From contig NZ_JALHLX010000004.1 in NCBI RefSeq assembly GCF_022844385.1, positions 14,832 through 78,831 of the forward strand: a stretch of 64,000 nucleotides of DNA. Direction: 5' to 3'. Under the pieces are notes generated by a model. It worked only from the letters and a program-made list of their open reading frames with translations, ran no database searches and was not told the origin of the DNA. Within the stretch, counting starts at the first letter, position 1. Each line of letters begins with the position of its first letter. This document shows, in pieces, positions 1-64,000 of the stretch. The stretch comes from Hydrogenophaga sp. (lineage in GTDB: Bacteria > Pseudomonadota > Gammaproteobacteria > Burkholderiales > Burkholderiaceae_C). The translations under genes were made by a program, and so were the position numbers.

Positions 1-1
1 C

Positions 2-655
2 CCGGCCAAGGTCGCGCTGTTGCTCGAAGAAACCGGACTGCCCTACGAACTGGTGCCGGTGGATACGCGCAAGGGCGAGCAGCACGAGGCCGCGTTCACG
101 GCGATCAATCCCAACGCGAAAACGCCGGCCCTGGTCGACGGCGACGCGGTGGTGTTCGACAGCAATGCCATCCTACTGTATCTGGCGGAGAAGTCCGGCC
201 AGTTCCTGCCGCCAGACACGCCCGAGGCCCGTGCACAGATGCTGTCTTGGTTAATGTTCGTCGCCACCGGGGTCGGCCCGTATTCCGGGCAGGCGGTTCA
301 TTTCAAACACTTTGCCCCCGAGCCCAAGGCCTATGCGGTCAACCGCTACGACTTCGAAGCCTGGCGCCACTGGAAGATCATCGACCAGCAACTGGCCCAG
401 CATCGCTACATGCTCGGCGAGACCTACACCCTGGTCGACATGGCTGTCTGGGGCTGGGCGCGCGCCGTGCCGTTTGTGCTCGGGGCCGCCGCGTGGGAGC
501 AGTTGCCCAACGTCAAGCGCCTGCTCGATGAGATCAACACCCGTCCGGCCGCTCAGCGTGCCGAAGCTCTCAAGGCCAAGCACGCCTTCAAGGCCGAGAT
601 GGACGAAGAGGCACGGGCAGTCATGTTCCCGCAAAACGCCCGTTTGACCGCCTGA
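2..655 (+). CDS. Glutathione S-transferase (YfcG/YghU-like), 5' end outside the window
   Basis: The frame is open from base 2 (PAKVALLLEETGLPYE). It has the NPNAKTPALVD and FDSNAILLYLAEK GST N-domain motifs plus GPYSGQAVHF and YTLVDMAVWGW in the C-domain. Confidence 0.9.
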   Translation, partial: PAKVALLLEETGLPYELVPVDTRKGEQHEAAFTAINPNAKTPALVDGDAVVFDSNAILLYLAEKSGQFLPPDTPEARAQMLSWLMFVATGVGPYSGQAVHFKHFAPEPKAYAVNRYDFEAWRHWKIIDQQLAQHRYMLGETYTLVDMAVWGWARAVPFVLGAAAWEQLPNVKRLLDEINTRPAAQRAEALKAKHAFKAEMDEEARAVMFPQNARLTA

Positions 656-809
656 GCGCAGGCGGCGTCGTCGGTGCACCAACGGGCGGCGTTCGCTTGG
701 CCGCAGCCGCTTGGTCCGGCAAGGGGCGCCGGGCTGACGCGATCCCGCTCAAATGACGGCCCATAACGTCCGAAGAGGGCTTCGACGTTCACCGACTCAA
801 CTTTCCTCC

Positions 810-3095
810 ATGCAAGTTTCCGAACAACCGATCCTGCGCGACCTTGTTCTCGTCGGAGGGGGCCACAGCCACGTTGTCGTGCTGCGCATGCTCGCCATGC
901 AACCCGAGTCTGGCCTGCGCATCACCCTCATCTGCACCGACATCGACACGCCTTACTCCGGCATGCTGCCTGGCTACATCTCGGGCCACTACAGCTTTGA
1001 CGAGGTGCACATCGACCTGGGCCGTCTGGCCTCGTTTGCCGGAGCGCGCTTCATCCATGGTGAAGTGACGGGCCTCGATCGGTCCAACCAGCGTGTGCTC
1101 ATGAAGGACCGGCCCTCGGTGCCGTACGACCTGCTCTCCATCAACATCGGCTCCACACCCAATGTGCGCCAGGTGAAAGGCGCGCAAGCACACGCAGTGC
1201 CCGTGAAGCCCATCGCCCACTTCAACCTCCGCTGGCTGAATCTGCTCGAGCGCGTGCGCCTGCTGCGCGATCGATTCACGATCGCGGTGGTCGGCGGCGG
1301 TGCGGGCGGGGTTGAACTGGTGCTGTCGATGCAGTACCGGCTGCGCAGCGAGCTGCAAAAGCTGGGGCGCAATCCCGATTGGCTGCACTTTGTGTTGCTC
1401 ACGGCGGGCGACTCCATCCTGCCGACGCACAACGCCGGGGTACGCGCGCGCTTTGCCCGCGTGCTCAAAGAGCGCCACGTCGCGGTGCATACGCGTGCGG
1501 AGGTGCATCAGGTCGCGCCCGGTTGCCTGCACACGCGCGACGGTCGAACCTTCGATGCCGACGAAACGATGTGGGTCACGCAAGCCGGTGGGCCGGCCTG
1601 GCTGCAAGGCACCGGTCTGGCACTGGACGAACACGGCTTCGTCAAAGTCAACGACCGGTTGCAGACGCTGGACGACCCCAAAATCTTCGCCGCAGGGGAT
1701 GTGGCCTCGTTCACCAACCGCCCGCTGGAGAAGGCCGGTGTGTTTGCCGTGCGCATGGGCCCACCGCTGGTGAAGAACCTGCGCTTGTGCCTGCGCGATC
1801 AGCCGACGGTGGCTTTCAACCCGCAACGCAAATGGCTGGCACTGATCTCCACCGGCAATCGATACGCCGTGGCCTCGCGCGGCTCCATCGGCTTCGCCGG
1901 TACCTGGGTCTGGTCCTGGAAGGACTGGATCGATCGCCGCTTCATGCGCCAGTTCACCGAGCTGCCAGACATGGCGCCCGGTGCCGCCCCCTCGGCTGCA
2001 CCGGCCAGCAGCCTGGCGCTGAGCGCCGAAGAATCCCGCCAGGCCATCTCGGCCATTGCCATGCGCTGTGGTGGTTGCGGCGCCAAGGTGGGCGCCAGCA
2101 TCCTGACCCGCGCACTCGGCAGCCTGCAACCGGTCGAGCGCAACGACGTGCTGATCGGGCTTCACTCGCCCGACGACGCCGCCGTGGTGCGCGTGCCGCC
2201 GGGCAAGGCCATGGTTCACACCGTGGACTTCTTTCGCAGCTTCATCGACGACCCTTACCTGTTCGGCAAGGTGGCGGCCAATCACGCGTTGGGCGACATC
2301 TTTGCCATGGGTGCCGAGCCTCAGTCCGCCACAGCGATCGCCACCGTGCCGCCAGGCCTCGAATCCAAGGTGGAAGACCTGCTGCTGCAAATGATGACCG
2401 GCGCGGTCGAGGTGCTCAACGCCGCCGGCTGCGCCTTGGTCGGTGGGCACACCGGTGAGGGCCGCGAACTCGCACTGGGCTTCGCCATCAACGGACTGAT
2501 CGACGAGAACATGGATGGCGTCATGCGCAAGGGCGGCATGCAAGCGGGTGACGTGTTGCTGCTCACCAAGCCCATCGGCACCGGCACGCTGTTCGCCGCC
2601 CACGCGCGGCACGCCGCCAAGGGCCGCTGGATCGATGCGGCGCTGAAATCCATGGTGGTGTCCAACCAGGTCGGCGCGCAGATCCTGCGCGAACATGGCG
2701 CCACCGCCTGCACCGACCTGACCGGTTTCGGCCTGCTGGGGCATCTGGTGGAAATGACCCGTCCCTCGGGAGTGGACGCAGAGCTGCAACTGAGCGCCCT
2801 GCCCTTGCTGGATGGTGCATTGGAATGCGTTGAAGCGGGCATCGTCAGCTCGCTGCAGCCGGCCAATGTGCGGCTGCGCCGAGCCCTGCGCAACGCCGAA
2901 GACTTCGTCAAAGACCCGCGCTATCCGCTGCTGTTCGACCCGCAGACGGCGGGCGGCCTGCTGGCCAGCGTGCCGGGCGACCGGGCAGCCGACTGCATCC
3001 GTTCCCTGCAGGCGGCAGGCTACCTGCACACAGCAGCCATAGGTCATGTCAGCGGCGCGTCCGACTCACTGGAACCCGTGGTGCTCAGCGCATAA
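810..3095 (+). CDS. selD: Selenide,water dikinase (SelD) fused to an N-terminal FAD-dependent pyridine nucleotide-disulfide oxidoreductase (NDH-2/SQR-like) domain
   Basis: N-half: LVLVGGGHSH, VVGGGAGGVE and IFAAGD. C-half: RCGGCGAKVG, DDAAVV, HTVDFF, ANHALGDIFAMG, LVGGHT, LTKPIGTG, TDLTGFGLLGHL, LLFDPQTAGGLL. ATG at 810 was chosen over the ORF-track start at 753. Confidence 0.9.
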   Translation: MQVSEQPILRDLVLVGGGHSHVVVLRMLAMQPESGLRITLICTDIDTPYSGMLPGYISGHYSFDEVHIDLGRLASFAGARFIHGEVTGLDRSNQRVLMKDRPSVPYDLLSINIGSTPNVRQVKGAQAHAVPVKPIAHFNLRWLNLLERVRLLRDRFTIAVVGGGAGGVELVLSMQYRLRSELQKLGRNPDWLHFVLLTAGDSILPTHNAGVRARFARVLKERHVAVHTRAEVHQVAPGCLHTRDGRTFDADETMWVTQAGGPAWLQGTGLALDEHGFVKVNDRLQTLDDPKIFAAGDVASFTNRPLEKAGVFAVRMGPPLVKNLRLCLRDQPTVAFNPQRKWLALISTGNRYAVASRGSIGFAGTWVWSWKDWIDRRFMRQFTELPDMAPGAAPSAAPASSLALSAEESRQAISAIAMRCGGCGAKVGASILTRALGSLQPVERNDVLIGLHSPDDAAVVRVPPGKAMVHTVDFFRSFIDDPYLFGKVAANHALGDIFAMGAEPQSATAIATVPPGLESKVEDLLLQMMTGAVEVLNAAGCALVGGHTGEGRELALGFAINGLIDENMDGVMRKGGMQAGDVLLLTKPIGTGTLFAAHARHAAKGRWIDAALKSMVVSNQVGAQILREHGATACTDLTGFGLLGHLVEMTRPSGVDAELQLSALPLLDGALECVEAGIVSSLQPANVRLRRALRNAEDFVKDPRYPLLFDPQTAGGLLASVPGDRAADCIRSLQAAGYLHTAAIGHVSGASDSLEPVVLSA

Positions 3096-3130
3096 GGAGC
3101 CAGCACCAATTCGCGCCCTCCGAAACCAGC

Positions 3131-3158
3131 TGTAACGAAAGAGGACCCGGCAGCGACT
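3131..3158 (+). promoter_or_regulatory. ECF (SigF-type) promoter motif TGTAACG-N16-CGACT
   Basis: It lies in the intergenic gap about 60 nt upstream of ATG 3217 and matches five other copies in the window and the GTAACC-N16-CGAA consensus of Caulobacter SigF. Confidence 0.75.
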
Positions 3159-3216
3159 GAAGAGCATTCGGGCAATCAACGATTGCCAAAGCCTGAACCC
3201 ACGAAGCCTTCGCCGC

Positions 3217-5367
3217 ATGAAAAGAACTCTGATCCTCGCCACGGTCGCGATGCTGGTGGCCGCCTATTTCTTGCTTGGGCTGGACCGCTACCTGACACTC
3301 GCCGCCGTGCAGGACCGCTTGGGAGACTTCGAAGCCATCCGCCAGGCCTCTCCCATCGCCACCGCGCTCGGTTTCTTCGGTCTGTACGTGCTGGCCACAG
3401 CTCTGTCACTGCCCGGTGCGGTGATCCTGACGCTCGCGGCTGGCGCCCTGTTCGGATTGGCCGGCGGCACGCTGATCGTCTCGTTCGCCTCCAGCCTGGG
3501 CGCCACACTGGCTTTTCTGGCCTCGCGTTACTTGCTCCGGGACAGCGTGCAGGCGCGTTTTGGCGACCGCCTCAAGGCCATCAACGACGGCATGGCCAAG
3601 GACGGCGCGTTGTATCTGTTCACACTGCGCCTGATCCCGGCCTTCCCGTTTTTCCTCGTCAACCTGCTCATGGGCTTGACACCCATCCGCACCGGCACCT
3701 ATTACTGGGTCAGCCAGCTCGGCATGCTCGCGGGCACCCTGGTCTATGTCAACGCCGGCACCCAGCTGGCCCAGCTCTCAAGTCTCTCGGGTATTTTGTC
3801 GCCGGGTGTTCTGCTGTCCTTTGTTCTGCTCGGCGTCTTCCCCATGATCGCCAAAGCCACTCTCGGTTACCTGCAACGCCGGCGCGTTTACGCCAAGTGG
3901 CAACGGCCCAAAACCTTTGACCGCAATCTGGTGGTCATCGGTGGCGGCGCTGCAGGCCTGGTCACCTCCTACATCGCGGCTGCGGTCAAGTCCAAGGTCA
4001 CGCTGGTCGAGGCACACAAGATGGGTGGCGATTGCCTGAACTACGGCTGCGTGCCCAGCAAGGCATTGATCAAGTCGGCCAAACTCGCCCAACAAATGCG
4101 CCATGCAGATCACTATGGACTGGAGGCTGCCACACCGGCCTTCAGTTTCCGGCAGGTGATGGCGCGGGTGCACCGGGTCATCAGCGAGATCGCTCCGCAC
4201 GACAGCGTGGAGCGCTACACCGGGCTGGGTGTCGAGGTCCTGCAGGGTCGCGCCAAAATCGTGGACCCCTGGACGGTCGAAGTCACCCTCAACGACGGTG
4301 GCATCCAACGCCTGACCACCCGCAGCATCGTCATCGCCGCGGGTGCTCGCCCCTTCGTGCCGCCGCTGCCTGGGCTGGACGACGTGGGCTATGTCACCAG
4401 CGACACCCTGTGGGATGAGTTCGCCAAACTGGACACGCCTCCGGCGCGCATGGTGGTGCTGGGCGGTGGTCCGATCGGCTGCGAGCTGGCACAGAGTTTC
4501 GCGCGCCTAGGCTCAAAGGTCACACAAATCGAAATGGCGCCCCGGATCATGATCCGGGAGGACCAGGAGGTGTCCGACCTCGCTCGCGATTCGCTGCAAC
4601 GCGACGGTGTGGATGTACTGACCGGTCACAAGGCACTGCGCTGCGAGCGGGAGGGAGACCACAAGTTCATCGTGGTGGAACATCAGGGTCAGGAAAAACG
4701 CATCGGGTTCGACACTTTGCTGTGCGCAGTCGGCCGATCGGCACGGCTGCAGGGCTACGGACTGGAAGATCTGGGCATACCAACCGAGCGCACGGTGGTG
4801 GTCAACGAGTACCTCGAAACGCTCTACCCCAACATCTTTGCTGCGGGTGACGTGGCCGGACCATTCCAGTTCACCCACACCGCCGGGCACCAGGCCTGGT
4901 ACGCCGCCGTCAACGCGCTGTTCGGCGGCTTCAAGAAATTCAAGGTCGACTACTCCGTCATCCCCTGGGCCACCTTCATAGAGCCCGAGGTTGCCCGGGT
5001 GGGACTGAATGAACAGGACGCCAAGGAAAAGAACATTCCCTACGAAGTCACGAAATACGGCATTGACGATCTGGATCGCGCCATCGCAGATGGTTCGGCA
5101 CACGGATTCGTCAAGGTGCTGACCGTGCCGGGCAAAGACCGCATTCTGGGCGTGACCATCGTGGGCGAACATGCAGGCGACCTGTTGGCCGAGTTCGTGC
5201 TGGCCATGAAGCACGGGCTTGGACTGAACAAGATACTGGGCACCATCCACACCTATCCCACAATGGCCGAGGCGAACAAATACGTCGCTGGTGAATGGAA
5301 ACGCGCTCACGCTCCTCAGCGCGTCCTGGCCTGGTTGGGTCGCTATCACGCCTGGCGCCGAGGCTGA
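3217..5367 (+). CDS. DedA/VTT (TVP38/TMEM64) membrane domain fused to a class I flavoprotein disulfide reductase (MerA/LpdA-like)
   Basis: N-terminal hydrophobic domain with LFTLRLIPAFPFFLVNLLMGLT, then VIGGGAAG, the redox motif GGDCLNYGCVPSK, LGGGPIGCE, AAGDV and HTYPT. Confidence 0.9.
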   Translation: MKRTLILATVAMLVAAYFLLGLDRYLTLAAVQDRLGDFEAIRQASPIATALGFFGLYVLATALSLPGAVILTLAAGALFGLAGGTLIVSFASSLGATLAFLASRYLLRDSVQARFGDRLKAINDGMAKDGALYLFTLRLIPAFPFFLVNLLMGLTPIRTGTYYWVSQLGMLAGTLVYVNAGTQLAQLSSLSGILSPGVLLSFVLLGVFPMIAKATLGYLQRRRVYAKWQRPKTFDRNLVVIGGGAAGLVTSYIAAAVKSKVTLVEAHKMGGDCLNYGCVPSKALIKSAKLAQQMRHADHYGLEAATPAFSFRQVMARVHRVISEIAPHDSVERYTGLGVEVLQGRAKIVDPWTVEVTLNDGGIQRLTTRSIVIAAGARPFVPPLPGLDDVGYVTSDTLWDEFAKLDTPPARMVVLGGGPIGCELAQSFARLGSKVTQIEMAPRIMIREDQEVSDLARDSLQRDGVDVLTGHKALRCEREGDHKFIVVEHQGQEKRIGFDTLLCAVGRSARLQGYGLEDLGIPTERTVVVNEYLETLYPNIFAAGDVAGPFQFTHTAGHQAWYAAVNALFGGFKKFKVDYSVIPWATFIEPEVARVGLNEQDAKEKNIPYEVTKYGIDDLDRAIADGSAHGFVKVLTVPGKDRILGVTIVGEHAGDLLAEFVLAMKHGLGLNKILGTIHTYPTMAEANKYVAGEWKRAHAPQRVLAWLGRYHAWRRG

Positions 5368-5423
5368 ACAATGACCACCATGGAACTGGCGCCCTGCACT
5401 GCGGTTGGCCGGCCTGGTGTTTT

Positions 5424-6125
5424 ATGAAGACCTTCGTGCCTCACACCCCCATGCGTCTGTCCATCATCGTCCCCATGCTCAACGAAGCAACGGGGCTGCC
5501 CCGCCTGCTGAATCGGCTGTCCGTGCTGAAGAGCCAGGGATGCGAGGTACTGATCGTGGACGGTGGAAGCGATGACGGCTGCGCTGAATTGGCCGCTCGA
5601 AAGGGCTTGCAGGTTCTGACTTCGCCAAGAGGTCGCGCCCGGCAGATGAACCACGGCGCTGCTCATGCGACGGGCAACGTGCTCCTGTTCCTGCACGCAG
5701 ACACCGTTCTGCCCGAGGGGGCGATCATCACCATCCGCCGAGCGATGCAAAGCTCCGGTGCCGTCTGGGGCCGTTTCGATGTGGTCATCGACGGACCTCA
5801 TCCCATGCTGCGCGTGGTGGCCCAGCTGATGAACCTTCGCTCGCGCTGGACGGGCATCGCCACTGGTGACCAGGCGATGTTTGTCACCCGCGAGGCCTTC
5901 AATGCAGCGGTTGGATTCCCCGACCAGCCCTTGATGGAAGACATCGAGTTGTCCAAGCGCCTCCTCGAACGATCGCGCCCTGCTTGCATCGGAAACACCG
6001 TGTTGACGTCGGGACGCCGATGGGAGAGCCGTGGCATCTGGCGAACCATCCTTCTGATGTGGCGGCTGCGCTGGGCGTACTGGCGAGGAGCACCTGCGGA
6101 TCAGTTGGCACAGCTGTACAAATAG
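5424..6125 (+). CDS. GT2 glycosyltransferase, TIGR04283 (arsenosugar-associated) type
   Basis: SIIVPMLNEA, VDGGSDDG, GRARQMNHGA, LFLHADT, GDQAMFV, LMEDIELS, TSGRRW. The start is 5424 or 5451. Confidence 0.85.
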   Translation: MKTFVPHTPMRLSIIVPMLNEATGLPRLLNRLSVLKSQGCEVLIVDGGSDDGCAELAARKGLQVLTSPRGRARQMNHGAAHATGNVLLFLHADTVLPEGAIITIRRAMQSSGAVWGRFDVVIDGPHPMLRVVAQLMNLRSRWTGIATGDQAMFVTREAFNAAVGFPDQPLMEDIELSKRLLERSRPACIGNTVLTSGRRWESRGIWRTILLMWRLRWAYWRGAPADQLAQLYK

Positions 6126-6133
6126 GACACCAC

Positions 6134-6772
6134 ATGAATCACTCTGTCCACATCATCGTCTTCGCCAAAGCACCCGTCGCAGGCCTTGCCAAGACAAGGC
6201 TGATCCCGGCGCTGGGAGCAACGGGCGCTGCCCGCCTGGCTGCCTTGATGTTGAAACATGCGGTAGCACAGGCGCTGGCCAGCGAGGTGGGCACTGTGGA
6301 GGTGTGTGTGACGCCTGCGCCTGAAGATCCCATGTGGTCGGAGCTGTTGCCGCAGCACGCAGCGCTGCGCATCAGCGATCAAGGCCATGGTGACTTGGGA
6401 GAGCGAATGGCGCGGGCTGCTCAACGTGCGTTGGCCGCGGGCCACGCGGTGCTGTTGATGGGAACCGATTGCCCGGATCTCACCGCCGAGCGAATTCGAA
6501 TGGCGGCAGCGAACTTGCTCACCAGCGATGCCGCGCTCGTACCAGCCTTTGACGGTGGCTATGTCTTGCTGGCACTGAACCGCTTTGATGCCAGCCTATT
6601 TCGAGACATCGCCTGGAGCACCTCCAGCGTGGCGCAGGTCACGCGGTCTCGGATGGGCCAGTTGGGCTGGAGCGCGACCACCTTGTCAACGCTGCACGAC
6701 ATCGATGAGCCCGATGATCTTCGTTGGCTGCCCGAGGCTTTGCTGCCGGCTGGCATTCAGCAGCCGAAGTGA
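6134..6772 (+). CDS. TIGR04282/DUF2064-type transferase (CofC-like nucleotidyltransferase/GT-A fold)
   Basis: VFAKAPVAGLAKTRL, QGHGDLGERM, GTDCPDL, PAFDGGYVLL, DIDEPDDL; ATG at 6134 follows AGGA. Confidence 0.85.
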   Translation: MNHSVHIIVFAKAPVAGLAKTRLIPALGATGAARLAALMLKHAVAQALASEVGTVEVCVTPAPEDPMWSELLPQHAALRISDQGHGDLGERMARAAQRALAAGHAVLLMGTDCPDLTAERIRMAAANLLTSDAALVPAFDGGYVLLALNRFDASLFRDIAWSTSSVAQVTRSRMGQLGWSATTLSTLHDIDEPDDLRWLPEALLPAGIQQPK

Positions 6773-6777
6773 TGTGA

Positions 6778-7230
6778 TCAGTTGGCAGTCGCCGCAGCGG
6801 CGATACCTTCGAGCGCCTTGCGCAGGTTCTCGACCACGGGGCACTGCGCAACACCATGGCGCTGGGCGAGAAAGGCTGGGTCGTTGTAACCCACCCAGAC
6901 TTGGGCTGATGCGTCCTCCCACACCAACGCCTTGAGCGGCAGGTCGATGCCAACCGATTGCGCGCACTCCATGAAAGGTGTTCCGCCCTGCGGATTGCCG
7001 AAGATGAGCACCTCGGTGGGTCGAAGGGGCCTGCCCACCTTGGTCGCGCCAGCGGCATGGTCGATGCGCGCGAACACGTTCAGGCCCCGTTGTTTGACGA
7101 TGTCCTCCAGCCGGTCCATGGTCGCCTTCGCACCATGAGGACTCTTGACTGCGATCAGACCATCGGCGGCATTGACCAGGCCGAGGGTGGATGTCAGAAC
7201 GAGTGCAGCGATGGCGTGAAAAACTCGCAT
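6778..7230 (-). CDS. DUF302 family exported protein
   Basis: Signal peptide-like N-terminus, then VFARIDHAAGA, LIFGNPQGGTPFM and IGIDLPLKALVWED. Confidence 0.8.
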   Translation of the reverse strand: MRVFHAIAALVLTSTLGLVNAADGLIAVKSPHGAKATMDRLEDIVKQRGLNVFARIDHAAGATKVGRPLRPTEVLIFGNPQGGTPFMECAQSVGIDLPLKALVWEDASAQVWVGYNDPAFLAQRHGVAQCPVVENLRKALEGIAAAATAN

Positions 7231-7341
7231 GGGAAGCCTCCTTGGGGTTGGGGTGGCGCAGCCTGGCTGCTTCAGAGCTTGTGAGAGGCACTCAGCCTCC
7301 AACAAGTTCTCAGGTTCTACGCAGATGACTTCGGAACTGGA

Positions 7342-8187
7342 TCAAGACCGGAGCTGGGACACCCAGGTCTTCTGTGCCTCGGACATCGCTTCGTCGGGCG
7401 TGAGCAGCGCCCCGGTGAGCGCTGTGCGGATCGAGGCTTCGGGCACTGGCAGCGTCTGCGACAACAGCGCGTCGAGCAGGCGACGTGCCTTGGCCAGGCT
7501 CTGGCCGTAGAGCTCGAACACGGCCGACACGCTGACGTGTTGCGTGGGGTCGTCGAGCCAGCAGTCGTAGTCGGTCACCAGGCCCACGGTGGCATAGGCC
7601 ATCTGGGCCTCGCGCGCCAGAAACACCTCGGGTGCGTTGGTCATGCCCACCAGGTGGCAACCCATCTGCCGCAGCAGGTGGCTCTCGGCCTGGGTGCCCA
7701 AGCGGGGGCCGTCCACGCAGGCGTAGGTCAGGCCGCGGTGCACCGAGAGGCCAGACTTGTCTGCAGCGGCCATGACCGCATCGACCAGCGCACTGCTCAC
7801 GGGCTTGGCGGTGGAGACATGTGCTGCGACACCGTCACCGAAGAAAGTTCGCTCGCGCGCACCGCGCGTCCAGTCGATGTACTGCTCGGGCATCGCAAGC
7901 TCGCCAGGCGCGACTTGGATGGCCAGGCTGCCCACGGCCGAAAAGCCCAGCATCATGGTGGCGCCTGCACGCTTGAGCGCATACACGTTGGCGCGGTAGT
8001 TCACTTCGTGCGGCAACAGCCGGTGACCGGCCCCGTGGCGCGCCAGAAACAGCACCGCCTGGCCGTGCAAGGTGCCGCGCAACACCTCGCCCGATGGCGT
8101 GCCGAACGGCGTGTCGCCGCCCTGACGTTCGTGGATGTCCAGACCGTCGAGTTCGTAGAGGCCGGTGCCTCCGATGATGGCGAGCAT
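7342..8187 (-). CDS. mtnP: 5'-methylthioadenosine / purine nucleoside phosphorylase (MTAP family)
   Basis: AIIGGTGLY, TPFGTPS, FLARHG, NYRANVYALK, GPRLGT, VGMT, VTDYDCW. Confidence 0.88.
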   Translation of the reverse strand: MLAIIGGTGLYELDGLDIHERQGGDTPFGTPSGEVLRGTLHGQAVLFLARHGAGHRLLPHEVNYRANVYALKRAGATMMLGFSAVGSLAIQVAPGELAMPEQYIDWTRGARERTFFGDGVAAHVSTAKPVSSALVDAVMAAADKSGLSVHRGLTYACVDGPRLGTQAESHLLRQMGCHLVGMTNAPEVFLAREAQMAYATVGLVTDYDCWLDDPTQHVSVSAVFELYGQSLAKARRLLDALLSQTLPVPEASIRTALTGALLTPDEAMSEAQKTWVSQLRS

Positions 8188-8190
8188 GGT

Positions 8191-9195
8191 TCAGTTCTCC
8201 AGTGGGCGCACGGCGTCCTGCAGCTGATAGGCCGGACCGTGCTGGATGCGGTTGAAGTAGGAGGCGTGGGCGTCGCTGCCCTCGGGCCACAGCTTTTGGA
8301 ATTGCCGCTGCCAGGCGGCGGTATCGATTTCGATGGCGATGGCGTCGATGTGAACCTCACGCTCGACCACGCCGAAACGACGCTCGGCGCCCGTGTACGG
8401 CGAGAGCGCGATGCGGGTGATCAGGCCCGCCGCATCGCCCTGGAAGTTGGGCATGCCGGTGGCGCCGTTGTTGAACACCCAGCGTGCGTGGTCTTGCTTT
8501 GAAGCAAGGCGCTGGAACACGGGCAGACAGGTGTGCGTGCTGGCAAAGGCGTGCACGTCAGCCTCGTCGAACCAGCGTTTCACCGCCTCGCGGTGCACGG
8601 CGTCGCGCAGGTGCTCCTGCGCAAAGCCCCAGCCGGCGAGCGACTGCGCGTCGCCATGCACCACGCCCAGACGCAGTGGACCGACATCGGCGCGCAGCCA
8701 CATCGGCAAGGACCGCAGTTCGCGCTGCTGCTCGGGTGTGACGCAGCTGCGCAGCGCTTTGTGAATGCGGTTGGAGCGTTCGACCACCTGGTCTCCCACC
8801 CAGTCGGGGTAGGCGCAACCGCAGCCGGCATCGGCATCGGCGCTTTCATCGGCGTTCTGGTCGGCCAGCTCGGTCTCCACATTGCCGCGCAAGGCATCAA
8901 AGCGCATCACCGATTGCTGGATGCGGGTGAACACGGCTGGATCGGCGTCAAACCAATGGAAGTCGCCGTTGAACACCATGCGGGCTCGCCCGCGCTCCTG
9001 CCCGAACAGTTCGATCACGCGCTGCAGTGCGGCCTCGTTGCCATACAAGCCGCCCACCACATAAAGCACATCGAGATCTCTCAGGTGCTCAGGCGCCGCG
9101 CTGGCGAACACCGAGGGCGCGTAGCGGTAGTGCAGTGGGCAGCTTCTGCCGGCAGTCGCAGGCGAGGCATCGAGCGTGGGAGCGTCAATGTTCAT
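8191..9195 (-). CDS. Hypothetical protein with degenerate calcineurin-like metallophosphoesterase motifs
   Basis: Motif order VVGGLYGN, FNGDFHWFD, LRGNVE, VVHGD, STHTCLP, NNGATG. ATGA overlap with the upstream ATPase and a 3-nt gap to the phosphorylase. Confidence 0.65.
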   Translation of the reverse strand: MNIDAPTLDASPATAGRSCPLHYRYAPSVFASAAPEHLRDLDVLYVVGGLYGNEAALQRVIELFGQERGRARMVFNGDFHWFDADPAVFTRIQQSVMRFDALRGNVETELADQNADESADADAGCGCAYPDWVGDQVVERSNRIHKALRSCVTPEQQRELRSLPMWLRADVGPLRLGVVHGDAQSLAGWGFAQEHLRDAVHREAVKRWFDEADVHAFASTHTCLPVFQRLASKQDHARWVFNNGATGMPNFQGDAAGLITRIALSPYTGAERRFGVVEREVHIDAIAIEIDTAAWQRQFQKLWPEGSDAHASYFNRIQHGPAYQLQDAVRPLEN

Positions 9196-10037
9196 GGGGT
9201 ACTTCGTTGCAGGGTTGGCAGGCAAGCCGTCAGCGCCGGCGTCGGGCATGGGTTGGGTGTTGAACAGCGGTCGGTTGGCATCGGGCTCAGGCTAGACGCA
9301 TACAGCGCCTGCAGCCGTTCGGCATCGACCTGAGCGATCGGCAAGTCAAATTCCAGCGCGCCATCGCGAAGGCCGATCACGTGATCGGCCAACAACGGCA
9401 GCAGCGCAGGCTGGTGTACCACGGTGATCAGTGTGGCGCCACCGGCGATGCTGCACAGCCATCGGCAGGCATCGGCGGCGGCGGCCGGGTCCAGATTGGC
9501 CGTGGGTTCGTCGGCCAGGATGAGGCGCGGGCGCTGCAGACGCAGGCGTGCAATGCTGAGCTTCTGGCGTTCGCCCCCCGAGAGACGGTCGGTGCGTGTA
9601 TCGCCCAGACCCTCCAGACCAACCACAGCAAGCGCCTCGTCGGCCTCAGCCACGAGCGTCGCGGGGTACAGGCGGCTCCAGCTGCGCCAGCCGCTCAGGC
9701 GTCCCAGCGCGCCGATCAACACGTTCTCGCGCGCGCTCAAGCGCGACACCATGTGCAGCCCCTGCATGACCTGGCCCACCTCGCTCCGCCAGGCGCGCAG
9801 CGCGGCGTCGGACACCGGCTCCTGCAGCGGCCGCCCCAGCACGCTGACCGATCCTTCGGTGGGAACCGCCAGGCCACCGAGCACCCGCAGCAGCGTCGAT
9901 TTGCCCGCGCCGTTGTGCCCGACGATGGCCACCCGCTCGCCGGCACCGATGTGCAGTTCGTCCAGTCGCAGCAAGGTCCGCGCACCGGCTTTCACGGCCA
10001 GCTTGCGGATGTGGATGTCGTGTGTTGTGGCGCTCAC
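9192..10037 (-). CDS. PhnC-like ABC transporter ATP-binding protein
   Basis: Walker A GHNGAGKS, signature LSGGERQK, ILADEPTANLDP; the GTG start overlaps the permease stop. Confidence 0.9.
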   Translation of the reverse strand: MSATTHDIHIRKLAVKAGARTLLRLDELHIGAGERVAIVGHNGAGKSTLLRVLGGLAVPTEGSVSVLGRPLQEPVSDAALRAWRSEVGQVMQGLHMVSRLSARENVLIGALGRLSGWRSWSRLYPATLVAEADEALAVVGLEGLGDTRTDRLSGGERQKLSIARLRLQRPRLILADEPTANLDPAAAADACRWLCSIAGGATLITVVHQPALLPLLADHVIGLRDGALEFDLPIAQVDAERLQALYASSLSPMPTDRCSTPNPCPTPALTACLPTLQRSTP

Positions 10038-10930
10038 AGCAAAGCCTGGCGTATGCGCCGAGAGAGGCTGTCGAACGCCACCACCAGCGCGATGACGACG
10101 AGCAGGATGGTGGCCAGGCGGCTCCACTGGAACAGGCTGACCGCCTCGGAGATCAGCAGGCCGAGGCCGCCCGCGCCGATGAGGCCCAGGATGGTCGAGT
10201 CGCGGATGTTGAACTCCCAGATGTAGAGGTGGTTCGACACGAACTGGGGCAGCACGGCGGGCCACACGGCGTTGAAGAAGACCTGGGTGCGCGACGCGCC
10301 GGTGGCTTGCACGGCGTGGATGGCGCCCATGTCCAGCGACTCGACCGACTCCGCGTACAGCTTGCCGTAGGTGCCCATGGAATGCAGCGCAATGGCCAGT
10401 ATGCCGGCGGTCGGACCCAGGCCAACAATGCCCACCAGCACCAGGCCGAACACCAGTGTGTGAATGGCGCGCAGCACGTCAAGCAGACCTTTGCTCGCCC
10501 AGGCCAGCCAGCGAGGTGCGCCCAGGTTGCGCGCGCTCAGCAGGCCGGGGGGCAAGGCCAGCAAGGCCCCCAGCAGCGAACCCAGGGTGGCGATCTGGAA
10601 CGTGACCCAGGTGGCACGCCCCAGTGCCGCCAGAAAATCGGCCTCCACCACGCGGCGGTCTTCCACGCGCAGCAAGGTGCCGTCGTCGCTGCGGTATTCC
10701 AGGCGCTCCGGCCCGAACCACACATCCAGAAAACTCGGGTACGCGAATTCACCGATCGACTTGATCAGATTGGCCACGGGGTTGCGCCCCAGCGACAACT
10801 CGCCCGCCACCCAGAGGCTGCCCAGGCAGACGCCCACCAGCAGCGCATAGGCGAGCACCAGCAGCGCAAAACGCGCCCGACCGGACCAACGCGGTGGCGA
10901 GAAAGGCGGCTGGATCAGCAGCGCGCTCAC
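10034..10930 (-). CDS. PhnE-like ABC transporter permease
   Basis: LRAIHTLVFGLVLV, GKLYAESVE, WEFNIRDSTILGLIGAGGLG. Confidence 0.9.
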   Translation of the reverse strand: MSALLIQPPFSPPRWSGRARFALLVLAYALLVGVCLGSLWVAGELSLGRNPVANLIKSIGEFAYPSFLDVWFGPERLEYRSDDGTLLRVEDRRVVEADFLAALGRATWVTFQIATLGSLLGALLALPPGLLSARNLGAPRWLAWASKGLLDVLRAIHTLVFGLVLVGIVGLGPTAGILAIALHSMGTYGKLYAESVESLDMGAIHAVQATGASRTQVFFNAVWPAVLPQFVSNHLYIWEFNIRDSTILGLIGAGGLGLLISEAVSLFQWSRLATILLVVIALVVAFDSLSRRIRQALL

Positions 10931-11793
10931 TTGGGCTGCAGCGTGCCAGTGGCCAGACCAGCGTCCCGGATCGGCTTGTAGGCCCGGTTGTCGCTGTTGA
11001 TGAAGCCGGTGTAGCTCGGCGGCATCAGACCGGGCTGCGTCTTGAGAAGGGGGCCAACCTCAGCCAGCGCCGCCTGCAGGCGCGCCACGAAGGCCTTGTC
11101 CTTGTGGAGCGCTTCGCTGACGGCAAACGCGTCGTTGGGCAAAGGATCGGACTGCCAGATGATCTTCGAGCGCTCGGCTTTGATCAGGCCCTGCGCGATC
11201 ATCGCGTCGCGGTTGCGGTTGTAGTCGGCGCCAGCGTCGATCTGCCCGGCAGTGACCTGGGTCTGGATCGCCTGGTGCTTGGTGTGCAGCACGCGAGAAA
11301 AATGCTTCGCGGGATCGATGCCCTGCTTCATGAAGAAATGCAGCGGGATCAGGTAACCGGAGGTGGATCCTTTGTCGCCAAAGGCAAAGGTGCGCCCTTT
11401 GAGGTCGGCCACCGAATTGATGCCCGAGTCCGGATGGGTGACGATCATCGCGAAGTATTCGGGCTTGCCTTCGTACAGGATGGTCGAGACCACCTGGGCA
11501 TTGGCCGCCTGGTTGGCCAGCACGTAGCCCCACGGACCCATCAAGGCCAGGTCGGTTTCACCATTGGCGAGCGACTTGGCCAAGCCTTCCCAGCTGTCGA
11601 CTGTGCGCAGCTCTACCGGGCGACCCAGGCGCTGCGAGAGGTGTTGCGCCAGCGGCCGGTAGGTGGCGTCGTTGCGCTCGCGATCGGGCTGGAACAGGCC
11701 GACACCGAATTTCAGCGGCGTGGTCTGTGCCTGTGCGGTGAGCGTTGCGAGCAGCAGGAACAGGCTGGCCAGCCAGCGGGTGAACACGATCAT
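10927..11793 (-). CDS. PhnD-like phosphate/phosphonate/oxyanion ABC substrate-binding protein
   Basis: Signal peptide, GPWGYV, FAFGDKGSTSGYLIP, SDPLPNDAF; the ATG overlaps the radical SAM stop (ATGA). Confidence 0.9.
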   Translation of the reverse strand: MIVFTRWLASLFLLLATLTAQAQTTPLKFGVGLFQPDRERNDATYRPLAQHLSQRLGRPVELRTVDSWEGLAKSLANGETDLALMGPWGYVLANQAANAQVVSTILYEGKPEYFAMIVTHPDSGINSVADLKGRTFAFGDKGSTSGYLIPLHFFMKQGIDPAKHFSRVLHTKHQAIQTQVTAGQIDAGADYNRNRDAMIAQGLIKAERSKIIWQSDPLPNDAFAVSEALHKDKAFVARLQAALAEVGPLLKTQPGLMPPSYTGFINSDNRAYKPIRDAGLATGTLQPK

Positions 11794-12836
11794 GGGGTCT
11801 CTCCTGAAGTTACGGTTTGGGATGGGCTTTGATGCGCGGCATGAACAGAAATCGTCGCTGCCGCTGGGTCGGCCGACTCCAGTGCACCACCGCAACTGCT
11901 GCCCTGTCCTGCGGTGCAGCCGTAGCAGTGGTCAGCAATCCGGATGGCCTCGCCTTCGGGATCCGCACCGAGCAGTTCCCGCAGGTGCGGACGGTAGGTC
12001 TTGCCCAGGCGGGCCGGCAGCCCCAGCATCTGGTTGAAGTCGCAGTCGTACAGATCGCCCTGCCAGTCCACGCTGATCATGGAGCGGCACATCACGGTGT
12101 TGAGGTTGTCGGCCTGGTACGCCTGCTTGAGCAGTTGCATATAGGTGACGAAGGTGCCCTTGGAGACCAGGGTGCTCCCAAAACGCTGCACCGGCATGTT
12201 GGTCAGCGCAAACAGGTGGTTGAAGCGGATGCCGAAGTGCTGCAGCAGCTCGCGCTTGTAGTCGGCCTCCAGTGCACCTTGCGGTGGTGGTAACGACGGG
12301 CCTTGGGGGTTGTAGACGAGATTGAGCGTGAGACCACTGTCCGGCACTCCGTAACCCAGCGCGTTGAGTTGCTGCAGCCCGGTGATGCTGAGATCGAACA
12401 CGCCATCGCCCCGCTGACGATCGACATTGGCCGGGGAATAACACGGCATGGAAGCCACCACCTGAACACCTTGCTCAGCCAGGAAGGCCGCCAGGTCTTC
12501 CTGACCGGGCTCGCTGAGGATGGTCAGGTTGCAGCGGTCGATCACCGCGACACCCAGGCTCCGTGCCGCCACCACCAGGCGCCTGAAGTGGTCACTGAGT
12601 TCCGGCGCGCCCCCGGTGAGGTCCAGCGTGGTGATGCGCCTGGCTTTCAGCACCTCGATCACCAGGTCCACCGTTGCCCCGTCCATCATTTCGGTGCGGT
12701 TGGGGCCGGCGTTGACGTGGCAATGCAGGCAGGACTGGTTGCAGCGGTAACCGAGGTTGACCTGCAGAGTGGTCAGGGGTTGGCGCCGGATGGCGGGAAA
12801 GTCGGTGGCGGTGAGCAGCGGCAGGGTGTCGTGCAT
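11790..12836 (-). CDS. arsS: Radical SAM / Cys-rich protein of the ArsS (TIGR04167, DUF3641) family
   Basis: CxxxCxxC in NLGYRCNQSCLHCHVNAGP, LDLTGGAPEL, YDCDFNQML and the C-terminal HCYGCTAGQGSSCGGAL (Cys, not UGA, at every position read). Confidence 0.88.
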   Translation of the reverse strand: MHDTLPLLTATDFPAIRRQPLTTLQVNLGYRCNQSCLHCHVNAGPNRTEMMDGATVDLVIEVLKARRITTLDLTGGAPELSDHFRRLVVAARSLGVAVIDRCNLTILSEPGQEDLAAFLAEQGVQVVASMPCYSPANVDRQRGDGVFDLSITGLQQLNALGYGVPDSGLTLNLVYNPQGPSLPPPQGALEADYKRELLQHFGIRFNHLFALTNMPVQRFGSTLVSKGTFVTYMQLLKQAYQADNLNTVMCRSMISVDWQGDLYDCDFNQMLGLPARLGKTYRPHLRELLGADPEGEAIRIADHCYGCTAGQGSSCGGALESADPAAATISVHAAHQSPSQTVTSGETP

Positions 12837-12872
12837 GGGACGGACTGGTGAAGTTGAAGGTTCGACACCATC

Positions 12873-12900
12873 AGTCGTTCACAACCGATTGTTTGTTACA
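12873..12900 (-). promoter_or_regulatory. ECF promoter motif TGTAACA-N16-CGACT upstream of the arsS operon
   Basis: The reverse strand reads TGTAACAAACAATCGGTTGTGAACGACT, about 36 nt upstream of ATG 12836. Confidence 0.8.
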
Positions 12901-12940
12901 GCCCGGCAGAAAAAATACCGCCAGGGGCGTTGTCGCGGCC

Positions 12941-13576
12941 TCACCACCTCAGCAGCCGCGGACCGAGGACCGCGCCCAGCAGCCCAGTCAGCAGGACTCC
13001 CAGCGAGTACCAGACTGCCACAAACGTGGCCGAGACCTCAGGACACACCAGGGAATAACCCATGGCGCCCAGTGCGCCGGCCATCAATCCAGCGTTGAAG
13101 CCGGCAGCCCGCAGTTGGGTGGGTGCGAGTCCGCGAAGCGCCCACAGTGCGCCGGCCAGTGCCGGCAACGAAAGCGCCACCACATTCGTTGGGCAGCTGA
13201 GCCAGGTTTCGCCAAACAGGGCCGCCATGCGTTGATCCGGCGCGCTGGACACCAGCGTGAGCGCGCCCAGGGCCAGCATGGTGGCAAACACAGCCAACAC
13301 GGCCCGCACGGGCCAGTGCGTGCGCGCCACCGGCCGGGAAAGCCTCGCCGTCAACCAGCCAGCCGCCAGCGCCAAGCTGCCGCCGTACATGAGCTTCAGC
13401 CACGGTGCCTGCGTAGCCCACATGGTCACTGGGATCGATCCCATGCTCACCAGCGCGGACAAGGCGCTGGCGATCAAGCCAAGCGCCACCACTGGGGCCA
13501 GTCGCCGCAGCACGGGCGCCTGGGGGGCAGGCCCTGCGCCCTTGGCCAACATCTCGATCAACGATTGCGTTTTCAT
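12941..13576 (-). CDS. nrsF: NrsF-type (DUF1109) membrane anti-sigma factor
   Basis: MKTQSLIEMLAKG start, six hydrophobic segments, Cys motifs WLSCP, RGLAPT and YSLVCPE...FVAVWY; ATGA-coupled to the sigma gene. Confidence 0.85.
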   Translation of the reverse strand: MKTQSLIEMLAKGAGPAPQAPVLRRLAPVVALGLIASALSALVSMGSIPVTMWATQAPWLKLMYGGSLALAAGWLTARLSRPVARTHWPVRAVLAVFATMLALGALTLVSSAPDQRMAALFGETWLSCPTNVVALSLPALAGALWALRGLAPTQLRAAGFNAGLMAGALGAMGYSLVCPEVSATFVAVWYSLGVLLTGLLGAVLGPRLLRW

Positions 13577-14139
13577 GTTCCTGTGTCTTTCACCCATTGC
13601 GCCAGCCGCTTCAACCCTCTGTGCACTTGTACCTTGATGGCCGACTCCGAGATGCCGGTGCGCATCGATGCTTCGGTTACCGACAGCCCCTCGATCTTCG
13701 TCAACACGATGGCCTGACGTTGAACATGTGGCAACTCCTGAAGCAGCCTTTCAAGGTCTCGCTGCGCACCGTCTTCGACCGGCTCGGCTGCCAGCAAGGC
13801 CTCGTCCACATCGTCCAGCGCGTCGTGGAGGTTCTCCCGCCGCCCACGGCGCCTCCAGAGATCGACCAGCTTGTGGCGAGCGATCGCGGTGACCCAGGCG
13901 CTGACCGGCAACGTCGGGTCAAAGGTTCCGCGTTGCAGATGAAGTGCCAGCAGCGTTTCCTGCACCAGGTCTTCGATGTCGTCTGGCGTCGACTGCATGC
14001 GCCGCCGCAGGAATCCGCGGATGCGCAACGCGATCTTCTCCAGCGCCTCGCGGTAAGCGACCTCATCGCCTTGCTGCGCACGCAGCCACAGCGGTTTCAG
14101 GCTGGCTTCGAAATCGTTGGGACCTGTCTCTCTAGGCAT
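13573..14139 (-). CDS. sigF: ECF RNA polymerase sigma factor (SigF/EcfF, ECF16-like)
   Basis: EDLVQETLLALH, WVTAIARHKLVD, LTKIEGLSVTEAS, IKVQVHRGLKRL; directly upstream of an NrsF-type gene. Confidence 0.85.
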   Translation of the reverse strand: MPRETGPNDFEASLKPLWLRAQQGDEVAYREALEKIALRIRGFLRRRMQSTPDDIEDLVQETLLALHLQRGTFDPTLPVSAWVTAIARHKLVDLWRRRGRRENLHDALDDVDEALLAAEPVEDGAQRDLERLLQELPHVQRQAIVLTKIEGLSVTEASMRTGISESAIKVQVHRGLKRLAQWVKDTGT

Positions 14140-14166
14140 TTCGTGGCAGCGGCTGCTTTGGTTACA
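14140..14166 (-). promoter_or_regulatory. ECF promoter motif TGTAACC-N16-CGAA (autoregulatory)
   Basis: The reverse strand reads TGTAACCAAAGCAGCCGCTGCCACGAA, abutting the sigma ATG at 14139. Confidence 0.75.
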
Positions 14167-14235
14167 CAAATGGGGGGGCGGCATGAACAAGTGCCGACCA
14201 AAGGCAGGGTTGTTGGCCCGGGATTCTGCACTGCC

Positions 14236-14263
14236 TGTAACCGAAAGGCCTCCGGCTTCGTAA
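14236..14263 (+). promoter_or_regulatory. ECF promoter motif TGTAACC-N16-CGTAA
   Basis: TGTAACCGAAAGGCCTCCGGCTTCGTAA, upstream of the DUF547 gene and back to back with the sigma promoter. Confidence 0.75.
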
Positions 14264-14373
14264 ATCAAAGGCCCTTCCATCCCTTTCAACCCGTCAAGAC
14301 AAGCCAGATGAAAACTTCTTCCACGCCCGCCTCGCGCGTGGTCACGACGCAGCCCTTGTCCGAGGGCCTTGTC

Positions 14374-15207
14374 ATGAGCACCAGCCGACGCCAGTTTTTC
14401 CTCTTCACTGCCGGGTGCCTTCCGGCCTTGTTGCCCCTGGGCCACAGCCATGCTGCAGTGTTCGATCACAGCCACGCCGCCTGGACCGGTCTGCTCAAAC
14501 GGCATGTCGTGCTGCTTCGCGGCGGGCAGGCATCGCAGGTTCGCTACGCAGGCTTCTCAAAGGACCGCGGGGACCTCACGGCCTATCTGTCGTCACTTTC
14601 CGCCGTCACCATTGACGGGTTCTCGGCCTTCTCCCTGGCGCAGCGCCAGGCGTTCCTGATCAACGCCTACAACGCGTTCACCGTCGAACTGATCCTCACC
14701 AAATACCCGGACCTGACGTCGATCAAGGAGTTGGGCAGCCTCCTCTCCAGTCCCTGGAAGCCGAAATGGATTTCCCTGCTGGGCAGCAAGGTGTCGCTGG
14801 ACGACATCGAACACGGCATGCTGCGCAAGCGGGGCGTCTATGACGATCCCAGGGTGCATTTCGCCGTGAACTGCGCGTCCATCGGGTGTCCAATGTTGCG
14901 CGAAGAAGCCTTTGTAGCAACGCGCATCGACGCCCAACTGGAGGAGCAGTCGAACCGTTTCATGGCTGACCGGACGCGCAACCGGTTTGACGAAGCCGCG
15001 GGGCGACTGCAACTCTCGCGTATCTTTGACTGGTATGCCGACGATTTCAAGCGAGGTGATCGGGGCGTCACCTCATTGCACGGTTTTGCCGGGCTGTACG
15101 CCGAACGCTTGTCGGACTCTGCAGCGGGCCGAGATCGGATCCGCAGCGGGCGCGTTGACATCACCTACCTCGACTACGACTGGTCCCTGAACGACGCAAG
15201 CCGCTGA
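14374..15207 (+). CDS. DUF547 domain exported protein, possible Tat substrate
   Basis: SRRQFF twin-arginine-like leader, AFLINAYNAFT, SLDDIEHGMLR, DPRVHFAVNCASIGCP, LSRIFDWY, YDWSLN. An alternative ATG is at 14308. Confidence 0.85.
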   Translation: MSTSRRQFFLFTAGCLPALLPLGHSHAAVFDHSHAAWTGLLKRHVVLLRGGQASQVRYAGFSKDRGDLTAYLSSLSAVTIDGFSAFSLAQRQAFLINAYNAFTVELILTKYPDLTSIKELGSLLSSPWKPKWISLLGSKVSLDDIEHGMLRKRGVYDDPRVHFAVNCASIGCPMLREEAFVATRIDAQLEEQSNRFMADRTRNRFDEAAGRLQLSRIFDWYADDFKRGDRGVTSLHGFAGLYAERLSDSAAGRDRIRSGRVDITYLDYDWSLNDASR

Positions 15208-15213
15208 GTCGTT

Positions 15214-15462
15214 TTACTGAGGGTGACGCACGTCTTCGCGAGGCAGCTGGCTTCTGCTGACTTCGTTTTTGGCTGCGCTGTAGCTGGACACGAGGTAGGG
15301 CACCAGGTAGTTGAGTGCCACATGCATCCACGAGGGCGCGTGAGCGGCCAAGATGGCCTCACCCTGATTGATCACATTGAGTGCAGTGCCGACAACGGCA
15401 GACACACGCAGTGCGTTCAGGACGATGGATCTGGACAAGGCTGTGCTGATGAGATTTTTCAT
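15214..15462 (-). CDS. nrtS: NrtS-like small two-helix membrane protein
   Basis: ALRVSAVVGTALNVINQG and NYLVPYLVSSY match the family pattern. Confidence 0.65.
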   Translation of the reverse strand: MKNLISTALSRSIVLNALRVSAVVGTALNVINQGEAILAAHAPSWMHVALNYLVPYLVSSYSAAKNEVSRSQLPREDVRHPQ

Positions 15463-15486
15463 TGGAGGGCTTCATGTGATGGCGGG

Positions 15487-15513
15487 TTCGTTCGCTTGAC
15501 CCGATCGGTTACA
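15487..15513 (-). promoter_or_regulatory. ECF promoter motif TGTAACC-N16-CGAA
   Basis: The reverse strand reads TGTAACCGATCGGGTCAAGCGAACGAA, about 25 nt upstream of ATG 15462. Confidence 0.75.
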
Positions 15514-15543
15514 TCGCCGATCAAGAAAAGAATCTTTTTTTGA

Positions 15544-15570
15544 TGTAACGAACCAGACGCGCTTTCGACC
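15544..15570 (+). promoter_or_regulatory. ECF promoter motif TGTAACG-N15-CGAC upstream of the bufferin operon
   Basis: TGTAACGAACCAGACGCGCTTTCGACC; the spacer is one base shorter than in the other copies. Confidence 0.65.
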
Positions 15571-15654
15571 ATGCAGGGTAGGCCAGATTGTCTGACCTGC
15601 CCGCTCGGAGGAATTTCCATGAGCGGATTTGCCAACCCCTTGCAGGAGTGATTC

Positions 15655-15975
15655 ATGGAAAACACTGTCGATCGCCGCACCGCCACCCGCCTCGCATCCG
15701 GCGCCGCCCTGGCCCTGGCCATGGGTGCCGCGCTCACGCTGGCGGCTGCACCTGTTGCCGCACAGAGCGCGGACAAAGAAAAATGCTTCGGCGTCGCGCT
15801 GAAGGGCAAGAACGATTGCGCCGCCGGGCCAGGCACCACCTGCGCCGGCACGTCCAAGGTGGACTACCAGGGCAACGCCTGGTCGCTGGTTCCAAAAGGA
15901 ACGTGCGAGAAGACCGCATCGCCCAAGTCGCCATCCGGATTCGGGCAATTGAAGGAGTTCAAGGAAAAGGCTTGA
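15655..15975 (+). CDS. bufA1: DUF2282 bufferin-type RiPP precursor (periplasmic metallophore)
   Basis: Signal peptide followed by the four-Cys core [14 protein letters not shown]...[23 protein letters not shown]. Confidence 0.9.
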
Positions 15976-16012
15976 TGCGCTTGAGCTGGACTCTCACTAA
16001 CCAGGCTTTCTT

Positions 16013-16939
16013 ATGAAACTCTCCGCCCAGGATCTCAAAACCGTCTTGGGGATTGGCGCGCTGCCAATGCGGGGTGGGCTGGGCCTGAAGGCAGAGCACT
16101 TCGCCCACGTTCGGGACACCCGTCCCGACGTGGGCTTCTTCGAGGTCCATGCCGAAAACCATCTGGTGGCGGGTGGGCCGATGCTGCGCCACCTTGCAGC
16201 GGTCCGCGCTGACTACCCGCTGACCATCCATGGTGTCGGTTTGTCGATCGGATCGGAAGCCGGCCTGGACGAAGAACACCTCAAGGCGGTAACGGCGCTG
16301 GTGCAGCGTTTCGAGCCGGCGGTCTTCTCCGAACACCTGGCATGGTCGTCCCACAGCAGCACGCACTTCAACGATCTGCTCCCATTGCCTTACAACCTGC
16401 CTACCCTTCACAGGGTCTGCCGGCACATCGACCAGATCCAGAACCGCATGGGGCGGCCTTTGTTGCTGGAGAACCCCTCCACCTACTTGTCATGGGCGGC
16501 GTCCACCTGGAGCGAGGGCGCCTTCATGAGCGAGGTGGTTCAGCGAACCGGCTGCGGTCTGCTGCTGGACGTGAACAACGTGTACGTGTCGGCGATCAAC
16601 CAGGGCGCGGACCCCGTCGCTGCCCTGCTCGAACTGCCACTGCGCCACGCCGGGCAGATTCACCTTGCCGGGTTTGCCGAATCGTTTGACAGCTCGGGCG
16701 TGCGCCTGCTCATTGACAACCATGGCGCCAGCGTCGCCAGTGCGGTCTGGGCCTTGTTCGACACGGTGCTGGCTCGGGTGGGGCCCGTGCCCACCTTGCT
16801 GGAGCGTGACCAGAACATCCCTGCGTTTGCCGTGCTGATGGCCGAGGTGGGCTTGGCAGACTCGAAGCTGGCGCGTGCCAACCGATCACTGGATGCTGCA
16901 GCATTGATCCATGCCATGACACCCGAGGTGGTGCGATGA
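16013..16939 (+). CDS. bufB: DUF692 multinuclear non-heme iron oxidative enzyme (MbnB/TglH family)
   Basis: FFEVHAENH, TIHGVGLSIG, FSEHLAWS, LLENPSTY, LLLDVNNVYVS, IHLAG, IDNHG, LLERD. Confidence 0.92.
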   Translation: MKLSAQDLKTVLGIGALPMRGGLGLKAEHFAHVRDTRPDVGFFEVHAENHLVAGGPMLRHLAAVRADYPLTIHGVGLSIGSEAGLDEEHLKAVTALVQRFEPAVFSEHLAWSSHSSTHFNDLLPLPYNLPTLHRVCRHIDQIQNRMGRPLLLENPSTYLSWAASTWSEGAFMSEVVQRTGCGLLLDVNNVYVSAINQGADPVAALLELPLRHAGQIHLAGFAESFDSSGVRLLIDNHGASVASAVWALFDTVLARVGPVPTLLERDQNIPAFAVLMAEVGLADSKLARANRSLDAAALIHAMTPEVVR

Positions 16940-17706
16940 GCCACCACAGCTTCGCCCACGCGCTGCTGGACCCCTCCCTGCCTGTGCCGGCGGGTCTTGT
17001 GTTGCGGGGTGGTGGAAATCTGGCCGATCGCTTCGCGGTGCACCGCAACAACACCGTCGTCTCGCTGGTCGATGCCTTGCTCGCCATCTACCCAGTGACG
17101 GCAGAGCTGGTCGGCGAGCCGTTCTTTCGCAGCATGGCTGCGGTCTACGTCCGGCAGTCCCCTCCCCACCAGCCTGTGCTGGTGCGCTACGCAGCGGATT
17201 TCGATCGCTTCATTGCGCAGTTCGAGCCCGCTGAAAGCGTGCCCTATTTGCCGTCGGTGGCGCGCGTCGAAGCGGCCTGCATGCACAGCCTGCATGCGGC
17301 CGACGACATCCCCATGGACATTGCCCTGGTGGCCGAGGTGATCGCCGACGGCGACACGCTGCTGCAGCGCGGGTGCCGCCTGGATGCATCCCTCGTGCCC
17401 TTGAGCCTGAGCCATGCCGGCGCCGACGTCTGGAGGGCGCACCAGCCCGGGTCGGACCTGCTTTTGTCCACCATAGATACCACGCGATCTCAGGACGTCT
17501 TCGTCCTCCGCCGCGGGGACGGTGTGGTGGTGTGGGAGCCGCCGGTGGGCACGGTCGCGCTGGTTCGACTTCTCATGGACGGTGTACCACTGGCAAAGGC
17601 AGTGGAAGGGATGGGAACGCAGCACGACAACTTCGATTTTTCAATCAGCCTGGCGGGTTTGTTGCACCACGGCCTGGTGGTTGATCTCCCCCTTTGCAAC
17701 GCATGA
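16936..17706 (+). CDS. bufC: DUF2063 partner protein of the DUF692 enzyme
   Basis: RFAVHRNN, YPVTAELVGEPFF, YLPSVARVEAA; ATGA-coupled to DUF692. Confidence 0.85.
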   Translation: MSHHSFAHALLDPSLPVPAGLVLRGGGNLADRFAVHRNNTVVSLVDALLAIYPVTAELVGEPFFRSMAAVYVRQSPPHQPVLVRYAADFDRFIAQFEPAESVPYLPSVARVEAACMHSLHAADDIPMDIALVAEVIADGDTLLQRGCRLDASLVPLSLSHAGADVWRAHQPGSDLLLSTIDTTRSQDVFVLRRGDGVVVWEPPVGTVALVRLLMDGVPLAKAVEGMGTQHDNFDFSISLAGLLHHGLVVDLPLCNA

Positions 17707-17801
17707 CTGGAGCAACTCATGGAATCCGCATCACCATCGCCCGCCCGCACCCAACCGGCCTCACTGCTCGATCGACTGGCCGATCTGGTGGCCACTTCGC
17801 C

Positions 17802-18245
17802 ATGACGCGCCTGCCGAACTCATTGCTGGCGCTGCTCGCGCGGTTTTCGATCGCTGCGGTGTTCTGGAAATCGGGCCAGACCAAGATCGAAGGACTGACC
17901 ATCGACTTCATCAACGGCGATTTCGTGCTGGGATGGCCCAAGCTTTCCGAGAATGCCGTGTTCCTGTTCGCAGATGAATACCGCTTGCCCATCGTTGCGC
18001 CGCACCTGGCGGCCTGGATGGCCGCGTTCAGCGAACATCTTTTTCCCATTCTGTTGCTGATAGGTCTGTCCACCCGTTTCTCGGCGCTGGCGCTGCTGGG
18101 CATGACCACCGTCATCCAGGTCTTCGTGTATCCCGACGCCTACCCCACACACGGGGTCTGGGCCGCTGTATTGCTATACCTCATGGCCCACGGGCCGGGC
18201 AAGATCTCGGTGGATGAGTTCATCCGCTACCCATCGCGTTGCTGA
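17802..18245 (+). CDS. bufD: DoxX family membrane protein
   Basis: ARFSIAAVFWKSGQTK, LFADEYRLP, EHLFPILLLIGLSTR, IQVFVYPDAYPTHGVWA, GPGKISVD. The start is uncertain (see findings). Confidence 0.85.
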   Translation: MTRLPNSLLALLARFSIAAVFWKSGQTKIEGLTIDFINGDFVLGWPKLSENAVFLFADEYRLPIVAPHLAAWMAAFSEHLFPILLLIGLSTRFSALALLGMTTVIQVFVYPDAYPTHGVWAAVLLYLMAHGPGKISVDEFIRYPSRC

Positions 18246-18270
18246 AGCGTGCACCGGGAAGGGAAGCACC

Positions 18271-19017
18271 GTGGGAAGCCTCACCCGGTTCGTGGGACGC
18301 CAGCTGGCCCGCTACCTGGCGCGCGAGGTGCATGTGCATGGCACAGCGCCTCCCACGCCGGTGCAGTGGCTCAGGGACACGCTGGTGCCAGGCGATGTGT
18401 TGCTGATTGAGGGACACAGCCGGTTCAGCACTGCTATCAAATACCTCACCCAGTCCACCTGGTCGCACGCGGCCCTCTTTGTTGGCCGCGACGCCCTGGT
18501 CGGCCAGGATGAAACAGAAAACTTGTGCTTCATCGAGGCCGATGTGCAGATGGGTGTGCGTGCCGTCGGCCTGGAGCTGTTCGCGCCGCACCACACACGC
18601 ATCTGCAGACCGGTGGGTCTGCTCGCCGCAGACCGGCAAGCGCTGATCCAGCATGCCGTGGCCCAGCTCGGGCGGCAGTACGACCTGAGGAACGTGATCG
18701 ACCTGGCGCGTTACCTGTTCCCGACACCTCCGGTGCCTGCCCGTTTCCGACGTCGGATGCTCTCGCTGGGCAGCGGTGATCCCACCAAGGCCATTTGCTC
18801 TACCCTGATTGCCCAGGCCTTCCAGGCCATCGGTTACCCCGTGCTGCCAGAGGTCCGGCTCATGAACCGCAACGATCCCCTGTGCCCCGATTGCCAAGAC
18901 GAGATCTACATGGTTCGCCACCACAGCCTGTTTGCGCCGCGCGACTTCGATGTGTCGCCGTACTTCGACATCGTCAAACCGACCCTGCGGCAAGGGTTCG
19001 ATTTTCATGGTGTCTAA
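18271..19017 (+). CDS. YiiX/YebB-like permuted papain-like (NlpC/P60) hydrolase
   Basis: PGDVLL, TQSTWSHAALFVG (catalytic His), GRQYD, AICSTLIAQAF (catalytic Cys); GTG start after GGGAAG. Confidence 0.8.
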   Translation: MGSLTRFVGRQLARYLAREVHVHGTAPPTPVQWLRDTLVPGDVLLIEGHSRFSTAIKYLTQSTWSHAALFVGRDALVGQDETENLCFIEADVQMGVRAVGLELFAPHHTRICRPVGLLAADRQALIQHAVAQLGRQYDLRNVIDLARYLFPTPPVPARFRRRMLSLGSGDPTKAICSTLIAQAFQAIGYPVLPEVRLMNRNDPLCPDCQDEIYMVRHHSLFAPRDFDVSPYFDIVKPTLRQGFDFHGV

Positions 19018-19079
19018 TGGGGCGACTTGACCACCCCGGCGACAACTACTCACGTTGCCTTGACCACAGGATTCGACCG

Positions 19080-19649
19080 ATGAGCTTCTTTCCCTCCCTG
19101 CCCGAGGACGCTGGCGTGCGCCACATCCTCACACTCAACCCGGAAGCCGGGCGAGCGCTGGTTGCTTTTCACACCGCAGCGCTGCGCAACGCCAGTCCGC
19201 TGACGCCCGCTCACAAAGAGCTGATCGCCGCCTACGTGTCTGGTCTGAACGCCTGCCAGTATTGCTACGGTGTGCATTCGCAGACCGCGCAGGCCTTCGG
19301 CATGGGTGAGGGTGTGCTGGAAGCCTTGTTGGCCGATGTGGATTCGGCCGATGTTGAAGAGCGACTCAAGCCGCTCTTGCGCTACGCGCGAAAACTCACC
19401 CTGGAGCCAACGCGCATGACCCAGGGGGATGCGCAAGCTGTCTTCGACGCCGGGTGGACCGAGATCGCGCTGCACGATGCCGTGCTCACCGTGTGCCTGT
19501 TCAATTTCATGAACCGGTTGCTCGAAGGTCATGGGGTCAAAGGCAACCCTGGCGTGTTCAACACGCGCGGGCAGGCGCTGCGTGACGACGGCTACGAACC
19601 GCTGTTGGCGTTTCTTGATGCGGCTGTCCAAGCCGCGCCGAGTGCATGA
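19080..19649 (+). CDS. AhpD/carboxymuconolactone decarboxylase family peroxidase-related enzyme
   Basis: KELIAAYVSGLNACQYCYGVH (E-x10-CxxC-x3-H), FNFMNRL. Confidence 0.85.
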   Translation: MSFFPSLPEDAGVRHILTLNPEAGRALVAFHTAALRNASPLTPAHKELIAAYVSGLNACQYCYGVHSQTAQAFGMGEGVLEALLADVDSADVEERLKPLLRYARKLTLEPTRMTQGDAQAVFDAGWTEIALHDAVLTVCLFNFMNRLLEGHGVKGNPGVFNTRGQALRDDGYEPLLAFLDAAVQAAPSA

Positions 19650-19990
19650 CGCTGGACGTGGTGTGCCTGTGTGCCGATTGGTGCGGCACCTGCCGCGACT
19701 ACCGGCCCGAATTCGAAACCTTGACAGGCGCACAGCCCGACTGGCGTACGCGCTGGGTTGATGTGGAAGATTTTGAGACCGTGCTCGACGACGTCGACAT
19801 CACAACCTTTCCCCTGATCCTGATCGTGGACGGCGCCGGTACGCTGTGCTTTGCTGGTCCGGTCACGCCCCAGCCAGGCATGCTGCAGCGACTGTGCCAG
19901 GCAGCACAGCTAGGCTCACTCAGGGCCACTGAAGACCAAGCTGCGACCTGGCAGCCCTTGCTGCGCGCCCTGCAGATTCGAGACGAATGA
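19646..19990 (+). CDS. Thioredoxin-fold protein
   Basis: CLCADWCGTC motif, WVDVED, cis-Pro region TFPLILI; ATGA-coupled to the upstream gene. Confidence 0.8.
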   Translation: MTLDVVCLCADWCGTCRDYRPEFETLTGAQPDWRTRWVDVEDFETVLDDVDITTFPLILIVDGAGTLCFAGPVTPQPGMLQRLCQAAQLGSLRATEDQAATWQPLLRALQIRDE

Positions 19991-20033
19991 TCATCATTAC
20001 CTTTGCTTCATTTACCAGACGTATCATCTGGCC

Positions 20034-20888
20034 ATGGATGCTCTCGTCTCACTGCTAAGCAATTTCTCTCTTCATGCGGGTGTGTTCTATACCGGCAACA
20101 TCTGTGGCATTCACGACTTCGAGCGCGACACAGAACGCGGACACCTCCACCTGATTCGCAGCGGATGGGTTCAGGTGCGCGGCGTGACTCGGCGACGGTT
20201 CGAGGTGACACAACCCACGTTGATGTTCCTGCCCCGCCCGGACCAGCACCGGCTGGTGACCGATGACGGACCTGGCTCCGACGTGGTTTGTGCCACGGTG
20301 CAGTTCGGTGGTTCGGGCGTCAATCCCGTCACCGCATCGCTGCCCGATCTGGTGATGGTCCCTTTGGCGCAGATGTCGGGAGTCGACGCTCTGCTGGATC
20401 TGATGTTCGAGGAGGCCTTTCACGAACACGCGGGCCGACAAGGAGTGCTGGATCGCCTGTGCGAAGTGCTCATGATTCGTCTGCTGCGCCACTGCATGGC
20501 CCTGGGCCTGACGCAAGGGGGCGCACTCGCAGGCCTGGCCGATGTGCGCCTGGGCCCTGTGATGGCCGCAATGCACGAAGATCCCCAGCACCCGTGGGAC
20601 CTGCTCGGCATGGCGCAACTGGCCGGCATGTCACGCGCCCGCTTTGCGGTGCGGTTTCGCGAGGTGACTGGCGACACCCCGGCTGACTACCTGGCCGCTT
20701 GGCGCGTGATGACAGCGCAGCGCCTGCTTACCCGCGGCGCACCGGTCAAGCAGGTGGCCGAAGACGTGGGCTATGGCAGCGCGAGCGCCCTGTCGCGCGC
20801 GTTTGTGCGCCGGCTCGGAATAGCACCGGGGCAATGGCTGAGGCAGCAAGCCTTGCCAACGCAGACCGAAACCGCGCTCAGTCTTTGA
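20034..20888 (+). CDS. AraC family transcriptional regulator (Cupin_6 plus HTH)
   Basis: LDRLCEVLMIRLLR, AGMSRARFAVRFREVTG, VGYGSASALSRAF. Confidence 0.9.
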   Translation: MDALVSLLSNFSLHAGVFYTGNICGIHDFERDTERGHLHLIRSGWVQVRGVTRRRFEVTQPTLMFLPRPDQHRLVTDDGPGSDVVCATVQFGGSGVNPVTASLPDLVMVPLAQMSGVDALLDLMFEEAFHEHAGRQGVLDRLCEVLMIRLLRHCMALGLTQGGALAGLADVRLGPVMAAMHEDPQHPWDLLGMAQLAGMSRARFAVRFREVTGDTPADYLAAWRVMTAQRLLTRGAPVKQVAEDVGYGSASALSRAFVRRLGIAPGQWLRQQALPTQTETALSL

Positions 20889-21049
20889 CGCTCCCGTGTG
20901 CTCACCTTCCAGGGAACGTCGGGTATGGAAATAGAGACGGCTGGTCTCTCGTTGGGTACGGTGACCACCTAGTATGAAGCAACGTTCGTCGAGCACCTGA
21001 CCCAGTGATCGGTGAAGCTTTGCAATCGCAACTCAGGAGCCCTCCTTCC

Positions 21050-21619
21050 ATGTCTGCCGCCCCATACATCCACCAACTCAACCCAATCAACCACGCCAGT
21101 GCAGAAGGCCCTCAGAAGGCCATTCTGGACTCTGCCCTCAAGCAGGTCGGCTTCATCCCGAACATGTATGCCAACATGGCCAACGCTCCGGCCGTGCTGA
21201 GTACGTACCTGCATGGCTACGGACTGTTCCGCAGTGAGTCTGGCCTGACGCCCACGGAGCAGGAGGTGGTGTTCCTCGCAGTCAGCCAGACCAACGGCTG
21301 CACCTATTGCACCGCAGCGCACAGCATGATCGCCGACAAGATGTCTGGCGTCCCCGCCCCAGTTCTGCAGGCCATCCGTCAAAAGCAACCCATTCCCGAT
21401 GCCAAACTGGCCGCGCTGTTCGCAACAACCACCGAGATGGTGAAGTCGTTGGGCCAGCCCAGCCCCGCCACGGTAAAGTCGTTCCTTGAGGCGGGTTACC
21501 AGGAGCGGGATCTGCTCTACATCGTGCTGGCTGTGTCCGTGAAGGTTCTGAGCAACTATTCCAACCACGCCTTTGCCACGCCAGTGGACGAGCGTTTTTC
21601 GGCCTACAAAGTCGACTGA
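21050..21619 (+). CDS. Second AhpD/CMD family protein
   Basis: GFIPNMYANMANAP, EQEVVFLAVSQTNGCTYCTAAHS, SNYSNH. Confidence 0.85.
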   Translation: MSAAPYIHQLNPINHASAEGPQKAILDSALKQVGFIPNMYANMANAPAVLSTYLHGYGLFRSESGLTPTEQEVVFLAVSQTNGCTYCTAAHSMIADKMSGVPAPVLQAIRQKQPIPDAKLAALFATTTEMVKSLGQPSPATVKSFLEAGYQERDLLYIVLAVSVKVLSNYSNHAFATPVDERFSAYKVD

Positions 21620-21631
21620 TCCATTAAATCC

Positions 21632-21940
21632 ATGACGCCCACCTTTGTTCCACAAACGTTTAAGCGGGTGATGGGCTGCACCGCTTCGGAGCTGATCTCA
21701 TGGTTGCCGCGCGCTCTGCCAGGTGCCGAGCTGACCACCGATGTGGCAGGACAACGTAACGTGGCCTTCTGGGCCGGGGGATCGATGGAGTTGCGCTGGA
21801 ATACCCTGCCGCCCAGGCGTATTGCGTTGCTGGAGATTCCGCAGCTGCAAGTGAACTTCGCGTACGACGGCCTGGACGACGAAGCGCGTTACCGCATTCA
21901 GAAGTGCTTCGACCTGCAGACCCACCGTGGCGGCGGTTGA
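21632..21940 (+). CDS. Conserved-looking hypothetical protein
   Basis: Clean ORF placed between two operon genes; RRIALL and FDLQTHRGGG-type ending. No function assigned. Confidence 0.6.
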   Translation: MTPTFVPQTFKRVMGCTASELISWLPRALPGAELTTDVAGQRNVAFWAGGSMELRWNTLPPRRIALLEIPQLQVNFAYDGLDDEARYRIQKCFDLQTHRGGG

Positions 21941-21970
21941 AGCGCTTCTCGACAACAAAGGAACCGCCTC

Positions 21971-22666
21971 ATGAACATCAAGGCACTGGCATTTGACACC
22001 GGTGGCACGGTACTCGACTGGCACAGCGGCATCTGCAAGGCCTTCGCCTTGGCCGGACAGCGCCACGGTGTAGAGCGCGACTGGCACGCGGTAACCAACG
22101 ACTACCGGCGCGCGTCAATGGCAGGCATCGTGGGCAAACTGCAGCCTGCGTTCAACATGGACGACGTGCACCGCACGGTGCTTGACGGCGTGATGGCGCA
22201 ACACGGGCTTGAGATGTTCGCGCCGCAAGATCACGCGCAGATTCATCGCGCCTGGAACAGCCTGAACGCCTGGCCAGACTTTGCCGGGGCATTGGGTCGC
22301 CTGAAGCGCAAGTTTCCGGTGGTCTCGTTCACCATGTTGCCACTGGCCATGGTGATGGCCGTCTCCAGACGCAATGGCCTTGAGTGGGACGCCGTGGTCT
22401 CGTGCGAAATGATCGGCGCCTACAAACCGCAGCCGCTGGCTTACGAACAGGCGGCGCGTTGGATGGATGTAGCGCCTGGTCAAATCTTGATGGTGGCATG
22501 CCACAACTTCGATCTCAACGCAGCCCGCGCATGCGGTTACCACACCGCCTTCGTGCGGCGCCCTTTGGAGTGGGGCCCCGCCGGCCCCCCCGATCCGCAT
22601 CCACACCCCGACTGCACCATCGTGGTAGACGACTTCCCAACATTGGCACAACACTTGGGTGCCTGA
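21971..22666 (+). CDS. Type II haloacid dehalogenase (HAD superfamily)
   Basis: LAFDTGGTVLDW, AWPDF, YKPQP, LMVACHNFDLNAA, TAFVRRPLEWG. Confidence 0.85.
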   Translation: MNIKALAFDTGGTVLDWHSGICKAFALAGQRHGVERDWHAVTNDYRRASMAGIVGKLQPAFNMDDVHRTVLDGVMAQHGLEMFAPQDHAQIHRAWNSLNAWPDFAGALGRLKRKFPVVSFTMLPLAMVMAVSRRNGLEWDAVVSCEMIGAYKPQPLAYEQAARWMDVAPGQILMVACHNFDLNAARACGYHTAFVRRPLEWGPAGPPDPHPHPDCTIVVDDFPTLAQHLGA

Positions 22667-22744
22667 GGCGTTTCGATTCACCACGCCCCCGGTAGCGCTG
22701 TCGCCGGCGACATCGCCATCACAACAACCTACGAGAGATACACC

Positions 22745-23287
22745 ATGCTCATTCCCCGCCAAACAGTACCGGCGCTGGCTGTCCCGACCCTGTCCCACGG
22801 TACTTTCAACATCGCCACCGATTCGCCAGAACAGTTTTCTCTGGTGGTCTTTTACCGCGGCCTGCACTGCCCGATCTGCCACAAATACCTGCTCGAGCTT
22901 GGTCGACTCCTTCCCGAGTTCACAAAGCGCGGCGTGAAGGTGATTGCGTTGTCCAGCGACACTGAAGAACGTGCCCAGGCCATGGCCGACAAGCTGAACG
23001 CTCCTGATCTGCGGGTGGGGCACAGCCTGCCCCTGGAGGTTGCACGCGCGTGGGGTCTTTACATCAGCGCGTCCCGTGGGGCGACATCCATCGGCATCGA
23101 GGAGCCCGCGTTGTTTTCCGAGCCGGGGGTCTTCATTGTTCGTCCAGACGCGACGCTGTACTACGGCGCCGTCCAGACCATGCCCTTTGCCCGTCCCCAT
23201 TTTGATGAACTGATCGCAGCCCTGGACTTCGCGGTGGCCAAAAGCTATCCCGCGCGCGGTGAATACAGCGGAGCCTTGCCTCAGTGA
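22745..23287 (+). CDS. Peroxiredoxin-like AhpC/TSA family protein
   Basis: VVFYRGLHCPIC, FSEPGVF, MPFARP. Confidence 0.88.
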   Translation: MLIPRQTVPALAVPTLSHGTFNIATDSPEQFSLVVFYRGLHCPICHKYLLELGRLLPEFTKRGVKVIALSSDTEERAQAMADKLNAPDLRVGHSLPLEVARAWGLYISASRGATSIGIEEPALFSEPGVFIVRPDATLYYGAVQTMPFARPHFDELIAALDFAVAKSYPARGEYSGALPQ

Positions 23288-23343
23288 TGGAGTTCGATGG
23301 TGAGACCGCACCACATTGCAAGTCCTTCTTCTAGAATTCGCTG

Positions 23344-23706
23344 ATGCGCCGCCTGCTCGTCCTCGTCCTGTGTCTGCTGCTGCCCCTGCAGGGGTTCGCG
23401 GCGTGGCAGGTTCCTGCGTCACCATGCCCCATGCAGGACATGATGGCCATGGCGGACGAAGCCGGCGAGATGACAGAGTCCCTGGCCGAGACCATGGACG
23501 ATTGCTGCAACGACATGGTCACCTTTGAGCGCACGGGTCAGCCCTGCAAGAGCGTCCAGAGTTGTGTTACGTCAGCTGCAGGCCTGCCGTCTTTCCCCTA
23601 CCTCTTGACCCAGACCCCGGTCACCCAGGACCCTCAAGCGCCGGCCTGGCGCAGCCTTCCCCCGGGCGCCACTTCGCGCCTCTGGCGTCCACCCACTTCC
23701 GTCTGA
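23344..23706 (+). CDS. Cys/Met-rich exported protein (CzcI-like, inferred metal-binding)
   Basis: Signal-like N-terminus LLVLVLCLLLPLQG, CPMQDMMAM, DDCCND, C-terminal LWRPP; lies directly before the RND operon. Confidence 0.6.
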   Translation: MRRLLVLVLCLLLPLQGFAAWQVPASPCPMQDMMAMADEAGEMTESLAETMDDCCNDMVTFERTGQPCKSVQSCVTSAAGLPSFPYLLTQTPVTQDPQAPAWRSLPPGATSRLWRPPTSV

Positions 23707-23799
23707 TTCCCCGCACAGCGCAGCCCACCCGCCGGTGGCGCTGCTGTCGCGCGCTGTCAGGGCTTTTGTGCCCGGGCGTGCCTGCTCCGGAGCTCAGAC

Positions 23800-25074
23800 A
23801 TGGAACACCCTTCGCTTTTTCTTGCACGCGCCGTGCTGGCCCTCGCTGGCCTGCTCGTGCTGGTCACGCCCGCTGCTGCCGATGAACCCCTGAGCCTGAG
23901 CGCTGCGGTGAGCGCCGCCCTGGCCCGCTCGCGCAGTCTCGACGCATCAACCGCTGCCGTGCAAGGCGCGCGCGAGATGGCGGTAGCCGCTGCGCAACGA
24001 CCCGACCCGGTGCTGCGCCTCTCGCTGGACAACTTGCCGGTGAACGGCCCCGAGCGGTTCAGCACCACGCGTGACTTCATGACCATGCGCTCGATCGCGC
24101 TCATGCAGACCTTGCCCAGCGCGGAGAAGCGCCGTGCGCGGGGCGAGCGCTTCGAGCGTGAAGCCGATGCGGCGCTGAGCGAACGTGCACAACGCGTTGC
24201 ACTGCTGCAGACCGAGGTGGCGCAGGCCTGGCTGGAGCGCAGAATGCAGGAGCAGCGTTGGTTGTTGCTGCAGTCGCAGATCGCCGAGGCGCGTGTGCTG
24301 GTGCAGACCACGGAAGCCGCTCTTCGCGGCGGTCGCGGTTCCACGGCCGATGCGCTGGATGCCCGCGAGGCGCTGACCCAGCTGGAGCAAGGCTTGATCG
24401 GCGCGCAGGCCGAGCGCACCAACGCCCGCCTCACGCTGGCGCGCTTCACCGGCGGGCCGCCCGACCAGCCGCTGGCCGATCCGCCGCCGATGCGGCACAC
24501 CACCGCAGCGGTAGGTGAAGCGGACCCATTGCGCAACCTGCCCGATCTCGTTGCGCTGCAGGCCCGCGAGGCCGTGGCGCGGGCCGAGGCCGAAGTGGCG
24601 CGCCAGGAGCTCAAGCCGGACTGGAGCGCCGAGGTCATGTTCAGCCAGCGCGGCTCGCAGTTCTCCAACATGGTGTCGATTGGCGTGTCGGTGCCGCTGC
24701 AATGGGACCGCCCGCAGCGCCAGCAACGCGAACTCGCCGCGCGCCTGGCGCGTGTGAACGAACTGGAGGCCGAGCGCGAGGAACAGACCCGCGAGCGGGC
24801 GCTGCAGGTGCAGCGCTGGCAGCAGGACTGGCGCGCTGGGCGGGACCGGCTGGCCTTCCTGGACGCGCACCGCCTGCCGCTGGTCACACAGCGCGTGGAT
24901 GCCGCGCTGGCGGCCTACCGGGGCGGGCGCGAAAGCCTGGGCACCGTGCTGCAGGCGCGCCGCGACGCACTGAACCTCGCGCTCGAACGCCTCGCGCTGG
25001 AGCGCGACACCGCAGGCCTGTGGGCCCAACTCGAATACCTCATCCCCGACAGCCCGACAGGAGTGAAACCATGA
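23800..25074 (+). CDS. cusC: TolC/CusC-type outer membrane efflux protein
   Basis: PDPVLRLSLDNLP, DFMTM, VSIGVSVPL, helical repeats; overlaps the next gene (ATGA). Confidence 0.85.
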   Translation: MEHPSLFLARAVLALAGLLVLVTPAAADEPLSLSAAVSAALARSRSLDASTAAVQGAREMAVAAAQRPDPVLRLSLDNLPVNGPERFSTTRDFMTMRSIALMQTLPSAEKRRARGERFEREADAALSERAQRVALLQTEVAQAWLERRMQEQRWLLLQSQIAEARVLVQTTEAALRGGRGSTADALDAREALTQLEQGLIGAQAERTNARLTLARFTGGPPDQPLADPPPMRHTTAAVGEADPLRNLPDLVALQAREAVARAEAEVARQELKPDWSAEVMFSQRGSQFSNMVSIGVSVPLQWDRPQRQQRELAARLARVNELEAEREEQTRERALQVQRWQQDWRAGRDRLAFLDAHRLPLVTQRVDAALAAYRGGRESLGTVLQARRDALNLALERLALERDTAGLWAQLEYLIPDSPTGVKP

Positions 25075-26675
25075 GCAAAAAAACATCCTTCGTCGCGCTG
25101 GCCGCTGTGGCCCTGCTCGTTGCCGTGGGCGCGGGTGCCTGGTGGCTGGGCATGCAGCAGGGCATGGGCCACACCTCGCCAGCGCCACAACCGGTTGCGG
25201 CGACCACCGCCAGCGACGACCCGTCCCTGTGGACCATCCCGCAAGGCGAAGCAGCCACGCGCCGGCACATCCGCGAATCGCTCAAGGCGGGGGATGTGGA
25301 CCCGGTCACGGGCCGGCGCATCTTGAATTACCACGACCCCATGGTGCCGGGCAAGAACTTCGAGGCCCCCGCCAAGTCGCCGTTCATGGACATGATGCTG
25401 GTGCCGCGCTACGCCGGCAGCGATGCGGCTGATGCCAGCAGCGTCACCGTGAGCCCCCGCATCCAGCAGAACCTGGGGCTGCGCACGGCGCCGGTGGTCG
25501 AAGGCTCGCTGGTGTCGGAAGTAACAGCCGTGGGCAACGTGGCCTGGAACGAGCGCGAGCGGGTGGAGCTGAGTTCACGTGCCATGGGCTTCGTAGAGAA
25601 GCTGCATGTGAAAGCGGCGCTCGATCGCGTGGCGGCCGGCGCGGCTCTGGCCGAGCTGTACGTGCCCGACTGGGTGGCCGCGCAGGAGGAGTACCTGGCG
25701 CTGGCGCGCCTGACGGGCGATGGTATCGACGCGCTGCAGGACGCCGCGCGCCAGCGCATGCGCCAGGCGGGCATGACACCCGCGCACATCCAGCGCGTGG
25801 TCACCTCCGGACAAGTGCAAGCGCGTTTCACGCTCACCGCGCCCATCGCCGGCATCGTGAGCGAGCTCATGGTGCGCGAGGGCGCGACCGTGATGCCGGG
25901 CATGACGCTGATGCGCCTGCAAGGCACGCGCACGGTGTGGGCCGAAGGCGCCGTGCCGGAGAGCCAGGCGGCGCTGCTGCAACCGGGCGCACGCGTGCGC
26001 ACCACCAGCCCCGGCGCGCCCGGCCAGACCTTCGAGGGCCAGGTGCAAACCTTGCTCCCCGAGGTGGACGCGATCACACGCACCATCCGTGCGCGGGTCG
26101 AGCTGGCGAACCCGCAGGGGCGGCTGGTGCCCGGCATGCTGGTGAGCATGCGGCTGGACCGCCCGAAGGCCGCCGCGACCTTGCTGGTGCCCAGCGATGC
26201 GGTGATTCACACCGGGCGTCGCAGCGTGGTGATGGTGGCCGAGGACGGCGGGCGCTTCCGCCCGGTGGAGGTGACCGCGGGCCTGGAGGTGGGTGGCCAG
26301 ACCGAGATCAGCGCGGGGCTGCAGATGGGTCAGCGCGTGGTGCTCTCCGGGCAGTTCCTCATCGACTCCGAAGCCAGCCTGCGCGGTTTGGAAGCGCGTC
26401 TCAACCAGGAGCCTGCAGCTCCGTCCACACAACAGCGCTACACCACCGACGCGGTGATCGATGCGCTCAGCGGCGACACGGTCACGCTCACGCACCCACC
26501 CATCCCGGCACTGAAGTGGCCGCAGATGCAGATGGACTTCATGTTGCCCCCGCGCGCGCAGCAGCCACGCGACCTGGAGGCCGGTGACCGGCTGCAGATC
26601 GAGTTTGAAATGCAGGACGGCGACGTGCCGCGCATCACCAGCCTGCAGCGCGTGGCACCGGAGCCGCGCCAATGA
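25071..26675 (+). CDS. cusB: CusB-type membrane fusion protein with an N-terminal heavy-metal-binding motif and a C-terminal CusF-like domain
   Basis: YHDPMVPG...[42 protein letters not shown], then [16 protein letters not shown] (CusF H-W-M-M motif). Confidence 0.9.
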
Positions 26676-29600
26676 TCGCCGGGCTGATCCGCTGGAGCAT
26701 CGCCAACCGTTTCCTGGTGTTGCTGGCCACCGCATTGCTGAGCGCGTGGGGTGTGCTGGCCTTGCAGCGCACGCCGCTGGATGCGCTGCCCGACCTGTCC
26801 GACACGCAAGTCATCATCCGCACCACCTGGCCGGGGCAGGCGCCGCAGATCGTGGAGAACCAGGTCACCTACCCGCTGACCACCACCATGCTGTCGGTGC
26901 CGGGTGCGCGCGCGGTGCGTGGCTTCTCGATGTTCGGCGACAGCTTTGTCTATGTGCTGTTTGAAGACGATGTGGACCCGTATTGGGCGCGCTCGCGCGT
27001 GCTGGAGTACCTCAACCAGGTGCAGGCGCGCCTGCCGCGCGGCTCGACCTCATCCATCGGGCCCGACGCCACCGGCGTGGGCTGGATCTACCAATACGCC
27101 TTGGTCGACCGCACCGGCGGGCAGGACATTGCCCAACTGCGCGCCCTGCAGGACTGGTTCGTGCGCTTCGAGCTCAAGACCGTGCCCGATGTGGCCGAGG
27201 TGGCGAGCGTGGGCGGCATGGTCAGGCAGTACCAGATCGTGCTCGACCCCGACAAGATGGCCGCCTACCGCGTGACGCAGGCCATGGTGGCCGATGCGGT
27301 GGCGCGCGGCAACCAGGAGGCCGGGGGCTCGGTGCTGGAGCTGGGCGAGGCCGAGTACGCGGTGCGCGCCAATGGTTACCTGAAGACGCTGGACGACTTC
27401 CGCGCCATTCCGCTGATCACCAGCAGCGCCGGTGTGTCGGTGCGCCTGGGCGACGTGGCGCGGGTGCAGACCGGGCCCGAGATGCGGCGCGGCATCGGTG
27501 AGCTCAACGGCGAGGGCGAGGCCGTGGGTGGTGTGGTGGTGATGCGCTCGGGCAAGAACGCGCTGAAGACCATCGCGGCGGTGAAGACGCGGCTGGCAGA
27601 GCTGCAGCGCAGCCTGCCGGCGGGTGTGGAGATCGTGCCGGTGTACGACCGCTCGGGCCTGATCGAGCGCGCGGTGAAAAACCTGGGCGAAAAGCTGATT
27701 GAGGAGTTCATCGTGGTGGCGTTGGTGTGCCTGGCCTTTTTGTTCCACCTGCGCAGTGCGCTGGTGGCCAGCATCTCGCTGCCGCTGGGTGTGCTGATGG
27801 CGTTCATCGTGATGCAGCAGCAGGGCATCAATGCGAATGTGATGTCGCTGGGCGGCATTGCCATTGCCATCGGCGCCATGGTGGACGCGGCCATCGTGAT
27901 GATCGAGAACGCCCACAAGCACCTGGAGCGCTGGGCGCACCAGCACCCGGGCGAAACGCTGCAGGGCGAGCCGCGCTGGCGCGTGATCAGCGACGCTGCG
28001 GCTGAGGTGGGGCCAGCGCTGTTCTTCTCGCTGCTCATCATCACGCTGAGCTTCATCCCGGTGTTCACGCTGGAGGCGCAAGAGGGTCGGCTGTTCGCCC
28101 CGCTGGCCTTCACCAAGACCTACGCCATGGCGGCCTCCGCCGGGCTGGCCGTGACGCTGATCCCGGTGCTCATGGGCTATTTGATTCGCGGGCGCATTCC
28201 GGCCGAGACCGCCAACCCGCTGAACCGCGCGCTGATCGCCTTGTACCGCCCGGTGCTGGACGCGGTGCTCAAGGCGCCGAAGCTCACGCTGGTGGTGGCG
28301 GCGCTGGTGCTGGTGGTCAGCGTCTGGCCGCTGCGCCAGCTGGGCAGCGAGTTCATGCCGCCGCTGGACGAAGGCGATCTGCTCTACATGCCCACCGCGC
28401 TGCCTGGCCTCTCAGCCGCCAAGGCGGCCGAGCTGCTGCAGCAGACCGACCGCCTGATCAAGACCATTCCCGAAGTGCAAAGCGTGTACGGCAAGGCCGG
28501 GCGCGCCGAGACCGCCACCGACCCGGCGCCGCTGGAGATGTTCGAGACCACGATCCAGTTCAAGCCGCGTGACGAGTGGCGCGCCGGCCTCACGCCCGAG
28601 GCGCTGATCGAAGAGCTCGACCGCACCGTGCGCGTGCCGGGCCTCTCCAACATCTGGGTGCCACCCATCCGCAACCGCATCGACATGCTGGCCACCGGCA
28701 TCAAGAGCCCGGTGGGTGTGAAGGTGGCCGGGCCCGATCTCGCCACCATCGACCGCCTCACCGGCGAGATAGAAAAAGCAGTGAAGAACGTGCTTGGTGT
28801 GAGCAGCGCGCTGGCCGAGCGCCTCACGGGCGGGCGCTACATCGACGTGGACATCCGCCGTGCGGACGCCGCGCGCTACGGGCTGAACATCGCCGACGTG
28901 CAGGACATCGTGGCTGGCGGTGTGGGCGGCATGAACATCGGCGAAACGGTGGAGGGCCTGCAACGCTTCCCGATCAACCTGCGCTACCCACGCGAGCTGC
29001 GCGATTCGCTGCCGGAGCTGCGCGCGCTGCCCATCGTGGCGCCGGGCGGCCAGCGGCTGGTGTTGTCCGACGTGGCCGACCTGCGCATCAACGAAGGGCC
29101 GCTCATGCTGCGCAGCGAAAACGCGCGCCTGGCCGGCTTTGTGTACGTGGACATCCGCGGGCGCGATCTGCGCGGCGCGGTGCTCGACATGCAGCGCGCG
29201 GTGGCCGAGCAAGTGGCGCTGCCCGCGGGGTACTCCGTGTCGTGGTCGGGGCAGTTCGAATTCCTGGAGCGCGCCACCGCCAAGCTCAAGCTGGTGGTGC
29301 CGGTCACGTTGCTCATCATCTTCGTGCTGCTGTACCTGATCTTCCGCCGCTTCGACGAAGCCCTGTTGATCATGGCCACGCTGCCGTTCGCGCTGGTGGG
29401 CGGGGTGTGGTTCCTCTGGCTGCTCGGGCACAACCTGTCGGTGGCCAGCGTGGTGGGCTTCATTGCGCTGGCCGGTGTGGCGGCCGAGTTCGGCGTGATC
29501 ATGCTGATCTACCTCAAGCAGGCCTGGCAGGAACGGCTGGACGCCGGGCGCACGGACGAACCGTCGTTGCTGGAAGCGATCCGGGAGGGCGCAGTGATGC

Positions 29601-29806
29601 GGGTGCGGCCCAAGGCCATGACGGTGGCCACCATCGTGGCCGGCTTGCTGCCGCTGTTCTGGGGCATGGGCACCGGCAGCGAGGTCATGCAGCGCATCGC
29701 CGCACCCATGATTGGCGGGATGATCAGCGCACCGCTGCTGTCACTGCTGGTGGTGCCGGTGGTCTATCGGTTGATGCGGCGGCCGCGCAAAGCGTCCACT
29801 GTTTAG
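26672..29806 (+). CDS. cusA: CusA/SilA heavy-metal RND efflux permease
   Basis: [74 protein letters not shown]. Confidence 0.95.
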
Positions 29807-30350
29807 GAACTCGGTGGGAACGCAGAATGCTTCTAGGCAACACGCCTGCATGAAATCCATGTGCAGACCGAACTGGGAACGCATATTCCAGCGAGGGGCT
29901 GCCCGCAACTTCTGCGGAAATACCGCTGTCGGGGGCGCTACCGCCGTTCTCGATACAGCCAGCAATCGACCGGTGATTGCCCCTTTCAACCGCTCAAGCC
30001 CTTGAGCGCGAATGTTCGAGACCCTGTTGAAGAGACGGACACGCAGAAATTGCAAGCGTATTGGACTGGCAATGGACTTCAGAGAATTTGTTCCCCAAGA
30101 ACTGCAAAGATGTGTCGGGTCTGCACTCGATCTCGTGACGGCACACCGCATAGCCAAAGGCTTGGTACTCGACCAAGAGAGAGTGACGGCGATGCATGAG
30201 TCACTCGAAGAACCACTTGTAGCGGCGTTCAGCGAGTTCGACATTGGCTTGTCTCTATTCGCTCAGCGGAGGTGCATGGACACCGCAGACAAAACGCAGC
30301 ACCGAACATCGATCAGCAGGGATCGTAGCTTGGACTGCGCTATGCTGGAA

Positions 30351-30366
30351 CCGTAGCTAACTACAG
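30351..30366. promoter_or_regulatory. Vestigial MerR operator-like palindrome CCGTA-N6-TACAG
   Basis: CCGTAGCTAACTACAG lies 8 nt before the merR ATG, the position the operator has in divergent Tn21/Tn501-type loci. Confidence 0.55.
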
Positions 30367-30374
30367 AGCATCGA

Positions 30375-30803
30375 ATGAACCTGCACAACGATCACCTGAC
30401 CATTGGCGAGTTTGGTGCCCTTGCCGGCGTCGGTGTGGAAACGATCAGGTTCTATCAGCGCAAGAGGCTGCTGTCCGAGCCAACGCGGCAGGCCGGGAGC
30501 ATCCGCCGCTATGGCGCTGCCGACGTTGAAAGGCTGCGCTTTATCAAGTCCGCGCAGAGTGTGGGGTTCAGCTTGGATGAAGTCGGGGAGCTTCTGAGAC
30601 TTGAGGATGGTGCCCAATGCAAGCAGGCAAGCGCCCTTGCAGAAGCAAAACTTGTCGAGATCCGAAGGAAGTTGGCGGAGTTGGCGCGCATGGAAGTGGC
30701 TCTGTCCGGCCTGGTGAAGGCTTGCCGCGTTGGTCGGGGCAAGGTGGCTTGCCCGCTGATCGCTTCCTTTCATGCACCGACCGAAACCAATTGCTCTGAA
30801 TGA
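30375..30803 (+). CDS. merR: Hg(II)-responsive transcriptional regulator MerR
   Basis: [31 protein letters not shown], three Cys in GAQC...VKAC...VACPLI. Confidence 0.9.
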
Positions 30804-30842
30804 GCCCAGGTACGCTGGAGTGACCACCCTGGTCCAATGGCC

Positions 30843-30873
30843 TTGACTCCGTAGCCTAGTACGGCCTTAGTCT
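30843..30873 (+). promoter_or_regulatory. MerR-type promoter/operator: TTGACT, 19-bp spacer with CCGTA-N6-TACGG, then TAGTCT
   Basis: Read directly from the sequence; the long spacer and dyad are hallmarks of PmerT. Confidence 0.88.
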
Positions 30874-30880
30874 TGGCAGC

Positions 30881-31252
30881 ATGAACACTGAGAAACCGCC
30901 GACACAAGGAGCCTCGAGCTCCGCATCTCCTGTACTTGGGGCAGCGATCTTTGCCGCTTTGGTGGCCTCTCTTTGCTGCGTTGCCCCATTGGTCCTGGTC
31001 TTAATTGGCGTGTCAGGCGCCTGGATCGGGCAGCTCACTGCCTTCGAGCAGTACCAGCCCATCTTCCTTGCGATAGCCGGCCTGGCCCTCTTCATGGCCT
31101 GGCGCATGATTTGGCGCGCACCTGTGTGCGAGGACGATCGCGCCTGTGCTACGCCAGAGGGCAAGCATGCCCAGAAAACTGTTTTCGTGATGGGGGTGAT
31201 CCTCCTCGTCGTCGTTCTTGGATTTCCTCTTGTCGCCCCACTGTTCTATTGA
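30881..31252 (+). CDS. merT: Mercuric transport protein MerT
   Basis: ASLCCVAPLVLVLIGVSGAWIGQLT, cytoplasmic VCEDDRAC. Confidence 0.9.
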   Translation: MNTEKPPTQGASSSASPVLGAAIFAALVASLCCVAPLVLVLIGVSGAWIGQLTAFEQYQPIFLAIAGLALFMAWRMIWRAPVCEDDRACATPEGKHAQKTVFVMGVILLVVVLGFPLVAPLFY

Positions 31253-31259
31253 GGTTGAA

Positions 31260-31541
31260 ATGAAAACTGCACTCTTCGTTCTCGCGGTCTTCGCAACTGG
31301 TCCTGCTTTCGCCGACACCCGGACCGTCACCTTGTCTGTACCCACAATGAGCTGCGCGTCTTGTCCCGTGACGATCAAGGCCGCGCTATCAAAGGTGCCT
31401 GGCGTCGCCTCCATCAAGAGCGACCTCGCCAAGCGGCAGACGACTGTGGTGTACGACGACACCAAGGTAGATGTGGCGACCCTTTCGAGGGCCACTGAAA
31501 ACGCCGGCTTCCCATCAACACCCGTGAAGGTGGCCAAGTGA
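31260..31541 (+). CDS. merP: Periplasmic mercury-binding protein MerP
   Basis: Signal peptide, TVTLSVPTMSCASCPVTIKAAL, TENAGFPS. Confidence 0.9.
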   Translation: MKTALFVLAVFATGPAFADTRTVTLSVPTMSCASCPVTIKAALSKVPGVASIKSDLAKRQTTVVYDDTKVDVATLSRATENAGFPSTPVKVAK

Positions 31542-31759
31542 CAACGCAGCCGGAACTGATCTCCGTGTTGACCTGCCCAAGCTGCGGACACGCGAAGGTC
31601 GAGACCATGCCCACGGATGCGTGTCAGTGGTTCTACGACTGCGAGGGGTGCGGCGCAGTGCTAAAGCCAAAGGCCGGCGACTGCTGCGTCTACTGCTCCT
31701 ACGGCACCGTTGCGTGTCCCCCGGTACAGGCGAGCGTGTCCAAAGGCTGCTGCGGCTGA
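31538..31759 (+). CDS. GDCCVxC domain Cys-rich small protein
   Basis: LTCPSCGH...ACQWFYDCEGCG...KPKAGDCCVYCSYGTVACPPVQ; the GTG start overlaps the merP stop. Confidence 0.88.
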   Translation: MTTQPELISVLTCPSCGHAKVETMPTDACQWFYDCEGCGAVLKPKAGDCCVYCSYGTVACPPVQASVSKGCCG

Positions 31760-31809
31760 TATCAGCACGACAGACCCATAGTCTGACCACTTACACACGA
31801 ACCCCGGGA

Positions 31810-31947
31810 ATGACCATGATGAACTGTATGGATGGAATGAGCGGAATGGGCTTGATGATGGCGCCAACTGTGCTGATTTTGCTTTTGGCTCTGCTTGGCC
31901 TGGTACTTGGCACAGGGGTGCTACTAAGACAATTCCGGAAAAGCTGA
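31810..31947 (+). CDS. Small Met-rich single-pass membrane protein (putative)
   Basis: MTMMNCMDGMSGMGLMM followed by one hydrophobic helix; a pattern common in metal-resistance loci. Confidence 0.5.
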   Translation: MTMMNCMDGMSGMGLMMAPTVLILLLALLGLVLGTGVLLRQFRKS

Positions 31948-31999
31948 CTATTTCAGGCAATGCGGGCCACCCTCTCCCGCGCCGCCCCGATCTCGACAT

Positions 32000-32284
32000 T
32001 CACCATGCTGGACATGGGTGAGAGCTGCTGCCGGTGGTGGCGAACGACTTCACCTTGTCCCCCAGTGCTGCAAACTCCCGATATGCAGAGGGGATCACCT
32101 GCCAGCAGGAATATTGCACCTGCAGGAAACTCCGCGGAATCAGGCAATGGGCATTAGGGTCGAACTTGTCCATGTAGATCGTTCCGTCCAGCAGCACGTT
32201 CACCACCATCGTGCCGCCTGGCACAAGGTGAATCTACCGCTCGAAATGCCGGTCGAAAAACTCAACACTGCGGTTGGTGCCCAT
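32000..32284 (-). pseudogene. Remnant of a class I SAM-dependent methyltransferase
   Basis: The N-terminus MGTNRSVEFFDRHFER ends at TAG. Downstream, PGGTMVVNVLLDGTIYMDKFDP...VKSFAT resembles the family C-terminus; the central SAM-binding part is missing. Family recalled, not searched. Confidence 0.45.
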
Positions 32285-32361
32285 GGGTGTCTCTCTAGTG
32301 GATTCCGACGCGCAGGACAGGCCGCGCCTGAATGGGTCGACAGCACCTATACCGAAGGTAC

Positions 32362-33789
32362 ATGATCAACAGGGTCGTTTACACCAACCCAGAGATCCCC
32401 CGCATGCTCAAGGAAGTTTTTGATGCCATCGTCGTCGGCGCTGGCCAGGCAGGCCCCGCCCTGGCCGCGCGCTGTGCCCGCGAAGGGCTGCGCACCGCCG
32501 TGATCGAGCGCCATCTTTTCGGCGGTACCTGCGTGAATGTGGGCTGCGTGCCCACCAAGACACTGGTGGCCAGCGCGCGTGCCGTGCGCCAGGCGCAGCG
32601 CGGCGCCGAGTACGGCTTTGACGCGGGAGACATCCGGGTGAACATGGCGCGGGTGAAGGCGCGCAAGGAAGGCATCGTGCTGCACTCGCGGCAGGCGGTG
32701 GAGGCGTGGATGCGGGGTCTCGCCCACACCGAGGTGATCACCGGTGAGGCGCGCTTCGTGGCGCCGGCCACGCTGGAGGTGAATGGCCGTCAGCTCACAG
32801 CACCGCGCATCTTCCTCAACGTGGGTGGACGCTCGGTGCGCCCGGAACTGCAGGGCATTGACGACGTGCCCACCCTGGACAACGTATCGATCATGGAGCT
32901 GGCGACCGTGCCCGAGCACTTGGTCATTGTGGGCGGCAGCTACATCGGCCTGGAGTTCGCGCAGATGATGCGGCGCTTCGGCGCCCAGGTGACAGTGGTG
33001 GAGCGCTCGGCGCGTCTGCTACCGCGCGAAGACGCCGACGTGTCGGACTGCATCCGCGAGATTCTTCAGGCAGAAGGTGTGCGCTTCGAACTGGAGGCTG
33101 ATTGCCTGTCGCTCGCGCAGCGCGCTGATGGCATCGCGGTGGGCGCGCAATGCTCGGATGAACGAGCACCCATCGTCGCCAGCCATGTGCTGTTGGCCGT
33201 GGGCCGCCGCCCCAACACCGACGGACTCGGCCTGGAGAGCGCCGGTATCCGCATGGACGCCAAGGGCTATATCGAAGTGGACGACCAGTGCCGCACCAGC
33301 GCTGAGGGTGTGTGGGCGGTGGGTGACTGCAACGGCAAAGGCGCTTTCACGCACACCGCCTGGAACGACCACGAGATCGTCGTTGCGAACCTGTTCGACA
33401 ACGACCCGCGGCGCATCTCGGACCGCATCCCCTGCTATGCGCTCTTCATCGACCCGGCCCTGGGCCGCATGGGAATGTCCGAGACCGAAGCCCGTGCGAG
33501 TGGGCGGCGGGTGTTGATGGGCAAGATGCCGATGCAGAAGGTGGGCCGCGCGCGCGAAGCGGGTGAAACCCAGGGCTTCATGAAGGTACTGGTGGACGCC
33601 GACACGCGGCTGCTGATGGGCGCGGCCATCCTCGGACTCAATGGCGACGAAGTGGTGCACAGCCTGCTGGACCAGATGGCCGCCGGACAGCCCTGCGACG
33701 TGATGGCGCGCACTGTACATATTCACCCCACGGTGTCGGAGCTGCTGCCCACGCTGCTGCAGCAGTTGAAGCCACTGGACGGGCACTGA
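32362..33789 (+). CDS. FAD-containing class I disulfide oxidoreductase (MerA-like/RclA-like), lacking NmerA and the C-terminal CysCys
   Basis: VVGAGQAG, GGTCVNVGCVPTK, VGGSYIGLE, AVGDCNG, HIHPT; ends LKPLDGH. Confidence 0.88.
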   Translation: MINRVVYTNPEIPRMLKEVFDAIVVGAGQAGPALAARCAREGLRTAVIERHLFGGTCVNVGCVPTKTLVASARAVRQAQRGAEYGFDAGDIRVNMARVKARKEGIVLHSRQAVEAWMRGLAHTEVITGEARFVAPATLEVNGRQLTAPRIFLNVGGRSVRPELQGIDDVPTLDNVSIMELATVPEHLVIVGGSYIGLEFAQMMRRFGAQVTVVERSARLLPREDADVSDCIREILQAEGVRFELEADCLSLAQRADGIAVGAQCSDERAPIVASHVLLAVGRRPNTDGLGLESAGIRMDAKGYIEVDDQCRTSAEGVWAVGDCNGKGAFTHTAWNDHEIVVANLFDNDPRRISDRIPCYALFIDPALGRMGMSETEARASGRRVLMGKMPMQKVGRAREAGETQGFMKVLVDADTRLLMGAAILGLNGDEVVHSLLDQMAAGQPCDVMARTVHIHPTVSELLPTLLQQLKPLDGH

Positions 33790-33924
33790 GAGCGCTTCAC
33801 AACATCAGCCTTTGGCGCTTTATTCCCCACGATACTCCGTGAAGCCATTCCAAGGAGCCTAGGGTGGGCCACTTCGACTAGCTAAGTTATAGGACGCGTA
33901 AGTTTGTTGCATTACTATGTGCAG

Positions 33925-34398
33925 ATGACCTCATTCGCCGACTCTCTCAAAAAAGAAATCGCCCGAGTTGCCCGCAAGGAACTGCGAGAAGAAATTGCAG
34001 CGATGCGCAAGACATCTACGGCTCATCGTTCCGAAATCGCTGCGTTGAAGAAGCAGCTGAAGGCCGTGCAGGCACATGTCAACCGGATGAATAGGAATCA
34101 GGGCAAAGGCAAGGTGGAAAAGGTTCGGGTCGCGGAGCGTGCAGTACAAGAATCGAGCGCAGTGCAAATTAAAGGGAAACCGGGGCGCAAAGTGGTGTTC
34201 ACGTCCGAACGCCTTAAGGCTCAACGCGCCAGATTGGGATTTACCCAAGAGCAGATGGCCAAGCTCTTGGAGGTTTCATCACTTTCGATCTGGAAGTGGG
34301 AGTCTGGCGGGGCTTCTCCTCGCGCCTCGAGAGTGCCGCAGATCCTGGAGCGTCTGGCCCTTGGTAAGCGTGAGGCGGAGTCGCAGATTGCCGCTTGA
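33925..34398 (+). CDS. Coiled-coil plus C-terminal XRE/Cro HTH DNA-binding protein
   Basis: LKKEIARVARKELR coiled coil; RARLGFTQEQMAKLLEVSSLSIWKWESG HTH. Confidence 0.8.
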   Translation: MTSFADSLKKEIARVARKELREEIAAMRKTSTAHRSEIAALKKQLKAVQAHVNRMNRNQGKGKVEKVRVAERAVQESSAVQIKGKPGRKVVFTSERLKAQRARLGFTQEQMAKLLEVSSLSIWKWESGGASPRASRVPQILERLALGKREAESQIAA

Positions 34399-34481
34399 AT
34401 GCGCATTACTTCAGTAGTCACCCCTGGCTAGCCTAAAAACGGCTTCATCACGCTAACCCAAGTTTGATTTTCAAAGCCGAA

Positions 34482-34987
34482 CTACTGCCCTGCAGCGAGT
34501 GTTGTGCTTATTCCACCTCCTTCTGCCGTTTCACCAATCACAACTATTGTGGCCCCCAAGGCCGCCACCATATGCTCTGTCACCGACAGGAAGAACGCCT
34601 GTCCGATTTTGGGTGAAACCCCTTCAGCGAGATTGATCAGCATGTTGCGGCGCCGCTTCTCTTCAGCCACATTGAGGACGAAGGAGAGGGCACATGCTTC
34701 GCCTTCTATGTCGATGATCTCGGCCCATACCTTGACCTCGACCAGTTCGCCCTTGAGGTTGCACACCTCTGTTTCGTAGCCCATCAGGCGACCGTTGCGC
34801 CGTATGGTGTTGACATAGTTTTCGCGCACCTGTTTGCTTGGCCAGATACCTGTTTCCAGCGATGTCTTCCCAATGAAGTGTTGGGGAGGACCACCAAACA
34901 CCTGCTCGCATGCGTCGTTGACCTCAAGGTAAAGCCCGTCTTTCAGGCGTGTCAGGGTCATGCAAATCGGACTTGGGTTGTCTCGGG
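34482..34987 (-). pseudogene. PAS-domain fragment of a signalling protein
   Basis: SPICMTLTRLKDGLYLEVNDAC...FIGKTSLETGIW...VKVWAEII PAS motifs, then the start of a GAF-like segment that is cut off; no credible start. Confidence 0.6.
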
Positions 34988-36016
34988 TTATGCCGTAAGG
35001 GCGATCCACTCGTCGAGATGGGCGTCGAACACTTGAAGTTCGGCGTCGAAATCGCTCATGCTGCACGCAATGCTCTGACGCACCAGCGTGCGGCAGGCGT
35101 TCTCGAGTTCGGCGCAGAGATCGCCCAAGTTCAGCGCACCAACCGACCTCGAAGACGACTTCAACTCGTGGGCGATAGATCCCAGACGGGCGAAGTCTTC
35201 GGCCAGAAACGCCGCGTCCATACGTTCCGCAAGACGGCGGGACGATATCTGGTATTCGCGCAGCAAGCCACGCACCATTGCCGGGTCATCGCCAATCAGA
35301 CTGTTGAGCAATTCGATGTGCATCACGCCCGCCGCCGTCCTCAGCGCCGACGCGTTGGCGCCCGGAACGGAACTTGACTCGCTGCGCCCTACTTCCTGTG
35401 GTAACCACTTCCGCAACGCTGCCTCGAACAGGTGCAGCTGCATCGGCTTGGTCAGGCAGGCGTCCATGCCGGCCGCCTCGGCACGGATCGCCTCGCCCCG
35501 CAAGGCATTGGCGGTCAGCGCAAGAATTGGCAGGCGCTGTTGCCCGGGTCGTTGCCGCCTGGCCTCTTCTCGACGAATCGCCTGCGCTAGGCTGTAACCA
35601 TCCATGTCGGGCATGTGCAGGTCGGTTAGCAGCAACGCATAGGGGCCGCTGTCAAGAAGTCGCAAAGCCTCTGCCCCGTTGCTGGCCACCTCCCCTGCGT
35701 AGCCCAGTACTTCGATCTGGCGCAGGATGACAATCTGATTTATTCGGTCGTCCTCCGCAATCAGAATCAGTCGGCCCTGGGCGCGCGCTTCTGCCACGGT
35801 CGGTGCGCGCAGCGGCTGGTTGGGGAATGGGATGTCGCGAAATGCTGGGGTGCGAGAGGACGCCCGCCCAGCTGCAAAGGCGACCATGCGCACCAAAGTG
35901 GCCGATTGCAGGCCGTTGCCGTCCAGTGAAGTCGCCTGCGGTGCGGGAATGGCCGTGCAAATCTGCGCACCGCGCGTGATGAACAGGTGCCTGACTGTAT
36001 GCACACACGCAGCCAA
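34988..36016 (-). pseudogene. Receiver plus Hpt C-terminal part of a hybrid histidine kinase
   Basis: ILIAEDDRIN, LLLTDLHMPDMDG, ALTANA, LTKP, AHELKSSSRSVGA. No kinase domains upstream and the N-terminus looks non-coding. It could still express a standalone REC-Hpt protein. Confidence 0.65.
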
Positions 36017-36354
36017 GCGGTGGCGCTCTCCATTCAGCGCGGTCTGGTACCGGAGGCGGATCTGAACTGAGAGCTATGCTGAGAACGCTAAGCAAACGCA
36101 ATCGGACTGCGTGCAACGTCAGCCTCAAGACGCGCTGTGACGCCACGTCTCATTGATCAGGGCCAACCGAAGGGCACCTATTAATCCGGTTGCCGTCGCT
36201 ATTGGGCTGGGACTGCTCACCGCGCTCTTCTTGGGTGGCAAGTAAGAAACCGTGGAGGCGGCGGGCTCCTTCCGATTCCTCACCAGTGAGCTTTCCTCTC
36301 TCTTGCAGAACACGCCGACCTAATCGCTTGGCCACGAAGGGCACCAACCAGACC

Positions 36355-36630
36355 TTACCGGCCAGCGCGGCGGGACTGCCCTACTTCCTTACGATATCGC
36401 AGCGCCATCGCCTGCGTAAGTTCAACGACATCCACCTCGAGTGCTTCCGCAAGCCGAAAAAACACGGCAAGTGAGGGCTGGGTCTCAGCGATCTCCAGCC
36501 GAGCCACAAACGAGCGATGTACTCCCGCCCGGTGAGCGAGTTCTTCCTGACTGATTTTCAAGCTGGCGCGGCGTGACTTGATCTCTGCCGCAGCAGCACG
36601 GAGGACCGGTAGGTCCTGAGCTTTTCGCAT
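36355..36630 (-). CDS. XRE family HTH transcriptional regulator
   Basis: RRASLKISQEELAHRAGVHRSFVARLEIAETQPSL. Confidence 0.85.
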   Translation of the reverse strand: MRKAQDLPVLRAAAAEIKSRRASLKISQEELAHRAGVHRSFVARLEIAETQPSLAVFFRLAEALEVDVVELTQAMALRYRKEVGQSRRAGR

Positions 36631-36666
36631 GCCCCGCACTGTGGGCAGACTGGCTCATTTATGCAC

Positions 36667-36690
36667 CTGCATATATGGTACAAAATGCAG
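36667..36690. promoter_or_regulatory. Inverted repeat CTGCAT-N12-ATGCAG in an AT-rich divergent promoter region
   Basis: Lies between the XRE gene and the four-gene operon; candidate XRE operator. Confidence 0.45.
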
Positions 36691-36754
36691 ATCAACATAC
36701 CGATTGAGTGCTCTTCTAGGGAGTACGACCCAAGGCACTACCCACAGGAAGCCG

Positions 36755-37174
36755 ATGCATTTGCAAGCCTTGCGCCCGAAACAAGGGACCAGCCTCCTAC
36801 AACTTCACAATCTGTTGGACGGCAGGGGATGGAGATCGGCCATGCCGACGTCTCTGCCCGACACCGTGCTGCTTCGCCTTGCACTGGACTTTCGATGTGT
36901 CGAGGCTGGCTCGGGCACACTTGAATCCGGGACGAAGGACGAAGAGCCCTCGCTTACCGCCGCCTTGTATGTCGTCATGAACCTACTAATGCAACACCCT
37001 GATAGCGCCGGAGACAAGAGCGAACTGCAGATATCGGACGCGGGATTGATGCGTGCCTTCCAGATCTACCAGGTGGGCCTTGAACGCGAAATCGTGACCC
37101 GTATCACCGGGCTTTCGACCTCCACATCGCCGGACGCCCTCGCCGAAGAAATGTTGCGGTGCGCGGATGAGTGA
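36755..37174 (+). CDS. Hypothetical protein
   Basis: ATG after CAGGAAG; first gene of a tightly packed four-gene run. Confidence 0.55.
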   Translation: MHLQALRPKQGTSLLQLHNLLDGRGWRSAMPTSLPDTVLLRLALDFRCVEAGSGTLESGTKDEEPSLTAALYVVMNLLMQHPDSAGDKSELQISDAGLMRAFQIYQVGLEREIVTRITGLSTSTSPDALAEEMLRCADE

Positions 37175-37469
37175 AACGGCTGACGACCGGGTCCTGTGGA
37201 CTGCGTGGTGCGACTATTCCGCCACTGGCGAGGGGCGCTCAATCATGGCGTGCATTGCATACGCTCGCACTGGCGACGAGATGCGTGCCCACTTCACCGA
37301 GAAAATCGGCGACTGGTTCGCCAAAGGCTGTGAGGTCCAAAATGGCGTGGTACGAAACGAAATCAGCCGGTTCATCTGGCGCGAGGCGATGCTCGATGCG
37401 GTCGAAGGTTGCGGAAAGCGGCGCGTCTGGGTCGATGCGAATTCGCGGATGCACTTCAATCTCTCCTGA
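37167..37469 (+). CDS. Hypothetical protein
   Basis: The start overlaps the upstream stop; WCDYSATGEGRS motif of unknown meaning. Confidence 0.6.
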   Translation: MSETADDRVLWTAWCDYSATGEGRSIMACIAYARTGDEMRAHFTEKIGDWFAKGCEVQNGVVRNEISRFIWREAMLDAVEGCGKRRVWVDANSRMHFNLS

Positions 37470-37472
37470 ACT

Positions 37473-37823
37473 GTGAATATGTACATACTCGTTCGCGACG
37501 ATGTACCGCTGGGATATGCCATGGTGGCCGTTGCGCACGCGTCACTGGCTGGATATCTGACGTTTCAGCACACGCCAGAGGTACGTGAGTGGCTGAACGG
37601 ACCGTTCTTCAAGGCAGTTTGCAAGGCAAACGCCAAGGAGTTCGAGAACGCGAAGCAGGTTGCAGACCACGTCGTTCTCACCGAATCGGCCCTCGACAAT
37701 CAAGAGGTTGCAATCGTGTACAAGCCGCGAGCCCATTGGCCGAAGATGTTCAAATTTTTGAGGCTGTACCGTGACTCCGCGAGCATGCCGCGTTCGCCCC
37801 AGGGCCCCGCGCCCCGGGCTTGA
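37473..37823 (+). CDS. Divergent peptidyl-tRNA hydrolase 2 (Pth2)-like protein
   Basis: MYILVRDDVPLG...VAHASL, W-x6-KAVCK and ESALDNQEVAIVYKP follow the Pth2 motif order, although the canonical GK and DAGxT are altered. Confidence 0.6.
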   Translation: MNMYILVRDDVPLGYAMVAVAHASLAGYLTFQHTPEVREWLNGPFFKAVCKANAKEFENAKQVADHVVLTESALDNQEVAIVYKPRAHWPKMFKFLRLYRDSASMPRSPQGPAPRA

Positions 37824-38368
37824 AGCGGCTGCCCAAGCTTGGTTCGATCCAAGGCGTTGCCGCCCATCGTATCGATGCCGGAGCGCCGAAAGCTATCGCG
37901 GCCAAGGTGGCAAGCATCGCGATGGTCGCGCAACGCGAGATCGAAGGTCCAACTGGCGTCGACGGCGACGGGCGGCCCGAGCAGCAGCTGTACGTGCTGG
38001 CGGACGCTGGACGTTGCATTGCCATGGTGTTCATCGGCCAGACCGACTATGTCTGGCACCTCGCATGGAACGATGCGAAGCCGGGCGGCGTAGAGCTGCG
38101 GCCAGAGCATGCCACCATGCGTGCCCACCCTGTGATCGCACGCGTATGGGTTGCCGCCAACTACAGGCAACGCGCAATTGCACAAGAGCTCGTGGACCTG
38201 GCGGTAGGCCATTCTGGGTTGGACCGCCAGGCTCTGTGGTGGGAGTTGCCCTTCACCATAGGTGGCAATTCGCGCGTGCGCAAGATCTCACCCGCCGCCT
38301 TCCTGGGTTCCTGCGACCCGGCAGAGATGGGCGAAATCCTTGCCGGCAAAGCGCGCGCGGAGGTCTGA
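37820..38368 (+). CDS. GNAT acetyltransferase with an Eco1/ESCO-like C-terminal motif
   Basis: IARVWVAANYRQRAIAQELVDLA (acetyl-CoA motif A) followed by PFTIGG; the TTG start overlaps the Pth2-like stop. Confidence 0.6.
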   Translation: MKRLPKLGSIQGVAAHRIDAGAPKAIAAKVASIAMVAQREIEGPTGVDGDGRPEQQLYVLADAGRCIAMVFIGQTDYVWHLAWNDAKPGGVELRPEHATMRAHPVIARVWVAANYRQRAIAQELVDLAVGHSGLDRQALWWELPFTIGGNSRVRKISPAAFLGSCDPAEMGEILAGKARAEV

Positions 38369-39730
38369 AAGGCCGGACGGAGGCCAAGCACTGCCGGCGG
38401 CCAGATTCGGCATCGGATCGAGCGCGTCGAGAACACTGCCACCGCCCTGCTCCAACTTGGACGGCAACAACCGGTCCCCATACCGCCGAATCAGCCGTAA
38501 GGCGCCTGCAAGGCTCATGCGACACCGAAACTCCGTCATCGCCTCGCCCCCCACCTCGACGTGCCGCCATGGCGCTGAGAAGGCAGCCGGTTCGAATTGT
38601 TCATTCCAAGGCACTTCCTCGATCCAGCGCAAGGATCGGATGCGCAGCAGGTTGAGCGCGAAGAGCTTGTACACTTGGTAGCGCGCCGCATAGGCTGCGC
38701 CCGCCGCGTCCTGAGGAAGCCACTGCACGAAGGTGGGCAGCGAGGATCCGAGCCACAAGTGGCCTCGCTCCCAAATCTCCTTGGGCCTGCCCAACTGCAC
38801 CGCCGTGCGCGCCAATGCGACCGCCGTCAGGTGCATGGGACGGGTGATCCGCACCCCTCCGCCATGCGCGTGGTTCAGCTCCGGCAGTAACGAACAGGAA
38901 CCCCCAACCGCTTCGATTTGCTCTTGCAGTTGCCAGACTGCCTGCGCGCGTTCATTGACGGCGAGTTCGTGCCGCTCGGCGTACTTCAGCGTCGCTCCGA
39001 ATCGGGGGGTCAGACTCTCGGAGATCATGCGCAATGCCGTTCCGCGATGGAGCGGCCAGGATCGGTGCAGCCCGATCGAGACGCGATGGATGCGCAGGGC
39101 TTCGTGGCGGTACCTGGCGGCCGGGTGATCCAGCCTGAAAAAGTTGCACGCCTGTGCCCGCGGTAGCAGCGCGTCATACAAGCGTTGGAAGGCCTCGGGC
39201 TGCTCGACCCCCTGGGACAAGCAGCTCTCCAGGCTCCCGGTCAGCACGAAGGGGTAGCCGCACGACCAGCAGAAGTTGTGGTGTTCCAAGAACGAGTTGG
39301 TGCTGGTCGGAATGGGACTTCCACACTCGATGCAGCCCACACGCAGTCCGCATCCGTGCACAGGGCACGCGCCTACCGAGAGGTGCTGAAACATCGCCGT
39401 GTGCCAACCCTGGGAGAGGCAGTCTTGGCAATACCGAAACTCGCCGACCAGGATGTGGCCGGCTTCTACGTCGCCCAGGAGCGACGCGCCCACGCTGTCG
39501 CGCCAGAACCGACTCGGAAACCCGAAGGCATGCCCATGGGCTTCCCGATAGCTTTCGATGTGGAAGACGTTGTGGTCGTTGCGGCGAACTGAACCTTGAA
39601 TCCGGCGCCCGTCTGCGAAGGTCCATGCGTGGCGGTGGGCCAGCGCCGTCAGCAGCATCACGGCCGACGGAGTGGCGCCGCCGACGCCACGCTGCCCGAG
39701 CTGCTCCACGATGGCATTACCGAGCGACAT
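38288..39730 (-). CDS. tniQ: TniQ/TnsD-like target-selector protein (480 aa)
   Basis: FRYCQDCL...FQHLSVGACPVHGCGL...CIECG...FCWSCG zinc-finger array typical of TniQ; last gene of the transposition operon. Confidence 0.75.
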   Translation of the reverse strand: MSLGNAIVEQLGQRGVGGATPSAVMLLTALAHRHAWTFADGRRIQGSVRRNDHNVFHIESYREAHGHAFGFPSRFWRDSVGASLLGDVEAGHILVGEFRYCQDCLSQGWHTAMFQHLSVGACPVHGCGLRVGCIECGSPIPTSTNSFLEHHNFCWSCGYPFVLTGSLESCLSQGVEQPEAFQRLYDALLPRAQACNFFRLDHPAARYRHEALRIHRVSIGLHRSWPLHRGTALRMISESLTPRFGATLKYAERHELAVNERAQAVWQLQEQIEAVGGSCSLLPELNHAHGGGVRITRPMHLTAVALARTAVQLGRPKEIWERGHLWLGSSLPTFVQWLPQDAAGAAYAARYQVYKLFALNLLRIRSLRWIEEVPWNEQFEPAAFSAPWRHVEVGGEAMTEFRCRMSLAGALRLIRRYGDRLLPSKLEQGGGSVLDALDPMPNLAAGSAWPPSGLSDLRARFAGKDFAHLCRVAGTQEGGG

Positions 39731-40661
39731 AGTGACGCAGCACCCTGTGCAGACCGGCCTTCTTCATCGCAGCCTTCGCCCTCGCCGCGTCGATCACGCT
39801 CTGCGGGTCGGCGGCCAGGTGGAGGAACATCGAATTCAACGCTGGGCGCAAGTAAGCAAAGGGAAGCCGGACCGCGGTGGCGGTGAGGTTGTCATCGGTC
39901 AAGAGGGAGGTGACGGCCTCCTCAATGGACCGCGCCAATTCGGTGATTGACCAGCCTTGCCGAGCCCGATCCGGAAAGTGGCGGGTGGTAAATTCCAGAC
40001 CTTCTCCCTCCATGTTCGTCAGGAGCGCCGCGATGTCTTCGATAGTCAGCCCGTGGTAGATCTCCATGCCCTGGAAGAACCTGCCGATCGTTTGCAGGTA
40101 GTTGTTCTGGAAGGCCAGGTCGATGGTGGCTTTCATCTCCGGCTGACCGATGGACAGCATGTGGGGCACGAACCCTGCCCTGCGCAAGTCCGATGCAAGA
40201 CTCATGAACACCGGGTACAGCTCGTGCGGGATGTTCTGCAGATCGTCGATGATCAGAACCACCCGCTTGACGCGCAGCGCCCTGCACCTGGCAACAATCA
40301 TACCGAGCACGCGGCTATAGATCGTCACCAGATCCCGACCCGCAGCAGCGGTGCTGTCCAGGCAAAGAAGGCACCTCCTGAGCACAGCCTCCGGCGTCTT
40401 CGGCTTCATGAGCAGGAACTCGAAGATGAAAGCCGCCGTGGCGGGTAGCATCGCCGGGAGGACTTGCTCGATGTACTTGGCAAATTCGCTCTTGCCCACG
40501 CGCTGGATGCCCCAGATGTGCCCACCTTCCAGCTCGCACTCCACCCAGTCGGCCACCACGATGGCTTTGCGTTCGATCTCGGGCGTCCAGATGGGCCGGT
40601 TCGGAAAGAAGCCACCCCTTTCGTCCGTGTTGGATGACAGGTTTAGGTGGTCGCTCATCAC
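39717..40661 (-). CDS. tnsC: TnsC/TniB-like AAA+ ATPase
   Basis: Walker A GIQRVGKS, Walker B VLIIDDLQN, SIGQPE, IGRF. Confidence 0.75.
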   Translation of the reverse strand: MMSDHLNLSSNTDERGGFFPNRPIWTPEIERKAIVVADWVECELEGGHIWGIQRVGKSEFAKYIEQVLPAMLPATAAFIFEFLLMKPKTPEAVLRRCLLCLDSTAAAGRDLVTIYSRVLGMIVARCRALRVKRVVLIIDDLQNIPHELYPVFMSLASDLRRAGFVPHMLSIGQPEMKATIDLAFQNNYLQTIGRFFQGMEIYHGLTIEDIAALLTNMEGEGLEFTTRHFPDRARQGWSITELARSIEEAVTSLLTDDNLTATAVRLPFAYLRPALNSMFLHLAADPQSVIDAARAKAAMKKAGLHRVLRHYVAR

Positions 40662-42736
40662 AACTTCCTGGGCACGACAAAGCGGCGTACCAGCGCGGTT
40701 GGCACCTCGGGAGCAACAGCAGGGGTGGCAGCCGGCCGAAGGGGCGGCACGTTCGAGGAGAAGTCCTCAGGCAACGGCTGGCCATCCACCTGCAGGGGCG
40801 GCGGCAGAGGCAACCGATCGGGGACCATGACTGCATCGACGTCCAGAAACTCGTCGCCGGCTCCCACGGCAAGGACCTGATCCTGGATCGCCTCGGATGG
40901 CAACTGGCGCTTGAGGTAGCGCATGATGTAGGCGTACTCCAGAGCCGCTTGACTGTCATGCTTGGCGCGTTCGGCCAGGTGGCGCAGAACGCCAAAGAGT
41001 GGGGAGTCACCGGGTCGAGACCGGTAACGCGCGTCTGAACGGTTCTTGCTGATGATCTCCAGCATCCGCTGGTCGTGCGGCACGTTTGCCATGGGGCCCT
41101 CGCACGTGACGACGTTGAAGGTCGCGAATGACTGGTCCACCAGTTCCAGGGTGCGCAGGTCCTCGTAGTCGTACATAGCAAAGAGCTTCTTGCCGCCCAG
41201 GCCGGGCTGGACCTTCAGCCATGGGGACGCATAGCGGCGCTGCTTGTAGAGTACGAAGTTGCCGCGGTTGTCCTTGAGATCGCAGTGCACTGTGACCGGC
41301 CAGGGTTCGCAGAAGTTGTGCGGTTTGCGACGGATCTCTGGCAGGTAGTTGCACTTGATCTTGTCGGTCAGCACCAGGCGCGCCAACCGCGTGAAGGAGT
41401 CCAGGTAGCCCGCTCCGGAACTCTCCATCACGTTCTGGTTGGCGAAATAGACGTCCAGCGCCTGCTCCAAGAGCCCGATTTGCACGCGCTTGCCCACCGG
41501 GATCGCGGCCCGCTCGCGCACGGGATCCTGCGGTCCCGTGCCCGTGGTCCCCGGCAACTGGTGGACCAGAGCGCGCACCAGGTGGCCGAACGAGCTTTCG
41601 ATGTCGGGACGGCCCTTCGGCCGCCCCGGTATGCCGAGCAACACCCGCCCACCGAAGAGTCGCTGCAAAAGGGTTTGCAGCGGGTTGAACAGGTGCGACA
41701 GCGCGTTATCCAAATAGACCAGGATCGGCACCGCATAGCGAAGCGGCTCGAACACGTTCTGCGGGAAACCTGCGCCCTTTTCGTACTGAATGGTGGCCTC
41801 CACGCAGTCGACGGCCGGTTGACCAAGGACCGCGTTTCGGAACAGTCGGATGATGTCGGACCCGGCCGCCTGCTGCCGCAGGCACATGTGCCAGGCGATG
41901 TTGCAAGCGACGTTGCCAATCGAGCGGCAGCGCAGGACCTGGAATTGGCTGAGCGCCACGAACTCGACGTCCCAGCGCGCCATCGGTAGCTCAATCACCG
42001 CTTCCAGGTCGACCTTCATCTCGTCGATCACCCATACGGTGTAGGGCATGGGTGGCGTGCGCGAGGTTCCATCCCCCAACTCGTAGAGCGCGGCCACGGC
42101 CGCAGCCGATCCGTGCTGCTTTTCGATGTGGCGGCGGCGGTTCTCGAACTGGTACACCTTCTCGTACCAGCCTTGCAAGGGCTCATAGCCCTTGCCCTTG
42201 GTATTGAGCGGGTAGTCGGTGGCGCACAGGCCCTCGTCCTTGCAGATCTCGATAAACTTGGCGTGCATGAGATGGGGCGTCACCGTGTTAGGACGCTCCT
42301 TGCCGTTAAGGAACTCGGTCAGGCGCCGGAAAATTTCCGGGCGATCCTTTACGAGCTTCTTGAAAAGGCCGGCGTAGCCGCCGAACTTGCTGGTCTTGCC
42401 GGCCGGAACCTTGCGTTCGCGTGCTGCCTGCACCCGGTTGCGAACGAACGCGCGGGTTCCGCAGATCTGGTCGGTCCCGGCCTGCGCGCCGAGCGCGCGC
42501 ACCATAAGATGGAAGAACTGCGTCTCGCTCAAACCGGCAAGCTTTTTGACCTCGCGGAAGGGCGCCTGATTGAGAAACGCCGTGGCTGCCCTGGTCAAGG
42601 CGATAAGGCGCGCCCTCTTCTTGAGGTCCGGCACGGTGTTGGGATCGACTGCCGGCCAGTTGGAGATGTCTCGCCACTGCGGGGGGATCGCGAGGTAGAA
42701 GGCCGCTCTTCGCAGCTCCTTGCGCGCCTCGATCAT
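40658..42736 (-). CDS. tnsB: TnsB/TniA-like DDE transposase (692 aa)
   Basis: WVIDEMKVD (D1), YLDNALSH (D2), PKGRPDIESSF (E, 37 residues after D2); coupled to both neighbours. Confidence 0.8.
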   Translation of the reverse strand: MIEARKELRRAAFYLAIPPQWRDISNWPAVDPNTVPDLKKRARLIALTRAATAFLNQAPFREVKKLAGLSETQFFHLMVRALGAQAGTDQICGTRAFVRNRVQAARERKVPAGKTSKFGGYAGLFKKLVKDRPEIFRRLTEFLNGKERPNTVTPHLMHAKFIEICKDEGLCATDYPLNTKGKGYEPLQGWYEKVYQFENRRRHIEKQHGSAAAVAALYELGDGTSRTPPMPYTVWVIDEMKVDLEAVIELPMARWDVEFVALSQFQVLRCRSIGNVACNIAWHMCLRQQAAGSDIIRLFRNAVLGQPAVDCVEATIQYEKGAGFPQNVFEPLRYAVPILVYLDNALSHLFNPLQTLLQRLFGGRVLLGIPGRPKGRPDIESSFGHLVRALVHQLPGTTGTGPQDPVRERAAIPVGKRVQIGLLEQALDVYFANQNVMESSGAGYLDSFTRLARLVLTDKIKCNYLPEIRRKPHNFCEPWPVTVHCDLKDNRGNFVLYKQRRYASPWLKVQPGLGGKKLFAMYDYEDLRTLELVDQSFATFNVVTCEGPMANVPHDQRMLEIISKNRSDARYRSRPGDSPLFGVLRHLAERAKHDSQAALEYAYIMRYLKRQLPSEAIQDQVLAVGAGDEFLDVDAVMVPDRLPLPPPLQVDGQPLPEDFSSNVPPLRPAATPAVAPEVPTALVRRFVVPRKL

Positions 42737-43569
42737 TGCAGCACCTCCTGCGGGCGCAGCACGCGGTAGTTGTCCTGCGACAGGTCCAGGCGCAGCAGGC
42801 CGTGGCAGTGCATCCAGGCCAAGCGCGCATCAGCCAGTTGCGGTGACACACCCAGGGCCGTCACCAAGCGGCCACGGTCGGTGTCTCCGCAGGCATCCAG
42901 CGCCGAGGCGATCCGCACATCGAGCTCGAGCCCTTCGTCTTCATGGATCGCGCCGGCCTGACGCAGCAGTTCCATGCGCCAGAAGACGTCCACGTTGGAG
43001 CGCACTTGCGCGAAGGTGGTCACCACGACCTGCGCATCAAGCGCGCGGCCAACGCGCTTGAGTGTGTTGATCCGAGAGCGAGAGCATTCTTCTGTCTTGC
43101 AAACCAGATGCAGGCGGCTTGCGCCGGTTCTGCGGCTGGTGACGACGAAGGTGGCGACGGCCTCGCAGGTCTGCCCCTCCACCTCGGCGACAACCGGCGC
43201 CGCCTTCACGGTGATTGCGGTTGTGTCCGGATCGAACCGTACGTGCAACCAGCCCTCGTATTCGTAGGCGTGAGCGAACTGCACGTGCTGTCGGGAAATC
43301 GGGTCGTAGCAGCGACTGACTGCGCCACGAAATTCGGCATAACGCCCAGTGCGTCCGCCCCAGCGGGTAAAGTCTTTCATGGTGTGTAGGTCTCGAAGAC
43401 CCATGGAGGCGGCCACCGCATGCGCGGGCCAGAGCCACAGGGATTTCTTCAGATGGCGCCGCTGATGCGGTACCACGCGCTTGAGGGATCGCGTCCTCGA
43501 TCCCAGGCCGCCCCGTTTAAGGCACGGCCTGACCTCAGGGCTTGACAGCCCAGCCATTTGCGCCGACAC
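42733..43569 (-). CDS. tnsA: TnsA-like endonuclease
   Basis: QFAHAYEYEGWLHVRFDPD resembles the TnsA N-terminal ES-x-E...DP segment; C-terminal winged-helix-like LAWMHCHGLLRLDL; ATGA-coupled to the transposase. The start may be 43404 or 43380. Confidence 0.55.
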   Translation of the reverse strand: MSAQMAGLSSPEVRPCLKRGGLGSRTRSLKRVVPHQRRHLKKSLWLWPAHAVAASMGLRDLHTMKDFTRWGGRTGRYAEFRGAVSRCYDPISRQHVQFAHAYEYEGWLHVRFDPDTTAITVKAAPVVAEVEGQTCEAVATFVVTSRRTGASRLHLVCKTEECSRSRINTLKRVGRALDAQVVVTTFAQVRSNVDVFWRMELLRQAGAIHEDEGLELDVRIASALDACGDTDRGRLVTALGVSPQLADARLAWMHCHGLLRLDLSQDNYRVLRPQEVLQ

Positions 43570-43680
43570 TGCTGCTCAAGGTTCCCCAACCTGAGAGCAG
43601 TGACGACGCCGCCCAGCTTGCTGTGCGGCGTTTTCCATTTTGGGTGGTCTACGGACGGTGTTTCGGTTCTTTGCTCGTCG

Positions 43681-43947
43681 CTAGTCCTTTCCGGGCGACT
43701 CGCCCGCAGCCCGGACCGGTCCCAGCTTCGCCAGGATGCCGGCCCTCCAGTTGCGCACTTCGCTGGCGCTCGCGAACCACCCGCGGCGCCCCTCAATCTT
43801 CACCAGCATGATTGGCAGGCGGCCACCGCGAGCCGCCGCGCGAAATGCTTCTCCCGTACGAAAGCCCAGCGCCTCGCGCAACGCGGCGCCTCCGAGGAGT
43901 TCCTCTTCGTCCAGAGTCTGAGCGTACAGGCCGACTTTTGGCATCAT
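43681..43947 (-). CDS. Small putative DNA-binding (AlpA/excisionase-like) protein
   Basis: 88 aa, ALREALGFRTGEAFRAAARGGRLPI...RRGWFASASEV; leads the transposition operon. Confidence 0.55.
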   Translation of the reverse strand: MMPKVGLYAQTLDEEELLGGAALREALGFRTGEAFRAAARGGRLPIMLVKIEGRRGWFASASEVRNWRAGILAKLGPVRAAGESPGKD

Positions 43948-44012
43948 TCATCCAACTACCGTCAAGTTGCGCAGGTTACGAATCGAGCGACGACTCCGTC
44001 TAGCGTTGAGGC

Positions 44013-44055
44013 AGTAATTCAATTCAGCAGTAAAACTTGTTTAGTAATTCATTTC
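44013..44055 (+). repeat. Direct repeat AGTAATTCA(A/T)TTC, two copies 30 nt apart
   Basis: 44013-44025 AGTAATTCAATTC and 44043-44055 AGTAATTCATTTC (12/13 identical) in an AT-rich divergent promoter gap. Confidence 0.6.
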
Positions 44056-44891
44056 TGCGCGCAGTTCCAGCCGAACGCGTGATCGACTTGGTCCCGCGGT
44101 CCTCTCTTTGGGCGAAGCCGACGATGTATCGGGCGCAAAGAGCGATCCAGCGCTGGAAGACGAAGGCGGTGCTTCAGGCACTGTTGGACGAGACCGGCGC
44201 CTCGGGACCCTACGACCTCGAATCCAAGCTGATCGAGGCCTACGGGGATGCCCTAGGGCCCCGGTGCAGTGCCTTCGACCGGATGAAAAAACTTGGGCAG
44301 CCGGATGTCGAGAAGAATTTGTCGCGGCTTGCACGGGACCCAGCCAATGCCTCCAGGTGGATGTACCACGCAACCCTCTATGCGCCCGAAGCGCTCGCTG
44401 TGTTGCGGGAGGTAGTCTGGCGATTGCTCGACCCGACGCCCATCGGATATGTCGAGTTGTCAGACCTGTACGAGCGCCGCTATCCGACGTGGGAGGTGCC
44501 ACGCGGCATCAAGGTCGTGCTCGACGATCTGGAAGGATTCCCAGACTATGAATGGGTACATGTCAGGACCGGAGCTCTAAAGCAAAGGCGGGGCCTGACG
44601 GACGCGCTGTATGCCATGCGCAGCGCTGAACTACGGGGCAAGGAACGCGAGTACCACCTGCATCTATTGGGTGCGATGGAGCGACTCGCGAGCAAAGAAT
44701 TGGACCCTGATTTGCAACTACTGGGGGTTGAGTGTTGTGACTACTTGGCGACTTGCTTCGGCCGCATTGAGGTCCCGCAATCGGTCCGCCGGGACAAGGT
44801 GATGGAACTTCGTCTAGGGCTTTCCGCTTACCTGGGCGCCGATCCGTTTGGTGTTATTACGGGCGGCGAACTCGAGTGGTGTCCGCGTTGA
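44037..44891 (+). CDS. Hypothetical protein, divergent from the transposition operon
   Basis: 284-codon ORF; the true start is more likely GTG 44079 or ATG 44124. No family recognised. Confidence 0.6.
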   Translation: MFSNSFLRAVPAERVIDLVPRSSLWAKPTMYRAQRAIQRWKTKAVLQALLDETGASGPYDLESKLIEAYGDALGPRCSAFDRMKKLGQPDVEKNLSRLARDPANASRWMYHATLYAPEALAVLREVVWRLLDPTPIGYVELSDLYERRYPTWEVPRGIKVVLDDLEGFPDYEWVHVRTGALKQRRGLTDALYAMRSAELRGKEREYHLHLLGAMERLASKELDPDLQLLGVECCDYLATCFGRIEVPQSVRRDKVMELRLGLSAYLGADPFGVITGGELEWCPR

Positions 44892-45222
44892 TCCGCTGAG
44901 GTGTGGGATCGGCAGGATCGTTGGAACAATGAGCCTATCCGGCGCGATCCCCTGCAACTGACCCTTAATGGATTCGAGCACGGCGAATAGACCTAGTAGG
45001 ATTCATGGGCCAATTTGCGCGTACTCGGTCAAAATGCTTTTGAATTCAGCATCTTAGATGACCTGGGTTGTCCCACCTCTGTCACCCGCCTTATGGAGGC
45101 ACTGCCTCCTTGCTATGCGGGGAAACACCAGCAGCCCGATTTCGGTGCACCCCAGAGCGTCAACCTACAATTCACACGCTTGTCTCAACCCGTTCGGCGG
45201 ACCATTTGACCGCTACTGAAAG

Positions 45223-46065
45223 ATGTCCATGAAAACCCTGATTTTGTCCCTGAGCCTGATTGGTGCCGCTGCCTTGGTGGGTTGCGGAAAAACAGAAGCG
45301 CCTGCGCCTGCAGCTGCACCAGCTCCCGTCGCAGCCCCAGCACCGGCGCCAGCAGAACTGCCCGAACTCAAGGTGGCCATCGACCCCACCTACGAGCCTT
45401 TCACCTTCAAGACCGCCGATGGCAAGCCCACCGGCTTTGACGTGGACATCGCCGAAGCGCTGTGCAACGAGATCAAGCGCAAATGCGTCTATGTGGAACA
45501 AGTCTGGGACAGCATGATCCCCGGTTTGCAGGCCAAAAAATACGACGTGATCATCAGCTCGATGTCGATCACCGAAGAGCGTCAGCAAGTGGTGGACTTC
45601 ACCGACAAGTACTACTTCACACCCAGCCGCATCGTGGTGAAGGCCGACACGGCGTTCACCGATGCCGCTTCACTCAAGGGCAAGAAGCTCGGCGTGCTCA
45701 AAGGCAGCACGCAAGAGAAGTACGCCATGGGCGAACTCAAGGCCGCCGGTGTCAACGTGGTTCCTTACGAAGCGCAAGACCAGGTCTATCTGGACATCAA
45801 GTCGGGCCGTCTGGATGGCACGGTGGCTGACCAGGTTGAAGTCAACGGTGGCTTCCTGAGCAAGCCCGAAGGCGCTGGCTATGGTTTCGTGGGACCGGTT
45901 CTGGCCGATGCGAAGTACTTCGGCACGGGCGTTGGTGTGGCACTGCGCAAGGACGAAACAGCGCTCAAGGATGAGTTGAATGCAGCCATCAAGACCATCC
46001 GTACCAACGGCGTCTACGAAACGGTCAGCAAGAAGTACTTCGACTTCGACGTGTACGGCAACTGA
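45223..46065 (+). CDS. Polar amino-acid (Arg/Orn/Lys/His) ABC substrate-binding lipoprotein
   Basis: Lipobox LVGC, PTYEPF, GFDVDIA, WDSMIPGL, SSMSITEER, GVLKGSTQE. Confidence 0.92.
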   Translation: MSMKTLILSLSLIGAAALVGCGKTEAPAPAAAPAPVAAPAPAPAELPELKVAIDPTYEPFTFKTADGKPTGFDVDIAEALCNEIKRKCVYVEQVWDSMIPGLQAKKYDVIISSMSITEERQQVVDFTDKYYFTPSRIVVKADTAFTDAASLKGKKLGVLKGSTQEKYAMGELKAAGVNVVPYEAQDQVYLDIKSGRLDGTVADQVEVNGGFLSKPEGAGYGFVGPVLADAKYFGTGVGVALRKDETALKDELNAAIKTIRTNGVYETVSKKYFDFDVYGN

Positions 46066-46076
46066 GCTGTCGCGTT

Positions 46077-46763
46077 TTGTCCGGCTACTTCAGCTCGATC
46101 CTGCAGGGCGCCCTCCTCACGGTGGGCGTCTCACTGGCCGCCTTGATGGTGGCCATCCTCCTGGGTCTGCTGGGTGCCGTGGCCAAACTCTCGGGCCGCC
46201 CCCTGGTGGTGGGGCTGGCCACGGTCTACACAACGCTCGTGAGGGGTGTTCCCGAGCTGGTGCTCATGCTGCTCATCTATTACGGCGGCACGATCGGACT
46301 GAACAACCTCCTTGAAGCCATGGGCAGCAAGGCCTCGGTGGACATCAATCCTTTCCTGGCCGGCGTGCTCACCATCGGCTTCATCTACGGCGCCTACATG
46401 ACGGAGACTTTCCGCGGCGCCATCCTGTCGATTCCCAAGGGCCAGATGGAAGCGGCCTGGGCGTTCGGCATGGGACCCGTGCGCACCTTTGTGCGTATCA
46501 CCGCTCCGCAGATGGTGCGTTATGCCCTCCCCGGCTTCACCAACAACTGGCTGGTGCTGATCAAGGCCACGGCCCTCATCAGCCTGATCGGTCTGCAGGA
46601 AATGACTTACCTCGCCAAGCAGGCCAGCGCGGCCACGCGCGAGCCTTTCACGTTCTTCCTGTTTGCTGCCGCCCTGTTCCTGGTCTACACGTCGGTATCG
46701 CTGTGGGCGCTGCGCTGGCTGGAACGACGCTTCAGCCTCGGCGTGAAACGCGCCAACGCATGA
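46077..46763 (+). CDS. HisQ-like amino-acid ABC permease
   Basis: RGVPELV, YMTETFRGA, PKGQMEAA, LIKATALIS. Confidence 0.9.
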   Translation: MSGYFSSILQGALLTVGVSLAALMVAILLGLLGAVAKLSGRPLVVGLATVYTTLVRGVPELVLMLLIYYGGTIGLNNLLEAMGSKASVDINPFLAGVLTIGFIYGAYMTETFRGAILSIPKGQMEAAWAFGMGPVRTFVRITAPQMVRYALPGFTNNWLVLIKATALISLIGLQEMTYLAKQASAATREPFTFFLFAAALFLVYTSVSLWALRWLERRFSLGVKRANA

Positions 46764-46773
46764 GCCGCTGCGC

Positions 46774-47487
46774 ATGAAGTGGGAAGTCATCTTTCGCCCC
46801 AGCACCTTGGCCATGTATGGCGAAGGGCTGATCACCACCTTGTGGCTGCTGCTTTCGTCGCTGGGCGTGGGCACGGTGCTCGCCGTGCTGTTTGCGCTGG
46901 CGCTCACCAGCTCGATCAAACCCCTGCGCTGGCTCGTCGGCGCCTACACCTACGTGATCCGGGGAACGCCGCTGCTGATCCAGCTCTATTTGATTTACTA
47001 CGGCCTGGCGCAGCTGGACTGGATCCAGGCCCGCTGGAACGATGTGTGGCCCTGGACGCACTTCAAGGAACCGTTCTTTTGCGCCTTGCTGGCCTTCAGC
47101 CTGAACACCGCGGCCTACACCGCCGAGATGCTGGCCGGAGCGATCCGGGAAACGTCGGCCGGTGAAATCGAGGCCGCCCAGGCCATGGGCATGAGCCCGG
47201 CCACCGCCATGCGCCGCATCGTGCTGCCCAGTGCCATCCGCCGCACGCTGCCGGCCTACAGCAACGAGGTGGTGATGATGCTGCACGCCACCAGCCTGGC
47301 CAGCACCGTGCCCGCCATGCTGGATGTGACCGCTGCGGCAAGCCGCATCTATTCGGACTTTTACCTGCCCTTCGAGGCTTACATCTTTGCGGCCGCGATC
47401 TACCTGACCATCACCTTCAGTCTGGTGGGCTTGTTCAAGCTGGCCGAACGGCGTTTTCTGGCCCACCTGGCACCGCGCGGCCATTGA
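46774..47487 (+). CDS. HisM-like amino-acid ABC permease
   Basis: RGTPLLIQL, TAAYTAEMLAGA, LPAYSNEVVMMLHATSLAS. Confidence 0.9.
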   Translation: MKWEVIFRPSTLAMYGEGLITTLWLLLSSLGVGTVLAVLFALALTSSIKPLRWLVGAYTYVIRGTPLLIQLYLIYYGLAQLDWIQARWNDVWPWTHFKEPFFCALLAFSLNTAAYTAEMLAGAIRETSAGEIEAAQAMGMSPATAMRRIVLPSAIRRTLPAYSNEVVMMLHATSLASTVPAMLDVTAAASRIYSDFYLPFEAYIFAAAIYLTITFSLVGLFKLAERRFLAHLAPRGH

Positions 47488-47509
47488 GGCGTCCGCCCTT
47501 TGTCGAACC

Positions 47510-48649
47510 ATGCAACGCATCGAATACCCTCTGCTGAGCCCCAGCCTGGGCAGCCAGAAAACCCTGGTGGCTTTTCACTTTGGCACGCCCGGCGCACGTC
47601 CGAAGGTCTACATCCAGGCCAGCCTGCATGCCGAAGAATTGCCCGGCATGCTGGTCGCGCACCACCTGCGCCAGCGGTTGGAGGCGGCCGACAAAGCGGG
47701 CCAGCTGCTGGGCGAGGTGATCCTGGTACCCGCGGCCAACCCGATCGGCCTGAGCCAGCGGCTGGACCACCGCGCCATGGGCCGGTTCGAATTCGACACC
47801 GCGCAAAACTTCAACCGCCACTACCCGGACATGGCCGGAGCTGTTCTGGACGACGCCCGCTCCCGCCTGGGCCCCGATGCGCAAGCCAACCTGGCCACCG
47901 TGCGTCAGCTGGTCGGCCAGTGGCTCACCCAATGGCAGCCCGCCAGCGAACTCGACAGCATGCGCCGGCAGTTGTTGCTGCTCTCGCACGATGCCGACGT
48001 GGTGCTCGACCTCCACTGCGACAACGATGCGGTGATGCACCTCTACAGCGAAGAGGCCTGCTGGCCACCGTTCGAGCCGCTGGCTTGCCTGCTGGGCTGC
48101 CAGGCCGTGTTGCTGGCGCGGGAGTCGGGCGGTGGACCCTTTGACGAACGCCTCTCGGGCCTGTGGTGGCAGCTGACTGCCGCGCTGCGCCAGGCCGGCG
48201 TGAACGCTCCCCTGCCCCAGGGCTGCGCGAGCGCCACGGTGGAACTGCGTGGCGAGGGCGACGTGTCGCACGACCTCGCGCGCAAGGACGCCCACGCGAT
48301 CGTGGCTTTCCTTGAGCACATGGGCGCACTGGCCAGCGCCTCGCCCGCTCCACTGCCGCCCATGGCCTGCAAACCAACACCGCTGGCCGGATCGCAAACG
48401 CTGCGCTCACCGGTGCCGGGTGTGCTGGTGTTTCTGGTCAGACCCGGCGCCCGCGTGGAGGTGGGCGACGTGGTGGCCGAGGTGATCGACCCCACGGCGG
48501 CCGGTCTTGCGCGTGTGCATGAGGTGCGTTCAGAGGTCACGGGTGTGCTGTACGCCACCGTGCGCGAACGCTACATCGTCTCGGGCGGCGAGGTCGGCAA
48601 GATCGCCGGCGCCACACCCTTTCGCTCCGGCGACCTGCTGGGCGCCTGA
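47510..48649 (+). CDS. Succinylglutamate desuccinylase/aspartoacylase (M14) family protein
   Basis: [11 protein letters not shown] (HxxE), NFNRHYP, LDLHCD, TVELRG, C-terminal biotinyl-like domain. Confidence 0.88.
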
Positions 48650-48674
48650 GTTTTCATCCCATCGGGCATCGACC

Positions 48675-49472
48675 ATGACTGCAGAAACCACCCTCAAAAC
48701 GCCAGGCCGCCCCTTGCTGGAAGTCCACGACATCCACAAGCGGTTTGGCGCCAACGAAGTGCTCAAGGGTGTGTCGCTGCAGGCGCGAGCGGGCGACGTG
48801 ATCAGTCTCATCGGCAGTTCCGGCTCGGGCAAGAGCACGCTGCTGCGCTGCATCAACCTCCTGGAGAACCCGAACACGGGTCGCATCGTGCTGGGCGGCG
48901 AAGAGCTGCAACTCAAGGCCGACAAGCACGGCGAGCTGCGCGCCGTGAACGCTGCCCAGCTGCAGCGCCTGCGCACCAAGCTGGCCATGGTGTTCCAGCA
49001 CTTCAACCTCTGGGCACACATGACGGTGCTGCAGAACATCATCGAAGCGCCGGTTAACGTGCTGGGCATCCCGAAGGACAAGGCGGTGGAGACTGCGCGC
49101 CGCTACCTGGAGCGCGTGGGTCTGCGCGGTGTGGAAGACCGCTACCCGTCGCACATGAGCGGTGGCCAGCAGCAGCGCGTGGCGATCGCCCGGGCGCTGG
49201 CCGTGGAGCCCGATGTGATGCTGTTCGACGAGCCCACGAGCGCACTCGACCCGGAACTGGTGGGCGAGGTGTTGCGCGTGATGAAGCTGCTGGCCGAAGA
49301 AGGCCGCACCATGGTGGTGGTCACGCACGAAATGGGTTTTGCACGCGAGGTCTCCTCGCACCTCATCTTCCTGCACAAGGGCTGCATCGAAGAGCAAGGC
49401 GTGCCCGCCGAGGTGCTGGCGCGCCCCAGGAGCGAGCGGCTCGCCCAGTTCCTCTCAGGCAACCTGAAGTAA
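48675..49472 (+). CDS. hisP: HisP-like amino-acid ABC ATP-binding protein
   Basis: [37 protein letters not shown]. Confidence 0.9.
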
Positions 49473-49477
49473 GGCCC

Positions 49478-51964
49478 TCAGGGCACGAGTTCCAGGGTCG
49501 AGGCCCACTCGCCGGGCTTCATGCTGAGCGCCCGGTACTCCACCGCGCTCCAGGTCTTGCTCATGTCGCGGTAGCGGCCTGAGAACACATTGCCGCTCTG
49601 CCCGGTCTGGTAAATGAAGCGCGAATTGTCCATGTCGGCCAGATCGTAGATGGCGCGCAGGCTGGCCGCGTGACGGTTGGCAAATGGGGCATCGGCTTTG
49701 TCCAGGTGGTATTGGCCGACGTTGACCGTGAATGGGTCGCCGCCCGTGGGCGTGCGCACCTCGAAGAACGGCGCCAGCGCTTTCACATTGCTCAGCGGTC
49801 GGTGGATCGAGATCGCCGGGTGGGCGTCGGCCCAGCGCCAGGCGGCCACGTCGTCACCTTGCTTCTGCCGCAGTTGGTCGAGTGCCCGGTCGAGTGCGCG
49901 TGTGCTGGCCGCCTCGCAGCCGGCTGCTCCGCACCAGGCTTTGTCGTTGCGCTCCAGGATGCCCTCCACTGCATTGCGGAACAGTCGTTTGCCGTACAGC
50001 GTCTCAAAGCGCGCCTGGCCCAGGCGCTCGCCCAGCACTTGGCGCGTGAATGCGTCGACCCAGGCGGTGTAGATCAGGGGCGCGGCCAGCTCGGCCCGCA
50101 TTTCGCCGTTGAAGTCCTTGAGTTGCGTTTGTGCCGCCGCCGCCAGCGGGTGGTTCGACGCAGTTTTCTGCAGAAACGGCAGCAGTCGCACCGTGGCGGC
50201 CGACTGCAGGTCGCCGTGCATGGCCTGGAACGACGCCACCGTGTGCTGCGGCGTGGCTTCCAGCAGTGCTTCAATGCGTTCCTGGCGGTACGACGGGGCC
50301 CAGTCCTGCGTGATGAAGTGCGGGTAGTCGGCGGCGTGGATACGCTGGTTGGCGGTGGCGATCCAGCCGCGCTCGCCCGCGTCCTGCGGCGTGTCTTCAT
50401 AGGGCAGCCAGCCCGCCCAGTCGTAACGCGCCTCCCAGCCAGGCGCGGGCGCCACACCACGGATGTCGTTGTCGGCGGAGCGCACCGGCACCCTGCCCAC
50501 CGCCTTGTAGCCAATCACCCCGCTGCGGTCGGCCATCAACACGTTCTGCATTGGCGAGTGGAAATCGGCAAAGGCCTGGGTGAGATCGGCCACCGACTGT
50601 GCGCGGTTGGACTCCAGCGTGGCCACCACGTTGCGGTTGTCGGCGTCCAGCGCCGTCCAGCGCAGGGCCAGCACAAACTTGGCCGTATCGATGACCTCGC
50701 CATGACGCGCCTGCGCGTCGCTGAGCACCGGACCGTGGCGCGTGCTGCGCACCATGTGGCTCACGTCGGGCTGGTTCTTCACACGGATGGTTTCCATGCG
50801 CAGCTTGAAGTCAGCCCAGACCGGCTCGGCGGTGCTGCCCGGCACGCGGTACTGCGCCGGGTTGGCCGGGTTGATCTGTTCGATGTAGAGGTCCTGCACG
50901 TCCGGCCCGGTGTTGGTGAAACCCCAGGCCACCTGCTCGGTGCGCCCCAGCACCACGAACGGCGTGCCCGGCAACGTGGCGCCGATCACGTCCATGCCTT
51001 TCACGCCGTCGGCATCGGGCGCCTGCAGCCGCGCAAAATACCAGATGGCCGGAGCGCTCAGGCCCAGGTGCGGGTCGTTGGCCAGCAGGGGCATGCCGGT
51101 CTTGCTGCGCGCGCCCGAAACCACCCAGTTGTTCGATCCCTTGCCTTCGATGTTGCCCAGCTCGTGGGTCCAGCGCTCCATGTCGCGGCCTATGCGTGCA
51201 GCCATGTTCTGCGGTTCGGGCGTGGCAGACGACGTGGTCGCCGGTGTTGACCGGTACACACCGAGACTGCGGTACAGCGTGGCCAGGTCGGCCGTGGCTG
51301 CCGGTTGCTCGCCAGGGTAAGGCGGGAACAGCTCCCACAGCGCCGGCGTGTCGATGCTCTGCAGCGCCGTGAGGCGCGCAAATTCGTTGCCCCAGTTCCC
51401 GCCCAGGTCCAGTGCCATCATGATCGACCAGCCCACGCTGTCCAGCGGATCCCAGTAGCGCCCGGCGCGGGCCTCGGGCCCCGGGTCCACACTCATCAAC
51501 ACGAACTCGGGCGACAGTGCTTGCGGGCTGGTGGCGAAAAAGGCGTTGATCCCTTCGCTGTAAGCCTCCAGCGCCAGGCGTGCATCGGGCGGCAGACCCT
51601 CCCACTGGCGCTGGGCGGCTTCCCGGATGCCCAGCGTGCGCATGAGCTTGTCTGTTTCCAGCGTGGCCGGGCCCAGCACTTCAGAGAGCGCTCCGCGCAT
51701 CACGCGGCGGTTGAATTCCAGTTGCCAGCCGCGCTCCTGTGCATGCACATAACCCAGCGCTTTCCACGCATCGGTTGGCCGGCTGGCCAGGATGTGCGTC
51801 ACGTCGCTGGTATCGCGGTGCACCGTGACCGACCCAACCAGGCCGGTGAGCTGCAGCCGACCGTCCATCTTGGGCAGGGTTCGTTGTGCGTAGAACGCAG
51901 CAGCGGCCACCCCCGCGACGAGCAGCACCACCAACAGTTTGAAGAAACGTTTGACCCAGCGCAT
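49478..51964 (-). CDS. Penicillin acylase / AHL-acylase family Ntn hydrolase (S45)
   Basis: GYVHAQER, GSNNWVV (nucleophile Ser), LANDPHL, WGFTN, ATANQ, GQSGN. Confidence 0.92.
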   Translation of the reverse strand: MRWVKRFFKLLVVLLVAGVAAAAFYAQRTLPKMDGRLQLTGLVGSVTVHRDTSDVTHILASRPTDAWKALGYVHAQERGWQLEFNRRVMRGALSEVLGPATLETDKLMRTLGIREAAQRQWEGLPPDARLALEAYSEGINAFFATSPQALSPEFVLMSVDPGPEARAGRYWDPLDSVGWSIMMALDLGGNWGNEFARLTALQSIDTPALWELFPPYPGEQPAATADLATLYRSLGVYRSTPATTSSATPEPQNMAARIGRDMERWTHELGNIEGKGSNNWVVSGARSKTGMPLLANDPHLGLSAPAIWYFARLQAPDADGVKGMDVIGATLPGTPFVVLGRTEQVAWGFTNTGPDVQDLYIEQINPANPAQYRVPGSTAEPVWADFKLRMETIRVKNQPDVSHMVRSTRHGPVLSDAQARHGEVIDTAKFVLALRWTALDADNRNVVATLESNRAQSVADLTQAFADFHSPMQNVLMADRSGVIGYKAVGRVPVRSADNDIRGVAPAPGWEARYDWAGWLPYEDTPQDAGERGWIATANQRIHAADYPHFITQDWAPSYRQERIEALLEATPQHTVASFQAMHGDLQSAATVRLLPFLQKTASNHPLAAAAQTQLKDFNGEMRAELAAPLIYTAWVDAFTRQVLGERLGQARFETLYGKRLFRNAVEGILERNDKAWCGAAGCEAASTRALDRALDQLRQKQGDDVAAWRWADAHPAISIHRPLSNVKALAPFFEVRTPTGGDPFTVNVGQYHLDKADAPFANRHAASLRAIYDLADMDNSRFIYQTGQSGNVFSGRYRDMSKTWSAVEYRALSMKPGEWASTLELVP

Positions 51965-52036
51965 GGTGTCTCCTGCGTGTATTGGAAGGCTGTTCACAGC
52001 CCGCGTTGAGCACGCTTCGCAGCGGCGCGGAGGCCG

Positions 52037-52981
52037 TCAGTTTCGAAGCGGCGTTCGCCCCAGCACCATGTTGCCGTTGACCAGCTTGAAGCTCACCGTG
52101 GGCGCGCTGAAATCGGTGAACGGCGCCCCGAGCGCAATCTCGCCGTCGCTGTGCAGCATGCATTCCTGGCGGCGCAGCGCAATCACATTGTCACCGCCGG
52201 TAAAGCGCACCCAGGTGCCGTAGCTGCTGATGTCTTCCAGCACGTAGTTGCCAGCGCGCATGTCGATGCGGGTGTGCATGCGGGAGACGCGCGGGTCGCT
52301 GACCACAAAGTCGGCCTCGGGCACACGGCCGATTTTCAGCGGAAGCTCGGTCAGGCCAAAGCTGCGACTGCTGTCCAGCCACGCCAGTTCGATGCCGCCC
52401 ATGCCCACGTCTTTCGGTGGCGTGAGCGAATGCAGATCGGCCGGCAAAGTGAGGAACTCGGAGAGCATCTCCTGCTGCCATTCGATGCGGAACACCTCGC
52501 ACGGCTCAGTGCGGCCCTTGATGCGGATGGGACCCAGGCTTCGGCTGCGAACCGGGGTGCGGGGACCCAGTTCGCGCACGACGTTGTCGGTCACCAGAAT
52601 TTGTTCGCCACCCGCGAGGTCGCTAAGGCGCGAAGCCAGGTTGACGGCATCACCAAAACAGTCGCCGTCGACCACCACGACCTGGCCGCGGGCCATGCCG
52701 ATCTGCATCATGAGTTTGAGCCGGTTGGGCCACTGGACCACCCGCTTGGCGTGTTCCTGCTGGATCTGCACCATGGCTTCCACCGCGAGGCGGTTGCTGG
52801 TGAACGACAGCAAAACGCCGTCGCCCAGCATCTTGACCACCGTGCCGCCGTGCTCCATGCCGGTGGCCCCGATCCATTGGGTGAGCTTGGTCACCACCAT
52901 CGTGGCGCGGTCGTTACCCAGTGTTTCAAACACCGAGACACTACCGGTCAAATCCACGAAAGCAATTGTCAGTTCGGCCAT
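52037..52981 (-). CDS. Class III adenylate/guanylate cyclase with a C-terminal FHA domain
   Basis: AFVDLTGS, VKMLGDG, FGDAVNLASRL; FHA KIGR...VSRMH...DISSYGT. Confidence 0.88.
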   Translation of the reverse strand: MAELTIAFVDLTGSVSVFETLGNDRATMVVTKLTQWIGATGMEHGGTVVKMLGDGVLLSFTSNRLAVEAMVQIQQEHAKRVVQWPNRLKLMMQIGMARGQVVVVDGDCFGDAVNLASRLSDLAGGEQILVTDNVVRELGPRTPVRSRSLGPIRIKGRTEPCEVFRIEWQQEMLSEFLTLPADLHSLTPPKDVGMGGIELAWLDSSRSFGLTELPLKIGRVPEADFVVSDPRVSRMHTRIDMRAGNYVLEDISSYGTWVRFTGGDNVIALRRQECMLHSDGEIALGAPFTDFSAPTVSFKLVNGNMVLGRTPLRN

Positions 52982-53299
52982 AGAGCAGATGAATATCGGC
53001 TGGATTAGAGCACACGCCCTCAAGGGCACTTTGTCACCTGCCAGCACCGCTGCGATGAGACCTTTGCAAGGTGTCGCGCACGTGCCTGGCCGCCGCTCAT
53101 CGGGTATTAATCCCGGCCACCTCCCGGCATCAAAATGGACTCGAAGGTATTACAAACCTCAAGCATGGGGTAAAAACACGCGCGTAAACCTTTGATTTGT
53201 TTGTTGTTTTTCCATACCCAAGCGACGTGCGGGATTGCGTTGCCGCCGTAAGAGAACGTATCCTCTGCACGGATTCATAAAAGTCGTTGAGGACACACC

Positions 53300-53635
53300 A
53301 TGCGCTGGTTCAAACCGAGTATTCGAAACAGCATTTCCGCCCTGCTCAGTCCCGAGGTTCACAAGGACCCAGGCCTTGCGTTGGAGCCGGTGCGAAAAGC
53401 CATGCTGGATGTGCTCGGTGATGACGGTGCCCAGATCAATCCTCAACTGGTGCGTCGCCTCAAGTACCTGCACGATCCCCACGCCTTGTGGTTTGCGCGC
53501 GCCGAAATGGTGGCTGTGTTGAGCCAGTTGCACGGTGAAGCCTTGGCGGTCCACCGGGTTCAAAGCCTCTCCCCCGTGTTTGCCGGCCTGGTGCCCAAAA
53601 GCCTGATCGAATCTTCGCGCCTGCGCACCCGCTGA
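53300..53635 (+). CDS. Conserved-looking hypothetical protein
   Basis: Clean ORF in an intergenic space, LWFARAEMV motif; no function recognised. Confidence 0.6.
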   Translation: MRWFKPSIRNSISALLSPEVHKDPGLALEPVRKAMLDVLGDDGAQINPQLVRRLKYLHDPHALWFARAEMVAVLSQLHGEALAVHRVQSLSPVFAGLVPKSLIESSRLRTR

Positions 53636-53678
53636 GCCGCGCCCGACAGCCCGGTAGCGCCCTGCCGCCTCCGCTGCC

Positions 53679-54611
53679 TCAACCCCAGTAAATCAGGGCA
53701 TCGCGCCCTTCCACCATCAGGTCGACCTTTTGCCCCACGGGCAACAGTACCTTGGTGGGCACATGGCCAAACGGCAGGCCTGTGAACACCGGCGTTTTGG
53801 TCTTCGTGCGCAACCAGTCCACCACCGTTTGCAGTTTGAAACCGCGGTCGTAGCCCGGCACCAGCTTGAAGCGGTTGAACGATCCCATCAGCACCGCCTT
53901 TTGACGCCCGAGGATGCCCGCGTTGAGCAACTGCGTGAGCTGTCGCTCGATGCGGTAGGGGTGTTCGTGGGTGTCTTCCAGAAACAGGATGCCACCCGTG
54001 ATGGCGGGCAGGTGAGGTGTGCCTACGAGTGAGCAGATCACGTTGAGGTTGCCGCCCCACAGGGTGGCCGAGCGCACCCGCAGTTCGGGCTGCGCGTCTG
54101 CCTTGGCGGGCTTCATGAAAGCCAGGTCCGAGGTGGGCAGCCGCCAGCCCGCGCCTTCGCCGTGCCCGACCAGCAGGTCGTCAAAACACGCTTCCATGAT
54201 GTCGTCCGGCGCCTCGGCGCCAAAGTCTTCGCCCAAGGCCGGCCCGGCCCAGGTGCAGGCGCCGGTTTTGGCCAGCAGGGCCATCTGCAGGGCAGTGAAA
54301 TCGCTCAAGCCCACGAACTGTGTGCCGCTTTCAATCGCCTTGGTGAGTTTCTTGAACGGCAGCTCGCCCAGGATGCGGGTGAGGCCGTAACCGCCGCGCG
54401 AAATGAGCGCCACGTCAGCCCCGCTGGCCGCGGCACGGCCGATGGCTGCGAGCCGGGTCTCGTCGTCGCCGGCAAAGCGCATGTGGGTGGAAAGTGCCGA
54501 CTCGTCGATTTCGACCTCGTGACCCAGGGCTTTGAGCCGCGCCACGCCCCGGCGGTACGCGACCTTGTCGCGCACCGCGCTGGAGGGGGAGTAAATGTAG
54601 ATGTGGCTCAT
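53679..54611 (-). CDS. ldcA: LD-carboxypeptidase (peptidase S66)
   Basis: SRGGYG, VGLSDFT (Ser), WGGNL, LFLEDTHE (Glu), PFGHV (His). Confidence 0.92.
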   Translation of the reverse strand: MSHIYIYSPSSAVRDKVAYRRGVARLKALGHEVEIDESALSTHMRFAGDDETRLAAIGRAAASGADVALISRGGYGLTRILGELPFKKLTKAIESGTQFVGLSDFTALQMALLAKTGACTWAGPALGEDFGAEAPDDIMEACFDDLLVGHGEGAGWRLPTSDLAFMKPAKADAQPELRVRSATLWGGNLNVICSLVGTPHLPAITGGILFLEDTHEHPYRIERQLTQLLNAGILGRQKAVLMGSFNRFKLVPGYDRGFKLQTVVDWLRTKTKTPVFTGLPFGHVPTKVLLPVGQKVDLMVEGRDALIYWG

Positions 54612-54638
54612 GGGTTAGGGTGCGGCAAAAGAGATCGA

Positions 54639-56126
<1,488 letters not shown>

Positions 56127-56128
56127 CT

Positions 56129-57283
56129 ATGTCCACGCCCCTCCTCCACCCATCCAACCGCCGCTGGGAGCTCGACGCCCTGCGGGGTTTGATGCTCGTG
56201 CTGATGACGCTGACCCACATGCCGACGATGTTCTCGTTGCCATCGGGCCAGCCCTTCGGCTTCGTGTCGGCCGCCGAGGGTTTTGTGTTTCTGTCGGCCT
56301 ACATGGCCGGCCGTGTGTACGGCAAGCGCGCCCGGCGCGACGGTGTGGCCGTGATGCAGAGCGCGTTCCACGAGCGTGCACTCAAGCTCTACCTGTGCCA
56401 GCTGGCCCTGCTGCTGCTCGCCTTCACGGTCATCGCCTGGCTGGGCGTGCACAACCGCCAGGGTGGGGTCACGGGCCTGCTCGAATTCTTCTTCATCGAC
56501 AGGCCAGCTGCGGTGGTGGGTGCGGCGCTGCTGCTGTACAACCCGCCGCTGCTGGACATCCTGCCGCTGTACATCGCCCTGATGCTTCTGAGCCCATGGC
56601 TGCTGCGCCGCGGTCTGCGCACGGGTTGGCAGGGTGTGCTGGCGGTCAGCGCCCTGCTCTGGCTGGCCGAGCAGTGGGGCCTGGGTCTGGCTTTGTACGA
56701 ACTGGCTGTGAACCTCACGGGCCTGCCCATTCCCTACAAGGACATGGGCGCTTTCCACTGGCTGGCCTGGCAGGCACTGTGGGTCGTGGGTCTGTGGCTC
56801 GGCGCCCGCGAACAGCCGCTACCGCGTTTTCCGCTGTGGCTTGTGGTCCCGGCGGCGGTGTACGCGGCGGGCATGCTGTTGTGGCGCCACATGGTGGGCC
56901 AAGACCCGATGCCCGGGGTGCCCGCCATCGCCATGCTGCTCGACAAATGGACGCTCGGTCCGCTGCGCGTGCTGAACTTCGCCAGCGTCTTCGTGCTGTT
57001 GGTGACCTTCGGCCCGTCGCTCAAGCAGGTCATGCCCAGGCCCCTGCCGCTGGAGCTGCTGGGCCGGCATTCGTTGCCGGTGTTCAGCGCCCACATCGTG
57101 ATCGCCCTGTTCACGCTGGCCTTCTTCGGCTCCACCCAGGTGGTGCGCCCCTGGAGCACCGATGTGGCGTTGGTGGCGGGCGCGTTCGCGGGGCTCTTCG
57201 CCGTGGCCATGGCGCTGGAAGCGCGCGAGCGCAGCGGCTGGCGGATGACGCTGGCGCTTCGTTCAAGGCCGCAGGTGCGCTGA
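56129..57283 (+). CDS. opgC: OpgC domain membrane protein (periplasmic glucan succinylation family)
   Basis: LDALRGL, SAAEGFVFLS, LDILPLY, DKWTLGPLRVLNF, LGRHSLPVF. Confidence 0.85.
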   Translation: MSTPLLHPSNRRWELDALRGLMLVLMTLTHMPTMFSLPSGQPFGFVSAAEGFVFLSAYMAGRVYGKRARRDGVAVMQSAFHERALKLYLCQLALLLLAFTVIAWLGVHNRQGGVTGLLEFFFIDRPAAVVGAALLLYNPPLLDILPLYIALMLLSPWLLRRGLRTGWQGVLAVSALLWLAEQWGLGLALYELAVNLTGLPIPYKDMGAFHWLAWQALWVVGLWLGAREQPLPRFPLWLVVPAAVYAAGMLLWRHMVGQDPMPGVPAIAMLLDKWTLGPLRVLNFASVFVLLVTFGPSLKQVMPRPLPLELLGRHSLPVFSAHIVIALFTLAFFGSTQVVRPWSTDVALVAGAFAGLFAVAMALEARERSGWRMTLALRSRPQVR

Positions 57284-57928
57284 CACGATCTGGCGCCACA
57301 GGCCGTAGCCCTCGGCGCTCAGGTGCAGCTGGTCGCGCACGAACAGCTCGGGCCGAGGTCGGCCGTCGTTGTCCAGCATGGCGGTGTGCACATCGATGTA
57401 GTCCAGGTTGTCGTGCTGCAGCACGTGGGTCTGGATCAGCAGGTTGGCTTCGCGCATGGTGGCCATGAACGCCAGGCGTGAAGGGCTGGGCTTGATGGCC
57501 ATCCAGGCCACGCGCGTGGCCGGCAAGGCGCCCTGCACCTGCTGCACGAAGCGCTGGAAATGCGTCAGCAGCTCCGAAGGACTCACACCCTCGTGAATGT
57601 CGTTTTCCCCCGCATACAGCACCACCTGCCGTGGCTGGTAAGGCAGCACCAGCCGGTGCACCAGGTCGGCGTTTTCCGAGAGCCGCGAGCCACCAAAGCC
57701 GCGCTTGATCACCACGGGCTGGTCGGCAAAGGCGGTTTCCAACCCGGTCCAGAAACGGATCGACGAACTGCCGACGAACAGAACACCGCCGGGCGGCGGC
57801 ATCTGCAGGCGGTCGGCTGCGGCGAAGGCCTCGAGTTCCTTTTTCCAGCGCTGCTCGGTCGACTGGGTTTGTGCCCAAAGCGTCAGCGGCAGCAGTGCCG
57901 CCGCCAGCAGCCAACTGCGACGTCTCAT
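57263..57928 (-). CDS. SGNH/GDSL hydrolase family exported protein
   Basis: FVGSSSIRFW, RGFGGS, YAGEND, DQLHL. Confidence 0.88.
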   Translation of the reverse strand: MRRRSWLLAAALLPLTLWAQTQSTEQRWKKELEAFAAADRLQMPPPGGVLFVGSSSIRFWTGLETAFADQPVVIKRGFGGSRLSENADLVHRLVLPYQPRQVVLYAGENDIHEGVSPSELLTHFQRFVQQVQGALPATRVAWMAIKPSPSRLAFMATMREANLLIQTHVLQHDNLDYIDVHTAMLDNDGRPRPELFVRDQLHLSAEGYGLWRQIVSAHLRP

Positions 57929-58551
57929 GCGCCCTGCCCTGTCAGCATCAGGCGGCGCATCCAGCCGGCCAGCGCGCGCTCGTTTTCGTTGCCCGCTTCG
58001 TAGGCCTCGACCATCGCAGCGTGGGACTCGGGCCGGTGCTGGTTGAGCTTGACCTTGCACTGCAGCCCCGTCACGCGCAGCTCGAACGCGTGGATACCAC
58101 CCATCATCTTGTGCTGGTAGTCCTCGGGCAACGCGCGCCACTGCGCTTCGTAGGCCGGGTCGTGGTCGTGGATCAGGTGTTTGAGCAAGCGGTCCTTGTC
58201 GTCAAACGAATCGATGAAGCTCACCTGCACCCGGGCGTGAACAGCCAGGTAGCTCCAGGTCGGCACGCGGGTGAGGTCGGGATACACGCGCGGCGTCATG
58301 TAGGCCTGCGGGCCCTGGAACACCACCAGCGCGGTGTCTCGCTGGCGCAGGTGGCCGGCGTGTGGGTTGGGTCGCGCCACATGGCCCAGCAGCGTCAAGC
58401 CCCCCTCTTCTTCCACCAGGTGCAGCGGCAGCGGTGTGACAAACGGAAACCCGTCATCGTCGGTGGACACCAGACTGGCGAAGGGATGCGCACGCATGAT
58501 GTCGAGGGCGATGGCGGGGTCTTTGGCGGCGAACTGCGGCGGCAGGTACAT
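57925..58551 (-). CDS. PaiB-like FMN-binding negative transcriptional regulator family protein
   Basis: MYLPPQF, HVARPNP, GPQAYMTP, VPTWSY, KVKLNQH. Confidence 0.88.
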   Translation of the reverse strand: MYLPPQFAAKDPAIALDIMRAHPFASLVSTDDDGFPFVTPLPLHLVEEEGGLTLLGHVARPNPHAGHLRQRDTALVVFQGPQAYMTPRVYPDLTRVPTWSYLAVHARVQVSFIDSFDDKDRLLKHLIHDHDPAYEAQWRALPEDYQHKMMGGIHAFELRVTGLQCKVKLNQHRPESHAAMVEAYEAGNENERALAGWMRRLMLTGQGA

Positions 58552-58646
58552 GGCGGCCTCTTTCAGGGGGTGACTGGGCAGGTTTCAGACGGAGCCGCAG
58601 TGTATTCCCGCACCGCAAAACAAGGCGGCGGTGGGATGATGCGCTC

Positions 58647-59213
58647 ATGTCCTTTCTCCACCACCCTGTGTTCCAGAGCCTGGTTTTGCCCTTCGTGCTG
58701 GCGGTGGCCATCAGCCTGCTGTTGCGTCCCCTGGGTCTGCGGTGGTCTTCGCTGGGTGCGGCACTCGGACTGTTGCTGGCCATGGCCATGTGGCCCGGGT
58801 TCGACTGGCCGGCCGCTTCGCGCGTCCAGACACTGCCCTGGCTTGCCCTCGGCAGCACGCTGTTGGCTGCCCTGGCCATTGCCCTGAAAGCACCCGGCAC
58901 GCGCGCCATGGGGCGGCGCAACGGGCTGGTCGCCACCGTGTTGCTGACACTGATCGCGTTCGGGCTGGGCGCCTGGGGTGCATTGGGGGGCTCGCTGCTG
59001 CTGGCGCAGCTGGCCTTGATGCTGGCCACGGTTGGCGGCGTGGCCGTGTTGTGGGCGTGGCGCGCCGCGTCGGTTTCGCCGGTGTCGCTGCTGCCGCTGC
59101 TGCTCACCGGCGCTGGCATCGCGCTGTGCCTGGCCTGGTTGCCCGCGGCTGGGCCCGGGGCTGCGGAAGGAGCCGACGTTGATGACCCTTACTATGCGCC
59201 CCGGTGGAAATAG
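58647..59213 (+). CDS. Hypothetical membrane protein
   Basis: Several hydrophobic segments, ending DDPYYAPRWK. Confidence 0.6.
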   Translation: MSFLHHPVFQSLVLPFVLAVAISLLLRPLGLRWSSLGAALGLLLAMAMWPGFDWPAASRVQTLPWLALGSTLLAALAIALKAPGTRAMGRRNGLVATVLLTLIAFGLGAWGALGGSLLLAQLALMLATVGGVAVLWAWRAASVSPVSLLPLLLTGAGIALCLAWLPAAGPGAAEGADVDDPYYAPRWK

Positions 59214-59294
59214 GACGCTGATGGGCCCGCCGTCAAGTCGAGGGCTATTCCGGACATTGGCGCTTTATCGGGGTCGCAATGCGATGATGATTTG

Positions 59295-60227
59295 ATGCCC
59301 TCCACCGTGCAGAGCCCGCCCTCAACAGCCACGCTTGATGCCGCCACCGATCCGGTCGGGGATGTCCCGCGCGACTGGCCCGGGCTGTGGCTTCAGATGC
59401 TGCGAGCCCGCAACGGCGCACCCTCGCCACAGTTGAGCCACAGTCCCGAGTTCGGCTGGGCGGTTGATGACGTGATCGGCGTGCGCGCCTCGGCCCTGTT
59501 CGATCTCTACAAGCCCCTGCTCGACGCACGCGCGCGCCAGCGCCGTCCCCGGGAGCACACACCCTGGGTGGTGGCCCAGCTCGGTCAGAGCCTGGACGGC
59601 TTCGTCGCCACGCTCACCGGCGACTCCTACTACGTCAATGGCGCCCACTGCCTCTTGCATCTACACCGATTACGCGCACTCTGCGACGCGGTGGTGGTGG
59701 GTGCCGGCACGGTGGCCACCGACAACCCGCAGCTGACCACCCGGCGCGTGCCCGGGCCGCAACCGGTGCGTGTGGTGATGGACCCCGAAGCGCGGCTGGA
59801 CGGCCTCTCGCGCGTGTTTCGCGACGGCCAGGCGCCCACGCTGTGGGTCTGCGACAGCCGCCATGCGGCGCAGGCCCGCTCGCGCCTGGGGCCCGTTCCT
59901 GTTCATGCCGAGGTGCTGGCCGTTGACGACCTGCTCGCAAACGACGGCACTGCGGGATACCACCCGCAGCGGGCCGTGTCTGCCCTGGCCACGCGCGGTT
60001 TGCACCTGTTGTTCGTGGAGGGTGGCGGCATCACTGTCTCGCGTTTTTTCACCGCCGGTGCGCTGGACCGGCTGCACCTGGTGGTGGCGCCCGTGCTCAT
60101 CGGCAACGGGCGGCGCGGCCTGCAAGCCACGGCGCATGCGGTGATGGCCGACTGCCCAAGACCGAAGGTGCGCACGCTGGCGCTCGGCCAGGACATGCTC
60201 TGGGATCTGGACTTGCGTTCTTCCTAG
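59295..60227 (+). CDS. RibD C-terminal reductase-domain protein without the deaminase domain
   Basis: AQLGQSLDG, HRLRA, DAVVVGAGTV..DNPQLT, FVEGGG, PVLIGNG. Confidence 0.85.
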   Translation: MPSTVQSPPSTATLDAATDPVGDVPRDWPGLWLQMLRARNGAPSPQLSHSPEFGWAVDDVIGVRASALFDLYKPLLDARARQRRPREHTPWVVAQLGQSLDGFVATLTGDSYYVNGAHCLLHLHRLRALCDAVVVGAGTVATDNPQLTTRRVPGPQPVRVVMDPEARLDGLSRVFRDGQAPTLWVCDSRHAAQARSRLGPVPVHAEVLAVDDLLANDGTAGYHPQRAVSALATRGLHLLFVEGGGITVSRFFTAGALDRLHLVVAPVLIGNGRRGLQATAHAVMADCPRPKVRTLALGQDMLWDLDLRSS

Positions 60228-61186
60228 CCAGGCAAGGCCAGCAGATCGATGTGGCCCACCCGCAGTTGGCTGTGCGCAGCGGTGGCCAGACGGCGGCCGC
60301 GCCAGGCCGTCACAGATGAAGTTGACGCTGGGAACCGTTCGCAGGCCGCCCTCGCCATGCCCTCGATCAAGGCGCATTGCATGGCCTGGTCCTTCGGGCC
60401 GGCGATCCCATCCACCCACCAGTCGCTGGTGGCTGTGAACACACGGTAGCCCGCTGCTTCCAGCGCCTGCCGCAAGACGGGCACGGCCTGCGGCCCCAGC
60501 GCGAAACCCAGGCCCTTGTCTTGCTGCTGGTGCTCGCCAAACAGGCGGTCCACAGTCGCGTCCGCCGGGTCCCCGGGCGTCCAGACGTGGCGGCCGTCCA
60601 CATTCAGGCTCATGAGCATGGCCACGCCCGACGCCGCACTGGCCGCCACCAGCCGTTGCAGCCAGGCGGTACCCACCAGGTCGAGCAAGGCCGATGCGGT
60701 GACGAGGTCAGCGGCGTGCCAGGGCAAGGTTTCCAGTCCCGCCAAGAGGTCCATCGGTTGCCGCACGATGTCGGCCTCAAACCCTGGGCCGGCAAACGAC
60801 AACGCTTCATGCAGGCCCGCGTCGCGGCCGGTGTGGGAGCCCTCCACCGCCGCCAGGCGTTCGGGCCAGCAACGCAACAGATCCGCATCGTGGTCCACCA
60901 CCAGCCACTGCTGCGCCCCGCCCAGCCGGGGCGCGAGCCAGCGCAGGTTTGCGCCGGTGCCGCAGGCCAGGTCGATCACGCGCAACGGCCGGGTTGGGTC
61001 CGTCCGCAGCGAGGCCAGGCGATGCGTCAACTGGAGCTCACCAGCGGCGGCATCGCGTGCCACCGCATCGAACGGTTCGCGCAATTGCAGCCAGTCGGCA
61101 CTGAAGGTGGCCGTGCTCACTGGAGTACCTTCGCCCTGCGGGCTGCGGTGCGAGCTTGCTTGGGAACGGCCCGGCGCCGCGCTCAT
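60224..61186 (-). CDS. Class I SAM-dependent methyltransferase
   Basis: FSADWLQLREPFD, IDLACGTGANLR, DLVTASALLDL; ATGA overlap with the GT4 stop (alternative GTG at 61120). Confidence 0.82.
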   Translation of the reverse strand: MSAAPGRSQASSHRSPQGEGTPVSTATFSADWLQLREPFDAVARDAAAGELQLTHRLASLRTDPTRPLRVIDLACGTGANLRWLAPRLGGAQQWLVVDHDADLLRCWPERLAAVEGSHTGRDAGLHEALSFAGPGFEADIVRQPMDLLAGLETLPWHAADLVTASALLDLVGTAWLQRLVAASAASGVAMLMSLNVDGRHVWTPGDPADATVDRLFGEHQQQDKGLGFALGPQAVPVLRQALEAAGYRVFTATSDWWVDGIAGPKDQAMQCALIEGMARAACERFPASTSSVTAWRGRRLATAAHSQLRVGHIDLLALPG

Positions 61187-62247
61187 TCAACGCCCTCGAG
61201 CACGGTTGCGAACTGCGCGGCCTGCATGGGCCAGGTCGGCAAGCTTGCTGCAGCGGCGCGAGCACCCGCAGCCAGGCGCGCTCGCAGCACGGCGTCGGAC
61301 AGCACCTGCGCCAGCGCGGCCTGCAGCGGTGCCACTTCTCCGGCCGGCACCTGCAAGCCCGCGCTGGCCGGCAGCGTCTGCGCGAGCGCCCCGGCGTCGC
61401 TGGCTACCACGGGCAATCCGTGGGCCAGGGCTTCGGTGATCACCATGCCGAAACCTTCATGCAAGGAGGCGAGCACGAACACGTCGGCCGCGGCAAAGTG
61501 CTCGTGCAATGCTTGCGCGTCCACCTCGCCGTGCCATTGCACGCGTTCGCCCAAGGGCGCGGCCAGGGCCTGCAGTTGCGCTGCGGTGTCGGGGTCGCGC
61601 GTGGCGCTGCCCACGTTGTGCAGCGTCCAGTCCAGGTGGGGCAATCCGGCCAGCGCCTGCAGCAGCAGCGCATGGCCTTTGCGGGCGGTGAGCGTGGCCA
61701 CGCAGAGCAGTCGCAGGGAACCATCGGTTTTGACCGGCATCGGCGTCGGGTCCACAGGATCGGTGCCCGGCTCCACCACGGCAATCCTGGCTGGCGGCAC
61801 GCCCATCGCAGCCAAGTCTTGCGCGGTGCGCTGGCTGGTCACCACCACACGGCTTGCATGTCGCATCGCCCGGGTTTCGTCACCCAGCAGTTGCTGACAC
61901 ACCGCCTCGGGCAAACCGGTTTCCAGGTGCAGCGGGTGGTGCACCAGCGCCAGCCAGCGCAGGCGCGCGGCGTGCGGCGCCACCACCGTGTCCATTGCGC
62001 CGAAGGCCAGGCCGTCGGCCACCACCAGCGTGCCATCGGCCAGCGAAGCCACCATCTCGGCGGCGGCCGCCAGCGCAGCCGCGTCGGGGTGCGGCCAGGT
62101 GCCGCTGAGCGACAACACATCGACCCACCAACCGGCCTCGCGCAGTGCCAGCACCAGCCGGCGGTCGTAGGTGTAGCCGCCGGTGGGTGTGGTCCAGTCG
62201 CCGGGAATCAGAAAGCAGCAGGCGCGCGGGCCCGGCATGGCGCTCAC
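61183..62247 (-). CDS. GT4 family glycosyltransferase
   Basis: [43 protein letters not shown]. Confidence 0.9.
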
Positions 62248-62678
62248 GCGGGTATGCGCACGGGCACAGCGCCTTCATAGGAGGCCCAGGCCACGTGCGA
62301 TTCGTTCAACGTCACGCGGATGTGTTGCACGCCGGCCGACCCGGCCGACGGCAAGGCGTTGGCGCCCAGCGCACCAGCCGCCAGACGCGCGGCCACGCGG
62401 TCGAAGATCAGGCGGGCCAGGAACTCTGTGGTGGTGTTGCGCCCCTTGAACTGGGGCTCTTCGTCGAGGTTGCGGAAGTTGAGCGCGGCGAGTTCTTCGC
62501 GCAGCACTTGCGTGGCCAGGCCAATGTCGACCACGATGCCGTCCGCGTCCAGCACCTCGCGGCGCAGTTCCAGGTCGACCACGTAGGTGGCGCCGTGCAT
62601 GCGCTGCGCGGGCCCGAAAACGGCGCCCTGGAAGCTGTGGGCAATCATGAAATGGTCTCTGACGTTGACGGCGTACAT
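62244..62678 (-). CDS. 6-pyruvoyltetrahydropterin synthase / QueD-like tunnel-fold protein
   Basis: [39 protein letters not shown]. Confidence 0.85.
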
Positions 62679-62694
62679 CGTGGTGTTCTCTTGT

Positions 62695-63690
62695 TCAGTT
62701 GGGGTAATCGATGCGATGGCACAGCGTGTCGGCAGCGCCGGTTGAAAGGCGCTCCAGCACCGCGGGGAGTTCATGAAACGGTGCGCTGTGCGTGATGAGT
62801 CGGTCCAGTGCCGGGTCGGTGAGCAGGGAGAGCGCCAGTTCGAGCCGGCGGCGGTGGCTCCAGAGCCCGCGCTGAGGCGTGGCCACGTGGCCGACCTGCG
62901 AACTCTTGAGCGTGAGGCGCTGCGAGTGAAAGGCTTCGCCCAGCGGCACGCTGATCGCGCGGGTGCCGTACCAGCTGAGTTCGAGCACGGTGGCTTCAAA
63001 CGCCGCCAGCCGCAGCGCGGTCGCCAGGCCCGCGCCCTGGCCACTGGTGTGCACCACCAGGTCGGCATCGGCGCGCGCGCTGTCCGGCAGGGAGAAGCCG
63101 GCGCCGAGTGCCCGGGCCACATCGGCGCGGCCAGCCTCGGTGTCGACCACCTGCACTTCGCAGCCCGGCAACCGGGCCGCCAGCCAGGCCACCAGCAGGC
63201 CCAGCGTGCCGCCGCCCACCACCGCGATGCGGTCGCCCAGGCGCGGTGCGGCGTCCCACAATGCGTTGATGGCCGTTTCCAGGTTGGCCGCCAGCACGGC
63301 GCGCGCAGCCGGCACACCCGCGGGCAAGGGAATCACGGCGGAGGCCGGCACCTGGTACACGGTCTGGTGCGGGTACAGGCAGAACACGGTGCGCCCCAGC
63401 AGATCGCTGGGCCCGGCCTCGACCACGCCCACATTCACATAGCCGTATTTCACCGGACCGGGGAAGTCGTCTTGCTGGAACGGGGCGCGCATGCGCTGCC
63501 ACTCGCTGGCCGGCACCTCGCCGCGGAACACCAGGCCTTCCGTGCCCCGGCTCACACCGGTGTGCAGGGTGCGCACACGCACCTCACCGTCGGCCAACGG
63601 CGGCAGCGATTCTTCGCGGATCTCGGCGTGGCCGGGCTCCACGGTCCAGCAGGCCTGAGCGGTGATCGGGGAGCGTGAAGGTGATGCCAT
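62695..63690 (-). CDS. MDR-superfamily (zinc-binding alcohol dehydrogenase-like) oxidoreductase
   Basis: [55 protein letters not shown]. Confidence 0.85.
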
Positions 63691-63769
63691 GAACGAAAAG
63701 GGATATGCCGTGTCAGAAGGGTCGTGCGTGCCATGATGGCCGCGACCTGCCAACCGGCGGGGCCATCTT

Positions 63770-64000
63770 ATGTTGCAGACGATGAAAACCGCAGGCAGCT
63801 CACCCTTTACGCCCCAGCCCCGTCAGGACATCGCGGACCGCCGGGGTCTGGCGCGCGACGCTGCGCGCGACCTCGCCGTGGTGGGCTTGCTGGTGCTGCT
63901 CACTGGCTTCGGGTTGGCCGCTTCAGCGGGTCTGGGTCTCGACCACGTCGTCAAGGCCTTGCTGGTGTACGCCGCAGGCGCCTGGCTGGTGTGGCGTGGC
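63770..64000 (+). CDS. Membrane protein, probably a CDP-alcohol phosphatidyltransferase; runs off the window
   Basis: Open frame MLQTMK...LAVVGLLVLLTGFGLAAS...LLVYAAGAWLVWRG. The product is inferred from the neighbourhood; the catalytic motif is not in view. Confidence 0.45.
   Translation, partial: MLQTMKTAGSSPFTPQPRQDIADRRGLARDAARDLAVVGLLVLLTGFGLAASAGLGLDHVVKALLVYAAGAWLVWRG

Follow-up and report, generated by a model that had tools for sequence, protein, structure and literature searches.

An accessory island of Hydrogenophaga sp. is a variant of the arsenosugar-type ArsS cluster with an importer and a Cys-rich phosphoesterase-like protein in place of ArsM

The region of Hydrogenophaga sp. 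described here is an accessory island. It belongs to the widespread arsenosugar-type ArsS clusters but is a variant: ArsM is replaced by an importer and a Cys-rich phosphoesterase-like protein. Our preferred but tentative reading, to which we give slightly less than an even chance, is that imported methylated arsenic is converted into an arsenosugar-like riboside. To our knowledge, no product has been shown for a proteobacterial ArsS-type cluster. The island supplies testable candidates for late reactions in the synthesis of arsenic sugars, or possibly of selenium sugars.

The window, i.e. the whole stretch of 64,000 nucleotides that was analysed, contains two convergent operons whose stop codons are 5 nt apart. 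The minus-strand operon comprises arsS, an ABC importer, a phosphoesterase-like (MPE-like) gene, an MTAP-like gene and a DUF302 gene. The plus-strand side encodes a TIGR03169::SelD fusion, a DedA::disulfide reductase, a GT2 (TIGR04283) and a DUF2064 protein (TIGR04282). Every gene named in an earlier sequence-only reading lies where that reading had placed it, and the profiles it had proposed (TIGR04167, TIGR04282, TIGR04283, TIGR00476) all scored above cut-off. The features are:

810..3095 (alternative start 753), plus strand: TIGR03169::SelD fusion (TIGR03169 493 bits, cut-off 310; TIGR00476 295 bits, cut-off 125)
3131..3156, plus strand: SigF-type ECF promoter-like motif TGTAAC-N17-CGA, 61 nt 5' of the DedA::reductase start
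3217..5367, plus strand: DedA (VTT)::class-I FAD disulfide reductase
5451..6125, plus strand: GT2 glycosyltransferase, TIGR04283 family (284 bits, cut-off 182)
6134..6772, plus strand: DUF2064/TIGR04282, CofC/MobA-like nucleotidyltransferase fold (200 bits, cut-off 134; CofC 53 bits)
6778..7305, minus strand: DUF302 protein, terminal gene of the minus-strand operon
7342..8187, minus strand: MTAP-family nucleoside phosphorylase, adenine type (TIGR01694 271.7 bits, cut-off 274.85)
8191..9195, minus strand: Cys-rich ORF with calcineurin-like metallophosphoesterase fold (MPE-like), by fold match
9192..10037, minus strand: ABC transporter ATPase, PhnC-like
10034..10930, minus strand: ABC transporter permease, PhnE family (TIGR01097 229 bits, cut-off 217)
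10927..11793, minus strand: PhnD-family periplasmic binding protein (HtxB 170 bits)
11790..12836, minus strand: ArsS-family radical SAM enzyme (TIGR04167 456 bits, cut-off 300)
12875..12900, minus strand: SigF-type ECF promoter-like motif, 39 nt 5' of the arsS start
12941..13597, minus strand: NrsF anti-sigma factor (PF06532 195 bits)
13573..14139, minus strand: SigF-type ECF sigma factor (start uncertain; longest ORF to 14505)
14141-14166: copy of the SigF-type motif near the ECF sigma factor gene
14374..15207, plus strand: Tat-exported DUF547 protein, a recurrent ArsS-cluster member (15 of 80 ArsS loci)

As the sequence-only reading had described, the minus-strand genes are joined by ATGA overlaps (arsS/phnD, phnC/MPE), GTGA overlaps (phnD/phnE, phnE/phnC) and a 3-nt gap (MPE/MTAP); 36 nt separate MTAP from DUF302. 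This start/stop coupling along the entire arsS operon and the promoter-like motif before both operons favour the arsenic reading. They also argue against a mosaic of unrelated neighbours lying side by side, namely selenium assimilation for SelU (SelD fusion, DedA::reductase), uptake of reduced phosphorus (HtxB/PtxB-like ABC), salvage of methionine or 5'-deoxyadenosine (MTAP) and a stand-alone ArsS function. We regard such a mosaic as improbable, even though the modules do separate in congeners: G309 has the SelD fusion on its own, G311 has it with the reductase alone, and the sister genome G314 has an arsS operon without GT2 and TIGR04282 genes at that site. The motif matches five sites in the window (0.38 expected), and none of 100 shuffles reached five. 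It is adjacent to sigF-nrsF, and the island is apparently under SigF/NrsF control. Upstream of arsS it was found in only 2 of 80 other loci, which weakens the arsenic reading. What is known of SigF/NrsF systems from Caulobacter is a response to chromate and cadmium, not to arsenic. This fits an ArsS homologue that adenosylates a reduced P, Te, Sb or S species within the same architecture, an alternative that we likewise consider improbable; we know of no precedent for ArsS acting on such species.

ArsS of the island is the Cys form without in-frame TGA, with the radical SAM motif CNQSCLHC and a DUF3641 domain. PMC13598754 describes ArsS as adenosylating DMAs(III) in vitro. The sequence-only reading had called the pathway undescribed, but NCBIfam already labels ArsS, TIGR04282 and TIGR04283 "arsenosugar biosynthesis". 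Co-occurrence across genomes, a check which that reading had proposed, bears out the association. TIGR04283 is present in 40/40 Burkholderiales genomes with ArsS and in 1/40 without (p = 8e-22), and GT2 and DUF2064 follow the distribution of ArsS near-perfectly across the order. DUF2064 genes are found in 49-53 of 80 ArsS loci and the DedA::reductase in 39-44; the latter has a CLNYGC redox disulfide and an HxxxxE motif and lacks the C-terminal Cys pair of MerA. A recurrent set of partners lies next to ArsS in many independent arrangements, which again speaks against a mosaic.

The nearest known system is the cyanobacterial ArsM-ArsS pathway together with the NCBIfam set (TIGR04167, TIGR04283, TIGR04282 and NF038099, arsenosugar-type ArsM). 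The island shares with it the ArsS equivalog, both transferases and the expected chemistry, 5'-deoxyadenosylation of a trivalent metalloid. It differs in the importer and Cys-rich protein within the operon, a dedicated MTAP-like phosphorylase, a flavoprotein partner fused to SelD and regulation that appears to depend on an ECF sigma factor and not on ArsR. It also differs in the lack of ArsM, which the sequence-only reading had noted for the window and which extends to the whole genome. This absence counts against the arsenic reading, as does the lack of ArsR or ars resistance genes among the conserved neighbours of the 80 ArsS loci. Across Burkholderiales, however, ArsM-like genes are more frequent where ArsS is present (13/40 genomes with ArsS, 2/40 without; p = 0.003), so arsenic is favoured for the family overall; this association points to arsenic-type methylation and argues against reduced P, Te, Sb or S as the substrate.

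Of 80 ArsS loci, 14 have an ArsM-like gene next to ArsS and 20 have an MPE-like gene, yet none has both (P = 0.012). Where the MPE-like gene is present, the importer slot between it and arsS is conserved and is occupied by two unrelated transporter types: MPE-like genes accompany the PhnDEC-type importer in 3/3 loci and an SSS-type symporter in 8/9. The MPE-like ORF has no Pfam or NCBIfam match. Its predicted structure (pLDDT 89.5) matches the folds of 1nnw and SapH 3qfn, with substitutions across half of the dinuclear metal site. It has conserved motifs (GGLYGN, NGDFHWFD, GNVE, VHGD, SHTC) and conserved cysteines (C19, C125-G-C127, C223). Homologues form at least 6940 clusters, nearly all annotated 'hypothetical protein', and there is one MPE::DUF2064 fusion protein. 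That the protein has no assigned chemistry leaves some room for a substrate other than arsenic.

The PhnD-family binding protein shares about 45% identity with HtxB, and among solved structures a hypophosphite binder is closest to it, as expected in a mosaic. Like HtxBCDE and PtxABC it retains W52 and the R178-D206 cap, but unlike HtxB it has a PtxB-like third-oxygen site (Ser, His); the pocket (W52, S128, H158, R178, D206) is kept in 4/4 ArsS-linked binding proteins. Judged by these residues, whose roles in HtxB/PtxB-type pockets are taken from PMC5700983, it is a 'hybrid' between HtxB and PtxB, a class left uncharacterised there. This phosphite/hypophosphite lineage, with its unassigned 'hybrid' pocket, also favours a reduced P, Te, Sb or S species as substrate. 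In contrast to HtxBCDE and PtxABC, the arsS operon contains no PtxD- or HtxA-type phosphite or hypophosphite oxidase, which disfavours a mosaic with reduced-phosphorus uptake.

Concerning the phosphorylase, the best PDB match is MTAP 4glf, and its score lies slightly below the TIGR01694 equivalog cut-off; that it scores like an ordinary MTAP/MTIP would suit a mosaic. It shares with MtnP/MTAP the fold and the phosphate- and adenine-binding residues R60, H61, H65, M196, T197 and the adenine-type pair D220/D222, but its 5'-substituent pocket is lined by less bulky side chains, with S/A replacing V233/V236 of the human 5'-alkylthio pocket. Unlike MtnP/MTAP it is encoded inside an arsS operon and is accessory, not housekeeping, in the genus: this genome has no paralogue elsewhere, and of 15 congeners, 14 lack a homologue, the exception being the ArsS-bearing sister genome. 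This restriction to ArsS-bearing genomes speaks against a mosaic. Beside ArsS the gene occurs in 11 of 80 loci, with GT2 in 11/11.

The sequence-only reading had proposed import, reduction, 5'-X-adenosine formation, phosphorolysis, activation and glycosyl transfer, a logic consistent with the comparative data. In the arsenic reading, the importer, whose binding pocket falls between those of HtxB (hypophosphite) and PtxB (phosphite), would take up a small oxyanion, at best guess dimethylarsinate, methylarsonate or another methylated arsenic(V) species. The Cys-rich phosphoesterase-fold protein may bind the oxyanion or reduce it to the trivalent form, and the DedA-tethered disulfide reductase and the TIGR03169 domain may recycle thiols or electrons. 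With the SAM 5'-deoxyadenosyl radical, ArsS would form a 5'-deoxy-5'-(dimethylarsinoyl)adenosine-like nucleoside, from which the MTAP-like phosphorylase would strip adenine to give a 5-substituted ribose-1-phosphate. DUF2064 and GT2 would activate this product and transfer it to an acceptor, yielding an arsenosugar-like riboside. We infer the roles of the MPE-like protein, DUF2064, GT2, DedA::reductase and TIGR03169 from fold and context. Against this route, it is hard to see what a cell would gain by importing a toxic metalloid, and we know of no transporter for methylated arsenic.

An importer is better suited to a nutrient than to a toxin, which favours a selenium alternative, as does the lack of ArsM and ars context. 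The island would then make an organoselenium sugar or nucleoside: an imported selenium oxyanion would be reduced by the DedA::reductase and the TIGR03169 domain, activated by SelD and/or ArsS (as selenophosphate or 5'-seleno-adenosine) and passed to the phosphorylase and two transferases. We consider this doubtful, though likelier than the alternatives above. The sequence-only reading had argued for selenium from the lack of SelU and SelAB in the window. SelA is indeed missing from the whole genome and tRNA-Sec was not found there either, but SelU lies on another contig (C25; 346 bits, cut-off 220), which defeats the argument. Since the fusion is also the sole SelD of the genome, SelD has an ordinary job, presumably supplying selenophosphate for SelU (tRNA 2-selenouridine), and is explained by SelU alone. 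Moreover, SelD is not enriched with ArsS across the order (36/40 genomes with ArsS, 30/40 without; p = 0.14), 4 of 40 ArsS-bearing genomes have no SelD at all, and only 1-2 of 80 ArsS loci have a SelD gene closer than 10 kb. A separate promoter motif lies in the 121 nt between the selD fusion and the next gene. The ArsS-linked binder pocket (W, S, H, R, D) differs from that of the putative selenate binder (Y, S, H, T, Y), and the demonstrated chemistry of the ArsS radical SAM family is arsenic only.

Like other TIGR03169::SelD fusions, the protein carries the flavoprotein, a pyridine-nucleotide-disulfide (NDH-2/SQR-like) type, N-terminal to SelD, has both halves above cut-off and keeps the catalytic Cys and Lys (CGGCGAK). 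Unlike such fusions in general, it is embedded in an ArsS-type cluster, which ties the TIGR03169 family to this cluster as well as to selenium. Standalone TIGR03169 proteins above cut-off occur within 21-23 of 80 ArsS clusters, and most clusters contain the flavoprotein but no SelD; the recurrent partner is the flavoprotein domain, not SelD. In the arsenic reading, SelD would be located here because its flavoprotein half is that partner.

Nevertheless, the selenium link survives at the genus level. The SelD fusion abuts the operons here, in G314 (homology to which starts at 796) and in a Hylemonella locus (L017). Six congeners without ArsS retain the reductase/transferase module with TIGR04283 above cut-off, so the module is not dedicated solely to ArsS products. 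One of them, G303 (99.99% complete), has an operon NDH::SelD-DedA::FADred-GT2-T4282 without ArsS. In G303 and G313 a second such module immediately follows a canonical SelD, and in G313 it also adjoins a TIGR04553 'putative selenate' ABC importer (350 bits). These several arrangements next to SelD count against the arsenic reading. The island itself recalls selenoneine SenABC (SelD homologue SenC, selenosugar synthase SenB), with SelD adjoining a glycosyltransferase and a potential selenophosphate-to-sugar logic. In contrast to SenABC, the glycosyltransferase here is a TIGR04283 GT2 and not SenB, no SenA-type gene was among the cluster genes scanned, and SelD must also serve SelU. The EgtB homologue beside SelD in G303 likewise scores as EgtB (557 bits, cut-off 360), below the SenA cut-off (364 bits, cut-off 420).

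The DUF302 gene (6778-7305), absent from the gene list of the sequence-only reading, has a homologue, 70% identical, near SelD in congener G309.

HMM scans of the window recovered every gene that the sequence-only reading had named, in two convergent operons whose stop codons lie 5 nt apart, with a regulatory pair beyond arsS:

plus strand, TIGR03169::SelD fusion; TIGR03169 493 bits (cut-off 310), TIGR00476 295 bits (cut-off 125)
plus strand, DedA/VTT membrane domain fused to a class-I FAD disulfide reductase; CLNYGC redox motif
plus strand, GT2, TIGR04283; 284 bits (cut-off 182)
plus strand, DUF2064, TIGR04282; 200 bits (cut-off 134)
minus strand, arsS, radical SAM, TIGR04167; 456 bits (cut-off 300), CxxxCxxC motif and DUF3641
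9192-11793, minus strand, PhnD-family binding protein, PhnE permease and ABC ATPase, following arsS
8191-9195, minus strand, metallophosphoesterase-like (MPE-like) ORF of 334 aa; zero Pfam/NCBIfam matches
7342-8187, minus strand, MTAP-family phosphorylase, then DUF302; distal part of the arsS operon
past arsS, nrsF; PF06532, 195 bits
past arsS, with nrsF, ECF sigma gene and a Tat-exported DUF547 protein

The minus-strand junctions are also exactly as that reading stated, namely ATGA, GTGA, GTGA and ATGA overlaps and then a 3-nt gap. On the plus strand, 121 nt separate the selD fusion from the DedA::reductase gene. The DedA::reductase was rejected as a MerA, since the C-terminal Cys pair is missing and the score lies under the MerA cut-off. 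Just 5' of the selD fusion (window 2-655, plus strand) lies a Nu-class (YfcG/YghU-like) glutathione-dependent disulfide oxidoreductase, a position that is not kept in the sister genome G314.

The pathway had been proposed as undescribed. NCBIfam, however, already names TIGR04167, TIGR04283 and TIGR04282 'arsenosugar biosynthesis'. ArsS is described as the enzyme adenosylating dimethylarsenite (PMC13598754). Literature searches on an ArsS/GT2/DUF2064/MTAP pathway, and on genome mining of SelD with radical SAM proteins, returned nothing past ArsS itself and annotation-level mentions. To our knowledge and in the literature searched, none of the partner enzymes is characterised, and only ArsS, the first committed step of arsenosugar synthesis, is shown experimentally. 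At issue are the loss of adenine from the adenosyl-arsenical and its conversion to a riboside.

ArsS scores over the cut-off in 106 of 301 Burkholderiales genomes. In the suggested check of co-occurrence across genomes, made on a subsample of this order, the 'arsenosugar' GT2 (TIGR04283) accompanies ArsS in 40/40 ArsS-positive versus 1/40 ArsS-negative genomes (p = 8e-22). In the single ArsS-negative exception (G016:C1:2946732-2949077), TIGR04283 adjoins an ArsM-like gene and a radical SAM gene that resembles ArsS weakly (47 bits); this may be a diverged sister system.

Genes within 10 kb of ArsS in the 80 closest, proteobacterial loci (tblastn and ORF clustering)
GT2: 55-59/80
DUF2064: 49-53/80
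DedA::reductase: 39-44/80
TIGR03169-type flavoprotein: 21-23/80
phosphoesterase-like (MPE-like): 20-21/80
DUF547: 15/80
MTAP-like: 11/80
PhnDEC-like importer: 3/80
SelD: 1-2/80

We consider a mosaic of unrelated functions improbable. Twenty of the 80 neighbourhoods also hold a secreted protein of ~261 aa with zero NCBIfam matches (L041 15407-16192 and 19 other loci), often together with the MPE-like gene (12/20); the window's genome lacks it.

The phosphorylase scores 271.7 bits on TIGR01694 (equivalog cut-off 274.85) and 229.1 bits on the MTIP model NF006599 (cut-off 223). Its phosphate-binding and adenine-specifying residues are present and all conserved catalytic positions align. Numbered on human MTAP, in the sequence that we take to be the reference, the cluster-linked MTAPs keep the adenine-type D220/D222 and have A/S/T and A/S at V233 and V236 of the 5'-alkylthio pocket. 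A housekeeping gene that lies here by chance was rejected, as at E <= 1e-20 a homologue turned up in just one of 15 congeners. That congener, G314 (96% identical), is also the sole one with ArsS, and we found no paralogue in the window's genome.

No ArsM was found genome-wide (highest score 56 bits, cut-off 263), and the ArsM-like protein of other ArsS loci, used as query, gave just a weak 36% partial match in the window's genome. Elsewhere ArsM-like genes are enriched with ArsS (13/40 ArsS-positive versus 2/40 ArsS-negative genomes, p = 0.003) and adjoin it in 14 of 80 loci; they share none of the 80 loci with MPE-like genes (P = 0.012). An importer is placed between arsS and the MPE-like gene, the PhnDEC-type in 3/3 loci and, as the alternative in this slot, an unrelated SSS-type symporter in 8/9. 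Because of this mutual exclusion and the conserved importer placement, the data suggest that importer and MPE-like protein substitute for ArsM, with the substrate supplied from outside. Some bacteria, the exclusion suggests, would then start from methylated arsenic that other organisms produce to build arsenosugar-type compounds. We favour over the alternatives, tentatively and at somewhat short of even chances, an ArsM-less, importer-fed arsenosugar-type pathway; each step past the family assignments is one that we infer.

The binding protein of the importer is closest to HtxB (170 bits) and keeps W52 and the R178-D206 cap. Its third-oxygen site is of the PtxB type, with Ser at N128 and His at F158 of HtxB, substitutions for which we rejected a true HtxB; the pocket pattern is common to all four ArsS-linked binding proteins. 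It corresponds to an uncharacterised 'hybrid' class of binding proteins (PMC5700983). A TIGR04553 'selenate' system was likewise rejected (104 bits, cut-off 250, with a pocket unlike that of a true member). The arsS operon holds no phosphite or hypophosphite oxidase. That the pathway handles another substrate than arsenic or selenium, which the lineage of the binding protein would suit, we regard as the least probable of the readings considered.

The MPE-like protein was identified solely by structure prediction and fold search, with zero matches in sequence searches of Pfam, NCBIfam and the PDB. The predicted structure is a calcineurin-like metallophosphoesterase fold, an alpha/beta sandwich (pLDDT 89.5), with Foldseek matches to 1nnw, 3qfn and 3rqz (E = 2e-10), 1nnw and the Ap4A hydrolase SapH being nearest. 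Compared with the reference motifs DxH, GDxxDR, GNHD/E, H and GHxH, the dinuclear metal site is incomplete: motif I reads GGLYGN, with Asp and His gone, GNHE has become GNVE and GHxH has become SHTC. Conserved Cys have been added at four positions (C19, C125-G-C127 and C223). Arsenate reductases with a phosphatase fold exist and CxC sites bind arsenite; by this analogy we infer that the protein may act in thiol-based metalloid binding or reduction. The family comprises at least 6940 homologue clusters, almost all named 'hypothetical protein', and the mutual exclusion with ArsM points to it as the key adaptor. One homologue, P0093 (525 aa, 65% identity over 96% of the query), is annotated as 'rSAM/selenodomain-associated transferase 1' and additionally carries a DUF2064 domain, so that two cluster partners are naturally joined in one protein.

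The interpretation of the sequence-only reading finds partial support. Its pathway logic is the best available model, with the cluster core already catalogued. Its argument for selenium, drawn from the lack of SelU and SelAB genes in the window, was built on a false absence: SelU is encoded on contig C25 (346 bits, cut-off 220). Since the fusion is the genome's sole SelD, this SelD has an ordinary client, and an orphan SelD serving a new selenium trait was rejected. The genome has no selA and no tRNA-Sec that we could find. The SelD half has the loop CGGCGAK with catalytic Cys and Lys, which we take to align with Cys17 and Lys20 of E. coli. Among the cluster genes there is neither an EgtB/SenA-type nor a SenB-type protein, as a selenoneine sen cluster would have. 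Nor did we find SelD enriched with ArsS (36/40 versus 30/40 genomes, p = 0.14); four of the 40 ArsS-positive genomes are without it altogether. The standalone flavoproteins of other ArsS clusters belong genuinely to TIGR03169 (337 and 373 bits). Most parsimoniously, it is the flavoprotein that the cluster requires, and the SelD-fused form is the one used in this lineage.

The genus-level data keep selenium in play; by the names of its closest homologues, the genus is Hydrogenophaga. G000, G314 and G311 have no SelD but the fusion; G303 and G309 have a canonical SelD as well. In G314, which lacks window bases 3086-7338, the fusion adjoins the arsS operon; its neighbours are DedA::reductase-GT2-DUF2064 in G303 and DedA::reductase in G311. 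ArsS is absent from every congener but G314. Nevertheless TIGR04283 exceeds its cut-off in six ArsS-less congener genomes, and in five of six congeners examined, four of them ArsS-less, it shares a divergon with DUF2064, DedA::reductase and TIGR03169, although over the part of G314 covered no TIGR03169 was seen. In G303 this second module comes after EgtB-EgtD-SelD-HAD. The full order there (L103, G303:C4:288000-307999) is GntR, GSDH, EgtB (557 bits), EgtD, canonical SelD, HAD, DUF4399, TIGR03169 and DedA::reductase, with a GT2::DUF2064 fusion, a single ORF, divergent from this run; the ergothioneine genes are directly joined to SelD, and on the SenA model EgtB reaches 364 bits, short of the 420 required. 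In the ArsS-less G313 (L104, G313:C1:277000-296999) the module is preceded by a TIGR04553 'putative selenate' ABC importer (350 bits), SelD and a type II HAD; it consists there of TIGR03169 and DedA::reductase, with GT2-DUF2064 divergent from them.

As TIGR04283 and DUF2064 occur without ArsS and repeatedly beside SelD, a strictly ArsS-dependent role is contradicted, at least in this genus. That the reductase/transferase module repeatedly accompanies SelD, also where ArsS is lacking, puts the database label in question and may link arsenic and selenium metabolism. A selenium version of the pathway, which these neighbours favour and the ordinary client of SelD does not, is unlikely, albeit the strongest of the rivals. 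Somewhat less likely again is that TIGR03169, DedA::reductase, GT2 and DUF2064 make up a SelD-dependent selenium-handling or seleno-glycoconjugate pathway, which in this lineage would be fed a 5'-adenosylated compound of selenium, not arsenic, by the ArsS-importer-MPE-MTAP operon; if true, the four-gene module would be a new selenium utilisation trait now mislabelled 'arsenosugar biosynthesis'. The window's genome has a second, diverged set on the 4-kb contig C209 (DedA::FAD reductase 61-77%, GT2 54% and DUF2064 44% identity). It matches the ArsS-independent divergon of congeners and could come from a co-binned strain. Contigs C200 and C201 (4.4 kb each) carry homologues of EgtD and EgtB that share 76-79% identity with the copies next to SelD in G303; this part of the window's genome seems to assemble poorly.

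For the arsenosugar-type pathway that we favour, regulation adds a further tie. The 64-kb window holds five copies of the motif TGTAAC-N16-18-CGA where 0.38 would be expected, and 0 of 100 shuffles yield as many. One copy lies 61 nt 5' of the DedA::reductase gene, one 39 nt 5' of arsS and one at the 5' end of the ECF sigma gene; two more lie around a neighbouring bufferin-type operon. No exact copy of its own was found for the selD fusion. With an ECF sigma factor, an NrsF anti-sigma factor and a common promoter-like motif, the elements of a SigF/NrsF regulon are present and, as motif copies precede both operons, these look like members of one such regulon. General conservation is weak, an exact motif 5' of arsS being found in just 2 of 80 loci outside the lineage. 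The island brings ArsS together with a dedicated nucleoside phosphorylase of the adenine type, a protein of nucleotidyltransferase fold and a GT2 in what is predicted to be one regulon, which gives a complete candidate enzyme set for the missing arsenosugar steps.

The bufferin-type operon (window 15544-19700) adjoins sigF-nrsF and is preceded by the same motif; its order is DUF2282 precursor, MbnB/DUF692, DUF2063 and DoxX, then a C92 papain-like amidase and an AhpD/CMD-like protein. Directly 3' of the motif copy at 15488-15513 (minus strand) is a membrane-like ORF of 82 aa (window 15214-15462, minus strand).

Follow-up and report, generated by a model that had tools for sequence, protein, structure and literature searches.

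The locus examined here raises the question of what a selenophosphate synthetase (SelD) fused to a flavoprotein does beside an ArsS-type radical SAM gene and its companions, and whether it works for that gene cluster or for the cell at large. The window, a stretch of 64,000 nucleotides from a Hydrogenophaga sp. contig, carries the fusion gene at the head of a plus-strand operon (Table 1). A sequence-only reading had proposed an enzyme dedicated to the cluster rather than to the synthesis of selenocysteine (Sec) or tRNA selenouridine (SeU). We therefore consider the protein, the selenium genes of its genome and its neighbourhood in related bacteria.

Table 1. Features of the fusion gene and its neighbours in the window.
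Feature	Position	Strand	Evidence
Whole gene: TIGR03169 flavoprotein fused to SelD, 761 aa	810..3095	+	ORF translation, NCBIfam, Pfam
NDH-2-like FAD/NAD(P)H flavoprotein domain, residues 1-384	810..1961	+	TIGR03169, 493.5 bits; Foldseek
FAD dinucleotide-binding motif GGGHSH, residues 16-21	855..872	+	Conservation in 103 fusions
Second dinucleotide (NAD(P)H) motif GGGAGG, residues 162-167	1293..1310	+	Conservation
GVFAVR, residues 310-315, aligned to NDH-2 quinone motif AQxAxQ	1737..1754	+	HMMER alignment
Ala/Pro-rich linker, residues ~385-405	1962..2024	+	Sequence
SelD (PurM-fold) domain, residues ~406-761	2025..3092	+	TIGR00476; PDB matches; Foldseek
Active-site loop C420-G-G-C423-G-A-K426	2067..2087	+	HMMER alignment to 3u0o
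His492 codon, at the position of E. coli SelD Asn87	2283..2285	+	Alignment to 3u0o
DedA/VTT membrane domain fused to MerA/glutathione-reductase-like flavoprotein	3217..5367	+	Profile matches
TIGR04283 GT2 and TIGR04282 (DUF2064) transferases, overlapping ORFs, starts putative	5295..6772	+	284.4 and 200.2 bits, above cut-off
Convergent operon: ArsS-type radical SAM, PhnD/E/C-like ABC importer, 352-aa protein, MTA-phosphorylase-like enzyme	7342..12836	-	

Architecture of the fusion and its flavoprotein domain

The reading frame starts at the ATG at 810 and ends with the stop codon at 3093-3095; an alternative ATG at 753 is unsupported because the homologues begin at the Met of 810. NCBIfam assigns residues 11-382 to TIGR03169 (Nterm_to_SelD; 493.5 bits, cut-off 310), covering profile positions 1-365 of 365, and residues 418-724 to TIGR00476 (SelD; 294.7 bits, cut-off 125). 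Pfam finds Pyr_redox_2, AIRS and AIRS_C. With HMM E-values as low as 1e-148, the identity of the domains is far beyond chance. The linker reads PDMAPGAAPSAAPASS (about residues 385-400) and is the sole low-confidence stretch (pLDDT 56-81) in the AF2 model, which was calculated with a 103-sequence alignment (pLDDT 95.4, pTM 0.95). The model used rests on that alignment, and a prediction from the single sequence (pLDDT 37.7) was set aside. The profile scores and the linker sequence bear out the earlier description of an FAD/NAD(P)H oxidoreductase of about 400 residues joined by an Ala/Pro linker to a full SelD. A scan of positions 500-7400 returned no promoter-like sites, and terminator-like sites occurred at chance level.

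Fusions of this kind are already known; they have been catalogued since 2005-2008, are annotated by NCBI and amount to thousands of sequence clusters. The NADH-dehydrogenase-like/SelD type is the commonest SelD fusion, and it was proposed that its flavoprotein serves SelD by reducing a selenium compound (Zhang 2008, BMC Genomics, PMC2432076; Mariotti 2015, Genome Res, PMC4561486). The present protein is a member of this group and shows no essential difference from it, having the same N-terminal COG1252-type flavoprotein (TIGR03169) and C-terminal Cys-type SelD (TIGR00476) that are found in selenium-using genomes. Its gene is 100% identical to one on a Hydrogenophaga intermedia contig, and close relatives bear the NCBI name 'selenide, water dikinase SelD'. 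The list of close-relative proteins (at least 8000) provided names only; sequence diversity was taken from representatives of 50%-identity clusters, which included at least 150 full-length fusions, and conservation was counted in an alignment of 103 diverse fusions. A literature search of partial coverage found no biochemical characterization of any such fusion. The points that are new here are a clade-specific CxxC pair, a His at the Asn87 site of SelD, Val and Arg in place of the quinone-motif glutamines, and the senB and ArsS contexts.

Foldseek identifies the two-Rossmann flavoprotein fold of NDH-2 in the N-terminal domain, with TM scores of 0.85-0.88 to NDH-2 (Bacillus subtilis YjlD and Caldalkalibacillus thermarum NDH-2, 4nwz) at about 20% identity. 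NDH-2 and the domain also have in common their two Rossmann dinucleotide motifs and an amphipathic, Trp-rich helix at the C-terminus. Within the FAD motif, Gly16, Gly18 and His19 are invariant and His21 occurs in 100 of the 103 fusions; free-standing TIGR03169 proteins also retain this motif. Gly162, Gly164 and Glu169 of the NAD(P)H motif region are likewise invariant in the fusions. Quinone binding in NDH-2 is defined by the motif AQxAxQ, which is absent from the N-terminal domain. At the aligned segment, HMMER comparison with 4nwz and 9pxk places Val311 and Arg315 of the fusion at Gln317 and Gln321 of NDH-2, and Gly310, Val311, Ala313, Val314 and Arg315 are invariant across the fusion clade. 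Compared with NDH-2, the fusion thus has invariant Val and Arg for the two glutamines and an attached SelD. The fold match to SQR is weaker (TM 0.77), and no Cys of the domain is conserved among the 103 fusions (position 42 is Cys in just five of them), so redox-active flavin cysteines of the SQR type were rejected. In the N-terminal domain, then, the FAD and NAD(P)H sites are intact, the quinone-motif glutamines have been lost, and a cysteine pair is lacking.

Active site of the SelD domain

The C-terminal domain matches SelD in Foldseek and in the PDB (3u0o, 4e-46; 2yye, 1.5e-38). It shares with the Escherichia coli and Aquifex aeolicus enzymes the PurM-like fold, a Gly-rich N-terminal loop with a catalytic Cys and Lys, and the four metal/ATP-binding Asp residues; it differs from them in the added 384-residue flavoprotein and in the replacement of Asn87 by His. 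HMMER alignment to 3u0o reads the loop as M-R-C420-G-G-C423-G-A-K426 and places Cys423 at E. coli Cys17 and Lys426 at Lys20. The catalytic position is therefore a Cys codon and not UGA, in agreement with the sequence-only reading. Asp456, Asp473, Asp496 and Asp636 correspond to E. coli Asp51, Asp68, Asp91 and Asp227, each being present in at least 101 of the 103 fusions.

The pattern of the loop is C-x-x-C-G-x-K in the fusion, in contrast to G-x-x-C-G-C-K in the E. coli and A. aeolicus enzymes and GGGCGCK in the free-standing SelDs of the host family. Cys420, Cys423 and Lys426 are present in 101, 100 and 101 of the 103 fusions, respectively, and the Cys420/Cys423 pair is a conserved, newly noted feature of the clade. 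At the Asn87 position, where the free-standing SelDs of the host family retain Asn (in ATNAISD), 102 of the 103 fusions have His, and the fusion thus departs from the conserved-Asn feature of SelD. Asn87 of E. coli SelD is essential according to a report cited in PMC4210487; the chemistry of the fusion may therefore differ in detail. The TIGR00476 score of the fusion (~295 bits) is lower than that of free-standing SelDs (~430 bits). Membership in TIGR04369, an oxidoreductase/SelD-related family named 'fusion_not_SelD', was rejected (470.8 bits against a cut-off of 700). Cys420-x-x-Cys423, His492 and Val311/Arg315 provide concrete handles for a biochemical study of the fusion.

Selenium genes of the host and the role of the fusion

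The fusion is the only selD in this Hydrogenophaga genome (assembly 94% complete). An intact selU (346 bits, cut-off 219.75) lies on another contig of the draft assembly, which has 2% contamination. The earlier suggestion to look for selenium genes in the genome was thus answered by selU; no selA, selB, senB or yqeC was found in the 94%-complete assembly, the best match to SenB (TIGR04348) reaching 63.7 bits against a cut-off of 300. SelD occurs in 137 and SelU in 136 of 151 genera of the host family, and the 14 genera that lack SelD also lack SelU. In 19 of the 21 fusion-bearing genera the fusion is the sole SelD, and SelU is kept in 20 of the 21; the fusion is therefore predicted to make selenophosphate. 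Judged from this gene content, it must serve tRNA selenouridine synthesis. Both the genome and the family thus speak against the proposed dedication to the cluster.

Taken together, the fusion is a member of the known family; its C-terminal domain is probably a working selenophosphate synthetase with SelU as its client, and its flavin domain would reduce selenium. Because SelU is the one recognizable client in the genome, it would be a housekeeping enzyme rather than one private to the cluster. In the proposed mechanism, NAD(P)H would reduce the flavin of the N-terminal domain, and the reduced flavin would act on a selenium species, possibly a selenotrisulfide, a perselenide or a selenite-derived adduct, held at or near the clade-specific Cys420-x-x-Cys423 pair on the mobile SelD loop. 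If selenium is reduced at this pair, selenide would arise at the kinase site without being released. Transfer of a selenium species from the flavin domain, after reduction there, to the SelD site is plausible; the reduction step, its substrate and the channelling are our inference. The fusion might plausibly have a further role in the ArsS/transferase module beside it; the adjacent ArsS/TIGR04283/TIGR04282 genes may use its flavoprotein domain, its selenophosphate or both.

The senB and ArsS contexts and alternative roles

The gene belongs to a selenium-handling neighbourhood of the Comamonadaceae. Relatives have senB, egtD, a putative selenate ABC importer and DedA proteins there, and the present locus has the ArsS/TIGR04283/TIGR04282 module instead. 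Orthologues of the fusion (70-76% identical) lie directly 3' of senB, in the position of SenC, in 46 of 79 related species loci, and the SenB proteins next to such orthologues score 454 and 419 bits (cut-off 300). SenB is a proven user of selenophosphate (bioRxiv 10.1101/2022.04.13.486033). The arrangement resembles the senABC selenoneine cluster of Variovorax paradoxus (Kayrouz et al. 2022), where a SelD gene, senC, also stands beside a selenophosphate-consuming small-molecule enzyme; the present fusion differs in having TIGR04283, TIGR04282 and ArsS rather than SenB beside it, whereas many of its orthologues elsewhere do follow senB. The residue numbers in PMC11929427 suggest that the V. paradoxus SenC is a SelD without a fusion partner. 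In many selenoneine-type loci of the Burkholderiales, the SenC position is taken by the fusion.

The physical link between the fusion and the cluster is real and recurs among relatives. In the window, TIGR04283 and TIGR04282 come after the fusion with the DedA-reductase gene between, and in four other loci they lie directly 3' of it, 4-50 nt away. Limnohabitans-type loci have the entire ArsS module as an insertion separating senB from the fusion; there ArsS is divergent and lies ~170 nt from the fusion start. Four genomes have SelD, TIGR03169 and ArsS within 5-20 kb of one another. All 26 ArsS genomes of the host family carry TIGR03169, 19 as a free-standing protein, usually inside the operon, and seven in the fused form (uncorrected Fisher P between about 1e-12 and 1e-15); since the genera are related, these statistics overstate the case. 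A literature search of partial coverage found no paper tying TIGR03169 to ArsS clusters. Occurrence in the host family is nested, from ArsS (26 genomes) through TIGR03169 (about 52) to SelD (137), and the chance of finding no TIGR03169 among the 14 SelD-less genomes is ~0.002, uncorrected for kinship. The co-occurrence of SelD and ArsS itself is uninformative (P = 0.06) because 91% of the family has SelD. A general link between ArsS and TIGR03169 was rejected, as TIGR03169 was found in just 2 of the 106 ArsS genomes sampled across the phylum.

These contexts raise the possibility, which we regard as doubtful, of a dual use in which the fusion, besides serving SelU, would feed selenophosphate to the GT2/DUF2064/ArsS/MTA-phosphorylase module for an organoselenium sugar or nucleoside. 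The adjacency in the window and in relatives, the insertion beside senB, the nested occurrence and the precedent of SenC feeding SenB are consistent with it. However, 104 of the 106 ArsS genomes do without TIGR03169, Synechococcus elongatus, taken as a control, has ArsS with neither SelD nor TIGR03169, NCBI treats TIGR04167, TIGR04282 and TIGR04283 as arsenosugar genes, and the selenium chemistry of the module members is putative. Unlikely in our view is the stronger form, that the Comamonadaceae module as such is a selenium or dual arsenic/selenium pathway, in which the flavoprotein would reduce imported selenium, SelD would activate it and the module would build a seleno-sugar or seleno-nucleoside. 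If this were true, it would be a further SelD-dependent selenometabolite trait beside Sec, SeU, the molybdenum-hydroxylase cofactor, selenoneine and ovoselenol.

The same association might instead concern the flavoprotein only. The Comamonadaceae ArsS module would then need a TIGR03169-type reductase, possibly for a pentavalent methylarsenical or another metalloid substrate, and the N-terminal domain of the fusion would substitute for it in genomes that lack a free-standing copy, with the SelD chemistry uninvolved. We hold this to be possible but doubtful. The presence of TIGR03169 in every ArsS genome of the family points to it, as do the five genomes that have ArsS with the fused form alone and the place of the fusion at the head of the operon. 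Free-standing TIGR03169 proteins lack a SelD domain; those of the ArsS-type (TIGR04167/04282/04283) clusters of Comamonadaceae share with the fusion the motifs GxGHxH, YSGMxPG, KxGVxAVRxG and WxWKDxIDRxF and the same neighbours, namely ArsS, GT2, DUF2064, DedA-reductase and MTA-phosphorylase-like genes. On the other hand, they are only 30-40% identical to the fused N-terminal domains, from which they may differ in substrate; in four of the five genomes the fusion and ArsS lie on separate contigs; and the association is specific to this lineage of related genera.

If there is a functional basis for the link between ArsS and TIGR03169, then either an ArsS-type pathway takes in selenium or TIGR03169 flavoproteins are general metalloid reductases. 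Either outcome would give a function to a large family whose NCBIfam entry is now a hypothetical-equivalog domain and whose name states no particular function, and the repeated placement of the fusion beside selenium- and arsenic-type small-molecule clusters is worth a test at the bench.

Two other explanations are much weaker than the housekeeping role in SeU synthesis. A cluster-private enzyme serving neither SeU nor Sec synthesis, for which gene adjacency is the one argument, is very improbable, since the fusion is the sole SelD of a genome that retains SelU, as in most fusion-bearing genera, and losses of SelD and SelU coincide in the host family. It is equally hard to credit that the SelD-like domain has diverged in function, for example towards the formation of thiophosphate or another phospho-chalcogenide: the clade-wide His492 and Cys420, a loop with CxxC rather than CxC, the reduced TIGR00476 score and the name of the related TIGR04369 would suit such a drift, but the score is far over the SelD cut-off and that for TIGR04369 is under its own, the equivalents of Cys17, Lys20 and all four Asp are retained, and genomes with SelU and SenB depend on the fusion as their sole SelD.

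The fused N-terminal domains score 477-531 bits against TIGR03169, compared with 314-390 bits for the free-standing proteins. In many relatives, a DedA or DedA-reductase gene lies after or near SelD or the fusion.

Probable selenophosphate synthesis by the fusion

The gene encodes a two-domain fusion in which the FAD, NAD(P)H, and SelD catalytic residues are all intact. The fusion serves the cell as its only SelD and has SelU as its client. The single open frame comprises 761 codons and starts with the ATG at 810. A longer frame from the ATG at 753 was rejected because the alignments of relatives at 70–100% identity begin at the Met encoded at 810. NCBIfam models were matched by both halves (see the table), and Pfam detected Pyr_redox_2, AIRS, and AIRS_C. 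The halves are joined by an Ala/Pro-rich linker, and the active-site loop reads C420-G-G-C423-G-A-K426. Therefore, the sequence-only reading, which had described a flavoprotein, an Ala/Pro linker, and a SelD domain with a CGGCGAK loop, was right in every detail. The model for "oxidoreductase/SelD-related fusion" proteins (TIGR04369, fusion_not_SelD) gave 470.8 bits, under its cut-off of 700, and was rejected.

Flavoprotein-SelD fusions are already known as a kind. Zhang et al. (PMC2432076) proposed that the flavoprotein part acts on a selenium compound, reducing it for use by SelD. Mariotti et al. 2015 (PMC4561486) described this as "by far the most common" SelD fusion, in which the flavoprotein is always N-terminal and SelD is always the Cys form, and predicted that selenophosphate synthetase activity is retained. 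At least 8000 relatives were counted in 90%-identity clusters, and among the 50%-identity cluster representatives at least 150 are fusions of full length; close relatives are named "selenide, water dikinase SelD" by NCBI. A literature search turned up no biochemical work on the fusion.

The SelD half was aligned with HMMER to the SelD proteins of E. coli (3u0o, E 4e-46) and Aquifex (2yye). Cys17 and Lys20 of E. coli SelD correspond to C423 and K426, and the four metal/ATP-binding Asp residues correspond to D456, D473, D496, and D636. Each of these six residues is at least 97% conserved among 103 diverse full-length fusions, which were drawn from the 50%-identity cluster representatives and are 39–53% identical to the window's. 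Within this bacterial family, free-standing SelDs have a GGGCGCK loop and an ATNAISD segment, whereas the fusion clade departs at both places. A second Cys, C420 (101/103), gives the mobile loop a C-x-x-C pair, and His492 (102/103) occupies the position of E. coli Asn87. PMC4210487, citing the E. coli structure paper, reports Asn87 to be essential for catalysis. Both changes are conserved features and not marks of decay.

The window comes from a draft genome of 3.9 Mb in 237 contigs (completeness 94%, contamination 2%), which contains no selD other than the fusion. An intact selU lies on another contig (346 bits, cut-off 219.75; 355-codon ORF), while selA, selB, senB (TIGR04348), and yqeC gave no match above cut-off in this genome. 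The earlier proposal that the fusion is dedicated to the neighbouring cluster rather than to Sec/SeU synthesis, for which a search for selA, selB, and selU had been named as a check, is therefore unsupported; of that interpretation, the architecture stands and the dedication does not. In a family sample of 151 genomes, one per genus, SelD was found in 137 and SelU in 136, and every one of the 14 genomes without SelD falls among the 15 without SelU. The fusion occurs in 21 of the 151; it is the sole SelD in 19 of these, and SelU is kept in 20. Therefore, the fusion is very probably the housekeeping enzyme for selenophosphate synthesis. No better evidence is available than this pattern that the SelD domain is functional with His492 in place.

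A contig of Hydrogenophaga intermedia encodes a protein 100% identical to the fusion, and identity to the proteins of other Hydrogenophaga is 83–96%. A 2041-bp contig of Acidovorax soli DSM 25157 encodes residues 1–556 with 100% identity, a sign of either contamination or a very recent transfer.

Flavoprotein half and proposed mechanism

An AlphaFold2 model built with the alignment of the 103 fusions had a pLDDT of 95.4 and a pTM of 0.95, with low confidence in the linker only. In Foldseek comparisons of this model, the C-terminal domain matched SelD, and the N-terminal domain matched the NDH-2 enzymes B. subtilis YjlD (TM 0.88) and those of Caldalkalibacillus thermarum (0.85) and S. aureus (0.83) better than sulfide:quinone oxidoreductases (0.77). 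Both dinucleotide-binding motifs, GGGHSH for FAD and GGGAGG for NAD(P)H, are invariant in the fusion clade. NDH-2 enzymes bind quinone through an AQxAxQ motif. The aligned segment in the fusion is GVFAVR; Q317 and Q321 of the C. thermarum enzyme are replaced by V311 and R315, both invariant across the clade. No Cys of the N-terminal domain is conserved among the 103 fusions (C42 is Cys in just five), which rules out an enzyme of the SQR or disulfide-reductase type. Thus, the domain has an NDH-2-like predicted fold and is probably not a quinone reductase.

We infer that the flavin would be reduced by NAD(P)H and that the acceptor would be a selenium species, because the flavoprotein has neither the quinone motif nor a dithiol of its own. 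C420/C423 of the flexible SelD loop would probably bind the selenium in selenotrisulfide or perselenide form, and the resulting selenide would be phosphorylated in situ. An anionic substrate would be compatible with the invariant Arg315, which lies at what was the quinone site. This mechanism is a more specific form of the published hypothesis, and the earlier idea that selenide may be channelled to the kinase site stands as a conjecture.

Neighbourhood of the fusion and its relatives

Features of the window, the fusion protein, and related loci
Feature	Position	Strand	Remarks
Fusion gene	window 810–3095	+	
TIGR03169 ("Nterm_to_SelD", pyridine nucleotide-disulfide oxidoreductase family protein)	residues 11–382		493.5 bits, cut-off 310
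TIGR00476 (SelD)	residues 418–724		294.7 bits, cut-off 125
YfcG-like glutathione-dependent disulfide oxidoreductase (GST fold)	window 20–655	+	just upstream of fusion
DedA/VTT membrane domain fused to MerA/glutathione-reductase-like flavoprotein (DedA-reductase)		+	downstream of fusion
TIGR04283 GT2; TIGR04282 (DUF2064) transferase		+	downstream of fusion
ArsS-type radical SAM (TIGR04167, 456 bits), PhnD/E/C-like ABC importer, 352-aa protein, MTA-phosphorylase-like enzyme			convergent operon
352-aa protein	window 8191–9249	-	between ABC ATPase and phosphorylase genes
ECF sigma factor and NrsF-like anti-sigma pair	window 12941–14505	-	flank ArsS
senB and fusion, Limnobacter	L072:8950–12289		SenB 454 bits, cut-off 300
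senB and fusion, Limnohabitans	L031:8967–12355		SenB 419 bits, cut-off 300
ArsS module between senB and fusion, Limnohabitans-type	L037, L039, L054, L062: about 4600–10000 in each		
Split set, second Hydrogenophaga (G138)	L091:1–14503		
Hydrogenophaga MAG, fusion 93% identical	L011:10001–19200		

The usual neighbour of the fusion is senB. Of 79 related species loci with an orthologous fusion, 46 had SenB in the fetched flank by tblastn, and in about 40 of these it ended directly at the fusion start; its end meets or overlaps the start codon in the Limnobacter and Limnohabitans loci of the table. Close by are egtD, a TIGR04553 putative selenate-binding protein with PhnC/E partners, a YHS (seleno)protein, a DedA gene, and weak YedE-like and rhodanese-like matches. 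SenB, a selenosugar synthase, consumes the selenophosphate that SenC makes (Kayrouz et al., bioRxiv 10.1101/2022.04.13.486033), and the fusion therefore occupies the SenC position in much of Burkholderiales. No SenB was found in the window's genome. The second Hydrogenophaga, which lacks ArsS, carries egtD and senB together with an unfused canonical SelD, the DedA-reductase, and a divergent free-standing TIGR03169 protein; thus, fused and split states of one gene set coexist within the genus.

The neighbourhood is not accidental. Some of the cluster genes lie within 10 kb of an orthologous fusion in 20 of 80 species-level loci, in two layouts. In Hydrogenophaga-type loci, GT2 and DUF2064 follow the fusion on the same strand, nearly gapless in L012 and L015–L017. 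In Limnohabitans-type loci, a divergent ArsS, separated from the start of the fusion by about 170 nt, heads GT2, DUF2064, the 352-aa protein, and the phosphorylase; in four of them these five genes are inserted between senB and the fusion. The MAG locus lacks the DedA-reductase, GT2, DUF2064, and CrcB-like genes, and its fusion directly abuts the minus-strand ArsS operon. The upstream YfcG-like gene is kept in L008–L010, and L094 (G110) has a copy with 82% identity next to its ArsS cluster.

TIGR03169 flavoproteins and ArsS

ArsS was found in 26 of the 151 genera, and every one has a TIGR03169 member (Fisher's exact P ~5e-12 to 4e-15, overstated because the genera are related). The SelD fusion is present in seven (G000, G009, G052, G064, G100, G121, and G143), and five ArsS genomes, including the window's, have the fused form only. 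A free-standing form occurs in 19 (one at 300 bits, cut-off 310; two split), usually within the ArsS operon in the order ArsS, sometimes DedA-reductase, GT2, DUF2064, TIGR03169, and MTA-phosphorylase-like gene. It is 30–40% identical to the N-terminal domain of the fusion, with common motifs. None of the 14 SelD-less genomes has TIGR03169 above cut-off (P ~0.002, likewise overstated by kinship).

When 301 genomes were sampled across the phylum, ArsS occurred in 106, TIGR03169 in 32, and both in only two; the link is limited to this lineage. As a control, Synechococcus elongatus has ArsS and lacks both SelD and TIGR03169. Therefore, ArsS chemistry in general needs no such flavoprotein; the cluster as it occurs in Comamonadaceae apparently does. 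The ArsS/transferase module might use the fusion's flavoprotein domain only, a tentative reading, and its use of the fusion's selenophosphate is just as doubtful; alternatively, it may use neither. The gene itself is of modest interest, and the greater interest lies in the putative link of this flavoprotein family, SelD, SenB, and ArsS-type clusters.

The 352-aa protein, which had no NCBIfam match at E 1e-5, accompanies the ArsS module in several genera with 43–99% identity. L095 and L106 also have the ECF sigma/NrsF-like pair flanking ArsS, a sign that the module may be under regulation of its own.

Follow-up and report, generated by a model that had tools for sequence, protein, structure and literature searches.

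ECF promoter motifs probably join an ArsS/reductase gene module to a SigF–NrsF regulon in Hydrogenophaga sp.

The window analysed here, a 64-kb stretch of Hydrogenophaga sp. DNA, encodes an ECF sigma factor (sigF; 13573–14139, minus strand; Pfam Sigma70_r2 and r4_2, NCBIfam ECF models) and a membrane anti-sigma factor (nrsF; 12941–13597, minus strand), the latter matching Pfam NrsF (PF06532) over its full length (E=1.3e-57) and following sigF directly with a 25-nt overlap. As a SigF-type sigma factor it would be expected in the ECF16 group of the Staron classification. NrsF has exactly two cysteines, C135 and C185, 50 residues apart and invariant in 12 homologues. The arrangement is like that of Caulobacter crescentus σF–NrsF, with a sigma gene followed by an overlapping nrsF gene and an anti-sigma factor bearing two conserved cysteines, C131 and C181 (PMC3511200). 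Beside the pair lie the gene for a DUF547 protein (14308–15207, plus strand; Pfam DUF547), that for a small NrtS-like membrane protein (15214–15462, minus strand; NCBIfam NrtS, 39 bits against a cut-off of 25) and a bufferin operon comprising bufA (DUF2282), MNIO (DUF692), DUF2063 and DoxX genes (15655–18245, plus strand; Pfam).

The same region holds arsS, which encodes a radical SAM enzyme (11790–12836, minus strand; TIGR04167, 456 bits against a cut-off of 300; Pfam DUF3641), and, downstream of it, six genes (6686–11895, minus strand; Pfam) for a PhnD-like binding protein, an ABC permease, an ABC ATPase, a 352-residue protein, a PNP/MTAP-like phosphorylase and a 201-residue open reading frame. 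A DedA/VTT membrane domain fused to an FAD pyridine-nucleotide-disulfide reductase (3217–5367, plus strand; Pfam VTT_dom, Pyr_redox_2 and Pyr_redox_dim) shares an operon with the TIGR04283 and TIGR04282 transferase genes downstream of it (5295–6772, plus strand; 284 and 200 bits), which NCBIfam labels 'arsenosugar biosynthesis'. The ArsS equivalog and both transferases that mark an ArsS cluster in NCBIfam are all present above their cut-offs; the best NCBIfam models for the DedA-reductase itself, those of the FAD-containing oxidoreductase, MerA and lipoamide-dehydrogenase families, all score under theirs. The Pfam and NCBIfam assignments confirm the identities that an earlier note on this DNA had given to the sigma factor, NrsF, bufferin operon, DUF547, NrtS-like, ArsS and DedA-reductase genes.

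The names TIGR04167, TIGR04283 and TIGR04282 are based on the cyanobacterial ArsS arsenosugar pathway, which involves adenosylation of a methylated arsenical. The ArsS and transferase scores liken the cluster to that pathway, whereas the DedA-flavin reductase, DUF547 protein, phosphonate-type ABC importer, phosphorylase and envelope-stress sigma factor set it apart. Pfam annotation of the genes between 753 and 19017 turned up no arsM, nor was a regulator responsive to arsenic identified in the ArsS cluster; an arsenosugar is a putative product that follows the NCBIfam naming.

An exact scan of the window finds TGTAAC-N17-CGW at 3131(+), 12900(−), 14166(−), 14236(+) and 15513(−), and a sixth copy at 15544(+) has a spacer one base shorter. 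All six copies that the earlier note reported are therefore present, with matching positions and strands; its spacers of N16 and N15, which go with a variable seventh base, equal N17 and N16 counted after TGTAAC. As it had also described, the sites are intergenic, correctly oriented and just upstream of starts, the start codons being 1–86 nt away (DedA-reductase 60 nt, arsS 38, sigF 1, DUF547 46, NrtS-like 25 and bufA, at the head of the neighbouring bufferin operon, 86), and they include two back-to-back pairs (14166−/14236+ and 15513−/15544+). The first in-frame ATG of sigF lies directly against the −10 element of its promoter (1 nt) and is therefore probably absent from the transcript.

The pattern TGTAAC-N17-CGW is 20-fold enriched in the window (5 matches against 0.25 expected), and none of 100 shuffles reached five matches. 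The genome-scale scan that the earlier note had proposed, run as a pattern scan over both strands of the 3.9-Mb assembly, sets the window sites apart: 5 of its 10 matches fall within 12.4 kb (Poisson P about 3e-10). The other five N17 matches lie inside open reading frames or a repeated element or have no gene downstream, and matches on C77, C89, C90, C129, C176/C228 and C234 were dismissed on these same grounds. A candidate seventh site, C163:3702(−), upstream of a DUF2726 protein gene, has no coverage in the four RNA-like runs described below and is probably a chance match. With two mismatches allowed, the pattern occurs at chance level (91 found, 102 expected), so that only exact sites are informative and weaker ones uncallable. 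A scan for sigma-70-like promoters over 20 kb found none (2.2 expected).

The six sites are heterogeneous, three being of the canonical SigF type and three (arsS, DedA-reductase and bufA) hybrids. We compared them with position weight matrices of two ECF promoter classes, expressing the outcome as an F-versus-Z log-likelihood ratio (LLR). The canonical sites are the promoter of sigF (14141–14166, minus strand; TGTAACC-N16-CGAAA; LLR +11.5), that of the DUF547 gene back to back with it (14236–14261, plus strand; LLR +16.5) and that of the NrtS-like gene (15488–15513, minus strand; LLR +15.4); GTAACC-N16-CGAA is complete at the sigF and NrtS-like sites, and at the DUF547 site GTAACC is paired with CGTA. 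The hybrids keep the C of the −35 element (GTAAC) and have a CGAC −10 and G or A at position 7. They are the promoters of the DedA-reductase operon (3131–3156, plus strand; TGTAACGAA-N-CGACTGA, an exact match; LLR −3.3), of arsS (12875–12900, minus strand; TGTAACAAA-N-CGACTGA, likewise exact) and of bufA (15544–15568, plus strand; TGTAACGAA-N-CGACCA, with the shorter spacer; LLR −8.3). In the extended −35 and the −10, these three stand nearer the other ECF class (LLR −3 to −8).

In Caulobacter, GTAACC-N16-CGAA, with the same spacing as here, was mapped by 5'RACE (PMC3511200), and the SigF targets include DUF2282/DUF692/DUF2063/DoxX bufferin operons and sigF itself (PMC3511200; PMC11626156); what the earlier note quoted of that motif, of NrsF and of bufferin-type operons in the regulon agrees with these sources. 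The two systems differ in that three of the six promoters here deviate (CGAC −10, non-C at position 7) and yedY/msrP does not adjoin sigF. The regulon reported for Caulobacter, made up of sigF-nrsF and, in chromium stress, eight genes (PMC3511200; Kohler et al. 2012), moreover includes no ArsS, DedA-reductase, DUF547 or NrtS-like genes.

Transcript evidence comes from assembled contigs, 99+% identical, of four public runs (X26, X27, X30 and X31), whose RNA nature is a guess and whose contigs have trimmed ends, no strand information and an unknown sample condition. Over 58 kb of the window (500–58500), coverage in these RNA-like runs lies almost entirely on the six motif-headed units, and contigs mostly begin 16–41 nt past the motif, in keeping with the earlier note's condition that transcription starts lie just downstream of it. 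Reductase contigs begin at 3177–3248 with nothing upstream, DUF547 contigs at 14284–14312 and bufA contigs at 15586, 15587 and 15605 in three runs (depth 21–28); in the fourth run, X31 (depth 10.3), the bufA contig starts at 15553, inside the promoter. RNA depth is highest in the region at sigF (28–54), arsS contigs cover 12159–12859 at a depth of 14–21, and the genes downstream of arsS (6686–11895) give a weak signal only. The intergenic region between bufA and the NrtS-like gene is spanned by some contigs, at low depth. Four further runs map no starts, because X25 and X28 hold diverged relatives only and X33 and X39 have patchy or uniformly low coverage.

The earlier note had assigned a combined SelD/ArsS cluster to the SigF regulon. 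Its arsS and reductase operons are retained on the strength of motif and transcripts, and a flavoprotein–SelD fusion (810–3095, plus strand; NCBIfam TIGR03169 and selD) falls away. No motif, exact or claimable as degenerate, was found upstream of the fusion and its coverage in the four runs is about zero, which leaves the selenium part unconnected with the regulon; across 80 ArsS loci, moreover, a SelD fusion lies within 10 kb of arsS in only one.

In four genomes of the same genus (arsS 88–95% identical), TGTAAC and CGA persist upstream of arsS, sigF and the reductase and DUF547 genes, although the spacers have diverged. The reductase promoter is conserved in this way in L175 and L177, the NrtS-like promoter is identical in L175, and L175 and L176 also contain bufA with the motif kept before it. 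Where gene order is rearranged in these congeners the motif moves along with each unit, and the order of genes downstream of arsS stays the same; in G058 the reductase gene is directly divergent from sigF. TGTAACC-N16-CGAAT stands upstream of sigF in 10 other genomes. In three loci of other genera (L001, L003 and L006) sigF-nrsF adjoins arsS with the motif present, and L006 has the entire ArsS-reductase-DUF547-transferase-ABC operon running divergently from sigF, the sites being back to back.

Across other Proteobacteria, GTAA[C/G/T]-N16/17-CGW lies within 200 nt upstream of arsS in 29 of 80 loci, where about one is expected (background 0.0144 per 200 nt; P about 1e-32), with the TGTAAG...CGAC type preceding arsS in most other genomes. 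Only operon-leading genes are preceded by the motif in these ArsS loci: it stands before 7 of 42 reductase genes and 3 of 11 phosphorylase genes (in L007, L010 and L013, with the phosphorylase gene just upstream of arsS), and before none of 149 operon-internal genes and none of the TIGR04283 (0/59) or TIGR04282 (0/52) transferase genes in other loci. The DedA-reductase gene follows arsS in many loci; DUF547, which elsewhere usually lies inside ArsS-reductase operons, comes after the DedA-reductase in 17 other loci, and an NrtS-like homologue sits beside a bufferin operon in L015.

The assembly encodes a second ECF sigma factor (contig C140), paired with a 69-residue zf-HC2 anti-sigma factor and with the motif TGTAAG-N16-CGAC. 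Sites of this class precede msrB-msrA on C92, a thioredoxin-like gene on C140 and a reductase paralog on C209; the assembly being a 237-contig metagenome bin, these contigs might come from another organism. Here and in most ArsS-bearing genomes, the second system consists of an ECF sigma factor with a zf-HC2 anti-sigma factor of 65–100 residues, and its motif stands before msrA/msrB/msrP and DoxX-containing MNIO operons. By architecture and targets we liken it to Haemophilus influenzae RpoE2–HrsE and Neisseria meningitidis σE–MseR, for which no ArsS or DedA-reductase target is reported (PMC7907618, PMC2893595, PMC3240639). NrsF occurs in 3 of 5 TGTAAC genomes and 5 of 21 TGTAAG/T genomes, a fitting trend, though the incompleteness of the bins and the exception of G012, which has TGTAAC...CGACT but no NrsF, keep it from being decisive; that exception also means that C at position 6 is no absolute mark of SigF. 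The zinc-finger-type sigma gene of many genomes carries TGTAAGGA...CCGACCA at its 3' end; this was rejected as a conserved internal promoter and left out of the training set, because it is in-frame coding for the conserved region-4 peptide C-K-x-L-x-I/L-S/T-P-T-N.

On this evidence we consider it likely that the SigF-type sigma factor (13573–14139), held by NrsF, uses all six sites as working promoters, in a regulon that spans the ArsS/reductase module. That the sites are instead chance matches or remnants of a repeat element is barely conceivable: the hexamer TGTAAC by itself is indeed not over-represented (8 in the window, 6.3 expected), but six of the eight belong to the promoter sites, and the enriched full pattern is intergenic only, correctly oriented, conserved across genera and coincident with transcript starts, with two short boxes, and not the spacers, common to the copies. 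Very improbable, too, is that arsS is expressed solely by read-through from sigF-nrsF, the motif at 12900 being a non-functional look-alike. One X26 contig (12159–14003) does span sigF and nrsF into arsS, across an nrsF–arsS gap of just 104 nt in which no clear terminator was scored; in three of the four runs, however, the arsS contigs are separate from those of nrsF, with a coverage gap at 12860–12910 over the arsS promoter, and the arsS motif outlasts the spacer changes in the four congeners and heads arsS in the 29 loci, most of them without an upstream sigF.

The earlier note had spoken of a single SigF–NrsF regulon. Footprinting, adjacency, the operon-leading motif and transcripts support co-regulation, and 'single' is not proven because the second sigma factor has a near-identical motif. 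The C140 sigma factor, alone or with SigF, could read the hybrid promoters of arsS, DedA-reductase and bufA, with cytoplasmic thiol oxidation as the signal instead of or besides NrsF; we regard this as unlikely, though less so than read-through. The hybrid −10 (CGACT/CGACC) and extended −35 ([GA]AA after TGTAAC) fit the class that in NrsF-less genomes precedes arsS, msrA, msrP, bufferin-like peptides and the sigma gene itself; the bufA site has the spacer of that class, the sigma factor and its class sites are in the assembly, G012 has TGTAAC...CGACT without NrsF, and the Caulobacter sigF promoter is not exclusively SigF-dependent (PMC3511200). All six sites, however, have C at position 6, where the second system's sites in the assembly have G or T. 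CGAC is compatible with a SigF-type −35, since the two co-occur in the promoter of sigF itself in G065 and in the arsS promoter of L001 (GTAACC with CGACT), and the arsS promoter is clearly of SigF type in L003, L005, L006 and L179. In the four RNA-like runs, finally, sigF-nrsF, arsS, reductase and bufA are expressed, whereas C140 and C209, the second sigma factor's locus and its target, are silent.

In the SigF–NrsF reading that we favour, and if Caulobacter and Azospira are a guide, stress from metals or reactive chlorine would reach NrsF via its pair of conserved cysteines and free the sigma factor, which would then transcribe six units: sigF-nrsF, the bufferin operon, the NrtS-like gene, DUF547 and two ArsS-module operons (arsS-ABC importer-phosphorylase and DedA-flavin reductase-transferase). 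The ArsS/reductase/DUF547/transferase module would thereby form a stress-induced arm of the regulon. Nor is this particular to the present genome: in many Proteobacteria an ECF promoter of this kind stands before arsS and would be served either by SigF–NrsF (TGTAACC...CGAA) or by the second ECF sigma factor with its zinc-finger anti-sigma factor (TGTAAG...CGAC). The SigF–NrsF pair of Azospira suillum (yedY1Z1-mrpX) is likewise betaproteobacterial, its conserved promoters are divergently arranged and its regulon is local and very small; its inducer is reactive chlorine, and in place of bufferin or ArsS it targets a methionine-rich peptide and a methionine sulfoxide reductase (PMC4436054). A reactive-chlorine inducer would fit the present host, which occurs in drinking-water and biofilter metagenomes.

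Because stress promoters front sigF, the bufferin operon and two ArsS-module operons, the arsenosugar-named pathway looks like part of a stress defence, and we infer, as the earlier note did, a protective product. More tentatively, the ArsS-DedA reductase-DUF547-transferase module of heterotrophic Proteobacteria may serve not arsenic detoxification but a widespread, dedicated envelope arm against oxidant or copper stress, making, in company with bufferins and methionine sulfoxide reductases, a protective adenosyl- or ribosyl-derived molecule that could contain S, Se or As. The module may repeatedly have come under the control of two unrelated ECF sigma/anti-sigma systems, the hybrids being promoters caught mid-switch from the zinc-finger system to SigF–NrsF or promoters with dual input.

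The SigF–NrsF system itself is already known; the results support, as new, the extension of its very small known regulon to the ArsS/reductase module, and our literature search found no paper linking ArsS to an ECF sigma factor. If ArsS clusters carry envelope-stress ECF promoters in about one-third of the genomes sampled and share expression with sigF and the bufferin genes in public RNA data, this gives a concrete handle on their function. The promoters of the two ECF systems differ mainly in one −35 base (G or C), in the −10 (CGAC or CGAA) and in one spacer base, and such a near-identical pair offers a natural test case for whether two sigma factors in one cell are insulated or share targets.

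The region opens with a flavoprotein–SelD fusion (810–3095, forward strand), followed on the same strand by a DedA/VTT–FAD disulfide reductase fusion (3217–5367) and TIGR04283 and TIGR04282 transferases (5295–6772). The reverse strand encodes a PhnD-like ABC importer, an unknown 352-aa protein, a PNP/MTAP-like phosphorylase and an unknown ORF (together 6686–11895), then ArsS (11790–12836; TIGR04167, 456 bits), NrsF (12941–13597; E=1.3e-57) and the ECF sigma factor SigF (13573–14139). Beyond these lie a DUF547 protein (14308–15207, forward), an NrtS-like protein (15214–15462, reverse) and a bufferin operon, DUF2282–MNIO–DUF2063–DoxX (15655–18245, forward). Pfam and NCBIfam confirmed these identities, including those that an earlier note had assigned from the sequence alone. 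NrsF contains exactly two cysteines, Cys135 and Cys185, 50 residues apart and invariant in 12 homologues; they resemble Cys131 and Cys181 of Caulobacter NrsF, which are functionally important there (PMC3511200).

The earlier note had proposed that six copies of one ECF promoter motif unite the SelD/ArsS cluster and the bufferin operon in a single SigF–NrsF regulon. The six copies are present at the positions and on the strands that it gave: TGTAAC-N17-CGW (N16 if the variable seventh base is counted in the −35 box) matches at 3131(+), 12900(−), 14166(−), 14236(+) and 15513(−), five occurrences against 0.25 expected in the window and a count that none of 100 shuffles reached, and the sixth copy, at 15544(+), has a spacer one base shorter. 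All six are intergenic and aimed at a start codon 1–86 nt away, again as proposed, and they take up six of the window's eight TGTAAC hexamers. The suggested genome scan, run as a pattern search on both strands of the 3.9-Mb assembly (237 contigs, the window being C4:14832–78831), returned 10 N17 matches, five of them inside one 12.4-kb stretch of the window (Poisson P about 3e-10). The remaining matches were rejected as promoters, being within ORFs, in a repeated element or with no gene downstream. With two mismatches allowed, the pattern occurs at chance level, so the information lies only in the exact sites. No sigma-70-like promoter was scored in the first 20 kb of the window, compared with 2.2 expected.

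Within the genus, arsS is found in only 4 of 36 other genomes, at 88–95% identity. Its cluster is thus patchy (5 of 37 genomes, directly downstream of nrsF in each) and behaves like an accessory module joined to the sigF locus. In the four congeners, every unit present retains TGTAAC and CGA around a diverged spacer, as seen at the arsS promoters of the window (TGTAACAAACAATCGGTTGTGAACGACTG), G048 (TGTAACAAACAGGCGGTGGTGAACGACTG), G065 (TGTAACGAAAGGGCCATGTCGAACGACTG) and G058 (TGTAACCGGTACGCGGCGGCGCACGACAG). The motif follows its unit through rearrangements of gene order; in G058, DUF547's position, divergent from sigF, is taken by the reductase gene. Kept boxes, changed spacers and co-migration with the unit are what would be expected if the −35 and −10 boxes are functional.

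Beyond the genus, 80 ArsS loci from other genomes were surveyed. Relaxing one base, to GTAA[C/G/T]-N16/17-CGW, unexpectedly placed the motif within 200 nt upstream of arsS at 29 of the 80 loci, against a background in the same loci of 0.0144 per 200 nt, or ~1.15 loci expected (P about 1e-32). The motif also precedes reductase genes (7/42), sigF (3/3), bufA (2/3) and phosphorylase genes (3/11; in L007, L010 and L013 that gene lies just upstream of arsS), and was absent upstream of operon-internal genes (0/59, 0/52, 0/21 and 0/17). At three loci (L001, L003 and L006) sigF–nrsF adjoins arsS, with the motif ahead of arsS in each; in L006, from Inhella, the whole ArsS–reductase–DUF547–transferase–ABC operon is divergent from sigF, with the sites back to back. 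ArsS operons elsewhere regularly include DUF547 as an internal gene, and the SigF promoter that DUF547 has to itself here therefore links it to the same pathway.

Transcript evidence came from four public runs of one study of 'organism A' (X26, X27, X30 and X31), whose RNA nature is a guess and whose contigs are 99+% identical to the window; these are contigs rather than reads, strandless and from samples of unspecified condition, and were compared over window positions 500–58500. Coverage in all four was concentrated on sigF–nrsF (depth 28–54), bufA–bufB (10–28), the first ~600 nt of arsS (14–21), the first ~350 nt of the reductase gene (4–6), DUF547 (4–6) and the NrtS-like gene (3–7). Two of the four runs also covered 6725–7188 (2.6–3.2), and the only other contigs at ≥95% identity within 500–18500 were two inside the SelD gene (2.2–2.6; one each in X26 and X30); apart from the merR/merT region described below, the rest of the 58 kb had essentially zero coverage. 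DNA would not be expected to yield coverage so gene-specific and reproducible. In most runs coverage sets in 16–41 nt past the motif's CGW, and the nearest contig starts are at 21 (reductase), 16 (arsS), 22 (sigF), 23 (DUF547) and 18 nt (bufA). Contig ends being trimmed, these positions fit transcription starts just downstream of the motifs, as the proposal of the earlier note required. A gap at about 12860–12910 separates the nrsF and arsS contigs in three of the four runs, and arsS therefore has its own start; one run contains a read-through contig from nrsF into arsS, and low-depth contigs sometimes span the bufA/NrtS-like intergenic region.

Coverage of arsS is confined to 12159–12859 and that of the reductase gene to 3177–3560, with the downstream genes of both operons near zero, possibly owing to attenuation, processing or just low depth. 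Elsewhere in the 58 kb, only the merR/merT region (30389–30888; depth 4–7) has coverage in every one of the four runs, which hints at metal stress in the sampled cells or at constitutive expression.

Most of the 29 arsS-upstream sites read TGTAAG(G/A)A-N-CGAC(T/C)A, not TGTAACC...CGAA, the latter being the class found as TGTAACC-N16-CGAAT at all sigF–nrsF loci examined in other genomes. Genomes with the TGTAAG form mostly lack NrsF (3/3 in one check, 16/21 in another), and nearly all encode another ECF sigma factor followed by a 65–100-aa zf-HC2 anti-sigma factor. There the same motif stands ahead of the gene for this sigma factor, of msrA and msrP, of a DUF2282 bufferin gene, of a gene for a Cys-rich peptide with EGKCG repeats, of DUF1223 and DUF547 genes, and of a free-standing DedA-reductase. 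The system resembles RpoE2–HrsE of Haemophilus and sigmaE–MseR of Neisseria, which govern msrAB together with a DoxX operon and answer to HOCl and H2O2 (PMC7907618). In L145 (G018) and L158 (G029) the zinc-finger-type sigma gene directly adjoins arsS, and a site of the TGTAAG type lies ahead of arsS, an arrangement that mirrors the sigF–arsS adjacency of the window.

Both sigma systems are present in the window's assembly. The second ECF sigma gene and a 69-aa zf-HC2 anti-sigma gene (C140:4094–7600; L180) are transcribed divergently from a gene for a secreted thioredoxin/AhpC-like protein and from another MNIO (DUF692)–DUF2063 operon, so that the assembly holds two parallel stress systems with one MNIO operon each. 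The promoter class of this system is TGTAA[G/T]-N16-CGAC, and sites carrying G or T in position 6 precede the thioredoxin-like gene and, in the TGTAAG form, a periplasmic msrB–msrA pair (C92:785–1974; L181). A further site of the TGTAAG form lies ahead of a 67% identical DedA-reductase paralog, itself divergent from a fused TIGR04283/TIGR04282-like gene (C209:288–4008; L182). In a separate observation, TGTAAGGA...CCGACCA recurs in many genomes at the 3' end of zinc-finger-type sigma genes, just before the anti-sigma gene (L131–L158; C140:4406(−) in this genome). It encodes, in frame, a conserved region-4 peptide, C-K-x-L-x-I/L-S/T-P-T-N, and either represents a systematic false positive when motifs are scanned for or conceals an internal promoter within the codons.

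Scored with position matrices built from non-arsS training sites (log2 likelihood ratio, SigF versus zinc-finger class), the sigF (+11.5), DUF547 (+16.5) and NrtS-like (+15.4) sites fall in the SigF class, and the DedA-reductase (−3.3), arsS (−6.3) and bufA (−8.3) sites on the other side. These three are hybrids: position 6 is C, followed by [G/A]AA, and the −10 is CGAC, with the shorter spacer in addition at bufA. As the main rival reading, they might be read by the zinc-finger-controlled sigma factor, alone or as a second input, and G012, in which TGTAAC...CGACT is in use though NrsF was undetected, speaks for this. We nevertheless regard it as unlikely. A bufA adjoining sigF–nrsF is a canonical SigF target, CGAC occurs in the promoter of sigF itself in G065, the L001 arsS promoter combines GTAACC with CGACT, and arsS promoters are plainly of SigF type in L003, L005, L006 and L179. 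Position 6, moreover, cleanly splits the two promoter sets in this assembly, and neither the C140 locus nor the C209 paralog nor a candidate seventh site on C163 had any coverage in the four RNA-like runs, which favours SigF over the second sigma factor at the hybrid promoters.

The system of SigF and NrsF, along with its bufferin link, is already known. The Caulobacter sigmaF motif, GTAACC-N16-CGAA, was defined by 5'RACE and primer extension, and its regulon includes two DUF2282/DUF692/DUF2063 operons, one with DoxX, as well as yedY (PMC3511200); bufferins are the products of these operons, which SigF controls under copper stress (PMC11626156). Between them, the two papers bear out what the earlier note had stated on motif, NrsF and bufferin operon. 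In Azospira, SigF–NrsF responds specifically to reactive chlorine (PMC4436054). For membership of an ArsS module and its attachment to two ECF systems, no report was found in the literature searched. We propose, as the likeliest mechanism and with good though not full confidence, that NrsF would sense metal or chlorine stress and free SigF to transcribe six local units, two of which, together with DUF547, would constitute the ArsS/reductase/transferase module. Given the company of bufferins, Msr enzymes and thioredoxin-like proteins, it is reasonable to infer that the module yields a putative protective product.

Of the proposed SelD/ArsS cluster, the ArsS part thus probably belongs to the regulon, as motif, conservation and contigs indicate, and the SelD part is not tied to it: the fusion has no ECF motif upstream in the window scan and almost no transcript signal in the four runs, and lies within 10 kb of arsS at only 1 of the 80 other loci (L012). 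The regulon evidence is therefore silent on selenium. In the congener G048, the SelD fusion is located just past the arsS operon.

Two leader features merit mention. In the sigF promoter, 1 nt separates the end of the −10 CGA from the first in-frame ATG of sigF (CGAAATG, 14137–14143); the spacing is likewise 0–1 nt in L123, L125 and L126 as well as in the four congeners, and the ATG is 17–18 nt downstream of the −10 in L121 and L124. Because the −10 abuts this ATG and the sigF RNA-like contigs extend no further than 14119, the codon may be absent from the SigF-dependent transcript, in which case sigF might use another start codon or an additional promoter. Inside the 86-nt bufA leader, a 10-codon ORF (MSGFANPLQE; 15619–15651) with a strong GGAGGA ribosome-binding site stops 3 nt ahead of the bufA ATG and may encode a leader peptide or serve for translational coupling.

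Follow-up and report, generated by a model that had tools for sequence, protein, structure and literature searches.

A probable Tn7-like transposon of at least 60 kb, divergent from standard HMMs and inserted beside a short intergenic motif in Hydrogenophaga

We analyzed a stretch of 64,000 nucleotides from Hydrogenophaga sp., here called the window, and hold it to be highly probable that positions 38288-45084 represent the module and the right end of a Tn7-like transposon of at least 60 kb, which is divergent from available HMMs, lies adjacent to a short motif and is moved by four proteins, referred to as A, B, C and Q. The features of the window are as follows:

1-38287, no strand: cargo (absent from element-free Hydrogenophaga; left end beyond contig C4)
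38288-39730, minus strand: Q, TniQ-family target selector, 480 aa (Pfam matches of relatives, PDB profile and fold)
39717-40661, minus strand: C, predicted TnsC/TniB-type AAA+ ATPase, 314 aa (profile against PDB and Pfam matches of members)
40658-42736, minus strand: B, predicted DDE transposase of TnsB/MuA/TniA type, 692 aa (DDE triad and Pfam matches of homologues)
42733-43380, minus strand: A, predicted TnsA-fold protein, 215 aa (AlphaFold model and PDB fold matches)
43681-43947, minus strand: orf88, small gene upstream of A, 88 aa (ORF; conserved in L001, L020 and L021)
44037-44891, plus strand: orf284, inside the right end (tblastn to sister elements)
44765-45084, minus strand: right transposon end (homology limits in sister elements and empty-site genomes)
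45085-45089, no strand: right-hand copy of the 5-bp target-site duplication, CCCGC (empty allele and both junctions)

The transposition module consists of five minus-strand genes, read from the ORFs of the window between 43947 and 38288. As stated in the first-pass annotation, the genes are chained by overlaps, which according to the ORF coordinates amount to 4 bp for A/B, 4 bp for B/C and 14 bp for C/Q. The order A-B-C-Q is kept in about 17 loci across the Burkholderiales, where the element family is chiefly found. All tns ORFs are intact, with a protein identity of 77-92% between copies. When all five proteins were scanned with Pfam and NCBIfam, a weak match to AAA_22 was the only usable result, and single-sequence PDB searches with A, B, C and Q gave nothing usable. 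Since A, B and Q matched no model in the direct Pfam and NCBIfam scans, the initial description of the module as highly divergent holds. The proposed tnsA-tnsB-tnsC-tniQ-like identities are supported for all four proteins, be it by fold, by profile or through Pfam matches of relatives, and the DDE, Walker and zinc-finger motifs that had been read as intact are indeed conserved in the alignments of B, C and Q.

For B, a homologue set (n = 55) was gathered by profile at E <= 1e-65, and the triad D238/D343/E380 is invariant in alignments of 22 and 55 sequences. Matches to Mu-transpos_C were obtained for 18 of the 55 homologues (best 1.8e-7), to rve_3 for 7/55 and to rve for 6/55, while a profile search of PDB with B failed. 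We assign B as a predicted TnsB/MuA-type DDE transposase, with a Mu-type C-terminal domain in its homologues. The B profile recovered 1551 clusters at 50% identity, and relatives of the family occur on plasmids of Burkholderia, Cupriavidus and Bacillus, annotated merely as 'DDE-type integrase' and 'ATP-binding protein'. The protein encoded directly after B, C, has conserved Walker A (G51..G56-K57-S58) and Walker B (D139) motifs. The top PDB matches of its family profile were to VchTnsC (2.4e-4 and 1.4e-3), and Pfam matches to AAA_22 and TniB were found in 20 and 3 of 20 members, respectively. These features point to a TnsC/TniB-type AAA+ regulator.

Q is a selector of the TniQ/TnsD family. The TniQ-like part, residues 1-190, contains two zinc ribbons, of which the ligands C101, C104, C122, H125, C133, C136, C154 and C157 (CCCH + CCCC) are invariant. 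Pfam TniQ was matched by 5 of 15 relatives (best 1.1e-5), the Q profile matched TniQ and TnsD chains in PDB at E 0.009-0.07, and the top fold matches were to PseCAST TniQ (9gs9, probability 0.97-0.98). The long C-terminal region that could not be assigned in the first pass is likewise without counterpart here: residues 240-430 match nothing, and residues 429-480 are modelled with a pLDDT below 50.

The open frame of A spans 278 aa (42733-43569), but stop codons occupy the upstream part in a relative, and the start was therefore placed at Met64. The AlphaFold model (pLDDT 88) displays an N-terminal nuclease-like domain and a C-terminal winged-helix domain, and the sole PDB fold matches at E <= 0.001 were to chains A and B of Tn7 TnsA (1t0f; probability 1.0 over 214-219 columns); a profile search of PDB failed. 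The HMM and structure searches proposed earlier thus matched Q to the TniQ fold and A to the TnsA fold, with a restriction-endonuclease-like fold and a C-terminal winged helix predicted for A. The catalytic residues of Tn7 TnsA are E63, D114, Q130 and K132, to which we infer that E42, T77, V93 and K95 of A correspond; the 18 residues between T77 and K95 equal what we take to be the D114-K132 spacing of Tn7 TnsA. These equivalents are degenerate in alignments A3 and A12: the position of the catalytic Asp is occupied by Thr (Thr77) throughout the Hydrogenophaga/Roseateles clade, and the family alignments contain no fully conserved acidic or Lys column. The claim of intact motifs therefore fails for A, in which the canonical TnsA nuclease motif is degenerate. 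Given an A protein that seems to lack the canonical catalytic Asp, replicative transposition is possible.

Upstream of A, the small gene that had been described as DNA-binding is present and conserved, while its helix-turn-helix found no support in Pfam, with no matches even at E 0.5; we suspect orf88 to encode an AlpA/excisionase-like HTH protein. Also, orf284 is 75-78% identical in the sister elements L020 and L021 by tblastn, is conserved nowhere else and had no match in a Pfam scan.

The right terminus is located exactly at position 45084 of the window, with the inward sequence TGACAGAGG... and, in a longer reading, 5'-TGACAGAGGTGGGACAACCCAGGTC. Homology with two sister elements begins within 1 bp of 45084, and homology with empty-site genomes ends at 45082-45089, such that the boundary is identical in three elements and coincides with the synteny break to empty-site genomes. 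The left end, TGGCAGACC..., is absent from the assembly of the source strain and was recovered from public metagenome contigs and from two other element-carrying Hydrogenophaga genomes. It was traced by a 92-bp sequence adjoining the tctA flank in the metagenome contigs, which among genomes is present solely in the two others with the element, in inverse orientation. In one of these, the left and right ends are located on one contig, 63.8 kb apart. Conservation of the left end extends over 254 bp, and this end also has an internal repeat of about 77 bp. Both ends begin with 5'-TG and the two termini have just TGRCAGA in common; a left end in the form of an inverted right terminus was not found in the window, contig C4, 22-kb relative loci or whole genomes. 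The motif [AT]TT[GA][AG]CC occurs in the right end at about 45024-45037 and 45005-45018. WTTGRCC is present in 4 copies in each left end and in 2-3 copies in each right end, as compared to an expectation of 0.17 per 320 bp, and this clustering of about 12- to 24-fold above background suggests that the repeats are putative transposase-binding sites.

We compared the occupied and empty sites, as had been suggested, and identified two definable ends and a 5-bp duplication. The left junction of the source-strain element reads ...GCATCACCCCGC/TGGCAGACC (runs X1, X3, X5 and X6) and was rebuilt from short Logan contigs of mixed-strain metagenomes, in which depths do not fully agree with those of the right junction, ...CTCTGTCA/CCCGCCTTATGG, in the window. 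The empty allele, ...GCATCAC-CCCGC-CTTATGG, contains a single CCCGC and was recovered from a related metagenome of the same study (run X7). The duplicated pentamer is CCCGC at the source-strain element and CTGAG at the G461 element. The G460 element has no matching 5-bp duplication (left CCAGG vs right GTCCC), and its right flank was found in that genome alone and is unusable as an empty-site probe. A 30-mer following the tctA flank in unitigs was discarded as a transposon end, being diverged intergenic DNA with the junction farther on. Likewise, contig L068, with a left end 10 bp to the right of the position in the unitigs, was not counted as a separate insertion because a matching right junction was missing in four runs.

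In the source strain the element is at least 60 kb long, against 63.8 kb in a near-complete relative, and positions 1-45084 of the window are therefore all transposon, most of it cargo. The cargo continues for at least 14.8 kb past the left edge of the window, and the left transposon end adjoins tctA. Cargo genes identified with Pfam include a Cus-type RND efflux system, MerR-family regulators, a pyridine-nucleotide disulfide oxidoreductase and redox/stress genes, and no syntenic counterpart of the region was found in element-free Hydrogenophaga genomes. No Cas or TnsE genes were detected among the approximately 40 cargo ORFs scanned. The element had been suggested to have delivered part or all of the metal-stress cargo; our results indicate that it delivered the whole island. 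A compact element of 7 kb ending just after Q was rejected, as homology in three elements continues into the convergent GNAT gene, and no end-like sequence was found after Q or at that gene. When the cargo was followed outward for 55 kb from the G460 core, core DNA was not reached. Within the genus, the element is carried by 3 of 130 species.

The attachment site, which had been listed as unknown, with an amino-acid ABC operon rather than glmS as neighbour, can be defined as the intergenic region between tctA and this operon, 48-61 bp from a conserved 21-bp motif, TTCYACGATGTATATTATGTA. This 21-mer is single-copy in 8 of 10 genomes and located at the tctA/ABC locus wherever mapped (at least 7 of 8). 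Mapping of the insertion sites revealed a reproducible site and one orientation in three Hydrogenophaga elements: the distances between insertion and motif are 48, 53 and 61 bp, a spread of 13 bp, all three insertions are on one side of the motif, the left end is the motif-proximal end in each, and the left flank of every element is the region downstream of tctA. One additional left-end junction was identified in metagenomes at an unrelated sequence, and targeting is thus not exclusive. The motif could not be identified by Rfam or promoter scans of the empty site. A separate 1-kb DUF3653/HTH element, flanked by 19-bp direct repeats, is inserted in the motif itself, so that at least one further integrating element makes use of this sequence. 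The site was not found in the Tn7 literature that was text-searched. Definable ends, a 5-bp duplication, a reproducible site and supported gene identities were thus found, as opposed to the missing ends, random sites or failed fold matches that had been named beforehand as evidence against the element.

As for the mechanism, Q would read the 21-bp motif or adjoining DNA and recruit C, the oligomer of which would fix distance and polarity. B, activated by C, would then insert the ends into the target at positions staggered by 5 bp. Since A has Thr at the Asp position, the 5' strands may stay uncut, which would lead to replicative movement; the cointegrate formed in this way would be resolved by either host recombination or a tyrosine recombinase of the cargo. 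This final step is the least certain, and we regard it as about evenly balanced. Doubtful, and offered tentatively, is the combined scheme in which a dead TnsA is kept as a structural subunit, metal-stress islands of at least 60 kb move replicatively, and a short non-coding motif, with a polarity opposite to Tn7 and CASTs, is read by the novel C-terminal half of TniQ.

It is unlikely that the island is instead a genomic island or ICE moved by an integrase, with the 21-bp motif as attB and the Tn7-like module as a passenger or fossil. A tyrosine-recombinase fragment is located at the far left of contig C4, DNA about 73% identical to it is present in the G460 element, a gene beside Q in the Ralstonia relatives resembles a tyrosine recombinase as judged by eye, and the 1-kb element uses the same motif with its 19-bp repeats. 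However, both boundaries of the island are Tn7-like ends with a 5-bp duplication instead of a long att repeat, left-end sequence was found nowhere without tns genes, and the tns ORFs are intact and similar between copies. Very unlikely is a single ancient insertion that was inherited vertically in the three Hydrogenophaga without site-specific targeting, such that the element may be immobile. All copies share one locus, and element DNA identity (85-89%) is near that of the flanking core genes (82-91%), but the carriers are few in the genus, the DNA between motif and left end (about 45-60 bp) is unrelated among the three genomes, the right flanks differ as do the duplicated pentamers, and an empty allele with identical flanks exists in the related sample. 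The three insertions are independent.

The module could also belong to an element of the Tn5053/Tn402 type (TniA-TniB-TniQ, 'res hunter') or a Mu-like transposable prophage rather than to a Tn7-like element, which we consider extremely unlikely. The matches of B relatives to Mu-transpos_C and of some C relatives to TniB are in line with this, but these domains are common to Tn7-like, Tn5053/Tn402 and Mu-like groups. A possibly dead A protein would imply Tn5053-like chemistry; against this, the family as a whole has a TnsA-fold gene ahead of B, neither a serine resolvase or res site beside Q nor phage structural genes were seen in the scanned ORFs, and insertion is at an intergenic motif of the chromosome instead of a resolution site.

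The preferred reading, a Tn7-like transposon, agrees with Tn7 in the order of TnsA-fold protein, DDE transposase, AAA+ adaptor and TniQ/TnsD-family selector, in TG-initial ends with several internal repeats, in the 5-bp target duplication, in site- and orientation-specific insertion a few tens of bp off a conserved sequence, and in the location of the cargo between the selector gene and the far end. Unlike in Tn7, A, B and Q lack a direct HMM match, there is one selector, with no TnsE or second TniQ seen in the scanned ORFs, the catalytic Asp appears to be missing from the TnsA-fold protein, a non-coding motif is targeted rather than attTn7 downstream of glmS, the insertion distance is looser than for TnsD, and the element measures about 60 kb. 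Also, it is the end distal to the tns genes that faces the motif, while Tn7 and CASTs have the opposite polarity. With an inactive A, cleavage would be left to B alone and should yield cointegrates, which are also formed by type V-K CASTs and TnsA-mutant Tn7, but here a TnsA-fold protein is retained and conserved, and no Cas domains were seen among the scanned cargo ORFs.

Elements of the Tn6230/Tn6022 type use the sites yhiN and comM, unlike the element described here, and their families are recognised by standard TnsA, TnsB and TniQ models. Tn6230, Tn6022 and others are Tn7-like elements that form metal- or resistance-islands (PMC8649781, PMC11014353), with which our element shares a large cargo rich in heavy-metal detoxification genes and a chromosomal location at a fixed site. 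Metal-responsive Burkholderiales cargo, TniQ-dependent targeting and a 5-bp duplication are shared with the Tn5053/Tn402 family, including Tn6048. To our knowledge, that family has no TnsA-like gene, in contrast to the TnsA-fold gene, the chromosomal intergenic target and the lack of a visible resolvase beside Q observed here. Tn6048 of Cupriavidus metallidurans carries the resolvase tniR and was found integrated into plasmid RP4, with parB and parC on either side (PMC11952213, PMC4914505); being of Tn5053 type, it was rejected as a named relative.

These results show that standard HMM-based surveys can overlook a sizeable branch of the Tn7 superfamily, and they explain the arrival of an island of about 60 kb for metal, metalloid and oxidative stress in Hydrogenophaga from drinking water and activated carbon. 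They also provide a defined system for study, made up of four proteins, a 21-bp motif and two ends of about 250-320 bp. Should the TnsA-like protein indeed be retained without activity, the system would offer a natural case for the study of a non-catalytic role of TnsA and possibly the source of a compact, protein-guided insertion system for very large cargo.

The transposition module consists of five tightly packed genes, called here as open reading frames:

43681-43947, minus strand, orf88, upstream of the other four genes
42733-43569, minus strand, A, the open frame of the TnsA-fold gene
40658-42736, minus strand, B, the TnsB-type gene
39717-40661, minus strand, C, the TnsC-type gene
38288-39730, minus strand, Q, the TniQ-family gene

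By their coordinates, A and B overlap by 4 bp, B and C by 4 bp, and C and Q by 14 bp, and the GC3 of the five genes (0.76-0.83) is like that of the neighbouring genes. A, B, Q and orf88 had no matches in Pfam or NCBIfam, C matched only AAA_22 below the threshold, and single-sequence searches of the PDB returned nothing except a faint TniQ match for Q. This near-blank outcome bears out the description of the module as highly divergent in the first-pass annotation, and the identities of the genes therefore needed to be tested by other routes.

For B, 40 close clusters were recovered from a set of 5.8 billion proteins, most of them without a name, and a profile of B matched 1551 clusters in a 50%-identity library. 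The residues D238, D343 and E380 were invariant in alignments of 22 and 55 sequences, and the 55 homologs matched the Pfam families Mu-transpos_C (18 of 55, best 1.8e-7), rve_3 (7 of 55) and rve (6 of 55). As judged from the invariant DDE residues and these domain matches, B is a DDE transposase of the TnsB/MuA/TniA type, an assignment that is made transitively via its homologs rather than through its own fold. In C, the Walker A and Walker B motifs were conserved in the alignment, the top match of the family profile in the PDB was VchTnsC (2.4e-4), and AAA_22 was identified in all 20 family members and TniB in three of them.

The eight zinc ligands of Q are invariant and arranged in the pattern of TniQ, and the Pfam TniQ domain was recovered in 5 of 15 relatives (1.1e-5). 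A profile of Q matched several TniQ/TnsD chains in the PDB (E 0.009-0.07), and the top fold matches of the AF2 model (mean pLDDT 69) were to TniQ of the PseCAST QCascade, with a probability of 0.97-0.98 over 200 columns. Residues ~240-430 were modelled with moderate confidence and had no structural matches, and residues 429-480 were modelled with low confidence (pLDDT <50).

Met64 of the open frame was taken as the start of A, which is then a protein of 215 amino acids, because a sister element has stop codons upstream of this position and the relatives start there. Its AF2 model was good (pLDDT 88, pTM 0.85), and the sole PDB fold matches at E <= 0.001 were the two Tn7 TnsA chains (1t0f), which were matched along the entire protein with probability 1.0. 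In the family alignments, the first helix retains its acidic residue (E42). The "PD" aspartate position is occupied by Thr77 throughout the Hydrogenophaga/Roseateles clade, and Val93 is located two residues ahead of Lys95. We provisionally mapped Thr77 and Lys95 onto D114 and K132 of Tn7 TnsA because their spacing of 18 residues equals the spacing in that protein. In other clades the aspartate is kept and the lysine is lost, and none of the catalytic columns was invariant across 21 sequences. Based on these alignments, we consider the chances about even that this TnsA-like protein is inactive as a nuclease. It may instead have a different active site, for example one that involves the invariant D26.

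The gene order A-B-C-Q was found again in about 17 loci from Hydrogenophaga, Roseateles, Pelomonas, Polaromonas, Rhodoferax, Ralstonia, Caenimonas and some MAGs. Remoter relatives of the module are present on plasmids of Burkholderia, Cupriavidus, Paraburkholderia and even Bacillus, where their sole annotation is "hypothetical / DDE-type integrase / ATP-binding protein". A plasmid collection contained 93 records with distant relatives, in which B is 22-27% identical; these include 26 Bacillus records, others from Burkholderia, Paraburkholderia and Cupriavidus, and one Klebsiella grimontii plasmid. One of the records is NZ_CP076063.1 (118294-120929). On the Cupriavidus plasmid, the module adjoins a Shedu defence gene.

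Two further sets of genes lie beside the module in the window. A four-gene operon at 36629-38368 on the plus strand, the last genes of which are Pth2-like and GNAT-like (weak Pfam matches), is convergent with Q and covers its final 80 bp. Since the 3' part of this operon is kept in both sister elements, it travels with the transposition module; a minus-strand reading frame at 37700-38212 is probably a shadow ORF. Just inside the right end, orf284 (44037-44891, plus strand, 284 amino acids) is encoded on the strand opposite to the module. A family search with orf284 gave no detectable match, and its conservation is confined to the closest sister elements.

The right end, on the side of the tns genes, was located by comparison with two sister elements, L020 (Hydrogenophaga sp. 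XSHU_21) and L021 (MAG CS4-C022), in which B is ~92% identical. The DNA shared with the window extends from 45084/45085 down to 38108 in L020 and 37779 in L021, and all three elements start within 1 bp of each other with the terminus TGAC[A/G]GAG[G/C]TGGGACA. Four element-free Hydrogenophaga genomes (G443, G058, G454 and G420) align to the window only rightward of 45082-45104, and across the boundary they carry a TctA transporter gene (Pfam TctA, 2e-161). In the MAG studied here, tctA is located on a separate contig, C139, which is broken 181 bp short of the stop codon. The shared start of the elements, the break in the empty-site alignment and the presence of tctA on the other side show that position 45084 is the true insertion boundary, the partner junction of which is absent from the assembly.

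The right terminus was not found in inverted form in the window, in its contig (C4) or in the relatives, and the left end was therefore sought in metagenome contigs. Logan contigs of public metagenomes from activated carbon (2015) and drinking water (2024) that contain the right junction were compared with the empty site of G443. One metagenome contig exactly extends C139 with the tctA terminator, a conserved motif and then DNA that is absent from the MAG, and a 30-mer from it led to the metagenome contig L068 (LNFM01099086.1). Comparison of the metagenome runs with L068 identified the left junction ...GCTTGCATCACCCCGC/TGGCAGACCAGCCTCAACTTCCG... in X1, X3, X5 and X6. For this strain, the junction is represented by short contigs from mixed-strain metagenomes, with a depth of 14-117 versus 29-224 at the right junction, which is a rough match. 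The left end in L068 is situated 10 bp further right than in the unitigs, and no right junction to match it was found in four runs. A second left-end junction, TTCATGCTCAATGTCGTTCTGCTGTTGCCAGAGG/TGGCAGACC, with an unrelated flank and substantial depth, was observed in Logan contigs of X1, X3 and X5 (L068, 65-96), indicating that the same samples contain a copy of the element elsewhere, either at a different site or in a different organism.

The 92 bp beyond the left junction were found in neither this MAG nor G443, G058 or G418. The two other genomes that carry the element each have one copy (80% and 78% identity). In one of these, G460 (Hydrogenophaga sp. XSHU_21), the left-end sequence is inverse to the right end on the same contig, which delimits an element of 63.8 kb (C1:1356418-1420206). 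The left ends of G460 and the other element-carrying genome, G461, are alike over 254 bp, followed by differing cargo, and hold an internal repeat of ~77 bp. The motif [AT]TT[GA][AG]CC occurs four times in each left end and two or three times in each right end, as compared to 0.17 expected per 320 bp, and TGRCAGA is common to both termini.

A 5-bp target duplication flanks the element in this strain and in G461. The left flank of this strain ends with ...CATCAC-CCCGC and the right flank starts with CCCGC-CTTATGG (window 45085-45089); in G461, the corresponding sequences are ...GGC-CTGAG and CTGAG-CATCGG. An empty allele in run X7, ...GCTTGCATCAC-CCCGC-CTTATGGAGGCACTG, contains a single pentamer between the flanks of this strain. 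Together with the matching pentamers ~60 kb apart, this allele shows that the left and right ends entered by a single transposition event. X7 comes from the activated-carbon study that also provided the left-junction runs, and since it also contains the right junction, gain or loss of the element in the population may be recent. The pentamers of G460 are unlike each other (CCAGG left, GTCCC right), its right flank (an RND pump and a two-component system) was found in that genome alone, and the Cus operon of its element is inverted relative to the window, all of which suggests that G460 was rearranged after insertion.

The DNA to the left of the element is the tctA-downstream region in all three genomes that carry it. 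The motif TTC[C/T]ACGATGTATATTATGTA precedes the left end by 48 bp in G460, 53 bp in G461 and 61 bp in this strain, the duplicated pentamer included, and the DNA between motif and end is unrelated among the three. These distances fall within the range between selector site and insertion in other Tn7-like systems. Of 10 Hydrogenophaga genomes searched, 8 contain exactly one copy of the 21-mer. The two that lack it are this MAG, in which the locus is not assembled, and G418, which is fragmented; the mapped copies (at least 7 of 8) are all at the tctA-downstream locus. Rfam and promoter scans gave no identity for the motif, of which Q is the obvious candidate reader. The right flank is the region upstream of an ABC operon in this strain; in G461 it lies 40 bp ahead of a P-type ATPase gene, and in G460 it is a response-regulator gene (3' end). 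Only 3 of 130 Hydrogenophaga species carry the element. The differing pentamers, the differing flanks and the co-occurring empty allele argue for independent insertions that are specific for site and orientation, rather than for vertical inheritance.

A segment of ~1 kb between tctA and the 21-bp motif was also observed in L068 (190-1180). The segment lies between 19-bp direct repeats (GACATTCCACGATGTATAT), which overlap the motif, and codes for a DUF3653/HTH phage-type protein; comparable 1-kb segments are present in G460 (L071, ~1380-2340) and G461 (L072). From the overlap of the repeats with the motif, this appears to be a second, small integrating element that uses the same site.

Contig C4 covers 59.9 kb to the left of the right end and does not reach the left end, and because the latter is located beside tctA, window positions 1-45084 are wholly inside the element. 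The cargo in the window includes a Cus-type RND efflux system, two MerR-family regulators, a pyridine-nucleotide disulfide oxidoreductase, peroxiredoxin-type and other redox proteins and a response regulator; further left on C4 are genes for a molybdopterin oxidoreductase, an old-yellow-enzyme, a GST and a TetR protein. No syntenic counterpart was found in element-free relatives, which contain only scattered matches at the level of modules, such as a Cus operon (90%) elsewhere in the chromosome. With the left end beyond C4, the data support delivery of the metal-stress cargo by the element, as suggested earlier, and this applies to the island as a whole. In the sister elements, the order is shuffled and the metal genes are others (P-type ATPase, Cus, RND). 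A tyrosine-recombinase fragment (Phage_integrase match) lies at the edge of C4 (C4:120-596), 14 kb left of the window. A DNA stretch resembling it was seen in the G460 element (~49.7-50.0 kb), and in the Ralstonia relatives L033 and L035 (~14.3-15.25 kb) a gene that by eye is tyrosine-recombinase-like directly follows Q on the opposite strand. The recurring recombinase may serve to resolve cointegrates or may act as a co-selector.

The catalytic motif of TnsA excepted, the element has all structural features of a Tn7-like transposon, a group in which heavy-metal cargo is common, as are new attachment sites (PMC8649781). Identity with a Tn5053-type transposon was rejected since a TnsA-fold gene is present and no tniR was seen among the scanned ORFs next to Q. 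Tn6048 carries tniR and is inserted between parB and parC of RP4 (PMC11952213, PMC4914505), and was rejected on both grounds. In a limited text search, a survey of Tn7 target selectors, a cargo survey and a paper on Acinetobacter islands contained no mention of the tctA-linked site or of this lineage. A difference from Tn7 is that here the tns-distant end faces the conserved motif.

The four protein families, the ends, the 5-bp duplication and the bias in site and orientation, all established here, can be combined into a scheme modelled on the Tn7 paradigm. Q would bind at or near the motif, and C, assembled on Q and the target DNA, would set the spacing. B would bind the WTTGRCC repeats, pair the ends and carry out strand transfer with a 5-bp stagger. 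Cutting of the 5' strands by A is uncertain. TnsA-mutant Tn7 and the type V-K CASTs transpose replicatively, with cointegrates. If A leaves the 5' strands uncut, transposition of this element would likewise be replicative and require the resolution of cointegrates, which could be provided by the recurring tyrosine recombinase or by RecA.
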